From contig PLCS01000002.1 of assembly GCA_003134855.1 (NCBI GenBank), positions 2,658-66,657 of the forward strand: a stretch of DNA of 64,000 bases, read 5' to 3'. How positions within the stretch are numbered: position 1 is the stretch's first letter; every line of letters begins with the position of its first letter. The notes below the pieces were generated by a model that was not told where the DNA came from, made no database searches, and worked only from the letters and a program-made list of their open reading frames with translations. A program made the translations under genes and the position numbers. The DNA is from Acidobacteriaceae bacterium (lineage in GTDB: Bacteria > Acidobacteriota > Terriglobia > Terriglobales > Acidobacteriaceae). This document shows, in pieces, positions 1-64,000 of this stretch.

Positions 1-1405
1 AATGCTGCAGATCGAGTCTCGATCCTGCGTCGACCACCACATAATCGAACTCCTCACACGCGACCTTTAGCAGCTTGTCGACGGCTTCATCGGAGAACTG
101 TGCGGTGGTCAATTCACTGGGCGCCGCGAGTACCGATAGCCCGGAACTATGCCTTATCAACATGGTGGAGAGAAAACTCGCGTCGAGCCGGCTGGAATTC
201 TGAAGAGCGTTCACGGTCGAGTATCGAGGCTTGATACCGAGGTTTATCGCCGCATCACCGAGCGGGAGGTTGAGATCGATCAAGAGGGTTTTCTGTCCTG
301 AATCCTGGGCCAGCGAAACAGCAAAATTGCAGGCCAGGGTAGTGACTCCGGAACCGCCTTTAGCACCGAGAAATACGAGTAACCTGCCGTCGGCCTTTTC
401 CTGTGGGCGGGTCACCGAATGAAGGGCCGATGCCCGAACCAGAGCGTCGGCCATGGCGCCGGGATAGAAGGGCAGGGTGAGAAACTCGCGAGCGCCGACA
501 CGCATGGTTCTGAGCAACAGGTCTGAATCGGCCTGCGCCGAGTAAACCATTGCGATTGCCAAGCCGCGGACGCTGATCGTTTCCACCAGATCGAGGGCGA
601 GTTTCGGATTAGTGTCCAGGTCGACGAGGACTATGTCAAAGTCGCGATTTAGAGTCCGGGGCGCATTTTCGAGATCGGAAGGATAGGACAGGAACTCCTG
701 GATTTTGCCGGCATGGCACTCTTCCAAAGCCCGTAATGCGGCGCTGCGGCGCTGCGCGTCCGGGCTGATGACCGCTATGTACAAGTCGCCTGTGCCAGGG
801 AAGAGAGGATCAGCTATGTCCGTTCCTTTGGCTTTGGTCCGACTTCTGATCATCTCCGCGCCAGGCGCTCCAATATGCGCGCCGGTCTCGGCAGCCTTTT
901 TGTCGCCGTCTCCGGGCTGCTCGTGCTCACCCGCAGCGTAGTCGGTGGAAGAGGACTCCTCGTGGATCGTAGCATCCGCATTTTTCCCGATTGTGATACG
1001 GATACCCTGCTCGGCAAGAGAAGTGTTCACCCTAACGAGTATCTCGCCGCCCAAATCGCGCTCTTCCAACAGTTGGTGAAAATGGCGGATCGCCGCCTCG
1101 TTTGGCGCGGGAGCCACGCCAAGATCGACTCCAACGAAGCTGCGCAGCACGGGCGACTCATAGAGTGCCTCCTCCACGCCGGGGTCCGAGAGATTGAACC
1201 ACTGCTGTACGAAGTAGATTCGCAGCAGGATTGGCAGGCCTACCGAAGGCTGACTGCTGCCTGCTGGTAGATCATGCGACTCCACAAGAGCCAACAACTC
1301 TTCCCATGGCACCACCTGCTCCATCCGGTCGAGAAACAGTTCCCGCTTGCTCTTTCGGGCAAATTTCTCGGAACCCTCCTGTGGCGCCAGTATTTCCTGC
1401 CGCAT
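1..1405 (-). CDS. IS5-transposase-N-terminus / receiver / CpaE(TadZ)-type P-loop ATPase fusion, 3'-truncated by the window edge
   Basis: Hand translation from ATG 1405 (GAGG upstream) is stop-free to base 2. It reads MRQEILAPQEGSEKFARKSKRELFLDRMEQVVPWEELLALVE...LLRIYFVQQWFNLSDPGVEEALYESPVLRSFVGVDLG...DATIH, then a receiver-like region (FDIVLVDLD...MRVGAREFLTLP), then a deviant Walker A (FLGAKGGSGVTT), LLIDLNLPLGD and FDYVVVDAG. In-frame internal ATG at 853. Confidence 0.85.
   Translation of the reverse strand, partial: MRQEILAPQEGSEKFARKSKRELFLDRMEQVVPWEELLALVESHDLPAGSSQPSVGLPILLRIYFVQQWFNLSDPGVEEALYESPVLRSFVGVDLGVAPAPNEAAIRHFHQLLEERDLGGEILVRVNTSLAEQGIRITIGKNADATIHEESSSTDYAAGEHEQPGDGDKKAAETGAHIGAPGAEMIRSRTKAKGTDIADPLFPGTGDLYIAVISPDAQRRSAALRALEECHAGKIQEFLSYPSDLENAPRTLNRDFDIVLVDLDTNPKLALDLVETISVRGLAIAMVYSAQADSDLLLRTMRVGAREFLTLPFYPGAMADALVRASALHSVTRPQEKADGRLLVFLGAKGGSGVTTLACNFAVSLAQDSGQKTLLIDLNLPLGDAAINLGIKPRYSTVNALQNSSRLDASFLSTMLIRHSSGLSVLAAPSELTTAQFSDEAVDKLLKVACEEFDYVVVDAGSRLDLQH
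869..1405 (-). mobile_element. IS5-family transposase N-terminal remnant forming the first ~179 codons of the fusion ORF
   Basis: IS5-type motifs KRELFL..MEQVVPW, LRIYF.QQWFNLSDP.VEEALY.S, DAT (first catalytic Asp) and AHIG. The rest of the DDE domain and terminal IRs were not seen. Confidence 0.8.
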
Positions 1406-1871
1406 CGACCTCGCCCTCTGCCAGCTATTCTATCCAAGATGGGCGTGAAACGGAGTGTCAAAATGTCATCCAGTCTGAATGAGGGCTTGATTTTGAACTG
1501 AGGGGCAGCACTGAAAGGAATTTTGGACGGACAGTAGGGGAGCTTGCGGGCAGCGAATCCTCAGGAAGAGATCCTCAATTGGACGGCGACAAGTCGTCGG
1601 CCACATGTCGCCTCCGGGACAAAGCTTGCGTTGATTTTGCAGCACTTGCGGCACCCTTCAGCTGCGCTCAGGGCAGGTGAAAAAAGTCGCGCCCTTTCAA
1701 AACTAATAAGAGAATCCTTAAGTCAAATGGATACCCATCCTGTACCATAAGGCGATTTTCACTCTTGTCCAACACAACAGGAGCCTGACTGCGGTCTGCC
1801 TCCATGCCGTCCAGTGTCAGCGAACCGGCGGGCGGTTGAGGCGCTTGGCGATTCCTTTGTTCAATCTCTCC

Positions 1872-1899
1872 TAACCGCAACCGGCGAAATGCTGTCTAA
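1872..1899 (+). promoter_or_regulatory. Candidate ECF-type promoter TAACC-N17-GTCTAA; would give a leaderless mRNA at ATG 1908
   Basis: AAC -35 core and GTCTAA -10 at ECF spacing, 8 nt before ATG 1908, which has no SD. Single occurrence. Confidence 0.35.
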
Positions 1900-2480
1900 T
1901 GGTTCGCATGGGCAAGAACGATCACGCCGCGGTCCGGGCCATTCTGGCTGGAGACAAAGAGGCCTATGGGGCGCTGGTCGTGCGCCATAGCCACAGCCTT
2001 TTTCGGGTTGCATTCCGGATCACCGGCAATGAAGCCGATGCAGAGGATGTGGTGCAGGAGGCGTTTCTGCGCGGGTATCAAAAGCTGGAGAGCTTTGAGG
2101 CCCGGTCGAGTTTTGGCACATGGATTTACCGCATCGCGGTGCGGGGCGCACTGGACAGAATCAGCCGCCGCCCGGCAGTCGATTCCAGCCGAGTGGCCGG
2201 GTCGGCCGATCCGGAGCAGGACGAGGTGCAGGTGGCGGATACCGCCGTCCGGCCTGACCGGCTGCTGCTGAGCGGCGAGATTGGAGCGCTGCTTCAAAGT
2301 GCGCTGCAACGCCTGACACCGGCGGAGCGAACGGCCTTTGTGCTGCGACACATGGAAGATTGCACCGCGGAAGAGATTGCCGCCGCGCTGGGCATCGCGC
2401 CCAATGCGGCTAAGCAGGCGGTCTTTCGCGCCGTGAAGAAACTGCGGATACGATTGGCTGCCTTGAGGGTGAAGCGATGA
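1899..2480 (+). CDS. ECF sigma-70 factor (start 1899 or 1908)
   Basis: Region 2 (AEDVVQEAFLR, SFGTWIYRIA) and region 4 (LTPAERTAFVLRHMED..AEEIAAALG..AKQAVFRA). Confidence 0.93.
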   Translation: MVRMGKNDHAAVRAILAGDKEAYGALVVRHSHSLFRVAFRITGNEADAEDVVQEAFLRGYQKLESFEARSSFGTWIYRIAVRGALDRISRRPAVDSSRVAGSADPEQDEVQVADTAVRPDRLLLSGEIGALLQSALQRLTPAERTAFVLRHMEDCTAEEIAAALGIAPNAAKQAVFRAVKKLRIRLAALRVKR

Positions 2481-3256
2481 AGCACTTGAATGAAGAGGAA
2501 ATGACCGAGCAGTACTACAAGCAGGGCAAAGCCCACGCCAGGCGACACCTTGAAGCTTGCGCGGAGTGCGCCGAGGATTTTGCGGCGTTCAAGAGCGATC
2601 TCGATGCGATGCAATCCGCAGAGCTTCCGGCCCGGGATGCCGCGTATGGCGAGCGCGTTTGGCGGTCGATTGCTCCCTGTCTGCCCGTATATGAAGCGCG
2701 CAAGCGGAGCTGGCTGCGCAGCGGCGCATGGAGAGGCCTGAGTTATGCCTCCGCCTGCGCGGTGCTGGTTGCGGGCGCATTCATTGCGGGGCGCGTGTGG
2801 GAGCACATGCAGATACGGACAACGGCAGGCGCCAATCCTACCGCGATCCCGCAAAAAGCAACGCCTCCTCAGCAACGGCTTGTCGTCGTCGTATTGAGCG
2901 ACCATCTGGAGCGCTCGGAGCGGCTGCTGGTCGAGTTGAAGCACGCCGACGCCGGCAGCGAGGAGATGGTCTCTCCGCTGCGCGACGAAGCGCGCAGTCT
3001 TCTGACGGCCAATCGCGTCTGCCGCCGGAATGCGGAGAAGAATGACGATCCGGCTCTGGCTGCGGCTCTGGCTCGCCTGGATCATCTGCTCGTCGAATTG
3101 GCCAACCACCAGGGTGGATTGAACGCCGCGGCTCTGGCTCGCCTGCAAGAGGAAATGAACTCGGACAGCTTGCTCTTTGAAGTGCGCGTCTTGCGCTCCA
3201 GGATTCCGGATCAACAGCCGGCCGCCAACAAACGGCCGATTGGAGGCACGATATGA
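2477..3256 (+). CDS. Zinc-binding (ZAS-type) transmembrane anti-sigma factor
   Basis: HLEACAEC (HxxxCxxC), one TM segment (LSYASACAVLVAGAFIAG), ATGA overlap with the sigma gene. Confidence 0.8.
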   Translation: MKHLNEEEMTEQYYKQGKAHARRHLEACAECAEDFAAFKSDLDAMQSAELPARDAAYGERVWRSIAPCLPVYEARKRSWLRSGAWRGLSYASACAVLVAGAFIAGRVWEHMQIRTTAGANPTAIPQKATPPQQRLVVVVLSDHLERSERLLVELKHADAGSEEMVSPLRDEARSLLTANRVCRRNAEKNDDPALAAALARLDHLLVELANHQGGLNAAALARLQEEMNSDSLLFEVRVLRSRIPDQQPAANKRPIGGTI

Positions 3257-5697
3257 AAATCAAAGCCATGCTATATTCCGCGCCGCTCGGCGTCTTGCTG
3301 TGCGCGCCTACCGCCGGCTTTGCGCAGTTCACACAGGGGCAGAGCTTTTCCGGGGGCATTGCGACGCCGGGAATCGATGCCGCCCTGATTGCGACCAGTT
3401 CGCCGGAAAGCATCCTCTATGCGCAGGGAGCGAGCGCCCTCAACGAAGGCCGCTGGGCGAAAGCGGAGTCGATCTTCGCGTCGGTTGCTGACCAGAAGGG
3501 CGAGCACGCCGATGGCGCTCTCTATTGGAAGGCCTATGCCGAGAACAAGCAGGGGCGCACTCAGCCCGCGCTGGATACCTGCATTGCGCTGGGCCGCGAT
3601 TATCCCAAGAGCCGCTGGATCGAGGAGTGCGGCGCTCTGGAGATCGAGATTCGCGCGAAGAGCAATCAGCCCGTCCAGCCGCACGACAACGACAGCGACG
3701 ACGTGAAGCTGCTGGCGCTCAACGACCTGCTGCGCCGCGACGAGGCCGCCGGCCTGGAGCAGATTCAGGAGATTCTGAATGGCGATTCTTCGGAAAAACT
3801 TTTAAAAGGTGTGCAGTTTCTTCTCGGGCATCATTATTCGGATGCCACCTATGCGCAGATTGTACGTATCAGCCGCGTTGAGGGAGATGTGCGGATTGAG
3901 CGGGGCCCGGAGGCGGAGCGGAGCACGGGAGCCAGCTGGGAGAAGGCCGCTCCCGGCCTGCCGCTGGAGACCGGTTTCAACCTGGTGACCGGCGCGGGGC
4001 GCGCGGTGGTCGAATTCGAAGACGCTTCGAACCTCTATCTGGCCGAGAACTCGGTGCTCGCCTTCAACGATCTGCATACCACGGAAGGCGTTCCTTACAG
4101 CGCGATGGCGCTGCTCAGCGGCACCGTCTCACTCCATCTTCGCCCCGATATCGCCGGCGAATGGTTTTATCTGAAGACCCCCACGGACACCTTCGCCGCC
4201 AAGTATCGCGACAAGGTTGACGTGCGCATCAGCAGTTATCTGGATGGAATGGCAATGACGCCGCTGCCCGGCGGTGAGCTTCATATTATCGGGTTCTCGC
4301 CGCAGGATCTGGCCATCGGCCAGACACTTTTCTTTCGCAATGGCGGCCGCGTCACAGAAGCCGTCCCCGGCGATCCCGGCGCATTTGCCGAGTGGGATCA
4401 CTGGGTGGAAAACCTCGTCAACCAGCGATCGGCGGCCATGGAAGCGATGATGAAGGCCTCGGGATTGACGCAGCCCATCCCCGGACTGGCGGAGATGGAG
4501 GGAGAGGGAAAATTCTTTGATTGCGCGCCCTATGGCACCTGCTGGGAGCCGAATGACGCCTTCGCGCGCGAGCAGGAGAGCAACCTTCAACCCGAGGCGC
4601 AGCCGCCTGCCGGTGATGCCTCCTCGCATCAGGCAACGACGACGGGGTATGACTCCGCCGCGTCCATGGAACCGCTTGGCTATTCCGAGTTCTTTCCCTG
4701 CTATCCTCTCAACTCTTCCGGATACAACTTGTATTGGGGAGACGATTCCGGCATGGTGAGGACCATCGATTATTCCGATGCGTTGAACCCATATTCTGAT
4801 GATTTGAACCCATCGTCTTTCCCATACTATTGGGCCGTCTGCCACGCTGGTGGCTGGATTCACCGGGGGCATCGTTACGTTTGGGTTGCAGGCCACAAGC
4901 GGCATCATAAGGGCGCCGGCCACTGGGTCAAGAGCGGGCACAAGACTGCCTTCGTCCCGATCCATCCCTACGATGCCAAAGGCCGGCCCCCGATCAACCG
5001 CAAGGAAAAGGTCTTTGTCGTGAACAACAGAAAAGGCTTGGCGATGGAGCGCGCAAGACTCGATCCAGCCCTCCCCGTCCAGCTGCTTGATGGGCCCCCC
5101 AAGGAGTTCAACAAGGCATTCTATCCCGCGCTCCCCCACGCGGAGGCTCCGTCGATGACCGCGCTTGCGATGAAGGATGCGCTCTTCGGGATCAATGGAG
5201 AGCATGCCAGGACGGCGGGCATCCCGCTGAGCTTCGACCATAAGTCGCAGAGCTTCACGATGGCCAGGCAGGTGATGCAGGGTGACAAGAGAGTGACCAT
5301 CGCCGTGCCAATGAACAACGGCAGTGGTAATCTCCAGTCGCGGGCTGATCACTTTAGCGGGGCCAGCGGCGGCAATCGCGGCAGCGGCTACAGCGGCGGA
5401 GATTATCGCGGCGGCTTCAACGGTGGAGAATATCGCGGCGGCGGAGGCTCGGGAGGCAGCTATCACGGTAGCGGGGCCAGCAGCGGCTCCAGTGGCGGAG
5501 GCTCGCGCGGCGGATACCATGGCGGTGGGGGCGGCAATTCCGGAGGCGGCGGATACCACGGTGGAGGCGGCAATTCCGGCGGTGGCGGCTCCAGCGGTGG
5601 CGGCTCCCATGGCGGAGGTGGCGGTGGCAGTTCCAGCGGCGGTGGTGGGAGTTCCAGCGGCGGTGGCAGTTCCAGCGGCGGCGGTGGGCACCGCTAA
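3253..5697 (+). CDS. Exported TPR/HEAT-like + FecR-like protein with Gly-rich low-complexity tail
   Basis: Signal peptide (MKIKAMLY...AGFAQ); TPR-like helices (ALYWKAYAENKQG); HEAT-like VKLLALNDLL; FecR-like IVRISRVEGDV...LETGFNLVTGAGRAVVEFEDAS; aromatic-rich segment; G/S/R/Y tail. ATGA-coupled to the upstream gene. Confidence 0.8.
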   Translation: MKIKAMLYSAPLGVLLCAPTAGFAQFTQGQSFSGGIATPGIDAALIATSSPESILYAQGASALNEGRWAKAESIFASVADQKGEHADGALYWKAYAENKQGRTQPALDTCIALGRDYPKSRWIEECGALEIEIRAKSNQPVQPHDNDSDDVKLLALNDLLRRDEAAGLEQIQEILNGDSSEKLLKGVQFLLGHHYSDATYAQIVRISRVEGDVRIERGPEAERSTGASWEKAAPGLPLETGFNLVTGAGRAVVEFEDASNLYLAENSVLAFNDLHTTEGVPYSAMALLSGTVSLHLRPDIAGEWFYLKTPTDTFAAKYRDKVDVRISSYLDGMAMTPLPGGELHIIGFSPQDLAIGQTLFFRNGGRVTEAVPGDPGAFAEWDHWVENLVNQRSAAMEAMMKASGLTQPIPGLAEMEGEGKFFDCAPYGTCWEPNDAFAREQESNLQPEAQPPAGDASSHQATTTGYDSAASMEPLGYSEFFPCYPLNSSGYNLYWGDDSGMVRTIDYSDALNPYSDDLNPSSFPYYWAVCHAGGWIHRGHRYVWVAGHKRHHKGAGHWVKSGHKTAFVPIHPYDAKGRPPINRKEKVFVVNNRKGLAMERARLDPALPVQLLDGPPKEFNKAFYPALPHAEAPSMTALAMKDALFGINGEHARTAGIPLSFDHKSQSFTMARQVMQGDKRVTIAVPMNNGSGNLQSRADHFSGASGGNRGSGYSGGDYRGGFNGGEYRGGGGSGGSYHGSGASSGSSGGGSRGGYHGGGGGNSGGGGYHGGGGNSGGGGSSGGGSHGGGGGGSSSGGGGSSSGGGSSSGGGGHR
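5341..5694 (+). repeat. Gly-rich coding repeats (GGYHGGGG(G)NSGGG x2, SSGGG x4, YRGG x2)
   Basis: Repeats ggcggatacca(t/c)gg...ggcggcaattccgg and (agt)tccagcggcgg(t/c)gg are visible in the DNA. Confidence 0.85.
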
Positions 5698-5763
5698 TGC
5701 CGTACCCATGCCGGACCGAACGCTGTTGCACGTGGAATGAGGTAGATTCATAACAACAGACCT

Positions 5764-6915
5764 ATGAGATTAGGCCCAATGGAAAGAAAAATGAAGAACA
5801 GATTCGTATTTTCTGCCGCTTTTCTGGCAGTTCTTCCTTGGATGCCGCTGGCTGCCCAGGGTCAAATCGATCAGGCCCAGGCGCTACCGGCTTTGCAGAC
5901 AGGTGCGGCTGCACTGTCTCAGGGTTTCAATGCAAGCCGGATCGGCTCACCCGATCCCGCCGCCCTACCAGGAAGCCTGACCTTCGATGTGGTGGTCTCC
6001 GATAAGTCAGGCGCGCCCGTCTCCGGCCTGCAAGCGGAGGAGTTCAAGCTGCTCGACAATAGTCAGCCACAGAGCCTGGTTTCTTTTGAAGCCGCCAGCG
6101 GCGGGAGCGCCAAGGTCGATTCTCCCACCGAGGTCGTCCTGGTTCTCGACGCCATTAACTCGTCTCCCTATGCCGTGGGCAAAGATCGCCTTTGGCTGGA
6201 TAAGTATTTTAGTCAGAATGGCGGCCAACTTGCCCTCCCCACATCGATTGTCCTGCTGACCGATCTGAAAGCGAAAGCTCAGAGTCCGCCCACCCGCGAC
6301 GCAAAGGTGCTGAAGAGCTTCCTCGCTGCCCATCCAACCGGCTGGCGTTCCATCCAAAGAGGGACAGGTTTTTGGGGAGCGGTTGACCGCCGGAATCTCT
6401 CCCTGGATTCGCTCCACCTCATCGCTTCCAGTCTTGCCAAAAGACCGGGCCGGAAACTAGTGATCTGGATCAGTCCGGGATGGGCGCCAATGAGTGGGCA
6501 GGTCCCCTATATGTCCGCGAAGGAAAAACAGATACTCTTCAACTACATCGCTTCTGTCTCGACGGATTTGCGCAAGGCGCGCATCACACTTTGCAGCGTC
6601 AATTCGAATCTACAATGGGTTGACTCGTTGTACTACGAGACCTTTCTCAAGGGAGCCGCCGGGCCAAAAGATGCGGATCATGGCGATTTAATGCTACAAG
6701 TGCTTGCCTATCAGACCGGCGGAAAGGTATTGGTAGACGACAATGATCTGTCTAGCTTGGTCGAACGATGCGTTGCGGATGCCAAGGCCTCTTATGTTCT
6801 CACCTTCAATCCGCCTCCGGCCGCCCATCCCAACGAGTATCACGAGATAAAGGTCGTGCTCGATAAGCCGGGACTCACCGCGCGCACCCGAACGGGCTAC
6901 TACACGCAGCCATAA
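5764..6915 (+). CDS. VWA-domain protein, acidobacterial VWFA-related type (start may be 5779 or 5791)
   Basis: Signal peptide, FDVVVSDKSGAPVSGL...F.LLDN, VVLVLD, PGRKLVIWISPGW, LAYQTGG, SYVLTF.P, RTRTGYY. Confidence 0.85.
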   Translation: MRLGPMERKMKNRFVFSAAFLAVLPWMPLAAQGQIDQAQALPALQTGAAALSQGFNASRIGSPDPAALPGSLTFDVVVSDKSGAPVSGLQAEEFKLLDNSQPQSLVSFEAASGGSAKVDSPTEVVLVLDAINSSPYAVGKDRLWLDKYFSQNGGQLALPTSIVLLTDLKAKAQSPPTRDAKVLKSFLAAHPTGWRSIQRGTGFWGAVDRRNLSLDSLHLIASSLAKRPGRKLVIWISPGWAPMSGQVPYMSAKEKQILFNYIASVSTDLRKARITLCSVNSNLQWVDSLYYETFLKGAAGPKDADHGDLMLQVLAYQTGGKVLVDDNDLSSLVERCVADAKASYVLTFNPPPAAHPNEYHEIKVVLDKPGLTARTRTGYYTQP

Positions 6916-6930
6916 TAGCGGCGGAAACCG

Positions 6931-6966
6931 GCAAAGGGCCACTCCGTTAGCGGAGTGGCCCTTTGC
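6931..6966. terminator. Bidirectional intrinsic terminator
   Basis: GCAAAGGGCCACTCCG-TTAG-CGGAGTGGCCCTTTGC perfect 16-bp stem between convergent genes. Confidence 0.85.
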
Positions 6967-6990
6967 TTTATGCGTTCAAACTGGCTGAAG

Positions 6991-8040
6991 TTACCTGGCC
7001 GCGACCAGCGGCTGGGTGCTCAAGCTTCCGCTGGCGTAACCCTTGGCAATCTCTGTGATCGCAATGGGCGCATAGTCGCCGGCATGGCCGGCCTGGCCGA
7101 ACTGGGTCATGCGCTGCGCCACCACCTTCTGCATGGCCTCGCGCGCCGGCTTCATGTAGTCGCGAGGATCGAATTTTTCCGGAGACTCCCACAAAACTTT
7201 GCGGATGGCGCCGGTCATGGCCAAACGGTTGTCGGTGTCCACATTGATCTTACGCACGCCGTTGCGGATGCCGAGTTGAATCTCCTCGACCGGCACGCCC
7301 CATGTCTCTTTCAGCTTGCCGCCGTACTGGTTGATGACGTCCTGCAGATCCTTGGGCACGGAGGAGCTGCCGTGCATCACCAGGTGGGTGTTGGGCAGGC
7401 GCTTGTGAATGGCGATGAGCACGTCCATCTTGAGGACCGAGCCGTCCGGCTTTTTGGTAAATTTGTAGGCGCCGTGGCTGGTGCCGATGGCGATGGCCAG
7501 CGCGTCTACGCCGGTCAGCTCGGCGAACTCGACCGCCTGGTCGGGGTCGGTGATGTGTTCCAGGCCCGTGCCGCCCGCGCCGTGGCCGTCTTCGACGCCG
7601 CCCAGCACCCCGATCTCGCCCTCGACCGTGACACCGCGCTCATGCGCGAAATCGACCACCCGCCTGGTGACCGCGACGTTCTCTTCAAAGCTGGCCGGGG
7701 TCTTGCCGTCTTCCTTGAGCGAGCCGTCCATCATCACGCTGGTATAGCCAAGCTCGATGGCGCTCTTGCAGGTCTCGAAGCTGTTGCCGTGGTCCTGGTG
7801 CATGGCGATGGGAATCTCAGGATTGAGCTCGGCCGCGGCCTGAATCAGCTTGAACAGATATAGATCTTCGGCGAACTTGCGGGCACCGCGGCTGGCCTGC
7901 ACGATGACCGGCGATTTGGTCTCCTTGGCCGCGGCCATAATGGCCTGAATCTGTTCCATATCGTTGACGTTGAATGCGCCGACGCCGTAACCGCCCTTGG
8001 CGGCCTCGTCGAGCAGTTGCCGCATGGAGACTAGAGGCAT
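6991..8040 (-). CDS. fba: Class II fructose-bisphosphate aldolase
   Basis: MPLVSMRQLL..GYGVGAFNV, HQDHG, VMMDGS, VEGEIG, AIGTSHGAYKF, LVMHGSS, KINVDTD. SD GGAG before ATG 8040. Confidence 0.95.
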   Translation of the reverse strand: MPLVSMRQLLDEAAKGGYGVGAFNVNDMEQIQAIMAAAKETKSPVIVQASRGARKFAEDLYLFKLIQAAAELNPEIPIAMHQDHGNSFETCKSAIELGYTSVMMDGSLKEDGKTPASFEENVAVTRRVVDFAHERGVTVEGEIGVLGGVEDGHGAGGTGLEHITDPDQAVEFAELTGVDALAIAIGTSHGAYKFTKKPDGSVLKMDVLIAIHKRLPNTHLVMHGSSSVPKDLQDVINQYGGKLKETWGVPVEEIQLGIRNGVRKINVDTDNRLAMTGAIRKVLWESPEKFDPRDYMKPAREAMQKVVAQRMTQFGQAGHAGDYAPIAITEIAKGYASGSLSTQPLVAAR

Positions 8041-8287
8041 TGAGTTTCTCCTGTGCCGGTGATTCCGGCGAAGTTGGGTTTGGGTCCGGCCGCCTGTGCG
8101 TTCGGGCATTGCAGAGCAGGCATTCAGCCTCGCGGGCGGCAGGAACTGCGATCAATCCCATGGTAGCAGAGGCGCGCAGGGGAAACAGTGCGAGCAAACA
8201 CAGGCGGCCCGCGGCGCTTCGTCCGCCCGATTCAGGATGCGCGCATTCCGATGTGGGGCAAGCGGTTTCTCTGCGTTGCGAGGTCCA

Positions 8288-9802
8288 ATGTGGAATAATC
8301 TGCCGGTGAACCTTCACGCCGCTTCCAGTCACGATCTCTTCCTTGTCGCCTGCGTCGCCGGGACGGTTCTGCTGCTTCTGATCCTGATCGCCAAGGTACG
8401 GCTGCATCCGGCGCTGGCTCTGACGGTGGCCGCGCTCACGCTCGGCGTCGCTTCAGGCATGCCGCTGGTCCAGGTTCCGCTCTCCTTCACCGCCGGCGTG
8501 GGCAATCTGATGGGGCACATCGCCATCATTCTGGGCCTGGGCGCGGTGCTGGGCCGCCTGCTGGCCTCCTCCGGCGGCGCAACCGCGCTGGGCCGGGCTT
8601 TGGTAGACAATTGTGGAGCCAGAGGCCTGCCCTGGGCGCTGCTCGGCCTGGGAATTCTGGTGGGAATGCCGGTCTTCTTCGAGGTCGGCCTGGTGCTGAT
8701 GCTGCCCATCGTGGCCGCCGCCGCCCAGCGCAGCGGCCGCCCGCCGATTCTGGTGGGAATGCCGTTGCTGGCGGGGCTTTCCATCGTGCATGGCGTGCTG
8801 CCGCCGCATCCGGCGGCGATGCTGGCGGTTACGCAGTACCACGCCGACCTGGGGCGCACCATGCTGTGGGGGTTGGCCGCCGGAGTGCCCGCCGCCGCGC
8901 TGGCCGGCCCGGGTCTGGGCTGGTTTCTGATGCGCCGCTGGGAGAGGCGGAAGGCGAAAGGCGCGCCGGCCTCCGGCGAAGAGGAGCCGCCGCTCTTTGC
9001 CCCGACGCCGACGGAAGATCGGCAGATGGACGATCGTGCGGAAGGTGCCGAAGACTCCCGGGTGCCCCAGGTCCCGATTCTGGGACCTGGGAATCCATCC
9101 TCCAGTTTTGAAGTTGTGCCCAAGCCTGCCAGCCCCATGCGCGCCGCCTCTGCCATCCTGCTGCCGGTGGCGCTGATCTTCCTGGGAAGTTGGGCTGACG
9201 CGCTGGCCGTGCCGGGAGGCGCTGCGAACCAGATTCTGCACTTCATCGGCAGCGCGGATGTTGCGCTCCTGATCGCCGTGCTGGTGGCGCTGGTCACGCT
9301 CGGGAGACACGTTCAGACCGGCCAGCATCATGGCCGCGAACTGTTGCGCAAATTGACCGGAGAAGCCTTTGAACCTATCGCCGGCGTGCTGGTGATTCTG
9401 GCCGCCGCCGGTGGCCTGAGCGGCATTCTGCGCGACTCCGGCGCGGCACAAGCCACGGTAGGTTTGGCTCTGGGCGCGCATATGCCGCCGCTGGTGCTGG
9501 CCTGGATGCTGGCCGCTGTGGTCCGCGTCTCGGTTGGCTCGGCGACGGTGGCGACGGCCGTTGCCTCGGGAATCCTGGCCCCGGTCGCCCTCCACTTCGG
9601 CGTGCGCCCCGAGCTGCTGGTGCTGGCCACCGGCACCGGCTCGCTGATCCTCTCCCACGTGAACGACCCCGGCTTCTGGCTGATCCAGTCCTTCTTCAAG
9701 CTGGAGCTGAAGGAGACGCTCTCCACCTGGACGGTGCTGGAGACGGTGCTCTCGGTGGCCGGGCTGGGCATGACGCTGCTGCTGGCGATGGCGCTGCGGT
9801 AA
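8288..9802 (+). CDS. GntP-family (gluconate/acid sugar) permease
   Basis: LHPALAL, IILGLGAVLGRLL..SGGA, PVFFEVG, HGVLPPHP, GSATVA, SHVNDPGFWL. Start moved to ATG 8288 (AGGT upstream). Confidence 0.9.
   Translation: MWNNLPVNLHAASSHDLFLVACVAGTVLLLLILIAKVRLHPALALTVAALTLGVASGMPLVQVPLSFTAGVGNLMGHIAIILGLGAVLGRLLASSGGATALGRALVDNCGARGLPWALLGLGILVGMPVFFEVGLVLMLPIVAAAAQRSGRPPILVGMPLLAGLSIVHGVLPPHPAAMLAVTQYHADLGRTMLWGLAAGVPAAALAGPGLGWFLMRRWERRKAKGAPASGEEEPPLFAPTPTEDRQMDDRAEGAEDSRVPQVPILGPGNPSSSFEVVPKPASPMRAASAILLPVALIFLGSWADALAVPGGAANQILHFIGSADVALLIAVLVALVTLGRHVQTGQHHGRELLRKLTGEAFEPIAGVLVILAAAGGLSGILRDSGAAQATVGLALGAHMPPLVLAWMLAAVVRVSVGSATVATAVASGILAPVALHFGVRPELLVLATGTGSLILSHVNDPGFWLIQSFFKLELKETLSTWTVLETVLSVAGLGMTLLLAMALR
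9061..9091 (+). repeat. REP-like hairpin inside the GntP CDS
   Basis: GGTGC-CCCAGGTCCC-GATTCT-GGGACCTGGG, perfect 10-bp stem with the same GTGC-CCC...GGG layout as the intergenic copies. Confidence 0.75.
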
Positions 9803-9884
9803 ATGGTCATGCCTGAGTTCCAGGTCTTGGGGGCACGCTCTCAGGCTAAGATATTGTTGACCTGGACTGAAGGGAGCATGGCGG

Positions 9885-10379
9885 ATGGATGAGCAAAGAA
9901 AGATGGTGATACATTTCCTGGCGGCACTGGCCTACCGGACACAGAAGGCGCTGCGCGATGCGCCGCCGGAGTTTGCGGAATTTCGCATTGCGCCGTTGGT
10001 GCGCACGCCGCATGAGTTGATTCGCCACATGGATGGCGTGCTGGGGTCGGCGCGCAGCTATTTCACTGGGGAACCTTACAGCGTGCCGTACTTTACTGAA
10101 TTCGCCGATGCAGTGGCGCACTTTCACGAGACGCTGGCGGATTTGGCGCGTCATCTGGAGATCGGCACAGAGTTGCGAGAGATCACTCTGGAAAGAGTCT
10201 TGCAGGGTCCATGCTGCGATGCGCTGAGCCACGCCGGGCAGATCGCGATGCTGCGGCGGCTGGCGGGTTCACCTGTTCCGCCGGAGAACTTCATCTTCGC
10301 CGCAGTTAGTTCAGACAATCTTGGCCCGGAGCAGCCGCTTCCGGTTAGGCCCGATAAGGACTGGCCGGAAAGGGCGTGA
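9885..10379 (+). CDS. DinB/YfiT-like four-helix protein
   Basis: RTPHELIRHM...DALSHAGQIAMLRRLAGSP.PPENF; SD AGGGAG. Confidence 0.7.
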   Translation: MDEQRKMVIHFLAALAYRTQKALRDAPPEFAEFRIAPLVRTPHELIRHMDGVLGSARSYFTGEPYSVPYFTEFADAVAHFHETLADLARHLEIGTELREITLERVLQGPCCDALSHAGQIAMLRRLAGSPVPPENFIFAAVSSDNLGPEQPLPVRPDKDWPERA

Positions 10380-10404
10380 AGGCTGGTCCTTTGCCCCCAG
10401 TTTC

Positions 10405-12039
10405 TTACTTCGGCAACTGGGTTGCATCCCATCCGCCGCCGAGGGCGCGGACTAATCCTACGCTGGAGACGAACTGGCGGGTTTGGAGATCGACCGCGGC
10501 GCGCTGGTTCTGGAGCAGAGCGGCTTCCGCGGTGAGGACTTCAAGGTAACTTGTGACGCCGCCCTGGTAGCGCTGGCTGGAGAGATCGCGGGAGTGCTGG
10601 GCCGAGGCGACGGCCTTCTGCTCAACGGCTGACTCCGCCTCAAGAATTCTCAGGCCGGAGAGCTGGTCTTCGACGTCGTTGAAGGCGGCGAGAACCACGC
10701 TGCGGTAGCCCGCGGCCTGGGCTTCGTAGCTGTGGCGGGCCTGGTTGGTGAGGGCGTGACGCCGGCCGGCGTCGAAGAGCAGCTCCGTGGCTTGCGCTCC
10801 CAGGCTCCATAGCGCGCTCGGGCCTTGAATCCAGGTACCGACGCTCATGCTCTCAAAGCCGCCTGTGCCATTCAGAGTGATGGTGGGATAGAAGGCGCTC
10901 GTGGCAATGCCGATCTGGACGTTGGCGGCGGCGGCGCGGCGCTCGGCGGCGGCGATGTCGGGACGGCGTTCGAGCAGTTGCGAAGGCACGCCAACAGGAA
11001 CCTTGGGCAGAGGCAGGTCGAGCGGCGAAAACGGAATACTGAAGGCGGAAAGATTGAGGTTGGCGATGGTCCCGATGGCGTGCTCGTACTGGGCGCGGGC
11101 CACGCCAAGATCGACCAGTTGCGCGCGCACGGTTTCCAGTTGCGTGCGGGCCTGGGCAACGTCCACTTCGGTGCCGATGCCGCCGGCAAGACGGCGCTGG
11201 GTGAGGTCGAGCTGATCCTGGAGGTCGGCGATGGTGACGGCGAGCAGCCTGGTCTGGGCGTCGAGGCCGCGCAGTTGCAGGTAGTCGGCGGCCAGCTCGG
11301 CATGAAGGCTGAGGTCAATGTTCTCGTTGTCGGCGGCGCTGGCCTGAGCACTGGAACGGGCGGCTTCGACGGTGCGGCGGATGCGGCCCCAGAAGTCCGG
11401 CTCCCAACTGGCCTGACCGGAGAGCGAAAAGTCGTTGTACGTCGTAGGCTTGCCGGGCGCGTAGGAGGGTCCGTTTTGCGAGACGTTGTTGCGCGAGAGA
11501 GAAGGCCCCGCCGATAGCGTGGGATAGAGCGCGGCGCGGGCTACCGTGATCTGATCGCGGGCGGCGAGGTAGGTTTCCAGCGCCTGGCGCAGGGTCTGGT
11601 TGTTGGCTTCGATGCGCTCTTCGAGCTGGTTGAGCTGCGGATCCTGGTAGATCTCCCACCATTTGCCGCGGAGCAGGCCGTCGGAGGGCGAGGCGGGCTG
11701 CCAAGCGCCTCCGGCTGGGGCGGGCGGCGGCGTGACCGTGGATGCGCCGGTCTCTTTGTAGGCCGGCGGGGCGTCGTAGGCGGGGCGGTTGTAGTTGGGG
11801 CCTACGGGCTTGCAGGCGGTGAGGATAGTGAGGGCGAAGAGGCCGACGAAAAGAGGGCGGGTCGAGGTTCGTGGTTTCCCACCCTTTCGCCAGAAGAAAG
11901 GCGAAAGGATGGGGCACGGGGCTTTTGTTTGGCGGTTTCGCAAAAAACAAAAGCAGGTCCTTCGACTTCGCTGCGCTCCGCTCAGGATGACAGTGTATGG
12001 TGACGCAATCCTTTGGGGCCGGATCGAAGGCATGATCAT
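10405..12039 (-). CDS. NodT/TolC-family outer-membrane efflux lipoprotein with a repeat-derived N-terminal extension
   Basis: Lipobox LTAC, WWEIYQDPQLNQL, SWEPDFWGRIRR, PSQLLERRPDIAAAER, LVRALGGGW. ATGA overlap with the MFP gene. Confidence 0.92.
   Translation of the reverse strand: MIMPSIRPQRIASPYTVILSGAQRSRRTCFCFLRNRQTKAPCPILSPFFWRKGGKPRTSTRPLFVGLFALTILTACKPVGPNYNRPAYDAPPAYKETGASTVTPPPAPAGGAWQPASPSDGLLRGKWWEIYQDPQLNQLEERIEANNQTLRQALETYLAARDQITVARAALYPTLSAGPSLSRNNVSQNGPSYAPGKPTTYNDFSLSGQASWEPDFWGRIRRTVEAARSSAQASAADNENIDLSLHAELAADYLQLRGLDAQTRLLAVTIADLQDQLDLTQRRLAGGIGTEVDVAQARTQLETVRAQLVDLGVARAQYEHAIGTIANLNLSAFSIPFSPLDLPLPKVPVGVPSQLLERRPDIAAAERRAAAANVQIGIATSAFYPTITLNGTGGFESMSVGTWIQGPSALWSLGAQATELLFDAGRRHALTNQARHSYEAQAAGYRSVVLAAFNDVEDQLSGLRILEAESAVEQKAVASAQHSRDLSSQRYQGGVTSYLEVLTAEAALLQNQRAAVDLQTRQFVSSVGLVRALGGGWDATQLPK
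11878..11917 (-). repeat. REP-like hairpin inside the OMF CDS
   Basis: Minus strand GTGC-CCCATCCTTTCGCC-TTTCTTCT-GGCGAAAGGGTGGG. Confidence 0.8.
11953..11992 (-). repeat. Second palindromic repeat type inside the OMF CDS
   Basis: Minus strand TGTCATCCTGAGCGGAGCGCAGCGAAGTCGAAGGACCTGC; recognised as a widespread intergenic palindromic repeat. A degenerate relative lies at 1655-1678. Confidence 0.7.
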
Positions 12040-13247
12040 TTGCCTCCCGCGTTGGTTTGGCCGGCAGGGCTCACCACCCGAATCGTTTCGCCTTCGATGA
12101 GGGAGTCGGGCGGGTCCTGGATCACCTGGTCGGCGGGGCCGAGGCCGGTGACGATCTGCACGTTGGCTCCGTCATCCTCGCCGATGACCACGGGAATCAG
12201 GTGGGCGACGCTGCCGTTGACCACGCCCACGCGCAGCCCCTCCTTGCGGAAGATGAGCGCGGCGGCGGGCACGATGAAGGTGGGGCCGGCGGGCGGCGTT
12301 TTGAAGTGGACCTGGGTGAGCGAGCCGGGCAGCAGTTCACCGGCGCTGTTGTTGACGTCGATCTCCACGAGGAGGGTGCGGCTGGCCGGGTCGATGGCGT
12401 CGGCGGTGCGGACCAGCGTGCCCTGGTAGATTTTTCCGGGGTGCTCGGCGAAGGTGAGGTCGATGGTTGAGCCGCGCTTGACGTTCGCGGAAAAGGCCTG
12501 CGGCAGATTGGCGTAAACGCGCAGGGTCTGGATGGCCTGGAGGCGAAAGAGTTCCTTGCCCGCGCCGGGGTCGATGAGCTGGCCAGTATCGACGTTGCGG
12601 GCGGTAACGACACCGTCGAAGGGGGCGTAGACCTTCTCGAAGGATTGCAGTTCGCGGAGGCGCTCGACGTTGGCCTGCGCGGATTTGACGGCTGCCGCGG
12701 TGGCCGCGGCCTGGTTGACGAAGGTGTCGGTGTCCTGGCGGGAGACGGCGTTGGAGGCGACGAGGCCGGTATAGCGCTCGGCCTGGATGCGGGCGTTGTT
12801 GGCGTTGGCCTGAGCGGTATTCAGGTCGGCCTGGGCCTGGGCTAGTTGCTGATCCACTTCGGGGGTGGCGATCTCGGCCAGCAGATCGCCCTTCTTCACA
12901 CGCGCGCCGATGTCCGAGGTCCAGCGGGTGAGGTAGCCGGAGGTTCGGGCGTAGATGGGCGAATCGGTGTAGGCGGTCACGTTGCCGGGCAGCACAAAGC
13001 TCGACAACGGTGCGCCGGCTTTGGGGGTGGCAACGATGACCGTGGGAGCAGCCAGCTCGCTGGTGGTATTGGCCAGCACTTTATCGGCATGATGGCGGCG
13101 CAGAATGCCGTAACCGGCCAGAGCGCCCGCAACGAGGACGACGATAGCCACGGCCACGAGAGCCTTGCGTGGCGAGATGGCCGCTTGCTCGGGCGCGGAT
13201 TCGTGGTCGAAATTCGGCTGCTGGTTCGGATTGTGTTCGTTGCTCAT
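12036..13247 (-). CDS. RND periplasmic adaptor (membrane fusion protein)
   Basis: N-terminal TM, IYARTSGYL...DIGARVKKGDLLAEI, APFDGVVTARNVD.G, SRTLLVEI. Confidence 0.93.
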   Translation of the reverse strand: MSNEHNPNQQPNFDHESAPEQAAISPRKALVAVAIVVLVAGALAGYGILRRHHADKVLANTTSELAAPTVIVATPKAGAPLSSFVLPGNVTAYTDSPIYARTSGYLTRWTSDIGARVKKGDLLAEIATPEVDQQLAQAQADLNTAQANANNARIQAERYTGLVASNAVSRQDTDTFVNQAAATAAAVKSAQANVERLRELQSFEKVYAPFDGVVTARNVDTGQLIDPGAGKELFRLQAIQTLRVYANLPQAFSANVKRGSTIDLTFAEHPGKIYQGTLVRTADAIDPASRTLLVEIDVNNSAGELLPGSLTQVHFKTPPAGPTFIVPAAALIFRKEGLRVGVVNGSVAHLIPVVIGEDDGANVQIVTGLGPADQVIQDPPDSLIEGETIRVVSPAGQTNAGGK

Positions 13248-13253
13248 GAAAAA

Positions 13254-16200
13254 CTACTCCGATACTTCGTCAAACTCGTCCGTTGTTCCGGCCATCTGAA
13301 TGCCGGTAGCTGTTTGCCGGCGGCCTTCCAGCCAGCCGTGAACCAAAGAGAAAAATGCGGGCACAAAGAAGAGCGTAGCGACGGTGGCCACCAGCAGCCC
13401 GCCAATCACGGCGCGGCCCAGCGGGGCGTTCTGCTCGCCGCCGTCGCCCAGGCCCAGTGCCATCGGCGCCATGCCGAGAATCATCGCCAGCGCGGTCATC
13501 AACACCGGGCGCAGGCGGACAAAGCCGGCGCTGAGCGCGGCGCGGCGGGCGTCGCCCACCAGAATTTCTAACTGCTCGCGGGCAAAGCTGACGACAAGAA
13601 TCGAGTTCGCCGTGGCCACGCCCATACACATGATGGCGCCGGTGAGCGCCGGCACGCTGAGGCGCGTATTGGTGAGAAAGAGGAACCAGACGATGCCGGC
13701 CAAAGCCGCCGGCAGCGCCGCGATGATGATGAAGGGATCAAGCCAGGACTGGAAATTGACAACGATGAGCAGGTAAACCAGCAGGATGGAAAACGCCAGG
13801 CCGCCGAGCAGGCCGATGTAGGACTTCTTCATCGTCTCGCTCTGGCCGCGCAGGTCAAAGTGCGAGCCGCGGGGCAGATCGCCGTTCTTCTCGTGGAGGG
13901 CGATTTTTTCTTCGACGGCGCGGGTAACGGTTCCCAGGTCGGTTCCATCGACGTTGGCAAAGATGTCGAGGACCGGCTGAATATCATAGTGGCTCACCGT
14001 GCCCATCTCGGAGCCTGGCGTGATGGAGGCCAGGCTGCCCAGCACTTGAACCGGGGGCTGCGCGCCGGGCGCTCCGGCAGCAGCCGAGGAGCCGCTGGCC
14101 AGCCGGGCGGCAGAGTTGCCGGGGACGGGCAGGCTCTGTAGCGCGGCCAGCGAGTTGACGCCATACTGCGGTGCCTGGATCGCCACGTTGTAGGTGACGC
14201 CGTTCTTGGGATCGAGGAAGAAGCTGGGGCTGGTCTGGAAGCTGCCGCTCAGGGCCAGCAGCAGACTGGTCGCCACGTCCTTCTGCGTCAGGCCGATGGA
14301 CTGGGCGCGGGTGCGGTCCACGTCCACCGTCAACTTGGGAAGGTCGAAGGGCTGCTGAATACGCACGTCGGCTGCGCCCGGAATGTGGCGGACCTCGTCG
14401 GCCATGCGTTCGGCCAGGGCGCGGTTGCCGTTGAGATTCGGGCCGACAATCTGGAGGTCGATGGGCGCGGAGAGGCCGAAGTTGAGAATCTGGGTCACGA
14501 TGTCCACTGGCAGCACGTAAAAAGTGACGCCGGGATACTGGCGGGCGAGCACGCCGCGCAAATGCTCAACGTACGCCGCCGTCGGATGGTGCTCCCTGGT
14601 CAACTGCACCTGGATGTCGGCGTCGGCCGGGCCGATGGGCGCGGAGGTCGAGTAAGAGAGGTTGAGTCCGGAATTGGGCAGGCCGATGTTATCGACGATG
14701 GAGACGACCTCGCTTGCGGGAACATTTTGCCGGATGGTCGAGTCGATGTGGTCGCAGAGAGCAGCCGTCTCCTCGATGCGCGTGCCGGTGCGGGCGCGGA
14801 CGTGAATCTTGAACTGACCGGAGTCCACCGAGGGGAAGAAGTCCTGGCCCAGAAATGGCGCAAGTCCCAACGAGCCGACAGCGAAGAGCAGGAAGAGAAT
14901 CAGAAAGACCGCCGCGTTGTCCACGCACAAAGTGAGCAGGCGCAGATAGCCGTGGCGGAAATTCTCAAAGCCGGCCTCAAAACCCTGTTGAAAGCGGATG
15001 AAAGGGTTGCGGCTGTTGCGCTTCCTTTCGGTCTCCGCATCGTCGTGCTCCTTGAGCAGGTACTTGGCCATGGTGGGCACCAGCGTGCGGGAGAGAAAGT
15101 AGCTGGCCAGCATGGCGAAGACCACCGCCTCGGCCATGGGCACGAAGAGGTACCTGGCCACGCCGCTCAAAAAGAACATGGGCACGAAGACGATGCAGAT
15201 GGCGAGAGTGGAGACCAGGGCCGGGACGGCGATCTGCGCCGAGCCGTCGAGGATGGATTGCTCCAGCTCCTTGCTGCCTTCCAGATTGCGGTTGATGTTT
15301 TCGATGGCGACGGTGGCGTCATCGACGAGGATGCCGACGGCTAGCGCAAAGCCGCCCAGGGTCATGATATTGATGGTCTCGTGCAGCATCGCGAGGATGC
15401 TGAGCGAGCAGAGAATGGAGAGCGGAATGGAGACCGCGATGATGACCGTGGAGCGCCAACTGCCCAGGAAGACCAGGATCATGATGGCGGTGAGGCAGGC
15501 GGCGATGACGGCCTCGCTGACCACGCCGTCGATGGCTCCACGCACGAAGATCGACTGGTCGGAGAGAGTATTGATCTGTAACTGCGGCGGCAACTGGCCT
15601 TTGATGAACTCCAGCTTGGCGCGAACGCCGCTGATGATGTCCAGCGTAGAGGCCGAACCGATCTTCATCACGCTCATCAGAATGGCGCGGCTGCCGTCCA
15701 CGCGCACAATGTTGGTCTGGGGAGGATTGCCATCGCGCACGTGGGCCACGTCGCGGATATAGAGGACCGCGCCGTTGACCGCCTTGATGGGCAGGTTGTT
15801 CAGCTCATCGATGATTTGCGGGGATGAGTTGGTTTCGATCGCGTACTCGAAGCGGTCGATCTTCATGGTGCCGGAGGGCGCGATAATATTCTGCGCGGAG
15901 ATGGCGTTGACTACATCGACCGGTGAAAGCCCCTTGGCCTGCAAGGCCGGCAGGTCCAGGTCCACCTGCACCTGGCGCTGCTTGCCGCCATAGGGAAAGG
16001 GCGTGAATGCGCCCTCGATGGTGGCCAACTGGACGCGGATATTGTTTGTGGCCTGATCGAACAACTGCTGTTCATCGAGGCCCTGGCCGGAGAGTCCCAA
16101 TTGCAGGATAGGTACGCTGGAGGCGTTGTACTGGATAATGAAGGGCGGCGTGGTGCCCGGCGGCAGGGCGCGCAGCATCACCTGGTTGACGGCAGTCACC

Positions 16201-16523
16201 TGGGCCACGGCGTTGCCGATATCCACGTGCGGCTGAAAGAAGATCTTGATGAGGCCGGTGCTGTTGAGCGATTGCGACTCGATATGCTCGATGTCGTTGA
16301 CCGTGGAGGTCATCACGCGCTCGCTGGGAGTCACGATGCGGCTGGCCATCTCCTGCGCCGAGAGGCCAGTGTAGCCCCAGATCACCGTCACCACGGGAAT
16401 GTCGATGTTGGGAAAGATGTCCGTAGGCATCGTCTCGATGCTGAAGACGCCGAGAATCAGAACCAAGAGCGCAAAGACGACGAATGTATAAGGCCGCCGC
16501 AGCGCAAGCCGGACAATCCACAT
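13254..16523 (-). CDS. RND efflux permease (AcrB/AcrD/AcrF superfamily)
   Basis: 1089 aa; GILVDDATVAIENI (TM4 DD), ANSILVVSFA, RLRPVLMTALAMILGM.PMAL. Confidence 0.95.
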   Translation of the reverse strand: MWIVRLALRRPYTFVVFALLVLILGVFSIETMPTDIFPNIDIPVVTVIWGYTGLSAQEMASRIVTPSERVMTSTVNDIEHIESQSLNSTGLIKIFFQPHVDIGNAVAQVTAVNQVMLRALPPGTTPPFIIQYNASSVPILQLGLSGQGLDEQQLFDQATNNIRVQLATIEGAFTPFPYGGKQRQVQVDLDLPALQAKGLSPVDVVNAISAQNIIAPSGTMKIDRFEYAIETNSSPQIIDELNNLPIKAVNGAVLYIRDVAHVRDGNPPQTNIVRVDGSRAILMSVMKIGSASTLDIISGVRAKLEFIKGQLPPQLQINTLSDQSIFVRGAIDGVVSEAVIAACLTAIMILVFLGSWRSTVIIAVSIPLSILCSLSILAMLHETINIMTLGGFALAVGILVDDATVAIENINRNLEGSKELEQSILDGSAQIAVPALVSTLAICIVFVPMFFLSGVARYLFVPMAEAVVFAMLASYFLSRTLVPTMAKYLLKEHDDAETERKRNSRNPFIRFQQGFEAGFENFRHGYLRLLTLCVDNAAVFLILFLLFAVGSLGLAPFLGQDFFPSVDSGQFKIHVRARTGTRIEETAALCDHIDSTIRQNVPASEVVSIVDNIGLPNSGLNLSYSTSAPIGPADADIQVQLTREHHPTAAYVEHLRGVLARQYPGVTFYVLPVDIVTQILNFGLSAPIDLQIVGPNLNGNRALAERMADEVRHIPGAADVRIQQPFDLPKLTVDVDRTRAQSIGLTQKDVATSLLLALSGSFQTSPSFFLDPKNGVTYNVAIQAPQYGVNSLAALQSLPVPGNSAARLASGSSAAAGAPGAQPPVQVLGSLASITPGSEMGTVSHYDIQPVLDIFANVDGTDLGTVTRAVEEKIALHEKNGDLPRGSHFDLRGQSETMKKSYIGLLGGLAFSILLVYLLIVVNFQSWLDPFIIIAALPAALAGIVWFLFLTNTRLSVPALTGAIMCMGVATANSILVVSFAREQLEILVGDARRAALSAGFVRLRPVLMTALAMILGMAPMALGLGDGGEQNAPLGRAVIGGLLVATVATLFFVPAFFSLVHGWLEGRRQTATGIQMAGTTDEFDEVSE

Positions 16524-16577
16524 AAGGCAGGTTCTCGCTCCTGGGCCGGGCTGCTCGCGACCGGAACGGCTCGACTA

Positions 16578-16688
16578 CAGTAATTTCAGGGTTGCTGTAA
16601 TTGAGCCGATGACCTCAAGTGGATTTTTCCTCAAGAAAAAGCCACCTTCGAGAATCTTCGCTACGCTACATTAACCCTGAAATTACTC
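16578..16688. mobile_element. Candidate 111-bp MITE with 15-bp terminal inverted repeats and TA flanks
   Basis: AGTAATTTCAGGGTT (16579-93) and AACCCTGAAATTACT (16673-87) are perfect reverse complements; TA at 16576-77 and 16689-90. Confidence 0.5.
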
Positions 16689-17245
16689 TAGCGCCCTTGT
16701 CCGGGTGACCGGCTCATCGAGTTTCTGGAGCGGACGGCGCTCAACGCCTAGCTCCGTTCCAACATTCTATTCAAAATACAATCTTAGTCGAAGTCGCTTG
16801 CGAAAGAGGCGCGTGCAGGAAAAGGGGGTTCCGCGCGCTGCTTTTATGACGGATGAGCGGGAGTAAAGGATGCGGATCGCTTGGGTTGGCCATCATCGTC
16901 TGGCGCGTGATGGCCTGGAGAGGCAAGTAAGGTCAAACAGGCCACGGGTAAACTCAAGGTTCATTATACCGTCAAACTAGATTAAGCTATCGCGCGGGCC
17001 GCAAGCGCCCAGGGGGAGCCCGATTCCCGTACAATGGATTCGTCTTCCATTCATAGGCGGAGTGTATGCGCGCCGGGAAGGACGCGCGCTCCCGCAAGAC
17101 AGGCTGGCTTATCGGACGAAACCTTTCCGGAAACTCAAGCGTCCGTAGAAACGAATGCGGGTAGTTTGTGCTCTGCCCGAAAGGATCACATTGGCGCCCT
17201 TTTTTGCGGGCATTCACTCAAGAGAAAACGACGGGAATTGACACC

Positions 17246-18634
17246 ATGTCCATAGAAGGCGCTCCGGAGTCCTACCTGGCCGCAGACAGCATTGAGCCAC
17301 AACCCCCCGCTCACAAGAATTCCCGGGTGCGCTTTATCGTGTACCTGGTGCTGGTCACCGCTTTGGGGCTGATTATTTGGCAAATTTACAAGAACCAGAA
17401 GCAAAACGCGGCCAACAGCGCCAGCCAGGCGGCGGCGCTGATGGGCCGGCCGGTTCCGGTGCAAGTGGCAGCGGCCGCCGAGATGCCGATGCCGATCTTC
17501 CTGACCGCGCTGGGCACAGTGACGCCTTACATGAGCGTTACAGTCAAGGCGCGAGTCAGTGGCGAGCTGGAGCCGGTGAAGTTCACCGAGGGCCAGCAGG
17601 TGAGGCAGGGCGAGACGATCCTGGTGATCGACCCCCGGCCTTACAAGGCCGCGCTGGACCAGGCCAAGGGCACCCTGCTGCACGATCAGGCGCTGCTGAA
17701 GAACGCCCAGGCGGAGTTCGCCCGCTACAAGGCGCTCTTTGACGCAGGCGTGGTCTCCAAGGAGGCCATGGAAGCCGATGAGGCTGCGCAGGGCCAGTAC
17801 CAGGGCGCCATCGCCTCGGATAAGGCGGCCATCGAGGCGGCTCAGCTGCAACTCGACTGGTGCACCATCCATTCGCCCATTAGCGGCAAGATCGGCCTGC
17901 GCCTAGTGGACCCCGGCAATATCATTACCGCCAACACCACCAACCTGGTCGTCATCAACCAATATCAGCCTATCGCCGTTTACTTTACCCTGCCTGAGGA
18001 TGAGCTTCCCCAGGTGCTGGGCAAGCTGGGGGCGGAAAAGCGCCTGTCCGTGGAGGCCTACGATCAAGGCGATACGCAGAAGCTGGCCACGGGCACTCTG
18101 CTGACAGCCGATAACCAGATCGATACGACTACTGGAACCGCTAAGCTGAAGGCGGTCTTCGACAACCAGGACCAGGCGCTCTTTCCCAACCAGTTTGTCA
18201 ACATTCATCTGGTGATGGAAGAGCGGCCCAACGCGCTGGTGGTGCCGTCGGCGGCCATCCAGTCCGGCAACCAGGGCTCGTTTGTGTGGGTGGTCGATAC
18301 GGACGCTGCCAAGAAGAGTTCGACGGCCCGAATGCAGCCCGTGAAGGTGGCTTTGGCCGAAGGACAGGTGACCATCCTGGACAGCGGCTTGCAACCGGGC
18401 CAGCAGGTGGTGGTGGACGGCGCGGACCGTCTGCGCCCCGGACAGATCGTACTCGCCAGTGCAGCCCGCCAGCGGGGCGGACAGCCGGCCGGACAGGCGG
18501 CGGCAGGCCAGGGCGCGGGTCAGAGTGGAGGCGGTCCATTCGCAGCTCCCAGAGCGGCCTCCGGACAGGGCCGGCCCGGCGCGCCGGCGGGCGACAAAGA
18601 TAACGGCAATCACCAGAAGAAGGAGCAGCAGTGA
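17246..18634 (+). CDS. mdtA: MdtA-like RND membrane fusion protein
   Basis: [62 protein letters not shown]. Start set to ATG 17246. Confidence 0.9.
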
Positions 18635-21600
18635 GCCTGAGTCCTTCCCGGCCATTCATTCTGCGCCCGGTAGCGACCTCGCTGCTGATGGCGGCGATTC
18701 TGCTGGCTGGCTTCGTGGGCTACGAGCAGTTGCCGGTCTCCGCCCTGCCCGAGGTGGATTACCCGATCATCCAGGTGCTCACCTTCTATCCCGGCGCCGG
18801 GCCGGAGGTGATGGCCTCGTCGGTGACCGCGCCACTGGAGCGGCAGTTCGGGCAGATGCCGGGACTGAAGCAGATGACCTCGGTCAGCAGCGGCGGCGGC
18901 TCGGTCATTACGCTGGAGTTTAATCTCGACGAGAACATCGACGTGGCCGAGCAGGAGGTGCAGGCGGCCATCAACGCGGGCAACAGCTTTTTGCCCGCCG
19001 ACCTGCCCAACCCGCCGATCTACAGCAAGGTGAACCCGGCCGACGCGCCGATCATGACGCTGGCGCTGACGTCGAATTCTCTGCCGCTGGACAAGATTGA
19101 GGACGCGGCCGACACCAACCTGGCGCAGAAGATCTCCCAGGTCACCGGCGTGGGAATGGTTTCCATCGCCGGCGGACAGAAGCCCTCGGTGCGCATCCAG
19201 GCCAATCCGACGCAGTTGGCCGCTTACAACCTGAGCCTGGAGGACCTGCGCGTCGCGCTCGCGGCGGCCAACGTGGATCAGGCCAAGGGCACGCTGAACG
19301 GCAACCGCCAGTCGTACACCATCGGCGCCAACGACCAGTTGCTGGCCAGCAGCGATTACAAGCCGGTGATTGTGGCCTACCGCAACGGGGCCGCGGTGCG
19401 CACCTCCGATGTGGCTACGATTGTCGATGCCGCGGAGAACTCCCAGCAGGCCGCGTGGATGGATCGCCAGCCGGCGGTCATCGTCAACATTCAGCGCCAG
19501 CCTGGCGCCAATATCATCGCCGTGGTGGATCGCATCAAGAAGCTGCTGCCGCAGTTGCAGGCCAGTCTGCCGGCCACCGTGCAGGTGAAGGTGCTCACCG
19601 ACCGCACCGTCACCATTCGCTCCTCGGTGCAGGACGTGGAATTTGAGCTGATGCTCACCGTCGCCCTGGTGGTGATGGTGATCTTCCTCTTTCTGCGCAA
19701 TCTGGCGGCGACGATCATTCCCTCGGTCGCGGTGCCGCTTTCCATTGTGGGCACCTTCGGCGTGATGTACCTGCTGGGTTACTCGCTGAACAACCTGACA
19801 CTGATGGCGCTCACCATCTCCACCGGCTTCGTGGTGGACGACGCCATCGTGATGATCGAGAATATCTCGCGCTTCATTGAAGAAGGGATGAGCCCGATGA
19901 AGGCGGCGCTCAAGGGCAGCGAGCAGATCGGCTTCACCATCATGTCGCTGACGGTTTCGCTGATTGCCGTGCTGATCCCGCTGCTCTTCATGAGCGACGT
20001 GGTGGGCCGGCTCTTCCGCGAGTTCGCCATCACGCTGGCGGTCACCATCCTGGTCTCGGCCTTCGTCTCGCTGACACTGACGCCGATGATGTGCTCGCGC
20101 ATTCTTCAGGACAAGTCGGTCGCCAAACAGACGCGCTTCTACTATTGGTCGGAGAAGGTCTTCAACTCCGTCATCGCCTGGTACGGGCGAACGCTGACGG
20201 TGGTTTTGCGCTATCGCTTCATCACGCTGCTGGTCACCATCGGCACGCTGGTGGGCACGCTGCTGCTCTATGTAGTGATCCCCAAGGGCTTCTTCCCGGT
20301 GCAGGATACGGGCGTGATCCTGGGCATCAGCGAAGCGCCGCAGACGGTCAGCTTCACCTCGATGGCCGAGCGCCAGCAGAAACTTGTGGACGTTGTGCTC
20401 CAGGACCCCGCCGTCGATAACATCTCGTCGTTCATCGGCGTGGACGGAACCAACACCACGCTGAATTCGGGGCGCATCCAAATCACCCTCAAGCCGCTGG
20501 CCGTGCGCAAAATCTCAGCCACCGAGGTGATTCAGCGCTTGCAGCCAAGAATCACCGGCATCGAGGGCATTCAGCTCTTCCTGCAGCCGCTGCAAGATCT
20601 GACGGTGGAAGACCGCGTGAGCCGCACTCAGTTCCAGTACTCGCTCGAAGATCCCGACCAGGTGGAGCTGGCTAAATACACCCGACTGATGGTCAATGAG
20701 CTGGGCAAGGAAGCCGTGGTGACCGACGTGGCCAGCGACCTGCAGGACCAGGGCCTGGGCGCGCAGTTAGTCATTGATCGCGACACCGCGGCGCGTCTGG
20801 GCATCGCGATGGCCGATGTGGACAATACGCTCTACGACGCCTTCGGCCAGCGCCAGGTCTCGACCATCTTCACCCAGCTCAACCAGTATCACGTGGTGAT
20901 GGAGGTGGGACCGAGCTTCCAGACCGATCCGTCGACGCTGAACAATCTTTTCGTCAAGTCGGGCAACGGCACTCAAGTTCCGCTCAGCCAGGTGGCCCAC
21001 TGGGAGCAGACGAAGGCGCAACTGGCCATCGGCCACCAGGGCCAATTCCCGTCCACTGTGGTTAGCTTTAATCTGGCGCCGGGCAAGGCGCTGGGCGATG
21101 CGGTCATCGCCGTCAAGAACGTGGAACAGCGCATCCAGATGCCGGTGTCCATCAACGCCAGTTTCCAGGGTACGGCCGCGGCCTTCCAGACCTCGCTCTC
21201 CAACGAGCCGCTGCTGATTCTGGCCGCGCTGATCACCGTTTACATCGTGCTGGGCGTGCTTTATGAGAGTTACATCCACCCCATCACCATCATCTCCTCG
21301 CTGCCTTCGGCGGGCGTGGGCGCGCTGCTTGCGCTGATGATTACGCACACCGAATTCAGCGTGATTGCGCTGATCGGCATCATTCTGCTGATCGGCATTG
21401 TGCAGAAGAACGCCATCATGATGATCGACTTTGCCTTGCAGGCCGAGCGCGGCGAAGGCAAGACGGCCGAAGCCGCCATCTTCCAGGCCTGCCAGTTGCG
21501 ATTCAGGCCGATTCTGATGACCACCATGGCCGCGATGCTGGGCGGTTTGCCGCTCTGGCTGGGCGGCGGCGTGGGCGCCGAACTGCGCAGGCCGCTGGGC

Positions 21601-21756
21601 ATCACCATCGTCGGAGGATTGATCATGTCGCAAGCGCTCACGCTCTATACCGTGCCGGTCATCTACCTTTACTTCGACAAGCTGGCGCAGCGCATGAAGC
21701 CGCGGGAACTGCGGATCAGCAAGGAACAGCAACCGGAAATAGCTTCTAGCCTCTAG
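18631..21756 (+). CDS. mdtB: MdtB-like RND permease
   Basis: [61 protein letters not shown] overlap with mdtA. Confidence 0.92.
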
Positions 21757-21885
21757 CTCCTAGCTTCTAGCTTTTGGCCAAGAGGCTGCTCAACAGTACC
21801 GGGGATTTGGAACGATGTGCAGGCGGAAGAGCCTGTTGAAACATGGGTTTTTAGCTAGCAGCTAGAAGCTAGGAGCTAGAGGCTA
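21747..21885. repeat. 26-bp perfect inverted repeat built from 7-bp tandem units, around an 87-bp spacer
   Basis: TAGCCTCTAGCTCCTAGCTTCTAGCT (21747-72) / AGCTAGAAGCTAGGAGCTAGAGGCTA (21860-85). Confidence 0.9.
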
Positions 21886-21889
21886 AAAG

Positions 21890-24800
21890 ATGCATCTCTC
21901 TGCACCATTCATTCAGCGCCCGGTAGCCACTTCGCTGCTCAGCCTGGCTCTTTTGCTGGCTGGCTCGGTGGCCTACTCGCTGCTGCCCGTGGCTTCGCTG
22001 CCCAATGTCGATATGCCGGTCATTGGTGTGAGCGCGGGTATGCCCGGCGCCAGTCCGGAGACGATGGCCTCGGCCGTCGCCACGCCGCTGGAGCGCCAGT
22101 TCGGGCGCATCGCCGGCGTGAATCAGATGACCTCGTCGAGTTCGCTGGGCTCGGCTTCGGTCGCCATGCAATTCGACATCAACAAAAACATCGACGCCGC
22201 CGCGCGCGACGTGCAGGCCTCGATCAATGCGGCGCGCAGCCAGTTGCCATCCTACCTTCCGCAGAATCCCAGCTACCGCAAGGCCAATCCCGCCGAAGCG
22301 CCAATCCTGATTCTCACGCTGACCTCGGATGTGATCCCCAAGGTGCAGGTCTATGACAAGGCCAACTCGATTCTGGCGCAAAAGATTTCACAGATTCAGG
22401 GCGTGGGCCAGGTCTTCGTCGGCGGCAGCTCCAGCCCTTCGGTCCGCGTCGAATTGAACCCGATGCAGTTGGGCGCGAATGGCGTGGGCCTGGAAGCAGT
22501 GCGGCAGGCGCTGGCCGGCGCCAACGCCAACCGCCCCAAAGGAGCCTTTCAGGACGCGAGCCATCGCTGGCAGATCAGCGATAACGATCAAATCTTCAAG
22601 GCCAGCGACTATGCGCCGATCATTGCCGGCTATAACAAACAGACTGGTGCGCCGGTGCGCATCGCTGATCTGGGCACGGTGACCGATAGCGTGGCTGACA
22701 TTCGCAACGCCGGCGTGAGCGGCATCAACACCTCCAGCGGCCCCGGCCAGTTGAAAGACGCCATTCTGATCATCGTCTTCAAGATTCCCGGTGCCAACGT
22801 GATCTCTACCGTGGATAGCGTGATGGCTGAGATGCCGCGCCTGCAGGCCGCCATTCCGCCCACCATCAAGATCGACGTGGCCGTGGACCGCACCACCACC
22901 ATCCGCTCCAGCGTGCACGATGTGGAGATTTCGCTGTGCATCAGCGTTTTGCTGGTGGTTCTAGTGGTCTTTCTGTTTCTGCGCGAGGTCTGGTCTACCA
23001 TTATCCCGTCGATAGCCGTGCCTCTCTCGCTTGTTGGCACCTTCGGCATGATGTACCTGCTGGGCTATACCATCGACAACCTCTCGCTGATGGCGCTGAC
23101 CATCGCCACCGGCTTCGTGGTGGACGACGCCATCGTGGTGATCGAGAACATCACGCGCTACCTCGAAATGGGGATGAAGCCCTACGAAGCGGCGATGAAA
23201 GGCTCCAGGGAGATCGGCTTCACGGTGCTCTCCATGAGTTTGTCCTTGATCGCCGTCTTCACTCCGATTCTTCTGATGGGCGGCATCGTCGGCAAGCTCT
23301 TCCGCGAGTTCGCCGTGACGCTCAGCGTGGCCATCGCCGTCTCGCTGCTGGTCTCGCTGACCGCCACCCCGATGCTCTGCGCCAGGTTTCTCAAGTCGCG
23401 CGACGAGAGCCGCCACGGTCCTGTCTATCGCGCCAGCGAGCGCGCGTTCAATTGGCTGCACAACGAGTACGCCGCCGGCCTGCGCTGGGTCTTGCGCCAT
23501 CAGTTTTTGATCTTGTGCGTTGTGATTGGCACCATCGGACTCAATGTCTACCTCTTCACGATTGTGCCCTTCGGCTTTTTCCCGCAGCAGGACACGGGCC
23601 GCATGGGCGGCCGCACCCGCGCCGCGCAGGACATCAGCTTCGACGCGATGAAGGTGAAGCAGCACGATCTTGCGCAGATGGTGCTGGACGATCCGGCGAT
23701 TCTTTCGGTCACTGCTTTTGTCGGCGGCGGCGGACCGGGCGGCGGCAGTTCCAACGTGGGCAATATGTTCATCTCTCTCAAGCCGCTCAATCAACGGCCA
23801 GGGCGCGTCTCCGCCGACCAGGTGGTCAACCGCCTGCGCGGCAAGCTGACCAGCGTTCCCGGCGCGGCGCTGATCCTCCAGGTGCAGCAGGAGTTCCAGA
23901 TCGGCGGGCGCGGCTCCGACGCGCAATATCAGTACACGCTCTCGGACGAGAATCTGAACGAGTTGAACACCTGGGCGCCGCAACTGCTGACCCGCATGAG
24001 AACCATGCCCGAACTGCGCGATGTCTCCACCGACCAGCAGATTCAGGGGCTGGCCGCCAACCTAGTCATCGACCGCGACATGGCCTCGCGCCTGGGCATC
24101 AGCACAGCCGTCATCGACCAGGTGCTCTACGACGCCTTCGGCCAGCGTGAAGTCTCTACCATGTACACCGCTCTGAATCAGTATTTCGTGGTGATGGAGG
24201 TCGATCCCAGGTTTCAGCTCAGCCCTGACGCGCTCAACGGCATCTTCGTCAAGTCATCCACCGGCGCCATGGTTCCGCTTTCCACCATCTCTCACTTTAC
24301 GCAGCAACGGACCGCTCTCCAGGTCAACCATCAGGGCCAGTATCCGGCCATCACGCTCAGCTTCAATCTGGCGCCCAATGTGGCTCTGGGCGACGCCGTC
24401 ACCGCGCTGGAAAAAGCTCAGCGCGAGATGGGAATGCCCTCGACGGTTCACCCCACCTTCCAGGGAACCGCGCAAGCCTTCCAGGATTCGAAGAACAATA
24501 TGCCCTGGCTGATTTTGGCCGCGCTGACCGCGGTCTACATCGTCCTCGGCATCCTCTACGAAAGCTTCATCCATCCGCTGACGATTCTCTCCACCATTCC
24601 TCCGGCCGGCGTGGGAGCGGTTCTGGCTTTGATGCTGACCGGAACAGACCTGAGCGTTATCGCACTGATCGGCATCATTCTGCTGATCGGCATCGTGAAA
24701 AAGAACGCCATCATGATGATCGACTTTGCCTTGCAGGCCGAGCGCGAGCAGGGATTGCCGCCGGTCGAAGCGATTTATCAGGCCTGCCTGTTGCGCTTCC

Positions 24801-25042
24801 GCCCCATCATGATGACCACCATGGCCGCGCTCTTCGGCGGATTGCCGCTGGCCATCGGCATGGGCGTGGGCTCGGAGCTGCGCAAGCCGCTGGGCATCAC
24901 CATCGTCGGCGGACTGATTGTCTCGCAGATGCTGACGCTGTTCACTACCCCTGTCGTATACCTCTTCTTCGACCGCCTGCAATGGCGGGTAATGAAGCTG
25001 CACAGGATAGGCACGGAACTGGAAGATGCGCCGGGGGACTGA
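21890..25042 (+). CDS. mdtC: MdtC-like RND permease
   Basis: [48 protein letters not shown]; second permease paralog after mdtB. Confidence 0.92.
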   Translation: MHLSAPFIQRPVATSLLSLALLLAGSVAYSLLPVASLPNVDMPVIGVSAGMPGASPETMASAVATPLERQFGRIAGVNQMTSSSSLGSASVAMQFDINKNIDAAARDVQASINAARSQLPSYLPQNPSYRKANPAEAPILILTLTSDVIPKVQVYDKANSILAQKISQIQGVGQVFVGGSSSPSVRVELNPMQLGANGVGLEAVRQALAGANANRPKGAFQDASHRWQISDNDQIFKASDYAPIIAGYNKQTGAPVRIADLGTVTDSVADIRNAGVSGINTSSGPGQLKDAILIIVFKIPGANVISTVDSVMAEMPRLQAAIPPTIKIDVAVDRTTTIRSSVHDVEISLCISVLLVVLVVFLFLREVWSTIIPSIAVPLSLVGTFGMMYLLGYTIDNLSLMALTIATGFVVDDAIVVIENITRYLEMGMKPYEAAMKGSREIGFTVLSMSLSLIAVFTPILLMGGIVGKLFREFAVTLSVAIAVSLLVSLTATPMLCARFLKSRDESRHGPVYRASERAFNWLHNEYAAGLRWVLRHQFLILCVVIGTIGLNVYLFTIVPFGFFPQQDTGRMGGRTRAAQDISFDAMKVKQHDLAQMVLDDPAILSVTAFVGGGGPGGGSSNVGNMFISLKPLNQRPGRVSADQVVNRLRGKLTSVPGAALILQVQQEFQIGGRGSDAQYQYTLSDENLNELNTWAPQLLTRMRTMPELRDVSTDQQIQGLAANLVIDRDMASRLGISTAVIDQVLYDAFGQREVSTMYTALNQYFVVMEVDPRFQLSPDALNGIFVKSSTGAMVPLSTISHFTQQRTALQVNHQGQYPAITLSFNLAPNVALGDAVTALEKAQREMGMPSTVHPTFQGTAQAFQDSKNNMPWLILAALTAVYIVLGILYESFIHPLTILSTIPPAGVGAVLALMLTGTDLSVIALIGIILLIGIVKKNAIMMIDFALQAEREQGLPPVEAIYQACLLRFRPIMMTTMAALFGGLPLAIGMGVGSELRKPLGITIVGGLIVSQMLTLFTTPVVYLFFDRLQWRVMKLHRIGTELEDAPGD

Positions 25043-25046
25043 AAGA

Positions 25047-25078
25047 AGCTGCCAGCTTTTAGCTGTTAGCTCTTAGCT
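25047..25078 (+). repeat. Heptamer tandem repeat (AGCT every 7 bp, 5 units)
   Basis: AGCT at 25047, 25054, 25061, 25068 and 25075, just after the mdtC stop. Confidence 0.8.
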
Positions 25079-25131
25079 TTGTTCATGGATGGAAGATTGT
25101 GCCGTAGAATCACGAAGAGAAAGGCAAAACA

Positions 25132-25440
25132 ATGTCAAGAAAAGAGGCCGTACTCCTGGTCAGCCGCGCATTGGCGATACTTCAATTGATCTTCGCATTG
25201 ATGGAGCTTACCTACCTTCCCATCCGTTTGATATCACTGAATCATCACACAACTCGCGTCGACGTATTAGGGCCTTCAGGATATGACGATTTCTGGAATG
25301 GTTATTATCGTGTGGACATTGGCTTCATGTTTGCGAGAATCGTAATCTATTTGGTTTTCGCTTTCGTCTTCTGGAACTGCGGACCTTGGATTGAACGCGT
25401 TCTTTTGCCCAAACGAGAGATTCACGATCGGGCAGACTGA
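25132..25440 (+). CDS. Small two-TM hypothetical membrane protein
   Basis: 102 aa, two hydrophobic stretches, AAGG upstream, more AT-rich than its neighbours. Confidence 0.7.
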   Translation: MSRKEAVLLVSRALAILQLIFALMELTYLPIRLISLNHHTTRVDVLGPSGYDDFWNGYYRVDIGFMFARIVIYLVFAFVFWNCGPWIERVLLPKREIHDRAD

Positions 25441-25456
25441 TCCTTATACATCGAAT

Positions 25457-25554
25457 CCCACCCTAGCGACAAAGACAAGAACGTCGCGAGGGTGGGGCAC
25501 CGAGCTTCATGGTCTCCCACCCTTCGAGCACAGAACGCACGAAGGATGGGGCAC
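25457..25554 (-). repeat. Two tandem REP-like hairpins (25457-25500, 25516-25554)
   Basis: Both read GTGC-CCCA(C/T)CCT...AGGGTGGG on the minus strand, with variable inner stems. Confidence 0.85.
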
Positions 25555-25594
25555 GGAGCATTTACGGGAGGGTCAAAAAACCGCACTGAGCCGT

Positions 25595-25615
25595 CTATTC
25601 CCTATTCCCTACTCT
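25595..25615 (+). repeat. Heptamer repeat CTATTCC-CTATTCC-CTACTCT abutting the glgP stop
   Basis: Directly visible. Confidence 0.6.
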
Positions 25616-27387
25616 CAAGCCCCTTCAGCCCGCGGCGGCTTCTTCCAGCTCTTGACACTCTCGATCAGCTTCACCGGGTAGTAGGCGTTGCGGGTGTACT
25701 GCCGGGCCATGCGGTTGGTACTGAAATAGGAGCCGTTGAAGGCCACCGTGGTGCGCATCAGACCGGCCCACTTCTCCGGCGCATCCAGGTAGAGCGGCAC
25801 CACCGCTGTCTCCAGCTTCTTGTAAAGCGAGTTGGCCTCCTCGGCGTCGCTGGCGCCGTCTTCGATGGCCCAGCCGGTGAAGCCCTCGATGCAGCCCTCG
25901 ATCCACCAGCCATCCAGAATCGACAGGCTGGGAATGCCGTTGAGCGCGGCCTTCATGCCGCTGGTGCCCGAGGCCTCATAGGGCCGGCGCGGCGTGTTCA
26001 CCCACACATCCACGCCGGCGGTTATCAATGCGCCCAGATCCCAGTCGTAGTTTTCCAGATAAACGATGCGCAGCATATCGTTCGAGAGCCGGGCGGCATC
26101 GGCGACGACCTGCTGGATCAGCGCCTTGCCGGGCTCGTCCTGAGGATGGGCCTTGCCGGCGTATAGAATCTGCAAGCCGCCGGCCTTAGTGGCAATCTCA
26201 AGCAGGCGCCTGGGATCGGCAAACAAAAGCGTCGCCCGTTTATAGGTGGCGGCGCGGCGGGCAAAGCCCAGTGTGAGCACCTTGGGATCGAGTGCTTGAT
26301 GAGTTCGCCGGGCCACTTCGGCGAGCAACGCTTCCTTGTTCGAGGCATGAGCCGCAAGTATATCCTGCACGGGCAGGTCGATGGCGTTGCGCAGATAAAG
26401 AGTGTCGCGCCGCCACGAGGAGATGTGCGCATCCAGCATCTGCTGGAAGGTATCGGAGACCCAGGTGGGCGCATGCACGCCGTTGGTGATCGAATCAATG
26501 GGAAACTCCGGAAACATCTCGCGGGAAATTTTTGCGTGTTGCAGGGCCACGCCGTTGGCATAGCGCGAGAAGCGCAGCGCCAGCAGCGTCATGTTCAGCA
26601 TTCCGTCGCGAAAACAGCCCAGCGTTTCCAGGCGCGCCGTGCGGTCGCCGCCCAGGATGCGAATGGCCTGCTCGGTGTAGAAGCGATCGTGGCCGGCCGG
26701 AACCGGTGTATGCGTGGTGAAGACGCACTTCTTGCGCACCTGCTCCATGTCGGTTTCCGTGGCCGCGCCCAGTGGTCCGCCGCCTAACTGGCTCTCCAGC
26801 AGCGCCAGCGTCAGCAGCGCGGCGTGGCCCTCGTTCATGTGGTAGACGTTGACCCGGTGGCCCAGGGCGCTGGCCATGCGCGCGCCGCCCATACCTAGCA
26901 CAATCTCCTGCTGCAAGCGGTAGTTGGTGTCGCCGCCATAGAGGTGATCGGTGAGGCCGCGATCCCAGCCCGAGTTGCCCTCCAGGTCGGAGTCCAGCAG
27001 GTAGATCGGCACCACGTGGCCGTAGCGGCCTACCAGGTCATAGCGCCAACAGCGCACCGTCACCGTTCTGCCTTCCACGGAAACGGTAACCCGCGCCTTC
27101 TCTTCGGCGCAAAAGTCGGATGGATTCCACGGCTGGATATCCTCAGTCTGAATGCCGGAGGCGTCCAGATGCTGCTGGAAGTAGCCCTTGCGATGAACCA
27201 GCGAGAAGGCCACCAGAGGAACGCCCAGGTCGGCCATGGAGCGCAGCGTGTCGCCGGCAAGAACCCCCAGCCCGCCGGAGTAGGTGGGCATTCCGGGGTT
27301 GATGGCGATCTCCATCGAGAAGTACGCCACCACGCCGGAGATGGGAAAAGTTTCGTAAGAAAATGGCTTGGAGGATGTTGGCTGCAT
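25615..27387 (-). CDS. glgP: Alpha-glucan (glycogen/maltodextrin) phosphorylase, compact form
   Basis: [67 protein letters not shown] (PLP Lys). GGAGG SD before ATG 27387. Confidence 0.93.
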
Positions 27388-27711
27388 ACTTGTCGTGCCT
27401 CCACGGCGCTCCCTGGCAGCAAAGCGACGCACTGGGAAAAAAAAATCTAATGCGATAGGCCGGGAGTGGCGATCTCGCCCGGTCGTTATCGGGATGAACT
27501 TTATCCGATTTTAGCAAGAAACGCCGCTGAGGACCCTCAGAGGACGGCGGATTGTTCCGCGATGGGCCAATCTGGATACGGATCTCTGAGGCCGGAAGAT
27601 GTGAAAGCCGTCCGTGGGCGCCATTCGATTGAGGTTAGAGGTTGCCCACCCTGACTTTTCATCTTCTGGACCTGCGCCACCCGGCGGCCTGACGGTTGAG
27701 GTTCCTGGTAA

Positions 27712-27746
27712 CCCGTCCTTCGCAAAATACGCGAAGGACGGGGCAC
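27712..27746 (-). repeat. REP-like hairpin
   Basis: CCCGTCCTTCGC-AAAATAC-GCGAAGGACGGG-GCAC, perfect 12-bp stem. Confidence 0.85.
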
Positions 27747-27811
27747 CCGGCTTTATGGATTGTCAAACCAGGACCACCCGCCCCGCCTATCGAAAGTTTT
27801 TTACAACAGGC

Positions 27812-27841
27812 TGAAACGATTCCGGGAGGCCGGGCACTATC
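27812..27841 (+). promoter_or_regulatory. Putative ECF promoter TGAAACGATT-N13-CACTATC (copy 1)
   Basis: Identical conserved boxes and spacing to 30122-30151; 76 bp upstream of ATG 27918. Confidence 0.75.
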
Positions 27842-27917
27842 CCTTGTGCGGCGATTCGGGGTTCCGGACTGACGAACGCAAGACGTGAACAGGTTACACA
27901 AACCAAGAGGTAGATTG

Positions 27918-28772
27918 ATGGCTTCCCCAGACAATACGTGCGTGGTTTCGATCCATTCCGCGGCCCTGGACTCGATCTCCCGGGCCAGGCGGAATCCGGA
28001 GCTGGACGGCAGCGACGATCACACCTTCCGGGCGGCCATCACCAACTACTTCGAAAAGCTAGCCGACAGCGGACTCAAGCCGAAGCAGTTGACTCCCGCG
28101 GAGCTGCATGAACTCTACGACGGCACCACGGTGCCGCAACATCGCTACCTGGCTCCTTCCCTGACGGCGGCCGTCCACTCGCCAGTGATTGCGCTGGACC
28201 CGGCGAAATGGTTTGCCGGCATCGAGGACGTCGATCTCTCCAGCGTGGCGGCAGCCTGGCTGAACACCAACAGTAATACCGAGTACGAACAGTTGAAGCG
28301 CATCGAGCTTGACCCGGATGCAGGCCAGTTGACCGCCGTGCTGACGGTGAAGCAGAGCATCGGTTATTGCGGTGGGCACATGACGGCGGGAAGCCGGGAG
28401 TTTATTGCCTTTTGGGTTGACTGGGGTTCGGGATTCCAGTACGTGGGAACAACCTCGGCTGCGGTGCATGACTCCGGCCGCCTTCCAGTAACCGGTCAGG
28501 AAACCAGCGTAGTCCTGCCGATTCATCTATCCAGGCAGACAGAGAACGAAGGCGCAAAGACGGTCAAGGTGAGGGCGGTACTTTCGTGGAATACGCCGCC
28601 TTCGACTACGAATCCCAACGCACCGGTGGTATGGGGAGAGAGCCTGGATTGCACGATCTTGATTTCTGGCGGCCAAAAGGTTGCCGTACCGACATGGAGG
28701 AGCGTGGCGCCGCACTCTCTCTGGTTCTCCATGAGCGCGCCAGCGTTAACCGCAGCGCCCTATCCGGCTTGA
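27918..28772 (+). CDS. Hypothetical beta-rich protein
   Basis: 284 aa ORF, SD AGAGGT; GYCGG..AGSREFIAFWVDWG and VRAVLSWNTPP..NP...WG segments look conserved; no signal peptide. Confidence 0.75.
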   Translation: MASPDNTCVVSIHSAALDSISRARRNPELDGSDDHTFRAAITNYFEKLADSGLKPKQLTPAELHELYDGTTVPQHRYLAPSLTAAVHSPVIALDPAKWFAGIEDVDLSSVAAAWLNTNSNTEYEQLKRIELDPDAGQLTAVLTVKQSIGYCGGHMTAGSREFIAFWVDWGSGFQYVGTTSAAVHDSGRLPVTGQETSVVLPIHLSRQTENEGAKTVKVRAVLSWNTPPSTTNPNAPVVWGESLDCTILISGGQKVAVPTWRSVAPHSLWFSMSAPALTAAPYPA

Positions 28773-28902
28773 ATCGCACGCCGTCTGGCTTTTTCCTGCA
28801 AGCGATGAGTGAGCAGGATTGGCTGGCTTCCCCCAGAAGCAGACGGATCTCGTTTTTCGAAGCGGGTTCCGTCTGCAGCCACCAAAGAAGGAGGTTTTCG
28901 AA

Positions 28903-29256
28903 ATGATCAATGTCAATTATGTCTGGTGTTTTGCTTTGTGCGCGCTTGCTGTCTGGCGGGTTGCTCATCTGCTGGCCGGGGAGAACGGTCCCTGGGATTT
29001 GGTCCGGCGTCTGCGCGCCACTCTTGGCTATGGCATGTTGGGCCGCATGATGGATTGCTTCTACTGCATGAGCTTCCTGATCGCGCTGCCCCCGGCGATC
29101 TGGATGAGCAACAGCTGGATCGGATTTTTCATCCAGTGGATGGCGCTCTCGGCGATGGCGTGCCTGCTGGAAATGGCGTCGCAGAGAAAGCAGATGCACG
29201 TCCGCGTTAAACCCGTTTCCACATCCTATTTGAATAAGGTCATCAACGGAGTGTAA
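28903..29256 (+). CDS. DUF1360-like membrane protein
   Basis: LAVWRVAHLLAGENGPWDLVRRLR...MDCFYCMS (CxxC); strong SD AAGGAGG. Confidence 0.75.
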   Translation: MINVNYVWCFALCALAVWRVAHLLAGENGPWDLVRRLRATLGYGMLGRMMDCFYCMSFLIALPPAIWMSNSWIGFFIQWMALSAMACLLEMASQRKQMHVRVKPVSTSYLNKVINGV

Positions 29257-29260
29257 GGCG

Positions 29261-29431
29261 ATGAGGCAAAAAGCACGGACATCCCAGACGAACTTATGGG
29301 CGACGGAAGACTACGGGCAATGGGGAGGGCCGCCGGCTTTGCCCGGCAGGCCGTCGAAGTCTGGCAGCCCTGTAAGATCGCCCTGGTTGTACGTCTCCTT
29401 GCCTTTGCTGGTGTGGCTGCTCCTGTTGTGA
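29261..29431 (+). CDS. Possible 56-aa tail-anchored small protein
   Basis: Hand translation MRQKARTSQTNLWATEDYGQWGGPPALPGRPSKSGSPVRSPWLYVSLPLLVWLLLL; ATG 4 nt after the upstream stop, AAGG SD. Confidence 0.4.
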   Translation: MRQKARTSQTNLWATEDYGQWGGPPALPGRPSKSGSPVRSPWLYVSLPLLVWLLLL

Positions 29432-29493
29432 AGCGGTTGCTGCGCCGGCTCTCGCCAGGGAGCAAGAATTTCATGCAAAAGAAACCTCTGCAA

Positions 29494-29502
29494 TGCTATA
29501 CT
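29494..29502 (+). promoter_or_regulatory. Extended -10 promoter TGcTATACT for the ECF/CHAT operon
   Basis: Matches TGnTATAAT-like consensus 28 bp before TTG 29531. Confidence 0.5.
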
Positions 29503-29530
29503 TTGTCCACTCAACTTGGCGGAGTCAGCG

Positions 29531-30115
29531 TTGCAGTTTTATTCATTCGATGCGAGTTACGTCAGTAATCTCTGTGCGGGTGACCCCCCGACACAGGAGC
29601 ATTTCGTCGGCTATTTTTCCGAATTGCTCCAGCTCAAGCTGCGCTCCCGGCTGAGCTCTCCTCACGCCATCGAGGACGTGCGCCAGGAGACCTTCGCGCG
29701 GGTCTTCTCGGTCTTGCGCAAGGACGGTCTGCGCCAGCCGGAACGTCTCGGCGCCTTCGTGAATACAGTTTGCAGCCATGTGCTCAGCGAGCATTACCGC
29801 TCCTCCGGCGGCAGCGAGTCTCTGGATGTGGAGGGCCGTCCCGAGCTTCCAGACAAGAGCGCCAACGCCCTGGAGATTGTGGTTGCCCGGCAGACCAAGG
29901 ACAAAGTCCGCGAGATTCTGCTCGACCTGGAGCCGCGCGACCGCTCCCTGCTGAAGGCTGTCTTCCTCGACGAGCGCGACCGCGACGAGGTCTGCCGGGA
30001 GTTTGGCGTGGAGCGCGACTATCTGCGTGTGCTGCTGCATCGCGCCAAGCAGGAATTCAAGACCGAATATGTGAAGCGGCTGGGAAACAAGATGCCGCAG
30101 GGCGCGCATATTTAA
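29531..30115 (+). CDS. ECF sigma-70 factor
   Basis: IEDVRQETFARV, LGAFVNTVCSHVLSEHYR, LEPRDRSLL...RDEVCREFGVERDYLRVLLHRAK. TTG 29531 with GGAG SD. Confidence 0.9.
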   Translation: MQFYSFDASYVSNLCAGDPPTQEHFVGYFSELLQLKLRSRLSSPHAIEDVRQETFARVFSVLRKDGLRQPERLGAFVNTVCSHVLSEHYRSSGGSESLDVEGRPELPDKSANALEIVVARQTKDKVREILLDLEPRDRSLLKAVFLDERDRDEVCREFGVERDYLRVLLHRAKQEFKTEYVKRLGNKMPQGAHI

Positions 30116-30121
30116 TATCTT

Positions 30122-30151
30122 TGAAACGATTAGCCGGCCGCGGCCACTATC
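30122..30151 (+). promoter_or_regulatory. Putative ECF promoter TGAAACGATT-N13-CACTATC (copy 2)
   Basis: In the sigma / anti-sigma gap; matches 27812-27841. Confidence 0.75.
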
Positions 30152-30180
30152 TACTGTTGGACCGTAGTGGAGATGGAAAG

Positions 30181-30882
30181 ATGGATCACAGCGAAGCGTT
30201 ACAACAGATGGCCGCCGAGCGTTACCTGCTGGATGAGCTGACGCCCGATGCGCGCGAGGCCTTCGAGGAACATCTCTTCGATTGTCCGGAGTGCGCCCTT
30301 GATCTTCGCGCCGGAGTCGCCTTTGTGGAGGAGGCAAAAGTTCAGTTGCCCAAGCTGGCGCGCACTATACCGGCACCTGTTCGATCCCGCGCGCCCAAGG
30401 CCGAGCCGGGGTGGTGGCAAACCTGGTTCCAGCCGGCCTTTGCCGCGCCCGTCTTCGCCAGCTTGCTGCTGGTCATCGGCTACCAGAATCTGGTCACCTA
30501 TCCTGGACTGCGGGCGGCAGCCAATCAGCCGCGCCTGCTGCCCTGGGCTCCACTGCACGGAGCCACGCGGGGCGCTCACCTGGCCATTACCGCCGACCGC
30601 CGGCACGGCGTTGCGCTTCCGGTCGATCTTCCCCAACCGCCCAGCATCGGCGCCTATGCCTCCTACTCCTTCGGCCTCAATGACCCGCAAGGAAAGCTTG
30701 TCTGGACAGGCGCCGTGGCAGCCCCCGGCGACGAGACCGGCGACGGCCAGCGGCTCTCCCTGGTGATTCCCGGCGCAATGCTGCGCAACGGCACGTATAC
30801 GGTGACGGTCTCCGGCGTTACGGCGCAGGGAGAACGCATCAGGATCGACCAATTCGCCTTCGATCTGCAATTGACCGATTGA
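30181..30882 (+). CDS. Zinc-finger (zf-HC2/ZAS) transmembrane anti-sigma factor
   Basis: ERYLLDELT...FEEHLFDCPEC, TM FASLLLVIGY, C-terminal beta domain; GGAG SD. Confidence 0.85.
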   Translation: MDHSEALQQMAAERYLLDELTPDAREAFEEHLFDCPECALDLRAGVAFVEEAKVQLPKLARTIPAPVRSRAPKAEPGWWQTWFQPAFAAPVFASLLLVIGYQNLVTYPGLRAAANQPRLLPWAPLHGATRGAHLAITADRRHGVALPVDLPQPPSIGAYASYSFGLNDPQGKLVWTGAVAAPGDETGDGQRLSLVIPGAMLRNGTYTVTVSGVTAQGERIRIDQFAFDLQLTD

Positions 30883-30944
30883 CACGTCCGCATAGACGAC
30901 TTAGAATTCCCCCGACTGCCAAATCAAGAAAGGTAAGTACGCCA

Positions 30945-31787
30945 ATGCCTGAAGTCAATGAAAGAAAGCACACCTACAATGCCGAAGCATCGGTGCTCTC
31001 GGGCAAACTGCTGCTTCCGGTCTCCCAGACCATCGAACCCCAGGCCCACGCCAAGCTCGACCCGAAGGGCGGCTACTTCAACCAGCGCTTGGATGGCTTC
31101 CGGCTTGAGTCGGTCATCTCCTTCCGCGCCGCATACTCCCATGTAGCCGGCAACAAGAGCAACAAGCCGGGCGAAGGCTGGAACACGCTGACCACCACAG
31201 TCGTAGAAGGGCTGAATGTGATGGAGGTGCTGACGGCCGACCGCGTCGTCGGCCAGACCATCACCGAGCACCCCCTCAAAGGCTATATGCCGTCGATCTC
31301 CTTCCTCGGCACGCGCTTCGAGAATCTGCGCATCGCCGGCGTCCCGGTCGAGCTGGAGTGGGACCAGGAGATCTTTGGCTCAACGCCGGCCAACGACCTG
31401 CCTTACGCCCTCCATCCGAGCGTAGTCAGCCGCGTCTCCCGCCAGTACGACCGCATCCTCCAGAACAAGAACCTTTCCCCGGCGCTTCAGAAACATTACA
31501 ATCGACTATCCTCTACTCTCGGATCCGCGGAGGCGGTCGAATGTTCACTGGTCAACCGGGTGGCTGGACTCTTCCCTGGAACCATTGCCGGGAACGTGAT
31601 CACCATCCCCGGCTTTGGGACGATCACGCTGGCCAAGCTGACCGTGAAGCACGAGGATCCGATCGAGAGTGCGAAGACTCACAAGAAGACCACCTTCACG
31701 CTGACGATGATCGATCTCAAGCTGGGGTGCGCGATCTCAGGGGATATTCCAATTGGTGGCGGTTCAACAAACGGTGGTGGAGGATAG
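30945..31787 (+). CDS. Hypothetical beta-rich protein (choice-of-anchor-P-like)
   Basis: 280 aa, SD AAGGT, GC3-rich codons; AEASVLSG, LNVMEVLTADRVV, IPGFGTITLA; no signal peptide. Confidence 0.75.
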   Translation: MPEVNERKHTYNAEASVLSGKLLLPVSQTIEPQAHAKLDPKGGYFNQRLDGFRLESVISFRAAYSHVAGNKSNKPGEGWNTLTTTVVEGLNVMEVLTADRVVGQTITEHPLKGYMPSISFLGTRFENLRIAGVPVELEWDQEIFGSTPANDLPYALHPSVVSRVSRQYDRILQNKNLSPALQKHYNRLSSTLGSAEAVECSLVNRVAGLFPGTIAGNVITIPGFGTITLAKLTVKHEDPIESAKTHKKTTFTLTMIDLKLGCAISGDIPIGGGSTNGGGG

Positions 31788-31840
31788 ATGCGGGAACGAA
31801 TCTTCAGAACGCCCGCTGGACAATAAATATTACTTCCGGT

Positions 31841-34411
31841 CTGGCGGGCGTTCGGGTATGCTTTGGCAGTGCATGGCGCAGCTTTCGATCTCGATTTTTT
31901 CCTTACGCCTGGATAATTCTACTGTTGCTTTTGATTCCACTGCAAGACACACGTCCGAGCAGCGCTCAGGTTGCGTATGATCATGCCTTGCATATCTTTC
32001 AGCAAGGCAACCTTGCAAATAGCCAACAGGAATCCGAGCAAAATTACAGACAATTTCGTATTTCCAATCCCGAGTGGGCTGCGAAGTTCAAACTCCTGCA
32101 AGCGGAGACAATGGTGCGGCGCGGGATGTATGACGATGCTCTGCGCCTGCTCGCTGATTTCCACTCCGCCTTTAACGACACCGATCAAACCATCCGTAAG
32201 CAAGCGATCGCGGCCGATGCCTTGACCCATCAGAAACAGTTGTCCGCTGCCAATCAAAGTCTCAAACAAGCCGAAGATTTCTGTAGGAGCGCCAACTCCT
32301 CTTCCTGCGGTTACGTACTCCGCACGCGCGGCCTCCTGGCTGTCAGACAGGGCCAACTTACTACTGCGCGTCAGTGTTTTCTTGCGAGTCTTCTCTTTGC
32401 CCGCGCGCATCAGGACCGATGGGCAGAGGTTGGTGCGCTCAACAATCTAGGATTCGCCACAATGCAAGCCGGTCGCTTTGACGAGGCTGTGGACTGGCTG
32501 CAATCAGCTCACCAGATCGCCATGGAATTGGGCACGGGTTACTGGATGCAACTTGTTGATGGAAACCTTGGATGGGCCTATTACCAGTTGGGAGATGACG
32601 AAAAGGCACTGGAGCAGTTTCTCGATGCGGAAAAGAACGCCGCAAGGCTCGGAGATATCCGCGACGAACTCAAATGGATCACGACCGCCGGCTATGTCTA
32701 TCACGATAGCGGCGATAAGGATCGAGCTGCGCAGTCCTATCGTCAGGCGCTCTTTCTGGCTAGACAAATCGATAGCAAGGAAGACACTGTGAACGCACTG
32801 GAAGACTTGGCCAGGGTTTCGGTCGAGACAGGGAAGCTGGACGAGGCAAGCGCCTATCTCGATCAGGTCACTTCGATGGAGCGCGCGAGCGGCAAGGGGC
32901 TCAGTGGGTATGTGACACTGACGCAGGGGATGTTGGCCGTGGCGCGGCATCAGTACCAGCAGTCGGAGACTCTCTTTCGCTCAGTCCAGCATGACTTAGC
33001 GAGTCCAACCACGACCCGGTTGGGCGCGGGGATTGAGTTAGCCGAGTTATTTGAATTGGAAGGCAATATCAAAGCCGCTGAGCAGACTTACAAAGCCACG
33101 CTGGCAACCTTCGAGTCGGCGCGGGCGCAACTCCGGAACGAAAACTCAAGGCTGCCCTTCGCCGCCAACGCCACCGGCATCTACGACCATTACATCCATC
33201 TGCTGGTGGAGCAAGGCCGTGGCGAGGAAGCCCTGGCTGCCGCCGACCAGAGCCGCGCGCGGACGCTGGCGCAAGGCCTGGGCATAGCCGAAAGCAAAAC
33301 CACTTACCATCCCTCAACTCTGAACCCTCGCCAGATCGCCCAAAGCTCCGGCGCGACGCTACTCTTCTACTGGCTGGGCAGGCAGCACTCCTACCTGTGG
33401 GCAATTACTCCGGAGAAGATCGCGCTCTTCCCGCTGCCCGCGCAGAAGGAGATTGCGGCCCGCGTCGAGCGCTACCGCAAGGCTCTGCTGGACGCGGAAG
33501 ACCCGCTGCAAACCGGCAACGAGGATGGGCAGGCGCTCTATCAACTCCTGGTCGCCCCTGCCGCCAAGCTCATCCGGTCTGACTCCCCGGTGATGATTCT
33601 TGCCGATGGGGCGCTGAATCAATTGAACTTTGAAACTCTGCTGGCGCCTGGACCCGGAGTTAGTCCGCATGTTACAGCGAAAGCAGGCGCGGGCGCGCAT
33701 TACTGGATCGACGATCAAACGCTGCTCTCCGCTCCCTCGCTGGAACTGCTGGCCGCGGCCCGGCCCGCAGCGGGCGGGAACCGCAATCTGCTGCTGCTGG
33801 GCAACCCGGTTACGGCCAGTGCGGAGTATCCAAGCCTGCCTCTCTTCGGGCTTGAAATGACCCAGATTTCGAGGCACTTTGCCGCGCGCCATGCGGCCGT
33901 TTTTGCCGGCCAGCAAGCCACGCCGGCAGCCTATCTCACCAGCAATCCGGCGCAGTACGCCTATATTCATTTTGTTTCTCATGCCATCGCCAGCCGCGTG
34001 GACCCGCTGGATTCGGCTATTATCCTTTCCGGTACCACGTTCTCTGGGGTCAAGACAGGCGAAGAGTCTTACAAGCTTTACGCCCGTGAGATCATGCAGC
34101 ATCCCATCGATGCCCGGCTGGTGACGATCTCGGCCTGCTATGGCAGCGGCACGCGCTCCTATGCGGGAGAAGGATTGGTGGGCCTCTCCTGGGCCTTTCT
34201 CCGCGCCGGTGCGCACAACGTCATCGGCGCGCTCTGGGAGGTCAGCGACGATTCAACGCCGCGGCTGATGGACGCTCTCTATCAGGGATTGGCAGACGGC
34301 CAGAACCCGGCCACAGCGCTGCGCCGTGCCAAACTCAGCATTCTACATTCGCCGGGCAGATTTCGCGCGCCGTATTATTGGGCTCCGTTCCAGATCTATA
34401 CCCGGCGGTAA
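31841..34411 (+). CDS. TPR-CHAT (caspase-like) protease; start codon uncertain
   Basis: Hydrophobic leader (AWIILLLLLIPL), TPRs (ALNNLGFATMQAGRFDEA, GNLGWAYYQLGDDEKA), CHAT motifs LYQLLVAP, ILADGALNQLNFETL, IHFVSHA (His), VTISACYG (Cys), ALWEVSD, APYYWAPF. No in-frame ATG with an SD was found. Confidence 0.88.
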   Translation: MAGVRVCFGSAWRSFRSRFFPYAWIILLLLLIPLQDTRPSSAQVAYDHALHIFQQGNLANSQQESEQNYRQFRISNPEWAAKFKLLQAETMVRRGMYDDALRLLADFHSAFNDTDQTIRKQAIAADALTHQKQLSAANQSLKQAEDFCRSANSSSCGYVLRTRGLLAVRQGQLTTARQCFLASLLFARAHQDRWAEVGALNNLGFATMQAGRFDEAVDWLQSAHQIAMELGTGYWMQLVDGNLGWAYYQLGDDEKALEQFLDAEKNAARLGDIRDELKWITTAGYVYHDSGDKDRAAQSYRQALFLARQIDSKEDTVNALEDLARVSVETGKLDEASAYLDQVTSMERASGKGLSGYVTLTQGMLAVARHQYQQSETLFRSVQHDLASPTTTRLGAGIELAELFELEGNIKAAEQTYKATLATFESARAQLRNENSRLPFAANATGIYDHYIHLLVEQGRGEEALAAADQSRARTLAQGLGIAESKTTYHPSTLNPRQIAQSSGATLLFYWLGRQHSYLWAITPEKIALFPLPAQKEIAARVERYRKALLDAEDPLQTGNEDGQALYQLLVAPAAKLIRSDSPVMILADGALNQLNFETLLAPGPGVSPHVTAKAGAGAHYWIDDQTLLSAPSLELLAAARPAAGGNRNLLLLGNPVTASAEYPSLPLFGLEMTQISRHFAARHAAVFAGQQATPAAYLTSNPAQYAYIHFVSHAIASRVDPLDSAIILSGTTFSGVKTGEESYKLYAREIMQHPIDARLVTISACYGSGTRSYAGEGLVGLSWAFLRAGAHNVIGALWEVSDDSTPRLMDALYQGLADGQNPATALRRAKLSILHSPGRFRAPYYWAPFQIYTRR

Positions 34412-34436
34412 GTTGCGGACGCAGCCCAGATCAGGC

Positions 34437-34982
34437 TCACGAATTCAGCCGCCAGAAGGCCGCGTTCAGTACGGAAGCAAAGCTGACCCAGGCCCAATAG
34501 GGAGCCATCAGCCAGGCCGTATACGGCGCCACGCGACCGAAAACCAGCGTCGTGGCTCCGATGGCAACCCACAACGCTATAACCTCCGCCAGCGCGGCTC
34601 CAATCGCGTGGAAGCGAAAGAAGATCAGCGACCAGGCAAAATTCAGCGCCAGTTGCACCAGAAACAGCGCCAGTCCCAAGGTGCGCATGGGGGATGGCGC
34701 TGACTCCCAGACCTGCCACGCGGCTACGGCCATCAGTGCATAGAGCAGCGTCCAGACCGGCCCGAAGATCCAGTTGGGCGGAGCAATCGACGGCCTAGCC
34801 AGAGTGCGGTACCATCCCGGAATCTCGCTCGCCGTCCAGCGCCCGCTCACGCCGGCCACCGCAAAGCAAAGCCCAATCCAGCAAATCAATGAAATCCAGC
34901 GCATTTTGGTCCGACCTACTTTCAATGAATCTGATTCCGCGTCTTGAACAAAGTCTCGGCTAAATTCCCGCTTATCTTCCAT
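34437..34982 (-). CDS. tspO: TspO/MBR tryptophan-rich sensory protein (alternative start 34904)
   Basis: WYRTLARPSIAPPNWIFGPVWTLLY, QLALNFAWSLIFF, APYWAWVSFASVLN. Confidence 0.92.
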   Translation of the reverse strand: MEDKREFSRDFVQDAESDSLKVGRTKMRWISLICWIGLCFAVAGVSGRWTASEIPGWYRTLARPSIAPPNWIFGPVWTLLYALMAVAAWQVWESAPSPMRTLGLALFLVQLALNFAWSLIFFRFHAIGAALAEVIALWVAIGATTLVFGRVAPYTAWLMAPYWAWVSFASVLNAAFWRLNS

Positions 34983-35090
34983 TTCCGCCTTCGCGCATCT
35001 CGCCCTCCTCGACTTGAAGCGCCCGCGGCAACTATCCTGTAGTGTTGCGGGGCACTTTCAAGCCCATGAGAAGACAGGACAATCACCACC

Positions 35091-37118
35091 ATGAGCACAC
35101 AGACGATCGCCATACACCTGCCCGATGGGGCCATTCGCGAGGTGCCCGCCGGCACAACGCCTCTTGAGATTGCTAACTCGATTTCGCCGCGGCTGGCCTC
35201 GGTTTGCGTGGCGGCGCGGCTGACTCCGGTCAGCGGCGCAGTTGCAGAAAAGCCCGCATCCGACGGCGAGGCCGCGATGTATGCCGCGGAAGACACCGCC
35301 GCAGAGCGGATCGTCGATCTGACTACGCCACTCACCGCCTCGACGCATCTGGAATTGCTCAAAGAGAACGATCCCGAGGCGCTCAAGGTGCTGCGCCACT
35401 CCGCCGCCCATGTGCTGGCCACCGCCGTGCTGGAGCTCTTTCCCGATACCAAACTGGGCCACGGTCCGGCGACCGACTCCGGCTTTTTTTACGACTTTTA
35501 TCGTGAAAAACCCTTCACGCCCGAGGACCTGGCGCTGATCGAGGCCAGGATCGCGCAGGTCATTGCGCGCAACGAGCCGTTCGTACACGAATTCGTTCCC
35601 AGAGAGCAGGCACTGGCGGAGTTTGAGTGCGACGGCGACTTCATGAAGACCCACTTCGTGAGCAAATTTACCGTCCCCGGCGACGAGGTGAGCTTTTATC
35701 GCAACGGAAACTTCGTGGACTTTTGCCGCGGGCCGCACGTGCCCTCGACCGGCCGCGTCAAAGCCGTCAAGGTCACCGCGCTGGCCGGCGCTTACTGGCT
35801 GGGCGACGAAAAGAATCCGCAGTTGCAGCGCATCTACGGCACCGCCTTCTTCTCGCAGAAGGAAATGGATGCCCACTTTGCCCGCCTGGAAGAGGCCGCC
35901 AAGCGAGACCATCGCCTGCTGGGCAAGCAACTGGACCTGTTCAGCATTCAAGAGCTGGCCGGGCCGGGTCTCGTCTTCTGGCATCCCAAGGGCGGCATCG
36001 TCCGCAAAGTGATGGAAGACTGGATGCGCGACGAGTGCCTGCGCCGCGGCTACTTGATGGTCTTTACGCCGCATGTGATGCGCCGCGAACTGTGGAAGGT
36101 GAGCGGTCACGAGGGGCATTATGCGGGAAATATGTACTCGCCCATGGAACTGGACGACGCCGAGTATCGCCTGAAGCCGATGAACTGTCCCGGCCACATC
36201 CTCATCTACAAAAACTCGCCCAAGAGTTATCGCGACCTGCCGCAGCGTTATGCGGAGTTAGGCAACGTATACCGCTATGAGCGCTCCGGCACCATGCACG
36301 GCTTGCTGCGTGTGCGCGGCTTTACCCAGGACGACGCCCACATATTCTGCACCACCGGCCAGATCGAAGACGAGGTCGTTGCCTGCATCGACTTTGCCGA
36401 AGCCGTGCTGAAGACATTCGGCTTCAACGAGTTCAAGGTCGAGCTATCGACCTGGGATCCGAACGATCGCACAAAATATGCCGGTTCCGACGAGGGTTGG
36501 GCGCTTGCAGAGGGGTCCTTGCGGACGGCTCTCGAACGGAAAGGAATCGAATATAAAACGATCCCCGGCGAAGCCGCTTTCTACGGTCCCAAGATCGACA
36601 TCAAGCTGGTAGACGTGCTCGGCCGCCTTTGGCAGCTATCCACCGTGCAGTTCGACTTCACTCTTCCGGCACGCTTCGAGCTGGAGTACGTCGGCGAGGA
36701 CGGTGAGCGCCATCAGCCGGTGATGGTTCACCGCGCCCTCTTCGGCTCGGTCGAGCGCTTCTTCGGCGTGCTTATCGAGCACTACGCCGGAGCCTTCCCG
36801 CTGTGGCTGGCGCCGGTGCAGGTGGGCCTGGTGCCCATCAGCGAGCGCCATCACGAATACGCGAAGAAGGTCGAAGCCGAGTTGAAGGCCGCGGGCTTGC
36901 GCGTCGAGACCGACAGCCGCAACGAAAAGATGAACAGTAAGATCCGTGACTTCGCCAACCAGAAGACGCCCTACATCCTCGTCTTCGGCGACAAGGAAGA
37001 AACCGCCGGCGCAGTCAGCGTCCGCACCCGCGCCAAAGGCGATCAGGGTTCCATGCCGCTGGCCGAGTTCATCGCCAAAGCCAAGGCGCTGATAGCCAGC
37101 CAATCGACGGAGTTATAA
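35091..37118 (+). CDS. thrS: Threonine--tRNA ligase
   Basis: TGS domain, RHSAAHVLA, DFCRGPHVPST, RDHRLLG, KPMNCPGH, RVRGFTQDDAH, GEAAFYGPKID, MVHRALFGSVERF. Confidence 0.97.
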   Translation: MSTQTIAIHLPDGAIREVPAGTTPLEIANSISPRLASVCVAARLTPVSGAVAEKPASDGEAAMYAAEDTAAERIVDLTTPLTASTHLELLKENDPEALKVLRHSAAHVLATAVLELFPDTKLGHGPATDSGFFYDFYREKPFTPEDLALIEARIAQVIARNEPFVHEFVPREQALAEFECDGDFMKTHFVSKFTVPGDEVSFYRNGNFVDFCRGPHVPSTGRVKAVKVTALAGAYWLGDEKNPQLQRIYGTAFFSQKEMDAHFARLEEAAKRDHRLLGKQLDLFSIQELAGPGLVFWHPKGGIVRKVMEDWMRDECLRRGYLMVFTPHVMRRELWKVSGHEGHYAGNMYSPMELDDAEYRLKPMNCPGHILIYKNSPKSYRDLPQRYAELGNVYRYERSGTMHGLLRVRGFTQDDAHIFCTTGQIEDEVVACIDFAEAVLKTFGFNEFKVELSTWDPNDRTKYAGSDEGWALAEGSLRTALERKGIEYKTIPGEAAFYGPKIDIKLVDVLGRLWQLSTVQFDFTLPARFELEYVGEDGERHQPVMVHRALFGSVERFFGVLIEHYAGAFPLWLAPVQVGLVPISERHHEYAKKVEAELKAAGLRVETDSRNEKMNSKIRDFANQKTPYILVFGDKEETAGAVSVRTRAKGDQGSMPLAEFIAKAKALIASQSTEL

Positions 37119-37236
37119 CATCGTGCGGCTTGTACATTCCTTACGCTGACACGCAAGGGATGGGAGGCTCTGCCGCTATCACACACTCCGCGCCGCGCCG
37201 TAATGGCACTGGATGCTTGAGTGAGCAAAATCTAAT

Positions 37237-37250
37237 TTGCGACCAATCAA
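37237..37250. promoter_or_regulatory. Crp/Fnr-like box TTGCG-N4-ATCAA
   Basis: Same asymmetric motif as 38358-38371, in the opposite orientation. Confidence 0.45.
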
Positions 37251-37487
37251 GTGCATTTTTGAGCAGACGAAGATGATCGGCCAAGGCTAGTCTGCTCGTG
37301 TGCGGTCGCCTATGCGTAGCAAGGGAGCCTGTAGGGATTGAAATGACGGATCGTCCGCCGTTCCGCACAGCGGACCCCAACCTTCACTCACCTCGTCAGG
37401 GCCTTCGCGATTCATGCGTATGTGTTCCTGGCCAGTTGGCTGTTTCACATCAAGGTAATCCCCAGTATTGCGTAAGCCTGTTTGGCC

Positions 37488-37527
37488 CCGCCAGTTCCGC
37501 GGCTACCATAAAGCTGCGGGCTGGCGG
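37488..37527. terminator. Strong stem-loop between convergent thrS and crp-like genes
   Basis: CCGCCAG..CCGCGGCT-ACCATAA-AGCTGCGG.CTGGCGG; no clear U-tract. Confidence 0.45.
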
Positions 37528-37580
37528 CCTGAAATAGATGCCAGCCCGGTCGCTGGGGGAGGGAACTTGAGAACCGCGCT

Positions 37581-38237
37581 TCAGTCGTGAAGAACCACGT
37601 TCAATAGAGATTTGTGTACCTTTATGCCGCCGTTGTATTCGATAAATCCCAGCTTGCGAAAGCGATTCATGAAGAAGCTCACACGCGAACGCGTCGTTCC
37701 GATCATCTCCGCCAGCGTCTCCTGAGAGATCTTCGGAATCAGCGTCTCCGGTTCGCCGGGCTGGCCAAACTCCGCCATCAGCAGCAGAATTCGCGCCAGC
37801 CGCTTCTCGCTGGAGTTGAAGAGTTGATCGACCAGGTCCGCCTGGGCTCTCATGCAGCGTTCCAGCAGAAACTTCAGGAAGAGATCGCTGAAGGTATGTT
37901 CCTCGTGCATCACGCGGATCATCTCCGCGCGCTCGATCTTGAGCGCCGTGCAGGGGGCAATCGCCGTAGCCGTCGACATGCGCAACCCTGGCGTCCCGGC
38001 CATCGACTCCTCGCCCACAAAGTCGCCCACCGAGAGCAGCGCAATGGTCGCCTCTTTACCCTCTTTCGAGATCACGGTCAGCTTGGCGCGCCCGCTCTGC
38101 AGATAGAAGACGCAATCGGCCAGATCGCCCTGCGAAAAAAAAGCCTGCTTGGGCTTTACCTGCACAACCCTTCGCCCCAGCCCGGCCTGCGCCAGGAAAA
38201 CGGCCAGATCAAACCGCGTCTGAATCAGTTCCTTCAT
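37581..38237 (-). CDS. Crp/Fnr-family transcriptional regulator
   Basis: cNMP-binding-like FFSQGD..DCVFYLQSGRAKL...GDFVGEES; HTH SQETLAEMIGTTRSRVSFFMNRFRKLG. Start at ATG 38237. Confidence 0.92.
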   Translation of the reverse strand: MKELIQTRFDLAVFLAQAGLGRRVVQVKPKQAFFSQGDLADCVFYLQSGRAKLTVISKEGKEATIALLSVGDFVGEESMAGTPGLRMSTATAIAPCTALKIERAEMIRVMHEEHTFSDLFLKFLLERCMRAQADLVDQLFNSSEKRLARILLLMAEFGQPGEPETLIPKISQETLAEMIGTTRSRVSFFMNRFRKLGFIEYNGGIKVHKSLLNVVLHD

Positions 38238-38357
38238 CCGAATACCCCGCTCCCTCCGCGATTTTGCCGGGGCCTCTTCGCGAGAGCACCCGATGCCCAC
38301 CGCCTTTCTTTGCTCGGCCCTGGCAGCCTTTCAAACCAAATCCATTATTAAACTCTC

Positions 38358-38371
38358 TTGATCGAGCGCAA
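38358..38371. promoter_or_regulatory. Crp/Fnr-like box TTGAT-N4-CGCAA upstream of the crp-like gene
   Basis: 120 bp upstream of the start codon, in the AT-rich divergent region. Confidence 0.5.
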
Positions 38372-38576
38372 AAAACTGTTCTTTATTGCTCACTTTTGCG
38401 CGCGTCATGCGGATGAGTTTCAGAATATAAAAATATTTTTCAATTTGCGTAAATCGAAGAAGGCGCAATTCCGTCGTGTACCTCGGGCAACGACCTCCCT
38501 CCGTGGAGCCTTCTTCCGCTGAATGCTCGCCCCTGCGACAATGGCAGCAGCGCCCGGTGAGGCGCGGAGGAATCCT

Positions 38577-39404
38577 GTGGCCAAGCTGCGAGTCCTGTCG
38601 ACGCACCTTTTCATGCACCAGCGCCTGCACCCAGGCCTCTTGGAGCTGGCTGCCCAATCCGGCGCGCAGGCGGTCGAGCTCTTTGCCGCGCGCCAGCACT
38701 TCGACTACACCAGCCGCGAGCAGGTCGCAGAGCTGGCCGCCTTCTTCCGTTCCAATCCGCTCACCGCCTGGTCGATGCACGCCCCGCTCTATCCCGACCG
38801 CGAGATGGGCCGCTCCGGCGCGCCCGCTGTCAACCTGCTGCACGCGGAGAAGAGCCGCCGCATCGAGGCCATGGACGAGATCAAGCGCGCCCTGGAAACC
38901 GCCGAGCAGATCCCCTTCCGCAACCTTGTCGTCCATCTGGGCGAGCGCAATGATGAGTGGTCGCCGCGCTCGGTCGAGAACGCCCTCACCGCTCTTGAAC
39001 ACCTCGGTGCCTTCGCCCGCCCGCTGGGCGTGCGTCCGCTGGTGGAGAACCTGCTCAGCGAACCCACCACACCCGAACATCTGATCGAAATCCTCGAAAC
39101 CGGCCACCTGGACCAGATCGGCGTCTGCCTCGACCTCGGCCACGCCCACATCACCGTCGGCGTCGCCGCGGCCATCGCTACGCTCGGCCCTCGCATCGTT
39201 CAGGTCCACGCGCACGACAACCATGGCCTCAAGGACGAGCATCTCTTCCCCGGCGACGGCACCATCGACTGGCCAGCCACTGGCGTGGCTCTCAACGCTC
39301 TGGCCGAGCCGCCCGCCGTTGTACTGGAACTCAGCTCCAAGCTGCCAGATGAGTCCGCCGCGCTGCCGGGGCGCATCCGCAAGGCCTTCGAGTTGCTCGA
39401 CTGA
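38577..39404 (+). CDS. Sugar-phosphate isomerase/epimerase (AP endonuclease 2 TIM barrel)
   Basis: VELF, SMHAP, VVHLG, PLVENL, CLDLGHAH, QVHAHDNHGLKDEHLFPGDG; GTG 38577 with GGAGG SD. Confidence 0.88.
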   Translation: MAKLRVLSTHLFMHQRLHPGLLELAAQSGAQAVELFAARQHFDYTSREQVAELAAFFRSNPLTAWSMHAPLYPDREMGRSGAPAVNLLHAEKSRRIEAMDEIKRALETAEQIPFRNLVVHLGERNDEWSPRSVENALTALEHLGAFARPLGVRPLVENLLSEPTTPEHLIEILETGHLDQIGVCLDLGHAHITVGVAAAIATLGPRIVQVHAHDNHGLKDEHLFPGDGTIDWPATGVALNALAEPPAVVLELSSKLPDESAALPGRIRKAFELLD

Positions 39405-39444
39405 GCCTGTGGAAACCAGCCATTCCGGTTATGATGGTTTCGTC

Positions 39445-40257
39445 ATGATTGCAGCCATGTTTTCATCGCGAGTCTTCCGCCTCATTGTTCTCCTTCTTCT
39501 GCTTACGGCACCGGCTCTGGCCAAGGATGCGCCGCTTCAGGTCATCGATTGGCCCGCCACCGGAACGCCGGTGGTGCGCTTCACCTTCGGCAAGTTCAAG
39601 CCGCTTCCCGGCATGAACAACTTGCACGGATATGTCATGGAGATCACGACAGAAAATCTGTCGCCGAGGCTGATTCCAGCCGCGCGCTTCTCGCTCTATC
39701 TCTTCGACAAGAACAAGGTGCGCGTTGGTGAAGACGCCATTGGATTGAGCAACGTTGGCCCAGGGGAAGCGGTGAAGTTTGAAACTACCATCATGGCCTC
39801 CGGTGTGCCTGCGTCTGTCTCGATCCAGGAGATCTCACAAGCAGCCAAGACCATCTCGATGACGGTCAACACTACGCCCCAGGGCGCGATGCTCAAATTA
39901 GATGGGAACGATGTGGGAGTTACTCCTCGGATGATCTATGTAGGCGCCGGCAAGCACACGCTCACCTTCAGCAAGGAAGGCTTTATTGACGGTAACTTTC
40001 CCCTGGAGATCAGTCGCGACGATGTTTCGGGAGGAACGGTGAGCTATGAACTCGGAGCCTCGGCCTTCGACTCCATTGAGCTGCGCGATGGCAGCGTGCT
40101 CAACGGCGATCTGGTCTCCATCTTAGGAATGGATGTGGAGATTCGTGTCGGCGGCAGCATTCAGCACATCGACCGCAACAAGATCAAGCGCGTGATGCTT
40201 ACCCAGCGCGAAGCTTCTGCGGCCAACCTACCGCCGGCAACCGCGCCGACCCCATAG
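39445..40257 (+). CDS. Exported PEGA-domain protein
   Basis: Signal peptide (LIVLLLLLTAPALA), VNTTPQGAMLKLDG..VGVTP...GKHTLTFSKEGF. Confidence 0.75.
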   Translation: MIAAMFSSRVFRLIVLLLLLTAPALAKDAPLQVIDWPATGTPVVRFTFGKFKPLPGMNNLHGYVMEITTENLSPRLIPAARFSLYLFDKNKVRVGEDAIGLSNVGPGEAVKFETTIMASGVPASVSIQEISQAAKTISMTVNTTPQGAMLKLDGNDVGVTPRMIYVGAGKHTLTFSKEGFIDGNFPLEISRDDVSGGTVSYELGASAFDSIELRDGSVLNGDLVSILGMDVEIRVGGSIQHIDRNKIKRVMLTQREASAANLPPATAPTP

Positions 40258-40266
40258 ACAGAACTT

Positions 40267-40290
40267 CCCAGGTCTCGTTTCCGAGACCTG
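40267..40290. repeat. REP-like hairpin between convergent genes (possible terminator)
   Basis: CCAGGTCTCG-TTTC-CGAGACCTGG perfect 10-bp stem; CCAGGTC core shared with 9061-9091. Confidence 0.65.
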
Positions 40291-40320
40291 GATGCCACGA
40301 ACTTCGCCGTGCGCCGCGCT

Positions 40321-40482
40321 CTAGTGGAAAACCCCCAGCAGATACAGCACCAGCAAGATCACCAGAATGGTGCCTAGCCCGATGCCTCCGCCGCCGGCAG
40401 CGCCCCAGCGGCTGTAGCCGTAGTATCCTCCGCCGCCGCCGAAGATCAGCACCAGCACAATGATCAGAATGATAAGTCCCAT
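40321..40482 (-). CDS. DUF3309-like 53-aa membrane protein
   Basis: Hand translation MGLIILIIVLVLIFGGGGGYYGYSRWGAAGGGGIGLGTILVILLVLYLLGVFH; AAGGAG SD. Confidence 0.85.
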   Translation of the reverse strand: MGLIILIIVLVLIFGGGGGYYGYSRWGAAGGGGIGLGTILVILLVLYLLGVFH

Positions 40483-40662
40483 CTCGTATCTCCTTTCCCT
40501 TTTTGGAGTCTTCCACCCGGCGGCTCAAGACGCTGAGCAATTGGATACACAAATTATGCCGAGTTTCCCACATCCAGCAGATTGTTTGCGATGAAGGTTG
40601 GAAATTCTATTTACACTCCTCTGCTGAGTTTCATCGGAGCTTCATCCATCAAGATCGATTCC

Positions 40663-41739
40663 TCAGCAGATCCGCGGCAACTGCTCGCCGATCTGGATAG
40701 GAATCACGCGGTTGGCGCCCATCGCGGTGCGCGCCACCAGCATTCGCTTGTGCTCGGCGGTGACGCGGCCGATGCGGGCGGCGTCCTTGCCCAGAGGATG
40801 CGCGCGCAGAATGGCCAGAATTATATCCGCCGCCTCGGGCGCGACAAAGAAGACGGCCTTGCCCTCGTTAGCGACATAGACCGGATCGAGGCCGAGCAGT
40901 TCGCAAGCCGACTGCACTTCGGGACGCACCGGCAGGCTGGGTTCATCAATCTCGATGCCTACGCCGGAGGCCAGCGCAATCTCGTTGAGCGTGGAAGCCA
41001 GTCCGCCGCGTGTGGGGTCTCGCATGGTGTGGACAGCCGGGCCGGCCGCTGCCAGCACCTCGGCAATCATCCCATTCAGCGCGGCGCAATCGGAGCGGAT
41101 CTGGCTCTCGAACTCAAGGCCTTCGCGCACGCTCATGATGGCCATGCCGTGGTCGCCGATGGTGCCGGAGACGAGAATCGCATCGCCGGGCATTGCATGC
41201 AGCGGACTTACTGAAATTCCGGGACGAAGGAGACCCACGCCCGCCGTATTGATGTAGCAGCCGTCGCCGTGGCCACGCTCGACGACCTTGGTGTCGCCGG
41301 TAACAATCTTGACGCCCGCCGTAGCTGCCGCCTGCGCCATCGCCTCGACAATCGCCGCCAACTGCGCCAGCGGAAAGCCTTCTTCCAGGATGAAACTGGC
41401 ACTGAGGAACTTCGGCTCCGCGCCGGAGACGGCCAGATCATTCACCGTTCCGTTGACCGCCAACTCGCCAATCGATCCGCCGGGGAAGAAGAGCGGCTGC
41501 ACGACAAACGAATCGGTGCTCATCGCCAGGCGGCCGCCGCCCAGGTCGAGCACCGCAGCGTCGCCCAGGTTTTCAAGCTCCGGATTGCGGAAGGCGGGAA
41601 GAAAGAGGTGCTCGACCAGCTCATTGCCCAGCTTGCCGCCGCCGCCGTGGCCCATCACGATCGCCGGGTAGCCGACGAGCGGAAGCGGACAGCTCCAGCC
41701 GGAAAAGTCGGGAACGCCGGTCTTCAAATCGTCAGACAT
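40663..41739 (-). CDS. hypE: Hydrogenase maturation protein HypE
   Basis: [44 protein letters not shown]-terminal LPRIC. Confidence 0.96.
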
Positions 41740-42874
41740 TTGGCCCTCCCGTCAGCCCGATTCCCGCGCCGGCCAACTCTTCGGCGGACAAAAACCGCCC
41801 GTAGTTGTAATACGCCGCGCAGGCGCCTTCGCTGGAGACCATCGTCGCTCCCAGCGGGTGGCGGGGGGTACATTCCTTGCCGAAGGCCGCGCACTCGGCG
41901 GGCTTGATCGCCCCGCGCAGCACGTCTCCGGCGCGGCAGAGAGGCGACTCCTCGGTATGAATCCCCGTAATCTGGAAGCGCTCCTCGGCGTCAAAGGCGC
42001 GGTAAGCCTCGCTCAGCCGCCAGCCGCTCTTGGGGATGACGCCAATCCCCCGCCAGGCCCGGTCGGTGACTTCGAAGACCTCGGCGAGCAGCTTCTGCGC
42101 GGCCTGGTTTCCGTAGAAGGTAACGATGCGCTCGTAGGCGTTCTCGACCTCGTGGCGGCCGGCCTCAAGCTGAATCACGCAGCGGCGAATACCGTCCAGT
42201 AGGTCCAGCGGCTCAAAGCCGGTGACCACCAGCGGAATGTGATATTTCTCCGCCAGCGACGGATATTCCCTGTAGCCCATCACGCTGCACACGTGCCCTG
42301 CCAGCAGAAAGCCTTGCACCTTGTTGCCAGGCGACTCCAGAATCGCCGCGATCGCCGGCGGGACCAGAACGTGGGAGACGAGCAGAGAAAAGTTCTTCAA
42401 CCCCCGCCGCCTGGCCACGTGAACGCTCATCGCATTGGCCGGAGCGGTGGTTTCGAAGCCCACGCCGAAGAAGACAACTTCCTTGTCAGGATTCTTGACG
42501 GCCAGATCAACGGCATCCAGCGGCGAGTAGACGACGCGCACGTCGCCGCCCGCGCCCTTCACCTGAAATAAATCGCCCTCGGTGCCGGGCACGCGCAGCA
42601 TATCGCCGAAAGAGCAGAAGATCACTCCCGGCTGCGCGGCAATGGCCAACGCCTTGTCGATCAGTTCCAACGGCGTCACGCAGACCGGGCATCCGGGACC
42701 GTGAATCATCTCGATCCCGGTGGGGAGCATCTGGTCGATCCCGTTTTTGATGATCGAGTGCGTCTGTCCGCCGCAAACCTCCATGATTTTCCAGGGGCGC
42801 GTGGTAACAGCGGCGATCTCGCGCGCCATGCGCTGCGCGATCTCGCCGTTGCGGAACTCGGTCAGGTACTTCAT
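41732..42874 (-). CDS. hypD: Hydrogenase maturation protein HypD
   Basis: [39 protein letters not shown]. Confidence 0.96.
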
Positions 42875-43251
42875 GGAGTGGTCTTGGCCCGCGTCAGCGT
42901 CATCTCCATGCCGGGAAAGTCTGCGCTATCGGACTTGGAGGTCAGCTTGATCGTGTCGCCGGTGACGACGCCATCATGCTTGATCGTCATGCCGTTGAAG
43001 CTCACGTTGAAGGAGATCTTGTCGCCATCGACCTTGCCCTCGGTGATCTCCATCGGATCGCCCATCGGGCTGGCGACCGTGCCGGTCAGCTTGACGCCAT
43101 CCTGCTTGAAGGTAAAAGTGATCAACATGGAGTCGCCATTCGGGCCGGCCATATTGGTCGTCCAGCTTCCGGTCACATCGGATGCGGCAAACGCGCTTGC
43201 GGCGGTGAAGGCCATCATCAGGGCCGCGCAGAGACATAAAAGCTTTTTCAT
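42871..43251 (-). CDS. Secreted 126-aa beta-rich hypothetical protein
   Basis: Signal peptide [22 protein letters not shown]; [20 protein letters not shown]...[10 protein letters not shown]; ATGA overlap with hypD. Confidence 0.85.
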
Positions 43252-43360
43252 TCGTACAACCTCGCAGTGAATTTGCACGGTCGAGCATCCTTGAATGCAA
43301 GCCGTCGCATAGTACAACAGGACGGGTTGGATTGCCGGGAAGTTTCCCAGCGAGAATTTG

Positions 43361-43445
43361 GGTGCCCCACCCTCGCCGCGTCTTTGTTTTGCGGCTTTGG
43401 GGTCCCCAACGACAGGTCTTCGTCGTTGGGGTGAACTAGGGTGGG
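43361..43445 (+). repeat. REP-like hairpin interrupted by a nested 41-bp hairpin element
   Basis: GGTGCCCCACCCTCGCCGC...GCGGCT[TTGGGGT-CCCCAACGAC-AGGTCTTC-GTCGTTGGGG-TGAACT]AGGGTGGG. Confidence 0.75.
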
Positions 43446-43456
43446 AAACCAAAACC

Positions 43457-43795
43457 TCATTGGGCGATGTTTTTAGGGGCTTCCACCGAGCAACTCCCAT
43501 CGGGGCAAGGTGACGACGGAGCCAAAGCCGCCCGCGCAAAGGCCTCATCCTCGCTCTCCAACTCCTCGTCCAGCATACCCATCGCGCGGAAGTCTTCGAG
43601 CGTCTTCAGGGCCGTCTCCTCGTCGATTTTGGAGAGCGCAAAGCCAACGTGGACAATGGTATAGTCGCCCACCACGACCTCCGGCACGTAGTCCAGGCAG
43701 ACCCGCTTGACGATGCCGCCAAAGTTCACCCGCCCAATGCGGAGATCGCCCTCAGTAAGAATTTCCTCGACTTTTCCCGGAATCGCTAAGCACAT
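43457..43795 (-). CDS. hypC: Hydrogenase chaperone HypC with an acidic C-terminal extension
   Basis: MCLAIPG, GDYTIVHVGFALSKIDEE.A. Confidence 0.95.
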   Translation of the reverse strand: MCLAIPGKVEEILTEGDLRIGRVNFGGIVKRVCLDYVPEVVVGDYTIVHVGFALSKIDEETALKTLEDFRAMGMLDEELESEDEAFARAALAPSSPCPDGSCSVEAPKNIAQ

Positions 43796-43832
43796 AGTCT
43801 CTCTATTATGCCGGGTTTAGGGTGCATTTGTG

Positions 43833-43846
43833 GTGATTTAAATCAC
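43833..43846. promoter_or_regulatory. Perfect palindrome GTGAT-TTAA-ATCAC (Crp/Fnr-like) upstream of hypC
   Basis: 14-bp palindrome 37 bp before the hypC ATG, in an AT-rich gap. Confidence 0.55.
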
Positions 43847-43927
43847 TCAAATCGACTTGCCGTTCGTTATTCGTTACCAGGCAAGCAACAGAATCGCTAG
43901 GTATATACGATTCATCCTTCTTGCTCT

Positions 43928-44218
43928 TCAGTACCCCGCCTCGCGCCCATGGCGCACCGCCAGAATCACAACTTCCTTGCCGTCGTAGCGATAGAGGGCG
44001 ACATAGGCTCCGCTGCCGAACTCGACCACCCATTCACGGAACTCCGTTGGCAGCTCCTCGACCGGGCGGCCCATCTCTGGAAACTTGCCGAGCAACTTAA
44101 CGCCCTGGCGGATTGCCTTGACGGCGCGCTTGGCCGCGTCGCGGCTCTTGGGTGCCAGAAAATCATGCAGTCGGGCCACATCCCGCAGGCTTTGCGGCGA
44201 CCACTTCAAAGGTGGCAT
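43928..44218 (-). CDS. RelE/ParE-family type II toxin
   Basis: LKWSPQSLRDVARLHDFL...P.MGRP...REWVVEFGSGAYVALYR...VVILAVRHGRE. Confidence 0.88.
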   Translation of the reverse strand: MPPLKWSPQSLRDVARLHDFLAPKSRDAAKRAVKAIRQGVKLLGKFPEMGRPVEELPTEFREWVVEFGSGAYVALYRYDGKEVVILAVRHGREAGY

Positions 44219-44490
44219 AAGGGAGCCTCGGCCTCCTCGCCGGCTTCGAGTTTGGCCAGCCATGCGTCGGCCTCTTCGGCGGTGGCGTGCAGGCCGGTTG
44301 TCTGATAGTCGTTCCAGGCCGCCAGCGCATCCTGCCGGAACTGTTCGCGATTCTCTTCGCGGCTCACGTACTGCTCGACGGCTTCGCGCATGATCCAGTG
44401 CGCCGACCGGCGCCGCGTCGAGGCGAGCTGCTGAACGCGCTGCTTGAGTTCAAGATCGAGTTTCAGGCTGGTGGTTGCGACGATTGGCAT
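44206..44490 (-). CDS. Ribbon-helix-helix (CopG-like) antitoxin (alternative start 44505)
   Basis: TTSLKLDLELKQRVQQLA..RRRSAHWIMREAVEQYV...AWNDYQTTGLH; overlaps the toxin start. Confidence 0.88.
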   Translation of the reverse strand: MPIVATTSLKLDLELKQRVQQLASTRRRSAHWIMREAVEQYVSREENREQFRQDALAAWNDYQTTGLHATAEEADAWLAKLEAGEEAEAPLCHL

Positions 44491-44519
44491 TTGCAGGTGC
44501 TCCATGGTATTACCTTTAA

Positions 44520-45194
44520 TTACTGTAGCACACCCCGCGCCTCCGCCAGATACCCCAGCCACTCCTCCATGCCCGCGCCAGTCTTGGCGGAGGTCTCGAA
44601 GATGCGAATGCCGGGGCGAATCTCGTTGATGTTTCGGAGAGCCGTTGCGCGGTCGAAGCCGCACGGCTCGGCGATGTCCATCTTGGTGATGACCGCGGCG
44701 TCGGCGGAGTTGAAGAGCGTGGGGTACTTCAGCGGCTTGTCCTCGCCCTCGGTTACGCTCAGCAGGACCACGCGAATTTGCTCGCCCAGATCGTAGCTCG
44801 ACGGGCAGACTAGGTTGCCAACATTCTCGATGAAGAGATAATCCAAACCATCCAGCGCGACGCCCTCCCAGCCGTCGAGGTGCTTGCCGATCATCTCCGC
44901 GTCGAGGTGGCAGATGCCGTGGGTATTGATCTGGCGCACTGGAGCGCCGCTCGCGGCAAGGCGGCGCGCATCGTTGTCGGTCTCCAGATCGCCGACCAGC
45001 GCGGCTACCCGCGCGCCCCGCGCCTTCAGTTCGCGCAACGTCCGCTCCAGGAATGCCGTCTTGCCCGTGCCGGGGCTGGAGACCAGGTTCAGCACCAGCA
45101 CGCCGGCAGCCGTGTAGCTCGCCCGCAGGCCCGCCGCCAGCTCATCGTTCTTCTTCAAGATTCCCCGCCGCAGTTCGACAATTCGCGTGGTCAT
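44520..45194 (-). CDS. hypB: Hydrogenase nickel-insertion GTPase HypB (no His-rich N-terminus)
   Basis: SSPGTGKT, GDLET.NDA, CHLDA, IENVGNLVCP, EGEDKPLKYP, ITKMD. Confidence 0.96.
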   Translation of the reverse strand: MTTRIVELRRGILKKNDELAAGLRASYTAAGVLVLNLVSSPGTGKTAFLERTLRELKARGARVAALVGDLETDNDARRLAASGAPVRQINTHGICHLDAEMIGKHLDGWEGVALDGLDYLFIENVGNLVCPSSYDLGEQIRVVLLSVTEGEDKPLKYPTLFNSADAAVITKMDIAEPCGFDRATALRNINEIRPGIRIFETSAKTGAGMEEWLGYLAEARGVLQ

Positions 45195-45565
45195 GGCTTT
45201 ACCTCACCGTCATCAATCTCAATCGAATCAATCTCCAGCTCGCGGCCCTGGCGTATCTCGCCGCACAGCTCGCCGCAGCGCGGACAGCGGAAGCTCTGCA
45301 CGCCGTCCAGCTCCGAATCGATCCCGCAGGGCGCGCAATGCACCACCACCGGCATCACGTTGACCACCAGCCGCGAGCCTTCCAGCGGCGTTGCCTCGCT
45401 GACAATGCCCCAGCAGAACTCCAGCGACTCGGGAATCACCGAGGCCAATGCGCCGACGCGCAGACGGACTTCAAGCACCCGCGCGCCCCGGGACGAATCC
45501 GGCAAGGCGGTCAGTGTTTCGGATACCGTTTCGACGATGCTCGTCACCAGGGAAAGTTCATGCAT
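45191..45565 (-). CDS. hypA: Hydrogenase nickel metallochaperone HypA
   Basis: MHELSL, CAPC...CPRC, GRELEI. Confidence 0.95.
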   Translation of the reverse strand: MHELSLVTSIVETVSETLTALPDSSRGARVLEVRLRVGALASVIPESLEFCWGIVSEATPLEGSRLVVNVMPVVVHCAPCGIDSELDGVQSFRCPRCGELCGEIRQGRELEIDSIEIDDGEVKP

Positions 45566-45646
45566 TGAATCCAAATTTTACGCTGTTGCCGCCCGTGCCG
45601 CCGAAGTTGCTCCCCTCTGTAAGATAAAAGCACAAGGAAAAATCTC

Positions 45647-46825
45647 ATGCCCGACTCCGCCGCCGCCACGTCCCGCCTCTGCCTCAGCCAGCTCGCCCCC
45701 GCCACCGTGCAGTCGGAGATTCGCGCGATGACCCTGGAGTGCGACCGCATCGGCGGCATCAATCTGGCCCAGGGCATCTGTGACACGCCGGTGCCCGCGC
45801 CGGTCGAGGAAGGCGCAATCCAGGCGATCCGCGACGGCCAGAATATCTACACACGGCTGGACGGCATCCAGCGCCTGCGCAACGCCATCTCCGCCAAGCA
45901 GCAGCGCGACTACGGCCTCGACTACGATCCGGAGAGCGAGGTTCTGGTCTCCTCAGGCGCCACCGGCGGGCTGCACGCCGCCGCCATGGCCCTGCTCAAC
46001 CCCGGCGACGAGGTGCTGATCTTCGAGCCGTTTTACGGCTACCACGTCGCCACGCTCAAGTCGCTGCGCGTAACGCCGGTCTTTGTGCCGCTCTCCGAGC
46101 CGGATGGAGCATTGGACCTGGCCGCTCTCCGCGCCGCCGTCACTCCGCGGACACGCGCGATACTCTTGAACACTCCGGCCAATCCCAGCGGCAAGGTCTT
46201 TACGCTCTCCGAGACGGAATCCATCGCCGCCGTCTGTCTGGTGCATGACCTCTTCCTCATCACCGATGAGATTTACGAGTACTTCGTCTACGACGGCGCG
46301 CGGCACATTGCGGCCGCCACGCTGCCGGGGATGCGCGAGCGTACGATTGTGCTCTCCGGCTTCAGCAAGACTTTCTCGGTCACCGGATGGCGGCTGGGTT
46401 ATGTAACTGCCGACGCCAAATGGATGGGCGCGATCAGCTACTTCCACGATCTGACATATGTCTGCGCGCCCTCGGCCTTACAGCATGGCGCAGCAGCCGG
46501 GCTTGAACAGCTTCCGCCGAGCTTCTATACGCAGTTAGCCAGCGACCACCAATCCAAGCGCACCCGCATCCTGAGCGCGCTGCGCGACGCGGGCCTCGAA
46601 CCCAGCGTCCCCGCCGGGGCTTACTATGTTCTGGCCGCTGCTACCCATATCCCCGGCAAAACCGCCGCGGAAAAGGCCCGCCATCTGCTGGCCTCGACCG
46701 GAGTCGCATCCGTTGCCGGCTCCGCCTTCTACCGCCCCGGCCACGGCGAGAACTTGCTGCGCTTCTGCTTCGCCAAAAAAGATCATGAGCTGGACGACGC
46801 ATGCGAGCGGCTACGGCGGCTGTAG
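45647..46825 (+). CDS. PLP-dependent aminotransferase class I/II
   Basis: INLAQG, NTPANPSGKVF, ITDEIYE, SGFSKTFSVTGWRLG, LRFCFAK. Confidence 0.92.
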   Translation: MPDSAAATSRLCLSQLAPATVQSEIRAMTLECDRIGGINLAQGICDTPVPAPVEEGAIQAIRDGQNIYTRLDGIQRLRNAISAKQQRDYGLDYDPESEVLVSSGATGGLHAAAMALLNPGDEVLIFEPFYGYHVATLKSLRVTPVFVPLSEPDGALDLAALRAAVTPRTRAILLNTPANPSGKVFTLSETESIAAVCLVHDLFLITDEIYEYFVYDGARHIAAATLPGMRERTIVLSGFSKTFSVTGWRLGYVTADAKWMGAISYFHDLTYVCAPSALQHGAAAGLEQLPPSFYTQLASDHQSKRTRILSALRDAGLEPSVPAGAYYVLAAATHIPGKTAAEKARHLLASTGVASVAGSAFYRPGHGENLLRFCFAKKDHELDDACERLRRL

Positions 46826-46872
46826 CATCTCGTGTGCCCACATCTGCTCCGCTCCGATAGACTGAGAGGGCG

Positions 46873-47988
46873 ATGAGTTTGATGCACAGAATTGAAGGTT
46901 CAGCGTTCACAGCCGCGCTGGCTGCCGGGCTGGCCCTGGCCGGCTGCGGAATGCCGGGCGCGCCGCAGCCGCCATCGCTCAATCTGCCGGAGCCGGTGGC
47001 CGATCTGGCCGCCAGCCGCGCGGGCAGCCAGGTCGCGCTCACCTGGACCATGCCCAGAAAGAACACCGACAAACTGCTGCTGAAGGGCAACGTCACGGTC
47101 CGCGTCTGCCGCAAGGAAGGCGTTGGCGCCTGCGAACCGGCTGGCGCGGAGCTGCCGCTGGCGCCCGGAGCGGAGGGTGCGTTCACCGATGCGCTGCCTG
47201 CTCAGTTGGCCGCCGGAGCACCGCGCCCGCTCAGCTACTTTGTCGAACTCAAGAACCGCAATGGCCGCTCGGCCGGCCTGTCGAACGCCGCCGTGGTGCT
47301 GGCCGGCGAGGCGCCCGCGCCGGTCACCGGCCTATCCGCCGAGGTGCGCAAGCAGGGCGTGGCGCTGCGCTGGACTCCCGCCGACGAATCATCCCCCACC
47401 GCCGTTCGCCTGCATCGCAAGCTGCTCAACCCGCCGGCCGCCAAGCCCCGCGAGGGTCTGCTGGCGCCTCAGCCCGAGCCGCTCGAGCAGAACCTGCTGG
47501 TGGACCGCTGTGCACCGGATGAACGCAAGGGGGAATGTCGCGCTCTGGATACGAACATCCGCTTCGGCAAGAGCTATGAGTACCGCGCTCAGCGCGTCGC
47601 GCGCGTCACGCTAGAGGGCAGGGTGCTGGAACTTGCCAGTGAGTTCTCCGCGCCAGTACGGGTTGAGGCGAAGGATATTTTTCCGCCCGAGACTCCCACC
47701 GGCCTGGCCGCAGTGGCTACCGCCGGCGAAGACGGAGCCGCGCCGGCGATCGACCTGAGCTGGCAGCCTGTTACGGATGCCGATCTGGCCGGCTACGCCG
47801 TCTATCGCCGTGAGGGTGAGGCCGCGTGGCAGCGCATCTCGACGTCCGAGCCGCTGGCGCCGCCGGCCTTCCACGACACGCAAGTCCAATCCGGCCACAG
47901 CTATCGCTACGCTGTCAGCGCCATCGACCAGGGCGGGCATGAAAGCGCCCGCTCCGCCGAAGCCGTGGAGACCGTGCCCAACCCGTAA
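46873..47988 (+). CDS. Fibronectin type III-repeat lipoprotein
   Basis: Lipobox LAGC + GMPGAPQPPSL; V.LTW, V.LRW, DLSWQP..AGYAVYRR, YRYAVSAID. Confidence 0.8.
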   Translation: MSLMHRIEGSAFTAALAAGLALAGCGMPGAPQPPSLNLPEPVADLAASRAGSQVALTWTMPRKNTDKLLLKGNVTVRVCRKEGVGACEPAGAELPLAPGAEGAFTDALPAQLAAGAPRPLSYFVELKNRNGRSAGLSNAAVVLAGEAPAPVTGLSAEVRKQGVALRWTPADESSPTAVRLHRKLLNPPAAKPREGLLAPQPEPLEQNLLVDRCAPDERKGECRALDTNIRFGKSYEYRAQRVARVTLEGRVLELASEFSAPVRVEAKDIFPPETPTGLAAVATAGEDGAAPAIDLSWQPVTDADLAGYAVYRREGEAAWQRISTSEPLAPPAFHDTQVQSGHSYRYAVSAIDQGGHESARSAEAVETVPNP

Positions 47989-48017
47989 CGGCTTTGGCCG
48001 CGCATGGAGGATTACGC

Positions 48018-48854
48018 ATGAAATACTGCCGCTTTCTCTTCGAGGATCAAACTCACTACGGCGCTGTCGAAGATCGCGCCGGCGAGCCCTGGATCGTGGA
48101 CCTCGCCCGCGCTCCCGAAGAAGACCTGGCCTTTCGATTGGAAGATGGCCGCGTAACCTCCCATTCTCTCGAATCTGGGAGCTTCGACTTCGAGCCGATG
48201 CCCCTCAGCGCCGCCGAGCTGCTCCCGCCGGTTACGCCCGCAAAGATCATCTGCGTGGGCAGCAACTATCGCGCCCACGTAAAGGAGATGGGCCATGAAC
48301 TGCCCGCCGAGCCTCTGCTGTTTTTCAAGCCGGTCTCTGCGCTGCTCGGTCCCGGCGGGGTCGTCCGAATGCCCGCCGCCAGCTCACGCGTGGACTTTGA
48401 AGGCGAGCTGACGCTGGTGATCGGACGCCGCGTTCGCAATCTGAAAGAAGAAGACTGGCGCTCCGCCCTGCGCGGCTGTACGCTGGCCAACGACGTGACC
48501 GCCCGCGACCTGCAAAGCAAAGATGGCCAATGGACCCGCGCCAAGGGCTTCGACACCTTTTGCCCGATCGGCCCCATCGTCAGCGACGAGCTGGACCCCG
48601 CGGCCGGCCTGACCCTGGAAACCCGCGTCAACGGCGAACTGCGCCAGCACGCCTCGACCCTCGACTTCATCTTTCCCGTCCCCCGGCTGCTCGCCTATAT
48701 CAGCTCCATCTTCACCCTTGAACCCGGCGACCTGGTGCTGACCGGAACTCCTTCCGGAGTGGGTCCGCTTAAGGCTGGAGACTGCGTGGAAGTCAGCATC
48801 CCCGGCCTCGGTATGCTGGCCAACACCTTCCAGCCGGATCAACACTGCGTCTGA
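48018..48854 (+). CDS. Fumarylacetoacetate hydrolase family protein
   Basis: KIICVGSNY..H, LLFFKP, DFEGEL, NDVTARDLQ..DGQWTRAKGFDTFCP.GP, LTGTPSGVG. Confidence 0.93.
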   Translation: MKYCRFLFEDQTHYGAVEDRAGEPWIVDLARAPEEDLAFRLEDGRVTSHSLESGSFDFEPMPLSAAELLPPVTPAKIICVGSNYRAHVKEMGHELPAEPLLFFKPVSALLGPGGVVRMPAASSRVDFEGELTLVIGRRVRNLKEEDWRSALRGCTLANDVTARDLQSKDGQWTRAKGFDTFCPIGPIVSDELDPAAGLTLETRVNGELRQHASTLDFIFPVPRLLAYISSIFTLEPGDLVLTGTPSGVGPLKAGDCVEVSIPGLGMLANTFQPDQHCV

Positions 48855-49097
48855 GCCCTGACAAGTTGTTGTTTGGCTGGCGCATTGAGTGGGGGAGTAT
48901 TGCCGCAATTCGCAATAAAGCTCGCACTCTAACCAGCCATGCTCCCGCGCCAGCCGGCGGGAGATTGCGCAAAATCCATCTTTTGAGAATCTGCCGTGCA
49001 CGACGCGCGTGGTCCAAACTGCTCAGACCGCGATTATTTTGGCCGCTAAGCTGAATAACATCGAACTTGCAAATGTTGAATCCACGGAGGTGGGCCT

Positions 49098-49358
49098 GTG
49101 AATAAGGATCGAGTGAAGGGCATGATGGACGAAGTGGCGGGAAGCGCCAAGCGCAAAGCGGGCGAGCTGACCGACAATCCCAAACTTCGGGCTGAAGGCA
49201 TGGCTCAGCAGGTGAAGGGCAAGGCTGAGGGCACCTGGGGCATGGCGAAAGAGGCGGTGCGTGTTGTCATTGAGGGCACAGAAGTACACCTCGACGCTCA
49301 CGTGAAGCTCGGCTTAAAGAATTCAACGGCGGATGCCGACAGCAAAAAGTGCAAGTAG
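49098..49358 (+). CDS. CsbD-like protein
   Basis: MNKDRVKG..DEVAGSAK...GELTDN..L.AEG..QQVKG; GTG with GGAGG SD. Confidence 0.85.
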   Translation: MNKDRVKGMMDEVAGSAKRKAGELTDNPKLRAEGMAQQVKGKAEGTWGMAKEAVRVVIEGTEVHLDAHVKLGLKNSTADADSKKCK

Positions 49359-49397
49359 GAAGCGTTGCTTGAAAACGCACGCGAAAGAGGATGGACC

Positions 49398-50267
49398 ATG
49401 TACTCATTGATACGCGCTGGACGGATGCCGAGTCCCCGCCCGTTGGACAAAAGCTCGTCGCTGGGAACTCAGGTAGCGCTGCTGCTGTTGGTAGCGGTCA
49501 TGCTTGCGGGATGCCAATCGAAACTGAATCAGGCGCTGGATCAGGCCAAGAAGCAGGCGGCCGCAACCGGGCAGGCGCAACAGGTAGTTTCTGTAGACAA
49601 GAACGGGACCACAACAACGACAGTCGTGCAGCCGCCAGCAGCGGGACAGAGCAATGAAGTTATTACGACGACGGCGACACCGCCTGTGGCAGGGGCGCCC
49701 ATTCCAGCACTCTCGGCCCCGGCGGTTTCCGCAGTGCCGCAACCGGTCAGCGCGAATATTCCAGCGGGCACGACTCTGGCGATCCGGATCGATCAACGCA
49801 TCAGCGTAAAGACCAGCCGCACCGGAGATACATTCACCGGAGAAATAGTAGACCCCGTTCTCACCGGCGACAATCGTGTACTGGTGCCCAAGGGTGCATT
49901 GGTAGGCGGCGTGGTGGATGCATCCCATCGCCGTGGACATTTCAAAGGCAGTTCGCTATTGGAATTGAGGCTGACGTCGCTGACGATGGACGGGAAGCAA
50001 TATCCGCTGGAGACGCGGGATACGGCGCGCAGCAAAAAAGGCAAGGGCAGACGCTCGACAGCCATGATTGCCGGAGGTTCCGGATTGGGTATGCTGGTAG
50101 GTGGCCTGGCCACCGGCGGCACAGGGTTAGTGGTGGGCGGCCTGGTAGGTGGTGGCGCCGGCACTGCCGCCGCGGGACTAACTGGCAACCGGGATATCGA
50201 TATACCGGCGGAGTCTATTGTGCACTTCAAACTGGCGGACGACCTGATCGTCCAGACGACTGAGTAG
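49398..50267 (+). CDS. Hypothetical lipoprotein with a Pro/Ala linker, beta domain and glycine zipper
   Basis: Lipobox LAGC; IPAGTTLAIRIDQRIS; GGSGLGMLVGGLA.GG.GLVVGG. Start uncertain (49365-49425). Confidence 0.75.
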   Translation: MYSLIRAGRMPSPRPLDKSSSLGTQVALLLLVAVMLAGCQSKLNQALDQAKKQAAATGQAQQVVSVDKNGTTTTTVVQPPAAGQSNEVITTTATPPVAGAPIPALSAPAVSAVPQPVSANIPAGTTLAIRIDQRISVKTSRTGDTFTGEIVDPVLTGDNRVLVPKGALVGGVVDASHRRGHFKGSSLLELRLTSLTMDGKQYPLETRDTARSKKGKGRRSTAMIAGGSGLGMLVGGLATGGTGLVVGGLVGGGAGTAAAGLTGNRDIDIPAESIVHFKLADDLIVQTTE

Positions 50268-50276
50268 AAACCATTC

Positions 50277-51542
50277 GTGCCCTCCATTTCCCGATCCCAG
50301 TGGATACGATTGCTGTTGAAGTCGCTCGGCCCCGGCATCATTACCGGGGCCGCGGACGACGATCCCTCGGGCATTGCCACCTATTCCGTTGCCGGCGCGC
50401 AGTTCGGAACCAGTCTTCTATGGACCGCCTTTATCTCATGGCCTCTGATGGCCGCGGTGCAAATGATGTGCGCCCGCATCGGCAAGGTGACCGGGCAAGG
50501 CCTGGCCGGTAACTTCAAGCAGCGATTTCCAAAAGGTCTGCTGATGGCCTTTGTGATCGCCCTCCTGGCCGCAAACACGATCAACATAGGCGCGGATCTG
50601 GCCGGCATGGCGGATGCGGCCGCTATGCTGTCGGGAATCAATTCCCGCTGGTTCGTGGTTGTTTTCGCTCTCCTTATTTCGTGGGCAACGGTCCGGCTTC
50701 ATTACTACCAAATTGCGAACGTCCTCAAGTGGCTGGTCCTTGTGCTCTTCGCATACCCCATTACCGCGTTTGTTGTGGGAGCCGATTGGGGCCAGGTGCT
50801 GCGCGCCACATTCGTTCCGTCCATGCCGCACAGCAAAGATGAATGGGCGATGCTGGTTGCGATCCTCGGCACCACCATCAGTCCGTACTTGTTCTTCTGG
50901 CAGGCGAGTGAAGAAGTTGAAGAGGAGAAGTCGGCCGGCCAGAGCACGCTTGCTATGCGCAAAGGAGCTACACCCCAGGAGCTAGCTTTGAGAAACATCG
51001 ATGTGGGCGTCGGCGCATTCTTCTCGAACATGGTTATGTTCTTCATCATTCTCACCACGGCCATCACCCTCAACCGGCACCACATTACGCAGATCGAAAC
51101 CTCACGCCAGGCGGCCGAAGCCCTGCGGCCTTTTGCCGGTAATTTTGCCGCGACCCTTTTTACCCTGGGGATCGTCGGCGTAGGCTTTCTTGCCATCCCC
51201 ACGCTGGCGGGATCTGCTGCATACGCCTTTGCTGAGACCTTGGGCTGGCGTCAGGGACTAAACAAGAAACTGAGACAGGCGCGTTGGTTTTACGCTCTGA
51301 TTCTGGTTTCAACGGGTGTGGGCGTAGCGCTGGATTTCATCGGCATCAACCCGGTAAAGGCGCTCTACTGGACAGCAGTCATCAACGGATTGCTGGCGCC
51401 CTTCCTTCTGATCGCGATCCTGATCGTCGCCGCGGACAAGAAACTGATGCAGGGCCAACCGAGCTCCCGCCTGGGATGGATTGTCGTCGCGATCACCACA
51501 GTAGCCATGTTCGTGGCAGGCGTTGCGATGTTTGTTGTGTAG
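50277..51542 (+). CDS. NRAMP/MntH-related divalent metal transporter
   Basis: LGPGIITGAADDDPSGIATYSVAGA, GTTISPYLFFWQ; about 11 TM segments. Confidence 0.88.
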   Translation: MPSISRSQWIRLLLKSLGPGIITGAADDDPSGIATYSVAGAQFGTSLLWTAFISWPLMAAVQMMCARIGKVTGQGLAGNFKQRFPKGLLMAFVIALLAANTINIGADLAGMADAAAMLSGINSRWFVVVFALLISWATVRLHYYQIANVLKWLVLVLFAYPITAFVVGADWGQVLRATFVPSMPHSKDEWAMLVAILGTTISPYLFFWQASEEVEEEKSAGQSTLAMRKGATPQELALRNIDVGVGAFFSNMVMFFIILTTAITLNRHHITQIETSRQAAEALRPFAGNFAATLFTLGIVGVGFLAIPTLAGSAAYAFAETLGWRQGLNKKLRQARWFYALILVSTGVGVALDFIGINPVKALYWTAVINGLLAPFLLIAILIVAADKKLMQGQPSSRLGWIVVAITTVAMFVAGVAMFVV

Positions 51543-51707
51543 ACCATCGATCGCGCAACTCCCGCTCAGGGTGAGCGATAGTACACAGACTTGGGAATGC
51601 CCGCGTGTAAGCCTTGTCATGAGCGCAATGCTCCGCCTTTCAATCCCCGCAGCCCGAACCGGCCAGCACATCCGGGCAATCGAAGGATCTTCGGCAAGAG
51701 GAGTTCT

Positions 51708-52739
51708 ATGAAAACCATCCGGATTCTGTTAGTGTTTCTCGCAATTGCCATACCGGCCGTCGTCTTCGGGCAGATTGGCGTTTCCATCGCCATCGGGCCA
51801 CCCCCGTTGCCAGTCTACGAGCAGCCGATTTGCCCAGGAGACGGCTATCTCTGGACCCCTGGATACTGGGCCTATGATGACAGCATCTCTGATTACTACT
51901 GGGTGGACGGCGCGTGGGTAATGCCGCCGGAAGAAGGCCTCCTCTGGACACCGGGTTACTGGGGTTGGAGAGACGGCGGATTCTTCTTCAATGATGGCTA
52001 CTGGGGCCCTGAAGTCGGCTTCTATGGCGGAATTAACTACGGATTCGGTTACTTCGGCGAGGGATATGGAGGAGGCCGCTGGGATGGCGGACACTTCTTC
52101 TATAACCGCTCCGTGAACAACGTGGACATCGCGAGGAACCACAATGTCTACAACACAACGATCGAGAATCACAATGATAACCGCGTCAGTTTCAACGGCG
52201 GATCAGGCGGCATTGCGGTGCGCGTGTCCTCACAGCAGGAAGCAGTGGCCCGGCAGAGGCATCTTTCGCCGGTAGCTGCTCAAACCGAACATGCGCAGGC
52301 CGCGCGAGCCAACCCGGGATCGCGGTCAACTGTGAATCACGGCCAGCCGTCCACAGCAAAGGCAATGCCGATAGGTTACAACGATCATCAGGCGCCTGCG
52401 CCTCAGCAGGCAACCGCGTCCCGCGCCGTAGTTCATCCAAACGATCTTCCCCCGATCGCTCGCCCCGCGCCGGTCAACTCGGGAAATGCGAAGGCTGACC
52501 AAAAGTACGAACAGCAGCAGAGCAAAATGATAGCCAAGCAGACCCAGGAGCGGCAGCAGCTTCAGCAAAAACAGGAATCGGAACGTCGCCCGAACGCAAC
52601 CCCTGTCCAGACGCAGCAGTTAGAGCAGAGGCATTCTCAACAGACTCAACAGATGGCGCAGAAACACCAAGGCCAGCAACAGTCGATGCAATCTCGCCAG
52701 CCTCAGCCCCGGCCATCCGCGGGAGGGAGCCGCAAATAG
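51708..52739 (+). CDS. Exported YXWGXW-repeat protein with a Gln-rich tail
   Basis: Signal peptide; PPPLPVYEQP.CPG.GYLWTPGYWAY, YYWVDGAWV, LLWTPGYWGW; Q-rich C-terminus. Confidence 0.85.
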   Translation: MKTIRILLVFLAIAIPAVVFGQIGVSIAIGPPPLPVYEQPICPGDGYLWTPGYWAYDDSISDYYWVDGAWVMPPEEGLLWTPGYWGWRDGGFFFNDGYWGPEVGFYGGINYGFGYFGEGYGGGRWDGGHFFYNRSVNNVDIARNHNVYNTTIENHNDNRVSFNGGSGGIAVRVSSQQEAVARQRHLSPVAAQTEHAQAARANPGSRSTVNHGQPSTAKAMPIGYNDHQAPAPQQATASRAVVHPNDLPPIARPAPVNSGNAKADQKYEQQQSKMIAKQTQERQQLQQKQESERRPNATPVQTQQLEQRHSQQTQQMAQKHQGQQQSMQSRQPQPRPSAGGSRK

Positions 52740-52786
52740 CGGGATCCTTTTCATGCAGTCACTGATTATTTGATAGATTTGTTACC

Positions 52787-52809
52787 GGCCGGGGATTACC
52801 TCCCCGGCC
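52787..52809 (+). terminator. Intrinsic terminator
   Basis: GGCCGGGGA-TTACC-TCCCCGGCC followed by ACTTTATTGTT. Confidence 0.7.
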
Positions 52810-52897
52810 ACTTTATTGTTGTGTTATGCGTTATGACAATACCAAACAGATTTCGCGAAATTTATGGGAGATAGTATAAGATTCATTTCAGACACTA

Positions 52898-53593
52898 TCA
52901 TTTGGCACAGGCATATCTATTAGGTCGCGCCAGTTTCTGCGCGGCATCGATCTTGCGCAGCCCGCGTATCTTCCATATCCCGAAGCATGCGCCTACGATC
53001 AGCAGACCCACGAACCCGCACAGCAGAGGAGTCGACCACTTCTGGAGGCTCCCGGACCACAAGCGTACTATGTTGCGTCCGTAGGTCACGCCGAGCCATG
53101 CAATGAAAGAATAACGCAGACTGCGAGCCGTGCCGAATACGGCCAGGAAGCGCCTGCGCGACACTCCGAGCGCTCCGGATGCGAGCGCAAACGGCAAAAG
53201 TGGAATCGGCGGAGGAAGCAAGGCGGGAAGAAAGACCGCCAGGATTCGGTGACGCTCGACCCATCCGACGATAGGCGCAAGGAGGCGAGCCGGCACGTAG
53301 TGGCGCAGCGCTTCTTCGCCGCCTCTGCGGCCAATATGCCATGTCGTATATCCGCCCAGGATGCTGCCGGCAACTGCGCAAGAAGCCAGCAGCCAGGGAT
53401 CGCCGCCATGCGCTACAAGCCACAGAAGAAGTAAGTCGGTGCTACCGGGCAATGGCAGAGGGACAACCGAGGAATCAACCACCGCAACAAAGAAAAGACC
53501 CAGCGCTCCCAGGTGCGTAAGCCAGTACGGCGCCAGCGACGACTGCGCGTGCGCCGCTGGTATCTGAGCCGGTTGCTGGACAAAAGCACTCAT
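52898..53593 (-). CDS. DedA/VTT (SNARE-associated) membrane protein
   Basis: AVVDSSVVPLPLPGSTD, AGSILGGY..W.IGR.GG, LLPPPIPLLPF, RSLRY. Confidence 0.85.
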   Translation of the reverse strand: MSAFVQQPAQIPAAHAQSSLAPYWLTHLGALGLFFVAVVDSSVVPLPLPGSTDLLLLWLVAHGGDPWLLASCAVAGSILGGYTTWHIGRRGGEEALRHYVPARLLAPIVGWVERHRILAVFLPALLPPPIPLLPFALASGALGVSRRRFLAVFGTARSLRYSFIAWLGVTYGRNIVRLWSGSLQKWSTPLLCGFVGLLIVGACFGIWKIRGLRKIDAAQKLARPNRYACAK

Positions 53594-53658
53594 ACTGAAT
53601 TCCACCTGCGCTTGCATTTGAATGCTACAGTTTCGGAATCACTGGGACAGCCGAGAAC

Positions 53659-53877
53659 TTATCCAGCATTCGCGCCGTGCAAAGTAATCCAGTAGTACCG
53701 TCGCCAGCAAAACATGCAGCGAACCGGGCGCAATGCGAACATCGCCAGCAGTCCATCGAAAGACCGCAACTCCGCCTGTTTGAATTTCACAGAATTGCAG
53801 CGCGGGCACACTCGCCGAATCCACAGCGGATGCGGGAGCCAATCGGGCCAGTTCCGGCCTGAGTCACTCATGAGCAT
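53659..53877 (-). CDS. Small putative zinc-ribbon protein
   Basis: CPRC...CMFC, GAAAGG SD; 72 aa. Confidence 0.6.
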   Translation of the reverse strand: MLMSDSGRNWPDWLPHPLWIRRVCPRCNSVKFKQAELRSFDGLLAMFALRPVRCMFCWRRYYWITLHGANAG

Positions 53878-53905
53878 ATCCTTTCCATACTTATCGCCGC
53901 ATTTG

Positions 53906-54934
53906 CTAGAATGTCCGGCTCTCTGCTTGACTTCTATTCGAGTCCAGCCAGGAGAGAAGACCTCGGATGCTGCCCGTGGCCAGTGCGATGCAGGAATCGG
54001 CTGCACCGTAATACAAGTTGATCGTGTCTCCGTCAACTCCGATGGTTTGTCCGCAAGGGAAGACGACATCGTTCACATCGCCGTTCCGTTCATAGGGAGC
54101 CTCTGGCCCGAATATCCATGAATTTCCCCGTCGCAGGCAAACCTCCGGCTTCTCCAAATCAAAGAGCGCGAGGCCAAGCCGATAAATGCTTCCCGATGCG
54201 GTTTGCCGCACGCCGTGGTAAATCATCAGCCAGCCTTCGGCGGTTTCAATCGGAGGAGAGCAAAGGCCGATTTTGTTTGCGTCCCACCATCCGCCACGCC
54301 GCGCTTCGAGAATAATCTTGTGGCTTCCCCAATGCCGCAGGTCGGGTGAATAGGAGATCCACATATGAGCGCCCAGAGCCGTCATCGGGCGATGAATGAG
54401 AGCCCAGCGGCTACCGATCCTTCGAGGCAGCAATGCCGCATCTTTATCCTCCGGTGACATGATTACGCCGAAGCGCTCAAAGCTGCGGAAATCCTTGGTC
54501 AACGCGAGCGAGACTCCAGGACCTCCTCGCGCAAAGGATGTGTACGCTACAGCGTATTGCTCTAGTTCCGGAACATAGGTAATGCGCGGATCCTCGATGC
54601 CCCAGATCTCTTCCGGGAACTCCTTTGGATTCGCCATCAAAGTTGGCCGGGAGTCGATGCGCCATTTGTCGATGCCGTTGGCGGAACGCGCAGCGCACAG
54701 ATGCGATAATCCGCTTCTGTCTTCAACGCGGCACAAAAGCAGGGTATCTCCATCAGGCAACTTTACCGCGCCTGCGTTCAGAACGCTATTGATGGGATAG
54801 GGCCAGTTATCACGGCTAAGGAGTGGGTTGCCGGGATGGCGCGTGAATAGTGGACGATCCGTGCATGCTCCTGGCTCTTGTTGTTTCAGAACAACGGCCT
54901 CTGCCGCTACGCCTGTAGAATTGAGTGGATTCAA
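53906..54934 (-). CDS. GH130-family glycosidase/phosphorylase
   Basis: NSVLNAGA, LLCRVEDRSGLSHL, WGIEDPRIT, EDKDAAL, LIHRP, KIG...PP, WLMIYHG, VVFPCG, YYGAAD; TTGA overlap with the GT4 gene. Confidence 0.9.
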   Translation of the reverse strand: MNPLNSTGVAAEAVVLKQQEPGACTDRPLFTRHPGNPLLSRDNWPYPINSVLNAGAVKLPDGDTLLLCRVEDRSGLSHLCAARSANGIDKWRIDSRPTLMANPKEFPEEIWGIEDPRITYVPELEQYAVAYTSFARGGPGVSLALTKDFRSFERFGVIMSPEDKDAALLPRRIGSRWALIHRPMTALGAHMWISYSPDLRHWGSHKIILEARRGGWWDANKIGLCSPPIETAEGWLMIYHGVRQTASGSIYRLGLALFDLEKPEVCLRRGNSWIFGPEAPYERNGDVNDVVFPCGQTIGVDGDTINLYYGAADSCIALATGSIRGLLSWLDSNRSQAESRTF

Positions 54935-57312
54935 AGAGAGATACCCATTTCATGATGCAGTTCGTCAACGCTTGCCACTTTGGCCGCTTGCATTTCCAGC
55001 AGCGCCATGAGGAACGAGAGCGTGGATTCAGCGCCTTGGTTCTCGTTTACCCGGTCAGGATGCAGGCCATCCCTGCATCCGCCTGTCTCTGCATCATACA
55101 GAGGAACCTGCAGATCGTTTTTCCCGAGAAACCAACTGAATGCTTTGCGCGCCTCTTCAAGCCATTGGCGCTCCTCCGTCAGCCTGTACACCTCTAAACA
55201 GGCTGAGACGGTTGCGCATGCCTCGACTGGCTGCTGGTCGAAGCGCGCCTTTTCACATCCTTCAATGAAGAATCCATTGGATCCTATCGGAACGAATACA
55301 TTCTCATCGTCGCGGTGTTGTTCTGCAACAAGCCACTTCAGGGAATCCATTCCAGCTTCAATCATCCTATGGTTGTCACTTCGCCAGCCTGCTAAAATGA
55401 GCGCCTGCGAGAGCCTTGCATTCGAATAGGAGAGGCTCTTTTCAAACCATTTCCACGTTTCGGAATGACAGCGCTCATAGATGTCAAAGAGTCGATTCGC
55501 AAGCTCGTTGCGGGCTCCCTGAATGGCTCTGTCTCCAGGAAACCAGTCCAGATATGCTTGCATACCCAGGATGCAATACGCCCAGGCACGCGGACTGGTA
55601 AATGTAAGTGCCGCGGGAACAGCCGCTTCGAAAAGCCTGCCTGCGGCGCCTCTCAATCCAGCATTTCGCGAAACCCCGAGAACCTTCCCAAGAGACCACA
55701 ACGCGCGCCCATGGCTATCGTCCGAGCCGATATTCTCAAGCCATTTTCTGTCATAGTCGAGAAAGTTTCTGAATCTTCCAGAATCGGCATGAAAGGCAAG
55801 CCAAAGAAAGGAAAGGTAGCGATGAGAGAGGTTTGGGCGTACTCGTCGATCTGAATATTCTTGGTTTTCATCCAGTAAAACCGAAACGATCAGCGCCCGC
55901 GCGTTATCGTCCGTAGTATAGCCCTCGCGCGTGTTTGGCACCGAGAAGATGGCGTGCTGCAGCATTCCTGTGTCGTCGGTCATGTTAAACAGATGGCCGG
56001 TGTTCAACAAAGGCAGATGGTCAATCGGATCCATCGCGGGATCGTCCATTTGGGCGGCTCTTGGATGCAGCGAGCGCTCGAAGCGTGCCCGCTGAAAGCT
56101 AGCCATATAGGCCCGTGCGGTCTTCTCCCATGTGGTGCCGCGGGAGTAAAGATAGGCGCGCTTGCGCATAGCATGGCGCTCCGCATCGTTCTCCAGCAAT
56201 GCGAGAACCGCTTCAGCAATAGCACTGGGATTCTGAAATGGAACAATTACGCCCCGCTTCTCCGCAAGCAACTCCTTGGCGTGCCAATACGGCGTCGAAA
56301 CAATCGCCTTTCCGGCTCCAAGCGCAATCGCAAGCGTGCCGGAGACGACCTGCGCCTCATGTCGATACGGTGTGATGTAGATATCGGCTGCGCCCACGTG
56401 CTCAACAAGTTCTTCCGCGCTCACAAAGCGATTGTTGAGAATCAAGTGATCCGAAACGCCAAGCTGTTCAGCCAGCGCTTGCAGTTCTTCACGGTAACGC
56501 TCGCCTTCGCGCCGGCGAAGTCGCGGATGGGTCACTCCGGAGACGATATACACTACGTTTGGCTGCCTCGCGAGAATCGCAGGCAGTGCCTGAATCACGT
56601 TCTCAATTCCCTTGTTCGGAGACAGCAACCCAAACGTAAGAAGGACGGATTTACCTTCCGTGCCGAACTTGTCTTTGAAGTAGTTGGGATCCATGAAGGG
56701 AAGATCCGGCACGCCGTGCGGAATTACGTCGATCTTTTCGCCAGGAACCGCATACACATCACGCAGCAGTTGGGCCGCTAGTTCGCTCATGACAACCATA
56801 CGATCTGAAAGTTGTGCAATCTCTTCGAGCACAATCCTTTGATTCAGGTCAGGGTCGCGAAGAACCGTATGCAGCGTAGTGACGAGCGGCATCTTCAATT
56901 TGCGCAGCAATGTGAGTATGTGGTTGCCCGCGTCTCCGCCGTAGATCCCATATTCATGCTGCAGGCAGACAAGATCGTTGCCGTTGAAATTAAGGAAATC
57001 GGCGGCGCGCTCATAGGAAACAACATCTTCCTGTGTAATCTCCAAACGAACCTGCTTTGGATAGTCGTAACTCGAATCGGGATCATTGACAGGAATCGCG
57101 AACAGCCGCTCTTCTCCATACTCGGCGGCAAGCGCAGCGCACAGGTCTGTTGTAAAGGTGGCTATGCCGCACTCGCGCGGAAGATAGTTTCCAATAAACG
57201 CAATGCGGGTTGGCAAAGGCAGCCGGCTCGCATTGATCGCGTGAAGCGAAGTTATCTCAGGGGCAGTGTCCGCGGCTGTATGATCGTACTGCAGTTTCTT
57301 GGAAAGTGACAT
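54931..57312 (-). CDS. GT4 glycosyltransferase fused to a C-terminal helical (glycosidase-like) domain
   Basis: GNYLPRECGIATFT, LQHEYGIYGG, FGLLSPNKGIE, TPY..EAQVVSGTL, STPYWHAKELL; C-terminal MTDDTGMLQHA..YTTDDNAR, DSHGR, FDQQP, NQGAES. Start at ATG 57312. Confidence 0.9.
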   Translation of the reverse strand: MSLSKKLQYDHTAADTAPEITSLHAINASRLPLPTRIAFIGNYLPRECGIATFTTDLCAALAAEYGEERLFAIPVNDPDSSYDYPKQVRLEITQEDVVSYERAADFLNFNGNDLVCLQHEYGIYGGDAGNHILTLLRKLKMPLVTTLHTVLRDPDLNQRIVLEEIAQLSDRMVVMSELAAQLLRDVYAVPGEKIDVIPHGVPDLPFMDPNYFKDKFGTEGKSVLLTFGLLSPNKGIENVIQALPAILARQPNVVYIVSGVTHPRLRRREGERYREELQALAEQLGVSDHLILNNRFVSAEELVEHVGAADIYITPYRHEAQVVSGTLAIALGAGKAIVSTPYWHAKELLAEKRGVIVPFQNPSAIAEAVLALLENDAERHAMRKRAYLYSRGTTWEKTARAYMASFQRARFERSLHPRAAQMDDPAMDPIDHLPLLNTGHLFNMTDDTGMLQHAIFSVPNTREGYTTDDNARALIVSVLLDENQEYSDRRVRPNLSHRYLSFLWLAFHADSGRFRNFLDYDRKWLENIGSDDSHGRALWSLGKVLGVSRNAGLRGAAGRLFEAAVPAALTFTSPRAWAYCILGMQAYLDWFPGDRAIQGARNELANRLFDIYERCHSETWKWFEKSLSYSNARLSQALILAGWRSDNHRMIEAGMDSLKWLVAEQHRDDENVFVPIGSNGFFIEGCEKARFDQQPVEACATVSACLEVYRLTEERQWLEEARKAFSWFLGKNDLQVPLYDAETGGCRDGLHPDRVNENQGAESTLSFLMALLEMQAAKVASVDELHHEMGISL

Positions 57313-57329
57313 CTTGTCCTCTTTCAGGT

Positions 57330-57485
57330 TCAAATCAGGCCGAGAATCAGAAGTATGACAATAATCAGAAGGACCAGTCCAACTCCTCCGCTCGGGTAAT
57401 ATCCCCAACTCCTGCTATGCGGCCACCGTGGCAAGGCGCCCACCAGCGCCAAGACCAGAATCACGATCAATATGGTTCCAAGCAT
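57330..57485 (-). CDS. DUF3309-family 51-aa membrane protein
   Basis: Hand translation MLGTILIVILVLALVGALPRWPHSRSWGYYPSGGVGLVLLIIVILLILGLI; GAGGAG SD. Confidence 0.88.
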   Translation of the reverse strand: MLGTILIVILVLALVGALPRWPHSRSWGYYPSGGVGLVLLIIVILLILGLI

Positions 57486-57593
57486 TTTCACTCCTCGCTG
57501 ACTTGCCCGCAGGATGCATCGCGGCAGATGCGCCGCGGTCTCTCTTCGAGACCGCAGTGGTTACATAACATTGTTAGCGCAAGCTTCCCGTCC

Positions 57594-59177
57594 TCATATT
57601 GACGGGCTGCCAATTGCATCTCCGGACACAACCAGTTCCACTCTGCGATTTTCCTGCCTGCCCGCCGAGTTGTCATTGGAAGCTACCGGCAGCGTGTTAC
57701 CGTAGCCCTTGGCGATCACGGAGTTTGTCGTCACGCCCTGTTCCACCAGATAACTGCGCACCGAGCCGGCGCGATTCTCCGATAGCGTCTGATTCATATC
57801 ATCGCCGCCGATGTTGTCGGTATAACCGCCAACTTCGATGTTGAGTCCGGGATAGGCGATGAGAATTCCGGCAACCTTCGCCAGCTTCTCGCGCGCACCC
57901 GGCTTCAATGAGTATTTCCCAGTGTCGAACAGCACATCGGACATACTGACAATCAGTCCGCGGGCGCTATCTCGAGTTGCAAGAATCCGGTTTAACTGTT
58001 CTGACAGTTGGGCACGCATTGCGGCCTTGTCGGAATCCGCCTGATGTTGACCCTGTTGAGCGATCTGTGCGTCTTTGCGAGCTTGTTCAGCATCTGCCTG
58101 GGCTGCAGAAACTGCAGCTGTCGATGCTGCCCGGTTAGCGGTCAAGTCAGCTTGCGCCTGTGCTGCATTGGCCTGCGCGTTTGTTGCGCTGGTTTGTGCG
58201 TTTGCCGCATCAGCTTGCGCCTTTGCGGCGTCGGCCTGCGCCTTCTCCTTCAGGCGTGTAGCATCGTCAGCCTGCGACTGCGATCTTGCCTGCGCGTCGC
58301 TCGACGCCTGGCGCTCATTTGCCAGACGATCCGCGTCAATTCTTTTGACCGCGATCTCGCGCGCGTCTTCAGCAGACTCAACCGCCGCTCGGGCGGCAGC
58401 AATCAGGGGCTTTTTGTCGATGTGCTTGTTTATCGCGTACGCATCGGCGCTGTTCATCAATTGTACAGCATGCTGGTAGCTCGCGCTGGCATAGGTCTCA
58501 GCACCCTCGGACTGAGCGATCCTGAGCGCATTCCGCGCCTCGTAGAACTCCAACGGCAGGCTGGCGTTCAGAACCACGGGGTCGAACTTGTATCCGGTGG
58601 GAATGTAGCCGCCACGCTCCAGGAGCTCGTACTTCGCATTCACTTCCTCGCTTGTTCCCTTTGTATCTGCGCGTATGACGTTCTCAAGGACGACGACGTC
58701 GCTGGGCTGCCGAACAGCGTAGTACGGCTCGGCGGTGACGATCAACGCGAATGCCTGGAGGTCGGTGGTCGCGGTCAGCTTGCTCCGGTCATTGCCGCCA
58801 ACCAGCACTTCACCAAGATTCACAGGCCTGCCTTCAGGTGAGATCGCCCACAGGACATAGGTGAGATATTCGCTGCCGAAGGTTGTGGGATTTTGCAGGT
58901 TACCGAATTCCGCCTCGACTTCCATCGTGCCGCGCTTGCTGCGCACTTTGGCATTTCCATTCGCCGAAGGCATCAAAGCAGTACCGGCGAAATCCACATC
59001 CGAGGCTCCGCTGCGATGCTGATAGTTGACCGCCTGGACGGATCGACTAATTACGATCACGCGGTACGTGGATACTGGGCCTGCGGTTTCGAGGACCGTC
59101 GCCGTTTGCGGACCGGCTTGAGCGATCGCGCTCAAACTGAGGACACTTCCCATTGCGAACACGAGTATGCGCTTCAA
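57594..59177 (-). CDS. OmpA-family protein with an N-terminal beta domain and Ala-rich coiled coil
   Basis: DVLFDTGK..LKPGAREKLAK, IEVGGYTDNIG, NQTLSENRAGSV, NRRVELVV; TTG 59177 after AGGAGGA. Confidence 0.88.
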   Translation of the reverse strand: MKRILVFAMGSVLSLSAIAQAGPQTATVLETAGPVSTYRVIVISRSVQAVNYQHRSGASDVDFAGTALMPSANGNAKVRSKRGTMEVEAEFGNLQNPTTFGSEYLTYVLWAISPEGRPVNLGEVLVGGNDRSKLTATTDLQAFALIVTAEPYYAVRQPSDVVVLENVIRADTKGTSEEVNAKYELLERGGYIPTGYKFDPVVLNASLPLEFYEARNALRIAQSEGAETYASASYQHAVQLMNSADAYAINKHIDKKPLIAAARAAVESAEDAREIAVKRIDADRLANERQASSDAQARSQSQADDATRLKEKAQADAAKAQADAANAQTSATNAQANAAQAQADLTANRAASTAAVSAAQADAEQARKDAQIAQQGQHQADSDKAAMRAQLSEQLNRILATRDSARGLIVSMSDVLFDTGKYSLKPGAREKLAKVAGILIAYPGLNIEVGGYTDNIGGDDMNQTLSENRAGSVRSYLVEQGVTTNSVIAKGYGNTLPVASNDNSAGRQENRRVELVVSGDAIGSPSI

Positions 59178-59268
59178 GATTCCTCCTACAGGCAATTTTC
59201 TGCCTTACTGCGTTGGACTTTCGTTTCTTTGTCAGTCAATAACTTCAAGGCTTCGACAGGCTGATTCT

Positions 59269-59694
59269 TCAATGTCCCACGCGGAACTGATAAAGGTAGT
59301 CGAAGAGGCCGAATACCTTGAGAAGCCACAGAACGACGACGATTACAACGACGCCATTCAAGATGCCCTTGATCTGACCTTGCATGGGGATGAAGCGGTT
59401 GATCAGCCATAGCAGCAGGCCGACTACACATAGCGTGATGACTACAGTGACGAGTGGCATGTTATTTCCGATATGGAATTGTGATAGGTTGTCAAAGAGG
59501 CCGACAATCTTCAGGAGCCACAGAACCACGGCAATGACGACAACTGCGTTCAGGAGACCCTTGATCTGACCTTGCATGGGAATGAAGCGGTTAACCAGCC
59601 ATAGCAGCAGGCCTACTACGCATAGCGTGATCACAACAGTGACGAGTGGCGTTCCAGTAGTAACGAGTGGCGTTCCAGTAGTGACGAGCAGCAT
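59269..59694 (-). CDS. Tandem-duplicated small membrane protein (two Thivi_2564-like units fused)
   Basis: Two 192-bp units (59461-59652, 59269-59460), each PLVTVVITLCVVGLLLWL.NRFIPMQGQIKG.LN.VVVI.VVLWLLK..GLFD. Confidence 0.85.
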   Translation of the reverse strand: MLLVTTGTPLVTTGTPLVTVVITLCVVGLLLWLVNRFIPMQGQIKGLLNAVVVIAVVLWLLKIVGLFDNLSQFHIGNNMPLVTVVITLCVVGLLLWLINRFIPMQGQIKGILNGVVVIVVVLWLLKVFGLFDYLYQFRVGH

Positions 59695-59916
59695 TTCATT
59701 CTCTCCAATCATTTGCCTGGACCCGGTCCGAACTCAGTGCATCTGCGAGAAAATCGATCGAGTCGTGTTGAGTTACTTGCGTCATACCGTCTCACTCTGA
59801 CATTTGCATTTCAAGGAGACGGCCTTCAAGGGCATGGAAGTGATGCGGCGTGTCCTTGCATAACCGTGGCGGAAATCAGGAGCAGATGTCCGATGGTCTT
59901 CATTCGCTCAGAAACC

Positions 59917-59951
59917 AGGGGAAGAAGGAGAACGGTCATCCTTCTTCCCCT
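59917..59951. terminator. 13-bp perfect stem-loop
   Basis: AGGGGAAGAAGGA-GAACGGTCA-TCCTTCTTCCCCT, 60 bp past the stop of 60012-60194. Confidence 0.5.
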
Positions 59952-60011
59952 AAGAATTCCAAATTACCGGGCAAATAGCTGAGCTACAAAGCACACCTGA
60001 TACGATAGTTG

Positions 60012-60194
60012 CTAATGCCCGCGTGGAACCCACGCCAGGTCTCCGCTTAGAACGTAAATAGCGATCGCCGCAGACATCAAGAGTGCGCCTACCCAGAAGC
60101 GCCAGTCACGATGCATTCGCCTCCAGTAAGGGCCAGGATCCGGCTCGCCGCTTTCGCTGCTGTTTCCTTCGTGGTTGTACTTGCTTCCGGTCAT
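60012..60194 (-). CDS. 60-aa single-TM hypothetical protein
   Basis: GGAG SD; YWRRMHRDWRFWVGALLMSAAIAIYV. Confidence 0.7.
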   Translation of the reverse strand: MTGSKYNHEGNSSESGEPDPGPYWRRMHRDWRFWVGALLMSAAIAIYVLSGDLAWVPRGH

Positions 60195-60253
60195 ATTTTC
60201 TCCATTCTCGCGTCGTATTCACGGCCTCGTAAGATTGCACATGGCTTCATGCA

Positions 60254-61444
60254 CTATGGTTGATGAGTGTCAGCAGCCGTAACCTGAACTGGCCGGTCAA
60301 CCTCTGTTATGGTTGAGCTTTTGGCCGGGGAAAGTATGTCAGCCGGTATCTCGATACCTGTTGGGAAAATGAGAATCTGAATCGATCCCCAGTCGGCGTC
60401 CAGACTTGATCCCGTCTGCTTGCCCAAGCCCAAGGTCTTAAGCTGACTGTCGTCAAATCCAAAGTTCTCGACCAGGTACTCGCGCACAACCATTGCGCGG
60501 GCCTCGGTGAGCACCAGTTCCTTTTGGGTGTCGCCTTCCATGCCTGCTGATACCACGACGACGGCAAATCCAAATGGGTTCCGCGCCAGGAACTCTCCGC
60601 TGGCATTGAGGGACTTCTGATTCTTCAGCTTGGCCGAATCGGCAGTATCGAAGAGCTGCTTTGCTGTATAAGTAAACGCCTTGAGTGGCGCACTCGCCGG
60701 AAGGACACTAATTCTATTCGCTTTCAGATCTCCGGAATCTTCGTACCCGCGCTTCTTGAAATATCCGCTCAAGAGGAAGTTATGTTTCAGAGCTTCCATA
60801 TTCTCCTGAAAGTCCGTCACCCCGGTCTGTGCCTGAAGCATCGTTGCATGCAGGGTAGTCGTAGTCTGTTCCAGGTTGTTATAGAGTTTCTTGTCGTTCA
60901 CCAGCGCTCCCGCGGTTCCCTGTCCAGAGTCAATTTTGGCGCTTACAGAGTTCAGATGCGCCGTCGCCTGGGTAGTATTCTGGATAGCTTGCTGGCTACT
61001 ATTGAGAATGTCGTTCGCTTTCTTGAGCATATCCGCCAATACCAGCGGAGATTCACTCTCAATAATCTCTCCATCTTTAACCTCTGGCTGACCCTCAGAA
61101 CCAAACGAGATGGCGAGGAACTGATTACCCAGCACTCCCTCGGTCTCGATCGAGGCCACAGAGTCGTTCTTGATAATCTCGCGCGTAACTTTGTCCAGAT
61201 TCATGAGTACCATGACCTTATCGCTGGGCTTGTGCGGCAAAGTGATGCTTTGCACCGTTCCGCTGTGAACTCCTCCCACCTGCACGTCGGCTCCTGCTTC
61301 CAGACCAGCAACATTGTCGAATTCCGCCCTGAGTTGATACGTGGAACGAAAAAGATACTCCTTGCTCCCGATGACAAAGATCCCGGCAGCCAGAACTGCC
61401 AATGTCCCCACGATGAATGCTCCCAGCCTTGCGATTCTCGACAT
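60254..61444 (-). CDS. mlaD: MCE/MlaD-domain protein with an OmpA-like C-terminal domain
   Basis: N-terminal TM, FDNVAGL..GADVQVGGV..G.V, SIETEGVLGNQF; C-terminal ..LTEARAMVVREYLVENFG...LGLGK. Confidence 0.82.
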   Translation of the reverse strand: MSRIARLGAFIVGTLAVLAAGIFVIGSKEYLFRSTYQLRAEFDNVAGLEAGADVQVGGVHSGTVQSITLPHKPSDKVMVLMNLDKVTREIIKNDSVASIETEGVLGNQFLAISFGSEGQPEVKDGEIIESESPLVLADMLKKANDILNSSQQAIQNTTQATAHLNSVSAKIDSGQGTAGALVNDKKLYNNLEQTTTTLHATMLQAQTGVTDFQENMEALKHNFLLSGYFKKRGYEDSGDLKANRISVLPASAPLKAFTYTAKQLFDTADSAKLKNQKSLNASGEFLARNPFGFAVVVVSAGMEGDTQKELVLTEARAMVVREYLVENFGFDDSQLKTLGLGKQTGSSLDADWGSIQILIFPTGIEIPADILSPAKSSTITEVDRPVQVTAADTHQP

Positions 61445-61452
61445 AACTCCTC

Positions 61453-62241
61453 CTACGACTGCTTGAGAAATTCCTTTACAAATCCGATGCCACTTTCCTG
61501 AAGGTCTTCAAACGTGCCTTCGATCACGACGTTTCCCTGATCCAGGAGGGCCAAGCTGTTCGCTATTGTCCTGGCACTATGCAGATCGTGAGTCACTACG
61601 ATGGATGCCATCTGACGCTCCCGCTGGAGCTTGAGAATCAAATCGTCGATCTCTCCTGAGCTGATAGGATCGAGGCCTGCCGTTGGCTCGTCGAGAAGCA
61701 GAATCTCGGGTTCCAGCGCGAGCGCGCGCGCCAGGCCCACGCGCTTCTGCATCCCGCCAGAGATATCAGATGGCATCTTTGCTAGGTTGCCCTCCATGCC
61801 CACCTCGGCCAGTAACTGTTTCACCCGTTCGCCGCGCTCGGACCCGGACATGTCTTTCCGGTGGTGTACGAGGGGAAACGCCACATTCTCAGCAACAGTG
61901 AGCGAATCGTAAAGCGCCGCATGCTGGAACAGGAAGCCCATCTTCTTTCTGATTTCGCCCATTCGATCAAGCGCCAGACCAACGATGTTCTGGCCATGGA
62001 TGCGAATCGAACCTGAGTCCGGTGTTTCGAGGCCGATGATGAGTCTTAGTAAAACACTCTTGCCTGTACCGCTGCGTCCGAGCACAGCAAGAGTTTCGCC
62101 ACGATTTACGCTTAGATTAATCCCGTTGAGAACATTGTGACTTCCAAAGGTCTTTCGCAAATCCTCGGCTACAACAACGGGCGCGCTGCCGTCCAGCTCA
62201 GGTTCTGCTTCCTTCATCGCAATGTCATAGGCAATGGCCAT
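61453..62241 (-). CDS. mlaF: MlaF-like ABC ATPase
   Basis: GRSGTGKS, LFQHAALYDSLTV, ISGGMQKRVGLARALA, LLLDEPTAGLDP, VTHD. Confidence 0.9.
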   Translation of the reverse strand: MAIAYDIAMKEAEPELDGSAPVVVAEDLRKTFGSHNVLNGINLSVNRGETLAVLGRSGTGKSVLLRLIIGLETPDSGSIRIHGQNIVGLALDRMGEIRKKMGFLFQHAALYDSLTVAENVAFPLVHHRKDMSGSERGERVKQLLAEVGMEGNLAKMPSDISGGMQKRVGLARALALEPEILLLDEPTAGLDPISSGEIDDLILKLQRERQMASIVVTHDLHSARTIANSLALLDQGNVVIEGTFEDLQESGIGFVKEFLKQS

Positions 62242-62268
62242 AGATGATCCTCGGGTCTCCGATCAGAG

Positions 62269-63120
62269 TTAAGGGAAGACAACCAGTATTAATTTCACCA
62301 GGACAACATCGGCCAGAATAAGGAAGAGCGAGCCGAGCACAACCGAGTTCGTAGCCGCGCGGCCTACGCCTTCAGCGCCACCCTGCGTGCGCATTCCCTG
62401 AAAGCAGGCGATCAGTCCGATGATCAGACCATACACCGCTGTTTTGAAGGTTTGCGGCAAAAAGGCGTTGAAGGTGGCGCCTTTGAAGCCGCTTGCAATG
62501 AACTGGTGGAACGAAAGCGGCTCTACCAGAGACTGCGCAAACCAGCCAGTCAACAAACCCGATGCATCAGCGGCAAGAGTCAACAGCGGCAGCATCAGAA
62601 TGCAAGCCAGGATTCTGGTTGCAGCCAGAAGCCTGTAAGGGTTGATCGCCGATGCCTCGATGGCGTCAATCTGTTCGGAAACTTTCATAGACGCCAACTC
62701 CGCGCCCATGCCGGCGCCAACGCGGCCGCATACGATCAAGCCGGTGATAATCGGCCCCATTACCTGGATCACGGAGTAAACAAGAGTAGCTGGAAACATC
62801 GATTTAGCGCCAAATCGAGTTAGACTGTAGCGGGCTTCCAGCGAGATGATCACACCGATTGCGGCGCCCGCCAAGGCTACCAGCGGAAATGACTTGGATC
62901 CAACTTCGTCGAGCTGACGAATCAACTCGCGCCACTCATACGGCGGCGTAACCGCGGCCTTGAATACTTGCCAGGAAAAGATGCCAAGGCTGCCAAACCA
63001 CTCGAAGAAGCCATTGACCAGTCCTGTAACGGAACCTGCAACAGAAGGCATGGGTTCGGATCGCCGCTCCGGAATTGGCGGGTTGAAGCCTTCAACTGCA
63101 ATGACTCCGCGATCGCTCAT
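62269..63120 (-). CDS. mlaE: MlaE-like ABC permease
   Basis: GPIITGLIVCGRVGAGMGAELASMKVSEQIDAIE, GAEGVGRAATNSVV. Confidence 0.9.
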   Translation of the reverse strand: MSDRGVIAVEGFNPPIPERRSEPMPSVAGSVTGLVNGFFEWFGSLGIFSWQVFKAAVTPPYEWRELIRQLDEVGSKSFPLVALAGAAIGVIISLEARYSLTRFGAKSMFPATLVYSVIQVMGPIITGLIVCGRVGAGMGAELASMKVSEQIDAIEASAINPYRLLAATRILACILMLPLLTLAADASGLLTGWFAQSLVEPLSFHQFIASGFKGATFNAFLPQTFKTAVYGLIIGLIACFQGMRTQGGAEGVGRAATNSVVLGSLFLILADVVLVKLILVVFP

Positions 63121-63419
63121 TAGTTTGGTCCTTTATCAGGTGAGCCGTGCGCATTGTTCAGATGCATGCGATGAAGCAGGGAGTGGGGTCCGCTAAAGAA
63201 AAATTCCAAGGAAATGTTTTCGCCCACATAGGCCAGCATGCTGTAGTTGCCTATGCGGAATGCGTCCTTCGCGCCGTAGCGATTCGGGTATGCCAGGTCC
63301 AGTTGCGGAGCGGTCGTGCTTGTTCCAGTACCTGAAGAGTTTTCCGAATTGATCGGCGATTGCGGTCTTGCCGTCACTGACAAACCTGCCAGGACTATGG
63401 CGACCAGCAGCAGAAGCAT
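63120..63419 (-). CDS. Exported hypothetical protein, possibly internally deleted (start uncertain, up to 63569)
   Basis: Signal-like MLLLLVAIVLAGLSVTA; the TAA stop overlaps the mlaE ATG. Confidence 0.55.
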   Translation of the reverse strand: MLLLLVAIVLAGLSVTARPQSPINSENSSGTGTSTTAPQLDLAYPNRYGAKDAFRIGNYSMLAYVGENISLEFFFSGPHSLLHRMHLNNAHGSPDKGPN

Positions 63420-63803
63420 CACCCTGCGGACCTTTGTGTCAATAGGTTCTTTGATCGATCGGAATCCGAGTCTGCCCGCCAGATCTCCGCAACTGACAAG
63501 CAAAGACTGCGAATTCCGTCTTTCCATGCTTTCCATGAATGGCGTCAAGGTCTCTCCTCCGGTCCGCATCGCGTTTCGTCGATACGCAGCGCTGTCAATG
63601 ACACGTGTTGGCGTTCAGGTCAGCCTGTGCAGATCATGTCAGAGTTGTACCCTTCTAGGCTGGTCAAATTAGCTCGGAATCATCACCTTCCTATTCGTTC
63701 CGGGCTTTTGACATTCGTTTCGAAACTGAGCAAAACGGTACACACTCGAGTCGCCGTGAACGAGGAGAACAATGGATAGGATGGTGGATCGGTTAACCAG
63801 TCC

Positions 63804-64000
63804 CTATAGTCTATGAGCATGAACAACAAATCGTTCCGGAGCCGCGCCGATATAGTAGAAGGGGTAGCAGGTCACGAGGGTTAGAGCGGATTCGCTCGTG
63901 GGGGCTACGATGTCGCCGTCGCGAGGAGCCGTGATCTGGATCCAATCGACCTCGTACCGGGCGATACCAGATGCGGTCTGAAGGCGGATCTCGTCATTCC
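63804..64000 (-). CDS. Sortase (class D-like), 5'-truncated by the window edge
   Basis: Hand translation NDEIRLQTASGIARYEVDWIQITAPRDGDIVAPTSESALTLVTCYPFYYIGAAPERFVVHAHRL*: TLxTC catalytic motif and downstream Arg. Confidence 0.9.
   Translation of the reverse strand, partial: NDEIRLQTASGIARYEVDWIQITAPRDGDIVAPTSESALTLVTCYPFYYIGAAPERFVVHAHRL

Follow-up and report, generated by a model that had tools for sequence, protein, structure and literature searches.

Proteins of the TadZ/CpaE type, represented by TadZ of Aggregatibacter, CpaE of Caulobacter and the Eubacterium rectale protein 3FKQ, are built of two domains, first an atypical receiver and then an ATPase of the MinD/ParA type, the Walker A motif of which has the signature lysine without the P-loop lysine. 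The protein described here has the same core and the same type of Walker A motif, but is extended at its N-terminus by a domain of transposase origin (about 150 aa) and a tether, and its gene falls into a separate clade of tandem orphan paralogues (A and B) with no tad genes within 10 kb. MinD differs from it in having the canonical deviant Walker A motif GKGGxGK[ST], where the present protein has AKGGSGVTT; furthermore, the protein scores far below the cut-off of the NCBIfam MinD models (77 vs 213 bits), and neither minC nor minE was found near the gene in the flanks of the relatives examined. A likeness to type Ia ParA, which we take to be one of working principle only, lies in the addition, in front of a ParA/MinD ATPase, of a helical domain with DNA-binding ancestors, and in a cognate site within its own promoter (here in some lineages). 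In contrast to type Ia ParA, a receiver domain is intercalated here and the Walker A motif is of the TadZ type; homology of the N-terminal domains is not claimed, and no ParB-like partner or centromere was seen.

On the transposase side, the closest comparison is with IS5-group elements from peat and soil (e.g., L095 and L117), which encode transposases of 318–322 aa with DUF772 and DDE_Tnp_1 domains and have the inverted repeat (IR) TAGGGAATCTCTGCACAAG. Residues 1–183 of the fusion are colinear with residues 1–187 of the transposase, and the start codon, the ribosome-binding site (RBS) region and a -10-like box are held in common, a relic of the left IR (IRL) being present in some relatives of the fusion. 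Unlike these elements, the fusion has no DDE catalytic domain and no right IR (none is possible, since the frame runs on into the ATPase), and occurs as a single syntenic copy; its transposase-derived domain is acidic, with transposase-invariant residues replaced.

Host proteins derived from transposases include the eukaryotic SETMAR, CENP-B and THAP/POGZ-type DNA-binding-domain fusions and the prokaryotic TnpB-derived TldR and Cas12. The fusion followed the same route, the DNA-binding/end-recognition module being kept, catalysis lost, and the locus immobile, orthologous and under purifying selection, but its source is a bacterial DDE element of the IS5 family and its recipient a cytoskeletal/positioning-type ATPase. 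Eukaryotes offer many clear examples of domesticated DDE transposases, whereas in bacteria, to our knowledge, such examples are rare and have been poorly documented. No description of an IS5-domain/TadZ-CpaE fusion was found in the searchable literature, within the limits of which the present one is a rare and so far undescribed instance of a bacterial host protein that has recycled a transposase.

Results

The window, by which we mean the whole 64 kb stretch of DNA analysed, begins inside a minus-strand open reading frame (1..1405, (-)) encoding an IS5 N-terminal domain, a linker, an atypical receiver and a MinD/ParA-type ATPase, which is cut by the left window edge so that 468 of its approximately 590 codons are visible. 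Translation of the minus strand over positions 1–1540 gives a stop, 8 codons, the ATG at 1405–1403 and then 468 stop-free codons up to the edge, the two other minus-strand frames being full of stops, which confirms what the preliminary description of this DNA had reported, namely a single stop-free frame joining part of an IS5 transposase to a CpaE/TadZ-like ATPase. Full-length relatives of the protein are 589–590 aa long (86–92% identity), and the composition of the transposase-derived part is uniform with that of the host gene.

The alignment of a full-length real IS5 transposase (319 aa; DUF772 and DDE_Tnp_1) starts at residue 1 and pairs its residues 1–187 with residues 1–183 of the window protein at 53% identity (up to about 60% to transposase fragments), ending at '..AHIG' near residue 183, in keeping with the end of similarity proposed earlier. 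In the profile scan suggested for this part, it is matched both by NCBIfam NF033581 (IS5 transposase; aa 24–155 against profile positions 1–132 of 285, E 2e-24) and by Pfam DUF772 (PF05598, InsH-type; aa 52–119, positions 1049–1252, E 3e-12). The drift from TIVDATII to KNADATIH had also been read correctly, the consensus of real transposases being TGTIVDATII and the window sequence IGKNADATIH, as had the absence of the remainder of the DDE domain: the window frame has no PF01609 match, whereas its real relatives have DDE_Tnp_1 at aa 139–307, and all that remains is the first strand ('DATI') and a decayed stub up to 'AHIG'.

Residues 14–150 of this region (956..1366, (-)) make up a conserved folded domain, hereafter the N domain, modelled as seven helices and a beta hairpin with an AlphaFold pLDDT of about 88–92 over aa 20–140. 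It is as highly conserved as the receiver domain, with a hydrophobic core and surface arginines that are invariant among the fusions, and the basic N-terminal arm (R17, K18, R21) and R62, R88 and R110 are conserved and common to fusions and real transposases. Residues invariant in real IS5 transposases have been lost in the K-A-G-N-G-R loop and at T104/T105, H111 and I142/V143, and the net charge has moved from about 0 in the transposases to about −8 in the fusion, i.e., the domain has turned acidic. A sequence search of the PDB with the N domain found nothing, a fold search with its model gave no match with E <0.8 and only winged-helix-like matches at noise level, and no homologue of known function, structural or sequence, was found for it besides transposases.

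The N domain is followed by a disordered linker (785..955, (-); aa 151–207) with a pLDDT of about 25, which is what is left of the initial part of the DDE catalytic domain. The transposase motif 'SSTKN..RDPEMHQ..KAHIG' has decayed into 'SSTDY..EHEQPG..GAHIG' in the window, the segment carries indels among relatives, and two of these (P0065 and P0088) have longer relics, aligning up to transposase residues of about 216–246. The short charged linker that had been noticed is thus present, but it is not new sequence: the transposase alignment and the longer relics identify it as the decayed start of the DDE domain.

The atypical receiver (REC-like) domain (401..784, (-); aa 208–335) has an alternating beta/alpha fold in the model, 'TLPF' in place of the K-P of phosphorylatable receivers, and a weak match to Pfam Response_reg (aa 252–321); it also matches the solved CpaE receiver (PDB 4dn6/4dad, E 1e-6). 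The MinD/ParA-type ATPase domain (2..400, (-); aa 336–468), which continues past the window edge, matches Pfam AAA_31/MinD-like ATPases from aa 342 (E 2e-10) and PDB 3ea0 (sequence E 4e-23; Foldseek E 9e-14), and the sole two-domain match among the PDB matches listed is 3fkq (388 columns, E 5e-9). The matches to 4dn6, 3ea0 and 3fkq bear out the earlier assignment to receiver-domain ATPases of the CpaE/TadZ type. In the Walker A motif AKGGSGVTT (338–364), present in 81 of 111 family members, the signature lysine is kept and the P-loop Lys is replaced by Val. The C-terminal tail of the family (..EKKKGFSFFR, with KKKGFSFFR) is conserved among relatives and, by eye, resembles what we take to be a MinD-type C-terminal tail, which in MinD itself is an amphipathic sequence that targets the membrane.

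The ATG start codon (1403..1405, (-)) is inherited from the IS5 transposase gene, MRQ..LA.. being the transposase N-terminus; real IS loci read ...GAGGCGAAGGCG ATG CGG CAG CAG and the window reads ...GAGGGCGAGGTCG ATG CGG CAG GAA. Upstream of it lies an IS-derived leader (1406..1480, (-)) with a conserved SD-like GAGGG (1414–1418), 8 nt from the ATG, a -10-like TAGAAT (1427–1432), which was called only from conservation and from colinearity with IS left ends, and a strongly degraded IRL relic (~1465–1480). Among relatives of locus type I (see below), the approximately 50 nt that precede the ATG hardly vary, and real IS5 elements have left ends with which leader, SD and ATG are colinear; the alternative offered in the preliminary description, a dead IS supplying promoter and start codon, is therefore true as far as their origin is concerned. 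A sigma-70 promoter scan of positions 700–2000 gave nothing useful near the start. RNAalifold returned no consensus pairs for the conserved 150-nt leader, on which ground a riboswitch or structured leader was rejected.

The true terminal IRs of real IS5 elements were defined from 10 full elements; in real IS loci they were missed by a seed-based inverted-repeat search and recovered by fuzzy matching. The corresponding IRL relic, approximately 70 nt upstream of the start (−67 to −80), has 13–14 of 20 matches in six relatives (shuffle p ≤ 0.024) and 10 of 20, which is not significant, in the window. In nine of 17 lineages, the window included, it is no better than chance, and its conservation is no greater than that of the flanking leader. 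Elsewhere in the 64 kb window, neither IR-like sites (≤ 3 mismatches) nor other IS5 copies were found.

An internal ATG (Met185; 851..853, (-)) is the start of a 406-aa protein (P0057) that is marked as encoded by the window, and 853 is therefore the probable start chosen by the gene call for the source contig. Sequence comparison suggests that this codon is probably not the main start: methionine occupies the residue-185 column in only about 30% of fusion proteins (it is absent from, e.g., P0030 and P0038), and a GGAG abuts ATG 853 without a spacer, there being no properly spaced SD, whereas ATG 1405 is the transposase's own and has its conserved SD-like GAGGG. The choice between the two starts, which had been singled out for checking, falls in favour of 1405 on these grounds. 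Contigs derived from metatranscriptome RNA of peat and permafrost (91–95% identical) tile positions 800–1452, i.e., the junction, the N domain and the ATG; they are unstranded, assembled and from related strains and could include DNA carry-over, and their coverage ends between −47 and −70, which cannot place the TSS. Fusion proteins of this kind are labelled 'transposase' by NCBI and 'pilus assembly protein CpaE' by JGI; both labels, as well as the apparently truncating gene call on the source contig, are misleading.

The same intact fusion recurs in approximately 95 protein clusters (52–92% identity), all with DUF772 and AAA_31, and in 16 species-level genomes of Terracidiphilus/Acidobacteriaceae from peat, all of them MAGs, and about 180 codons are free of stops and frameshifts although the amino-acid sequences have diverged by up to about 45%. 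In the 16 genomes, the N domain is always covalently joined to the TadZ-like ATPase and never stands alone. Pooled pN/pS is 0.41 for the N domain (aa 14–150; p 9e-28), 0.92 for the linker (not significant, neutral), 0.34 for REC and 0.21 for the ATPase, and pairwise dN/dS in the transposase-derived fold ranges from 0.2 to 0.5. The fold is thus held well below 1 next to a neutral linker, and this, the recurrence among relatives and the start-codon comparison all favour the domesticated transposase domain that the preliminary description had proposed.

The gene is a member of a tandem pair of orphan TadZ-like paralogues lying outside any Tad pilus operon. No tad/cpa genes (T2SSE, T2SSF, secretin, prepilin peptidase) were found within ±10 kb in four relatives (L077, L079, L080 and L082), and the window's own upstream genes encode an ECF sigma factor, a GntP permease and RND efflux proteins, with no tad/cpa genes among them; the ancestral neighbours of the pair are IclR, an S41 peptidase and PBP1A. 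A homologue with 57–58% identity does lie inside a full tad operon (prepilin peptidase, CpaE, CpaF, TadB, TadC) in Acidicapsa (L070), but it belongs to a different clade. The earlier view of the fusion partner as a Tad-pilus component is not supported.

Two types of this locus, which is syntenic across species, are distinguished by the paralogue tree and gene order: type II, [A][Tnp-B], and type I, [Tnp-A][B with relic], the fused gene of the window being of the paralogue A type (type I). Gene 1 and gene 2 of type I and the fused genes of type II have the same native flank upstream of their IRL relic, which points to one insertion and later copying of the block. A neighbour-joining tree of N domains (long branches, no bootstrap) places the fusions of types I and II next to each other but not in one clade, so that the case for a single origin is built on the insertion flank and the derived residues that they have in common. 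In the fused gene of type I, a search for recombination breakpoints found the ATPase part to be clearly A-like and the REC part ambiguous. Every genome that retains the N domain has exactly one per gene pair, and it is always kept in the 16 species. In related lineages the domain has been lost in at least three ways: by in-frame deletion (type I gene 2, L019), by stop and frameshift decay (L080) and by complete removal (L017, L021, L026).

Discussion

The locus is immobile, orthologous and single-copy across species, it has lost its TIRs and catalysis, its frame is intact and under purifying selection, and RNA contigs (unstranded, from related strains) cover the N domain; that we are dealing with a real, translated and selected fusion, i.e., with domestication itself, appears highly probable. 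In the explanation that we favour, an element of the IS5 family would have inserted just upstream of paralogue B of a tandem CpaE/TadZ-like pair in an ancestor of the peat Terracidiphilus/Acidobacteriaceae clade, and a deletion would have brought the frame of the transposase and the ATPase gene together. The DDE region, which had carried catalysis, would then have decayed into a disordered tether, while purifying selection kept the helical N-terminal domain, in IS5-family transposases taken as the end-recognition/DNA-binding part. Transcription and translation probably proceed from a promoter region, a ribosome-binding site and an ATG (1405) that were those of the transposase. In the lineage of the window, the block as a whole, from the native flank and the IS left end to the N domain and the linker, would later have been copied from B onto paralogue A, after which copy B would have lost the folded domain by in-frame deletion, resulting in one N domain per gene pair.

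By the mechanism proposed, the folded domain on its flexible tether of 55–130 aa may provide an extra anchoring or recognition surface for one subunit of the pair, which probably forms a dimer, because A/D ATPases work as sandwich dimers, with membrane or DNA as the matrix (PMC11407121). We tentatively prefer to see the N domain as a retargeted nucleic-acid anchor, a role in protein–protein docking being nearly as likely. In weighing this mechanism, the conserved basic arm and arginines, the conserved KKKGFSFFR tail and the dimers that A/D ATPases form on membrane or DNA were counted in its support; the lost invariant residues, the charge shift from about 0 to about −8, the IRL unmaintained in nine of 17 lineages and the lack of IR-like sites in the window were counted against retained DNA binding, and the repeated loss in related lineages against indispensability of the N domain. 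The explanation as a whole, comprising an exapted IS5 fragment, its formation history and the anchoring or recognition mechanism, we consider reasonably probable.

A dead IS might instead have given the gene its promoter, RBS and start only, with the N domain as a tolerated, functionless passenger, which would stay in frame since a stop would kill the downstream ATPase and stay foldable just so as not to misfold. Leader and ATG do derive from the IS, the B gene of L016 and L025 appears to keep an IS-like leader and start with all transposase coding sequence gone, the domain has been lost repeatedly, and candidate residues for DNA contact have disappeared along with the acidic shift. Avoidance of stops alone, however, predicts a dN/dS near 1, such as that of the linker (0.92), whereas the N domain, with its invariant core and surface arginines, is at 0.41; type I gene 2 shows how readily the domain can be deleted cleanly and in frame, yet 16 species always keep one copy per pair, and the block was copied onto paralogue A before B lost its domain. 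Such a frozen accident is in our view unlikely.

Autoregulation in the style of type Ia ParA or of IS repressors, in which the N domain binds the left IR approximately 70 nt upstream of its own start and represses or tunes the gene pair, is quite unlikely as well. Transposase fragments that act in this way are known: IS1 InsA and IS911 OrfA are IS-encoded N-terminal fragments that bind to the IRs and act as repressors of the transposase promoter. The IRL relic of six lineages lies at the expected position and exceeds the shuffled expectation, in a 150-nt leader that is conserved, but the relic is at chance level in nine of 17 lineages, the window among them, is no better conserved than the leader around it, and faces a domain in which transposase-invariant residues have changed.

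A host-encoded tamer of IS5, with the N domain competing with or poisoning related active transposases of the same peat communities and the ATPase fusion being incidental, would have targets in the related active-looking IS5 elements (transposase of 318–322 aa, intact IRs) that are abundant in peat and soil metagenomes, and precedents in inhibitory truncated transposases such as Tn5 Inh and IS1 InsA. It is nevertheless very improbable: the N domain is linked to the ATPase in all 16 genomes, it has diverged at transposase-invariant positions, and the 64 kb window contains no IS5 copy or IR-like site. Finally, translation from ATG 853, with 854–1405 an untranslated IS pseudogene open by chance, would suit the 406-aa P0057 and an in-frame join with a prior chance of 1 in 3, but it is close to refuted by about 180 codons open in 16 species and about 95 clusters despite up to about 45% amino-acid divergence, by an N domain pN/pS of 0.41, and by an unconserved Met185 without the spaced SD that is conserved at 1405.

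Returning to the preferred reading of an exapted IS5 domain, it is conceivable, albeit doubtful, that DNA binding by the N domain persists, with its specificity changed, and that on its long tether the domain makes the orphan TadZ-like pair a device for anchoring and positioning the chromosome at the membrane (or pole). If true, peat Acidobacteria would have built an A/D-ATPase system of a new kind from a transposase, with exactly one DNA-binding head per paralogue heterodimer. Related genomes show every stage of the domestication: the active IS family from which the domain came, the site of insertion together with flank and left IR, the decay of DDE into a tether, purifying selection on the fold, the passage of the module from one paralogue to the other and its independent losses. 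The fusion is a new domain architecture, an N-terminal addition to the ParA/MinD (TadZ/CpaE) family, the members of which position cellular machines, and it draws attention to two orphan TadZ-like ATPases, paired and uncharacterised, in the abundant Acidobacteria of peat.

The fusion gene and its recurrence

The gene at 1–1405 on the minus strand, which is cut by the left edge of the window, reads in the fusion frame as a stop, eight codons, an ATG at 1405–1403 and then 468 stop-free codons to that edge, while the remaining two minus-strand frames of 1–1540 contain stops throughout. Pfam matches in this ORF are DUF772 at aa 52–119 (E 3e-12), a weak receiver-domain signal and, C-terminal to it, a MinD/ParA-type AAA_31 ATPase from aa 342 onward, and the NCBIfam IS5 transposase model pairs aa 24–155 with profile positions 1–132 of 285 (E 2e-24). 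A real, full-length transposase of 319 aa with DUF772 and DDE_Tnp_1, from metagenome locus L095, aligns residue 1 to residue 1 and remains colinear as far as '..AHIG' (about aa 183), with 53% identity. The preliminary description of an IS5 transposase N-terminus joined in frame to a CpaE-type ATPase was therefore accurate, including the change of TIVDATII to KNADATIH. In AlphaFold models aa 20–149 form a confident seven-helix domain with a beta hairpin, followed by about 55 residues at pLDDT ~25, the receiver and the ATPase.

The fusion is no private accident and recurs intact in other Acidobacteria. The 468 visible residues were matched end to end, at 52–92% identity, by about 95 protein clusters of 545–667 aa, all with both PF05598 and PF13614. 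When one genome per species was scanned, 16 species-level genomes (L001–L014, L018 and L029) carried this ORF intact and in frame, all of them MAGs of Terracidiphilus/Acidobacteriaceae recovered from peat bogs, fens and related soils; near-identical copies of the window sequence are present in peat metagenomes. Homologues are named 'transposase' by NCBI but 'pilus assembly protein CpaE' by JGI. Because a 406-aa protein from the internal ATG 853 (851–853) is listed as encoded by the window itself (P0057), the gene call of the source contig probably starts there, dropping the transposase-derived domain. All three annotations are misleading.

Selection, translation start and RNA

In 89 fusion proteins the folded transposase-derived N domain (aa 14–150) is as conserved as the receiver, and the linker (aa 151–207) is variable with many indels. 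Pairwise dN/dS (Nei-Gojobori, codon alignments of 17 genes) was 0.2–0.5 for the N domain, well below 1 as the proposed domestication implied, and ~0.5–1.8 for the linker. Pooled over eight phylogenetically independent pairs, pN/pS was 0.41 for the N domain (binomial p 9e-28), 0.92 for the linker (not significant), 0.34 for the receiver (aa 208–335) and 0.21 for the ATPase (aa 336–468), the last two significant. The neutral linker serves as an internal control, so the N-domain signal is not produced by mere maintenance of an open frame.

Between the two starts previously considered, 1405 and 853, the sequence favours 1405. An SD-like GAGGG is conserved 8 nt upstream of this ATG, a -10-like TAGAAT lies at -27 to -22, and the ~50 nt upstream are near-invariant in close relatives, even where the context differs farther out. 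At ATG 853 a GGAG directly abuts the codon with zero spacer, and its methionine occurs in only ~30% of fusion proteins, being absent for example from P0030 and P0038. Window 800–1452 is tiled by peat and permafrost metatranscriptome contigs of 91–95% identity, with zero coverage at 1475–1541, which places the N-domain region in RNA along with the remainder of the gene; the contigs are unstranded and come from related strains, and the transcription start is not placeable from them. A depth spike of ~230x in RNA run X20 over the '..QQWFNLSD..' segment (1140–1206; loose ends at 1113, 1146 and 1167) most likely consists of cross-mapped transcripts of real IS5 elements or other paralogues and not of expression of the fusion gene.

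Origin and history of the module

When metagenomes were scanned with the closest real transposase fragment, 80 loci from soils and peats proved to carry an IS5-group element, which encodes transposases of 318–322 aa and has a left end (TAGGGAATCTCTGCACAAG) ~68 nt before the ATG and a matching inverted copy 93–133 nt past the transposase stop. This element, common in peat and soil metagenomes (L083–L162, e.g. L117:2431-3590 and L095:1912-3080; terminal IRs TAGGGAA(N)CTCTGC(A/G)(C/T)A), is apparently active and, among living sequences, stands closest to the domesticated domain; many of its contigs end ~60–90 nt before the ATG, which fits a repeated element. In the fused genes the leader is colinear with the IS left end as far as '...GGATA(G/A)A(A)T..GC(C)AGAGG(G)CGA(A/G)G..CG ATG CGG CAG', so that the start codon, RBS and promoter region all derive from the transposase gene. 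The left inverted repeat (IRL) persists as a relic at -67 to -80 in L003, L004, L005, L009, L010 and L014 (13–14/20 matches, shuffle p <= 0.024) and is at chance level in nine other lineages, the window included. Longer relatives align to real transposases up to residues ~216–246 ('..ADAHELPELLH..'), and on reading the sequences 'DGNQAY' in P0063 stands where real transposases have 'GDQAY', which indicates that the disordered linker is a remnant of the catalytic domain.

The tree of the receiver and ATPase core, taken with gene order, separates two locus types of the tandem paralogues A and B. In type II an unfused A precedes B fused to the transposase-derived part (L009–L014, L018, L029, L079), and in type I the fused A precedes B (the window, L001–L008, L077/78, L082). 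Type I B retains the leader that came from the IS, the initial 14 codons of the transposase (MGQEIPASQEGSEK) and 'ERDSQMQQSG', a relic of 'RDPEMHQ', the folded domain having gone by in-frame deletion. Native sequence 5' of the IRL relic (..GGATTCTGGCGTTCGCTGAAGCCAA..CAGAATCGCCCC) is common to both type I genes and the type II fused genes, and the fusions of both types have in common derived residues that are absent from real transposases. This would reflect a single insertion upstream of B, after which, in the window's lineage, A received a copy of the entire block. In the fused gene of type I loci the ATPase portion is clearly of A type and the receiver portion is ambiguous. The domain is wholly lost in L017, L021 and L026, only an IS-like leader seems to be kept in L016 and L025, and the shrunken relic of L080 contains a stop and a frameshift. 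In L019 (MFD04752 MAG) four CpaE-like genes stand in tandem (cores at 5658, 7089, 8428 and 10190), the last with the same in-frame-deleted relic as type I gene 2.

Partner and gene context

In both sequence and fold the core is similar to TadZ/CpaE (receiver against 4dn6, E 1e-6; ATPase against 3ea0, E 4e-23), 3fkq being the only two-domain match among the PDB matches listed, and its Walker A, AKGGSGVTT, is without the P-loop lysine. The Tad-pilus label given to this partner was not supported, as no tad genes were found within 10 kb in four relatives or upstream in the window, and the positive control, a homologue of 57–58% identity within a textbook tad operon (prepilin peptidase, CpaE, CpaF, TadB, TadC) of the isolate Acidicapsa dinghuensis, falls in a different clade of the family tree from the A/B pair. 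The partner is thus TadZ-like, not demonstrably a Tad pilus protein, and the fused gene belongs to an orphan CpaE-family offshoot. It is always one of a tandem paralogue pair, in the ancestral order IclR / A / B / S41 peptidase / PBP1A. The C-terminal tail, beyond the window, is a nearly invariant ..EKKKGFSFFR in fused and unfused members (e.g. P0001 aa 581–590 and the L009 and L080 genes) and by eye appears similar to the MinD membrane-targeting tail; the second paralogue of type I loci has a diverged version (..RKRNSGSAFR in L004 gene 2).

Several further features were observed in relatives. In the fusion-bearing MAG L008 a third CpaE-like gene reads as a 1182-aa ORF (9988–13536, plus strand), with receiver and ATPase followed by ~750 aa without a Pfam match, which may be further domain accretion in a family that is expanding, or an artefact of read-through in GC-rich sequence. 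At L080/L081:1078-8188, between the IclR gene and the contig start and upstream of an unfused gene pair, lies what looks like an integrated defence island (defence-type domains CTD7, MC3 and LmuB_C, an HTH_17 gene, a phage-type integrase). An EcoRV-like endonuclease and D12-class methyltransferase pair directly follows the S41 peptidase gene at L082:14722-16451, in the place of PBP1A in other genomes.

Within the window, an ECF sigma factor (1899–2480, plus) is divergent from the fusion gene and is followed by a 259-aa ORF without a Pfam match in anti-sigma-factor position (2477–3256, plus) and, in the same region (1899–5697, plus), an 814-aa protein that shows a hint of TPR and has a strikingly Gly/Ser-rich, low-complexity C-terminus (..GGGSGGSYHGSG..GGGGSSSGGG..). 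Farther on are a GntP-family permease (8096–9802), an RND efflux system (10405–16523, minus; OEP outer-membrane factor, HlyD-type adaptor, AcrB-type pump), a further HlyD-type adaptor (17168–18634, plus) and, after it, two plus-strand ORFs of >1000 aa in the region 10405–25042.

Discussion

As to the present role of the N domain, which resembles no solved structure, retargeted nucleic-acid binding is the reading we put forward tentatively. The basic N-terminal arm (R17, K18, R21) and R62, R88 and R110 are invariant or nearly so in fusions and real transposases alike, suggesting a retained binding surface. Simple retention of IR binding is argued against by the replacement in fusions of transposase-invariant residues (the KAGNGR loop, T104/T105, H111, I142/V143), a net charge that has gone from ~0 to ~-8, an unmaintained IRL relic and the absence of IR-like sites within the window. 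Protein docking is a possibility we regard as only slightly less probable, and it is unlikely that the domain, conserved as it is, is a passenger without function of its own; the remaining probability is shared among other rival readings. One of these, autoregulation at the gene's own IRL-derived operator, by analogy with type Ia ParA or IS-encoded repressors, is in keeping with some lineages but does not fit the window.

Full-text searches of the literature found no description of a DUF772-CpaE/TadZ fusion or of any bacterial domestication of IS5 domains. The fusion is real, recurrent and selected, by all indirect signs it is translated, and it brings together two kinds already known, transposase domestication and an ATPase of the TadZ/CpaE family. 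ParA/MinD-family ATPases act as sandwich dimers whose matrix is a membrane or DNA (PMC11407121), and every genome retaining the N domain has exactly one per gene pair; in the mechanism we prefer, one subunit of an A/B dimer would bear the domain as a tethered head for anchoring or recognition.

Follow-up and report, generated by a model that had tools for sequence, protein, structure and literature searches.

The analysed window is a stretch of 64,000 nucleotides from a peat acidobacterium, and the efflux operon described here, with all features at its last gene, is encoded on the (-) strand. According to the ORF list, the operon begins with an RND permease gene (13254..16523; RND permease profiles, E = 9e-156), followed by the gene for the periplasmic adaptor, MFP (12036..13247, stop codon TGA at 12038-12036), whose product reaches 209 bits with NCBIfam TIGR01730 (cut-off 94.9). 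Directly downstream of these two genes, in the context known for the NodT family, lies the gene for an outer membrane efflux lipoprotein (OMF), the mature part of which is intact and occupies 10405..11814. It matches TIGR01845 over its full length (377.8 bits, cut-off 210.05), with positions 2-460 of 460 of the profile aligned to OMF residues 66-534. Orthologues from 80 species display 71-92% identity and are free of frameshifts. Contigs identical to the OMF body (100%) occur in one metatranscriptome run, although these contigs may contain DNA and none of them bridges the MFP-OMF junction. A second RND system is also found within the window.

Sec/SPII signal peptides consist of a positively charged n-region, a hydrophobic core of about 7-22 residues and a lipobox ([LVI][ASTVI][GAS]C), and usually comprise about 15-35 residues before the Cys. 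The OMF harbors all of these parts, namely a basic n-region, the core LFVGLFALTIL and the lipobox L-T-A-C (11812..11853, Cys codon 11814-11812), and the invariant Cys followed by KPV is aligned in 80/80 orthologous loci. The hydrophobicity profile of the N-terminus displays a sole peak, at LFVGLFALTIL and the lipobox. The length, however, is unusual: the ORF encodes 73-75 residues before the Cys (73 for the window's conserved start codon, see below), about 60 of them ahead of the core, as an earlier note on this DNA had read from the sequence. Over 78 orthologues the pre-Cys length shows a median of 40 and a maximum of 153; both 73 and 153 are far beyond the usual range. A Tat signal based on SRRTCF was considered and rejected, the motif being located about 35 residues away from the hydrophobic core.

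Three canonical in-frame start codons precede the lipobox, ATG 12039, ATG 12033 and TTG 11943, so that the only ATGs are indeed codons 1 and 3 of the ORF. Of these, the second ATG (12031..12033), located 2 nt past the MFP stop, is the conserved start: nearly all 80 loci have an ATG 1-3 nt past this stop and in frame with the lipobox Cys, and the product given by the gene caller (P0001, 542 aa) also begins at ATG 12033. A Shine-Dalgarno (SD) sequence, GGGAGG (12043..12048; consensus gcGGGAGGcaagTAGccATG), is embedded in the last MFP codons, with an SD-like 4-mer at the corresponding position in 77/78 orthologous loci. Its spacing is 9 nt to ATG 12033 and just 3 nt to ATG 12039. The latter codon (12037..12039) overlaps the MFP stop as ATGA, and the earlier note had proposed this coupling for the OMF start; the overlap exists, but an ATG at this position is found in only 5 loci including the window and, given the lack of conservation and the short SD spacing, it is probably not the start. 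Translation of the OMF is thus likely to start at ATG 12033. Since the SD lies in MFP codons and the ATG follows 2 nt past the stop, there is no intergenic spacer, and any insert just behind the ATG becomes part of the OMF n-region.

The DNA between this start and the core is largely made up of repeats. About 45 of the pre-Cys residues are encoded by two repeat elements, termed A and B, and by an AT-rich hairpin between them. Element A, a stem-loop with conserved flanks, extends over about 11860..11926 as judged from the family alignment and the inverted repeat I1, with stem arms at 11878-11891 and 11900-11913. It encodes T36-T58 (TKAPCPILSPFFWRKGGKPRTST) and thereby the basic residues adjoining the hydrophobic core: the 5' flank GGTTGAGGTTCGTGGTTT is common to the family copies, and the conserved flank encodes KPRTST beside the core. 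The earlier note had placed a palindromic repeat at 11878-11917; its nature as a dispersed palindromic repeat holds, while the palindrome itself is confined to 11878-11913 and the whole element is longer. This palindrome forms a 14-bp stem of -31.3 kcal/mol (z = -6.19 vs shuffled), and an alignment of 20 family copies shows a nearly invariant outer stem with compensatory changes at 6/11 pairs. Four further copies are located in the window (25457-25501, 25516-25555, 27712-27746 and 43354-43450), all of them intergenic. Related loci contain many more, predominantly between genes or 3' of the OMF, and the copies in the gap and just 3' of the OMF show a uniform orientation relative to transcription. 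The arms of element A could count as the terminal inverted repeats of a MITE, a class of elements of 70-300 bp with a target-site duplication; element A is shorter than 70 bp, and no such duplication was identified for it.

Element B (about 11949..11993) consists of the box GTCATCCTGAGCG, a minimal center and the box AGTCGAAGGACCTGC, its ends being set at the points where contigs of RNA and DNA runs break off, and encodes T14-C29 (TVILSGAQRSRRTCFC). The family is characterized by two conserved boxes (GTCATCCTGAGCG ... AGTCGAAGGAYCTGC) around a variable central hairpin. This hairpin is missing from the window copy, the fold of which is no more stable than that of shuffled sequence (z = +0.87). 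The repeat noted earlier at 11953-11992 is hence a genuine high-copy dispersed element, although the copy in the window is not palindromic. Between B and A, the arms GCTTTTGTTT and AAACAAAAGC form the AT-rich hairpin of 10 bp (11921..11954, inverted repeat I2; -13.8 kcal/mol, z = -4.27), which was not part of the earlier description. The 221-nt junction as a whole folds at -81.9 kcal/mol (z = -4.2 vs shuffled).

In peat metagenomes, contig depth is 230-2109 for element A and 281-4078 for element B, compared with about 7-12 for the flanks, i.e. 30-500x flanking depth for the two elements. The repeat signal in the metatranscriptome stems from other copies in the community. Independent runs provide perfectly matching, overlapping contigs across the junction, which rules out a misassembly. 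Elements A and B match no curated RNA family: Rfam yielded zero matches in the whole window at the gathering threshold, and a permissive search of 11750-12100 returned noise only (E > 1, e.g. CRISPR direct repeat and miRNA models). A hammerhead or k-turn was considered for the boxes of element B and dismissed, since the core nucleotides misfit the hammerhead consensus and covariance models gave zero matches.

How the junction behaves across species was followed in 80 species-level loci, which were retrieved by the mature protein only and are thus unbiased as to the N-terminus; being related by descent, they are not fully independent, and the long gaps among them represent 30 distinct architectures. 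MFP stop and Cys are separated by a gap of 5 to 732 nt, depending on the locus. In 46/80 species it measures at most 140 nt with little or no insert, and insert-free species encode ordinary lipoprotein signal peptides of 25-36 residues starting at the same ATG. The OMF frame is free of stops over the whole gap in 78/80 loci. Among the 34 loci with gaps longer than 140 nt it is open in 32 (28 of the 30 architectures); of these loci, 8 and 6 lack stops in the two remaining sense frames, and 4, 8 and 4 in the three antisense frames. All 14 in-frame stops are confined to two exceptions, L006 and L010, both of which clearly start internally. The B-spacer-A architecture is kept in frame even in orthologues just 77-80% identical. 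An open OMF frame in 32/34 loci vs 4-8/34 for any other frame speaks for translation of the inserts as a lengthened n-region. The MFP-OMF junction is an insertion hotspot whose inserts are almost always in frame and hence most likely translated.

Translation of the window allele confirms that the repeats keep the frame and encode an Arg/Lys/Cys-rich peptide, as had been noted: the extension contains 12 K/R, 0 D/E and 3 Cys, and the net charge of the n-region is +12. This basic character comes with the repeats and is no evidence of selection on the peptide, since net charge per residue does not differ between the OMF frame (0.111) and the other five frames (0.103; p = 0.30). Nor is element A generally a coding module. 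Its flank has at least 124 exact matches in metagenome contigs, and among the matches listed no in-frame bias is seen, a long ORF following downstream in 16, 18 and 12 cases for the three frames; the OMF junction is therefore a special case. When the 47-residue extension peptide, a query too short for the database used, was compared with known proteins, a single hypothetical protein of 75 aa was returned.

These observations are best explained by dispersed repeats residing in the n-region of a signal peptide, kept in frame by selection, translated, and removed together with the peptide, an explanation we consider probable. Stem-loop repeats of the Acidobacteriaceae, normally intergenic, would have landed in the sole dispensable DNA at the MFP-OMF junction. 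Because OMF synthesis is tied to one SD and ATG, only stop-free and frame-keeping inserts or combinations of inserts survive. The window allele would accordingly possess a 73-residue signal peptide composed of a basic n-region of about 60 residues, an 11-residue core and LTAC. Following Sec export and lipidation, signal peptidase II is expected to remove everything before Cys74, so that the mature channel would remain unchanged and the insert would be close to neutral. The earlier note had anticipated in-frame insertion, translation and tolerance through removal of the peptide; the comparison of 5' ends strongly supports this proposal, in which translation from ATG 12033 and cleavage are the presumed steps. 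The repeats would also be more than passengers, as the flank of element A would now provide the K/R residues beside the hydrophobic core.

This last point can be carried further. In some species, part of the hydrophobic core would be derived from element A read in another frame (GCPTLAASLFLRLGW), and in some orthologues an ATG lies within the repeat (RMGGKPR...) and would yield a signal peptide of normal length. Together with KPRTST, such cases could mean that the junction repeatedly exapts selfish stem-loop repeats as working parts of signal peptides, including core and start, and that the hairpins may set the OMF-to-pump ratio. We put this forward tentatively and regard it as rather unlikely. 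If it holds, signal peptides of 60-150 residues made from mobile DNA would be functional and partly adaptive, beyond mere tolerance.

Alternatively, the repeats could be retained for a role at the RNA level. As structured elements ahead of the OMF gene they would adjust its mRNA stability, processing or rate of translation relative to the pump genes, in the manner of enterobacterial REP hairpins, and the in-frame state would be the price of a coding location; the earlier note had likewise suggested that the hairpins could tune OMF translation or mRNA stability. The folding of the junction far below shuffled sequence, the compensatory changes that keep the stem of element A, the uniform orientation of its copies in the gap and 3' of the OMF, and the occupation of the junction by repeats in about 40% of the species (34/80) in 30 architectures are all in line with such a role. 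The stem, however, is conserved throughout the repeat family at every site and not specifically at this locus, and a translating ribosome would melt the hairpins. Moreover, the 46/80 species with little or no insert and an ordinary signal peptide indicate that the insert is dispensable, and its content and length vary without pattern. On balance, we judge a role at the RNA level to be improbable.

Still less probable is an extension that is not translated at all, with the start at TTG 11943 or at a non-canonical codon near the core, the repeats as a spacer and the long ORF as a by-product of high GC content. Such long signal peptides are highly unusual, 60 open codons are not rare by chance at 59% GC, and both the ATG inside the repeat of some orthologues and the internal starts of L006 and L010 would fit. 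The frame bias among the long-insert loci speaks against it, as does the conservation of SD and ATG at the MFP stop at any insert length. TTG 11943 (11941..11943, 43 codons before the Cys), the sole alternative canonical start, is an unlikely one: it has no usable SD, the nearest purine-rich stretch, GAAGGA, ending 16 nt upstream, and element A would still be translated from it. Between this codon and the Cys there is no in-frame ATG, GTG or TTG, and 13 of the 32 open long-insert loci have no canonical start in frame at a distance of 12-40 codons ahead of the Cys. A start at the downstream TTG or at another non-ATG codon, named in the earlier note as the finding to overturn its proposal, is thereby disfavored. 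That the allele is decaying or poorly exported and the insert a defect awaiting purge, as the atypical signal peptide and the possible redundancy with the second RND system might suggest, is hardly credible in view of a full-length mature part without frameshifts that scores above the profile cut-off, its 71-92% identity to orthologues, the retention of B-spacer-A in frame in those of only 77-80% identity and the exact match to transcript-derived contigs.

With translated and subsequently removed repeats as the preferred explanation, the locus represents a natural experiment in which a lipoprotein signal peptide has been mutagenized. In dozens of species, 20-130 extra, unrelated, repeat-derived residues are found between start codon and core, kept in frame by selection. 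If these precursors are exported, the n-regions accepted by Sec/SPII targeting are much longer and more arbitrary than is assumed in textbooks and by predictors. In annotation, the starts of such genes will be misplaced by gene callers and signal-peptide predictors, or their lipoprotein nature will go unnoticed, and conversely many acidobacterial 'hypothetical proteins' represent translated copies of such repeats. A cleaved leader would constitute a safe harbor for selfish DNA, and the occurrence of selfish DNA inside genes, known from Rickettsia, now also comprises abundant bacteria of soil and peat.

A literature search retrieved precedents for Rickettsia palindromic elements (RPEs) and intragenic REPs, and no description of a repeat hotspot in a signal peptide. 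Among long signal peptides, the extended signal peptide region (ESPR) of autotransporters, found on Sec/SPI substrates, is a conserved motif that comprises about 25 residues and has a sequence signature of its own. It resembles the OMF in that an N-terminal extension precedes a normal n/h/c signal peptide and is removed together with it, as presumed for the OMF; in contrast, the OMF extension is 20-130 residues long, hypervariable and repeat-derived, and sits on a Sec/SPII lipoprotein. REP/BIME hairpins are located between enterobacterial cistrons (e.g. malE-malF) in untranslated spacers and stabilize the upstream mRNA. Structured repeats among co-transcribed genes of a transport operon are common to both systems, whereas the OMF junction has no spacer and carries the repeats within the reading frame. 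The GTAG/CGTC-tagged REPs are GC-rich imperfect palindromes of 20-40 bp, high in copy number and mainly extragenic downstream of ORFs, occasionally intragenic (Di Nocera et al., 2013, PMC3733652); acidobacterial genomes carry such repeats associated with tyrosine transposases (PMC3733652). Element A, likewise a short GC-rich imperfect palindrome of high copy number and mostly extragenic, differs from them in that the GTAG/CGTC tag is absent from its ends in alignment A1, where the conserved ends are ...GGTTTCCCACCC and GGRTGGGGCACC, and no signal-peptide hotspot is described for those REPs (PMC3733652). Together with intragenic REPs, RPEs are the closest analogues; they are inserted in frame in protein-coding genes and comprise several families of about 100-150 bp (Ogata et al., 2000; reviewed in PMC10969869). 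As with RPEs, dispersed palindromic repeats of multiple families reside in the ORF of the OMF with the frame kept, no stop introduced, the host gene retained and its protein apparently functional. Elements A and B, at 45-67 nt, are set apart by their smaller size. RPEs are furthermore scattered over many unrelated genes and stay in the mature protein, whereas the OMF elements cluster at a single junction that has been hit repeatedly in dozens of species, and the segment that they encode would be removed from the protein.

The efflux operon lies on the minus strand and comprises, according to the ORF list and NCBIfam, an RND permease gene (16523-13254), the gene of a periplasmic adaptor (MFP, 13247-12036), and the ORF of an outer membrane efflux lipoprotein (OMF, 12039-10405). 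The OMF product scores 377.8 bits on the NodT family model TIGR01845 (NCBIfam cut-off 210), model positions 2-460 matching residues 66-534, which leaves about 65 residues at the N-terminus without family-model coverage. Translation of the ORF gives M-I-MPSIRPQRIASPYTVILSGAQRSRRTCFCFLRNRQTKAPCPILSPFFWRKGGKPRTSTRP-LFVGLFALTIL-TAC-KPVGPNY..., with the Cys codon of the lipobox LTAC at 11814-11812 (minus strand). Immediately ahead of position 16523, where the RND gene begins, is a 25-nt inverted repeat (CTACAGTAATTTCAGGGTTGCTGTA / TACATTAACCCTGAAATTACTCTAG, 16575-16599 / 16667-16691; 88% complementary, 67 nt between the arms), which could represent a candidate operator or promoter-region structure of the operon.

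The signal-peptide region of the OMF gene harbors two dispersed repeats, denoted elements A and B. Element A (minus strand) consists of a hairpin plus a conserved 5' flank; its 14-bp stem (11878-11891 / 11900-11913) folds with -31.3 kcal/mol (z = -6.2 versus shuffles). Since the flank GGTTGAGGTTCGTGGTTT is common to the family, the window copy extends over approximately 11860-11926. Four more copies, all intergenic, are present in the window (25457-25501, 25516-25555, 27712-27746, and 43354-43450), and related genomes hold many further ones. When 20 copies are aligned, hardly any variation is seen in the outer stem CCCACCC/GGRTGGG or the tail GGGGCAC; the inner stem varies in sequence with pairing kept (6 of 11 pairs changed in a compensatory manner). 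In the OMF frame, element A encodes T36-T58, including KPRTST immediately before the hydrophobic core. Other copies of element B (approximately 11949-11993, minus strand) show the conserved boxes GTCATCCTGAGCG and AGTCGAAGGAYCTGC and a variable, usually hairpin-forming centre. In the window this centre is minimal and the copy is no more stably folded than shuffles (z = +0.9); it is therefore a repeat and not a palindrome. Of the two palindromic repeats described in the earlier note, both are genuine repeats, but only element A is palindromic; an AT-rich 10-bp hairpin between B and A (11921-11954, -13.8 kcal/mol, z = -4.3) was missing from its list. Rfam contains no family for element A, element B, or the AT-rich hairpin. 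The element A copy at 43354-43450 (minus strand) carries an unrelated second hairpin, ACCCCAACGACGAAGACCTGTCGTTGGGGACCCC, nested in its loop, and metatranscriptome variants of element B show a similar central hairpin, CTCACCCCATCGACTAAGACCTGTCGATGGGGACCCCG; it thus appears that members of one repeat family insert into the loops of another.

Perfect overlapping contigs from independent peat metagenomes tile the entire MFP-OMF junction, which is therefore no assembly artefact. At elements A and B, contig depth in these metagenomes is 30-500x that of the flanks and contigs end at the element boundaries, which shows a very high copy number in the community. Metatranscriptome contigs break at the same element ends; in one run, they match the OMF body exactly, which is weak evidence for expression of the gene and does not address its start.

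Orthologous loci were collected from Terracidiphilus and other Acidobacteriaceae (80 loci, one per species) with the mature OMF protein alone as query, rendering the sample blind to the N-terminus. In each locus, the lipobox Cys and the stop of the MFP gene were located; the gap separating them measures 5-732 nt. Short-gap species possess ordinary lipoprotein signal peptides of 25-36 residues, e.g. MPSPRVAEKLVAFNSQRIVSALCLAGLILFTGC. In long-gap species, repeats of many families are located in the OMF frame between the conserved ATG and the hydrophobic core, encoding peptides such as VILSGAQRSRRTC, GAPSFALFAKGGKPR, KGHDFSRA...ALAPEG, DHREAVANSLPLSK, CHPE...SRRICGC, and VSILRPGKPQ. An effect of the hairpins on OMF translation or on the stability of the mRNA, as had been proposed, is possible; the entire junction shows an unusually high degree of structure (-81.9 kcal/mol, z = -4.2), but a gap of at most 140 nt, with little or no insert, in 46 of the 80 species argues against a required function.

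The OMF frame is stop-free across the whole gap in 78 of the 80 loci. For gaps above 140 nt it is open in 32 of 34 loci, the counts for the other two sense frames are 8 and 6, and those for the three antisense frames 4, 8, and 4. As these 34 gaps represent 30 distinct architectures (28 open), shared descent does not account for the open frame. If the repeats were an untranslated spacer before the OMF start, one would expect the frame to be kept in one of three cases and stops to occur at the rate of the other frames, from which the data differ. The 14 in-frame stops in long gaps all fall within two exceptions with many stops, L006 (732 nt) and L010 (420 nt). These two, the only orthologous loci with in-frame junction stops, carry much larger inserts, and their OMF appears to have gained another start codon beside the hydrophobic core (GTG and ATG, respectively), partly inside sequence derived from repeats.

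The MFP stop TGA (12038-12036) is overlapped by the ATG at 12039; between it and the Cys, ATG 12033 and TTG 11943 are the only further canonical starts in frame. In the orthologous loci, including those with ordinary short signal peptides, the conserved start is an ATG that follows the MFP stop by 1-3 nt and has the Shine-Dalgarno (SD) sequence GGGAGG (consensus gcGGGAGGcaagTAGccATG) ahead of it, and an SD-like 4-mer occupies the conserved position in 77 of 78 loci. Its window counterpart is the second ATG, 12033, 9 nt from the SD; ATG 12039 is only 3 nt away and occurs in five loci, the window counted. The ATGA overlap and the two ATGs before the lipobox (codons 1 and 3) reported in the earlier note are thus real, but the conserved start is the second ATG. 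TTG 11943, which the earlier note had named as an alternative start that would refute its reading, has no SD at usable distance, and initiation there would still translate element A. Of the 32 open loci with long inserts, 13 lack a canonical in-frame start in the interval of 12-40 codons ahead of the Cys. The frame and stop pattern in the 80 loci argues strongly for translation of OMF from the conserved ATG through the repeats and supports the central proposal that these lie in frame within a translated signal peptide.

As the MFP stop and the OMF start are not separated by a spacer, inserts would be confined to the n-region of the signal peptide; elsewhere, the repeats are located between genes or immediately downstream of ORFs, and the same repeats are found just 3' of this OMF gene in several species. 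Selection would purge every frame-breaking insert because OMF synthesis relies on the SD and ATG within the MFP end. The signal peptide of the predicted window product comprises 73 residues: a strongly basic, non-hydrophobic n-region (about 60 residues; 12 K/R, 0 D/E) and then a hydrophobic core and a lipobox, both normal. Positive charge in the extension shows no frame specificity. After cleavage at the lipobox, the mature channel would be identical with and without inserts, which would explain why these are tolerated. The repeats would also supply working parts, such as the basic residues beside the core, which in the window come from the element A flank. Across species, all three frames of element A are used at the OMF locus: ...KGGKPRTST; GCPTLAASLFLRLGW, next to or part of the core in L001, L016, and L010; and ...ARVGN... 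in L032. RMGGKPR reflects an ATG inside the repeat in some orthologues. Close relatives (mature proteins 84-92% identical) differ in the repeat modules carried, and turnover at the junction is therefore fast.

Among at least 124 metagenomic copies, element A shows no general bias to an in-frame position before long ORFs (at least 150 open codons follow in 16, 18, and 12 cases by frame), so the OMF junction is a special case and does not exemplify a general coding module. Two unrelated metagenomic contigs, L185 (minus strand, near 223) and L166 (near 1327), carry the element A flank GGKPRT... in frame with the signal-peptide-like region of another gene, with no ATG between (e.g. GGKPRTTTYVPFLKTIALPLFFVAPLAAPAQP); these may be further repeat-extended signal peptides. 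Other repeats in the window include a CTAG-rich 39-nt inverted repeat (CTTCTAGCCTCTAGCTCCTAGCTTCTAGC..., 21743-21889, 69 nt between the arms) in a second, plus-strand RND system (18631-25042). The latter encodes two tandem paralogous permeases (72-80% nucleotide identity in several blocks, 3253-3295 nt apart) in an MdtB/MdtC-like arrangement, and the repeat fills the spacer between their genes (18631-21756 and 21890-25042), reaching the ATG of the second; unlike the in-frame repeats of the OMF junction, it contains many TAG triplets. Dense Gly/Ser-coding tandem repeats (5348-5690, periods 15-36 nt) apparently form a glycine-rich low-complexity coding region. In addition, 21-nt tandem repeats of four copies each (58147-58244 and 59446-59700) and a 192-nt direct duplication (59272-59650) are present.

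In-frame palindromic repeats within genes are known from Rickettsia (RPEs; PMC10969869) and intragenic REPs from several phyla (PMC3733652); for Acidobacteria, tyrosine-transposase-associated repeats are mentioned (PMC3733652). No description of a signal-peptide insertion hotspot of such repeats was found in the literature searched. Inserts within a cleaved lipoprotein signal peptide, a single junction hit repeatedly by many repeat families in dozens of species, and signal peptides with 60-150 residues before the Cys appear to be new. Like REPs, the elements are short, GC-rich, imperfectly palindromic, high-copy, and mostly extragenic; unlike the described REP superfamilies, they lack the defining GTAG or CGTC end tag, and they are shorter than RPEs.
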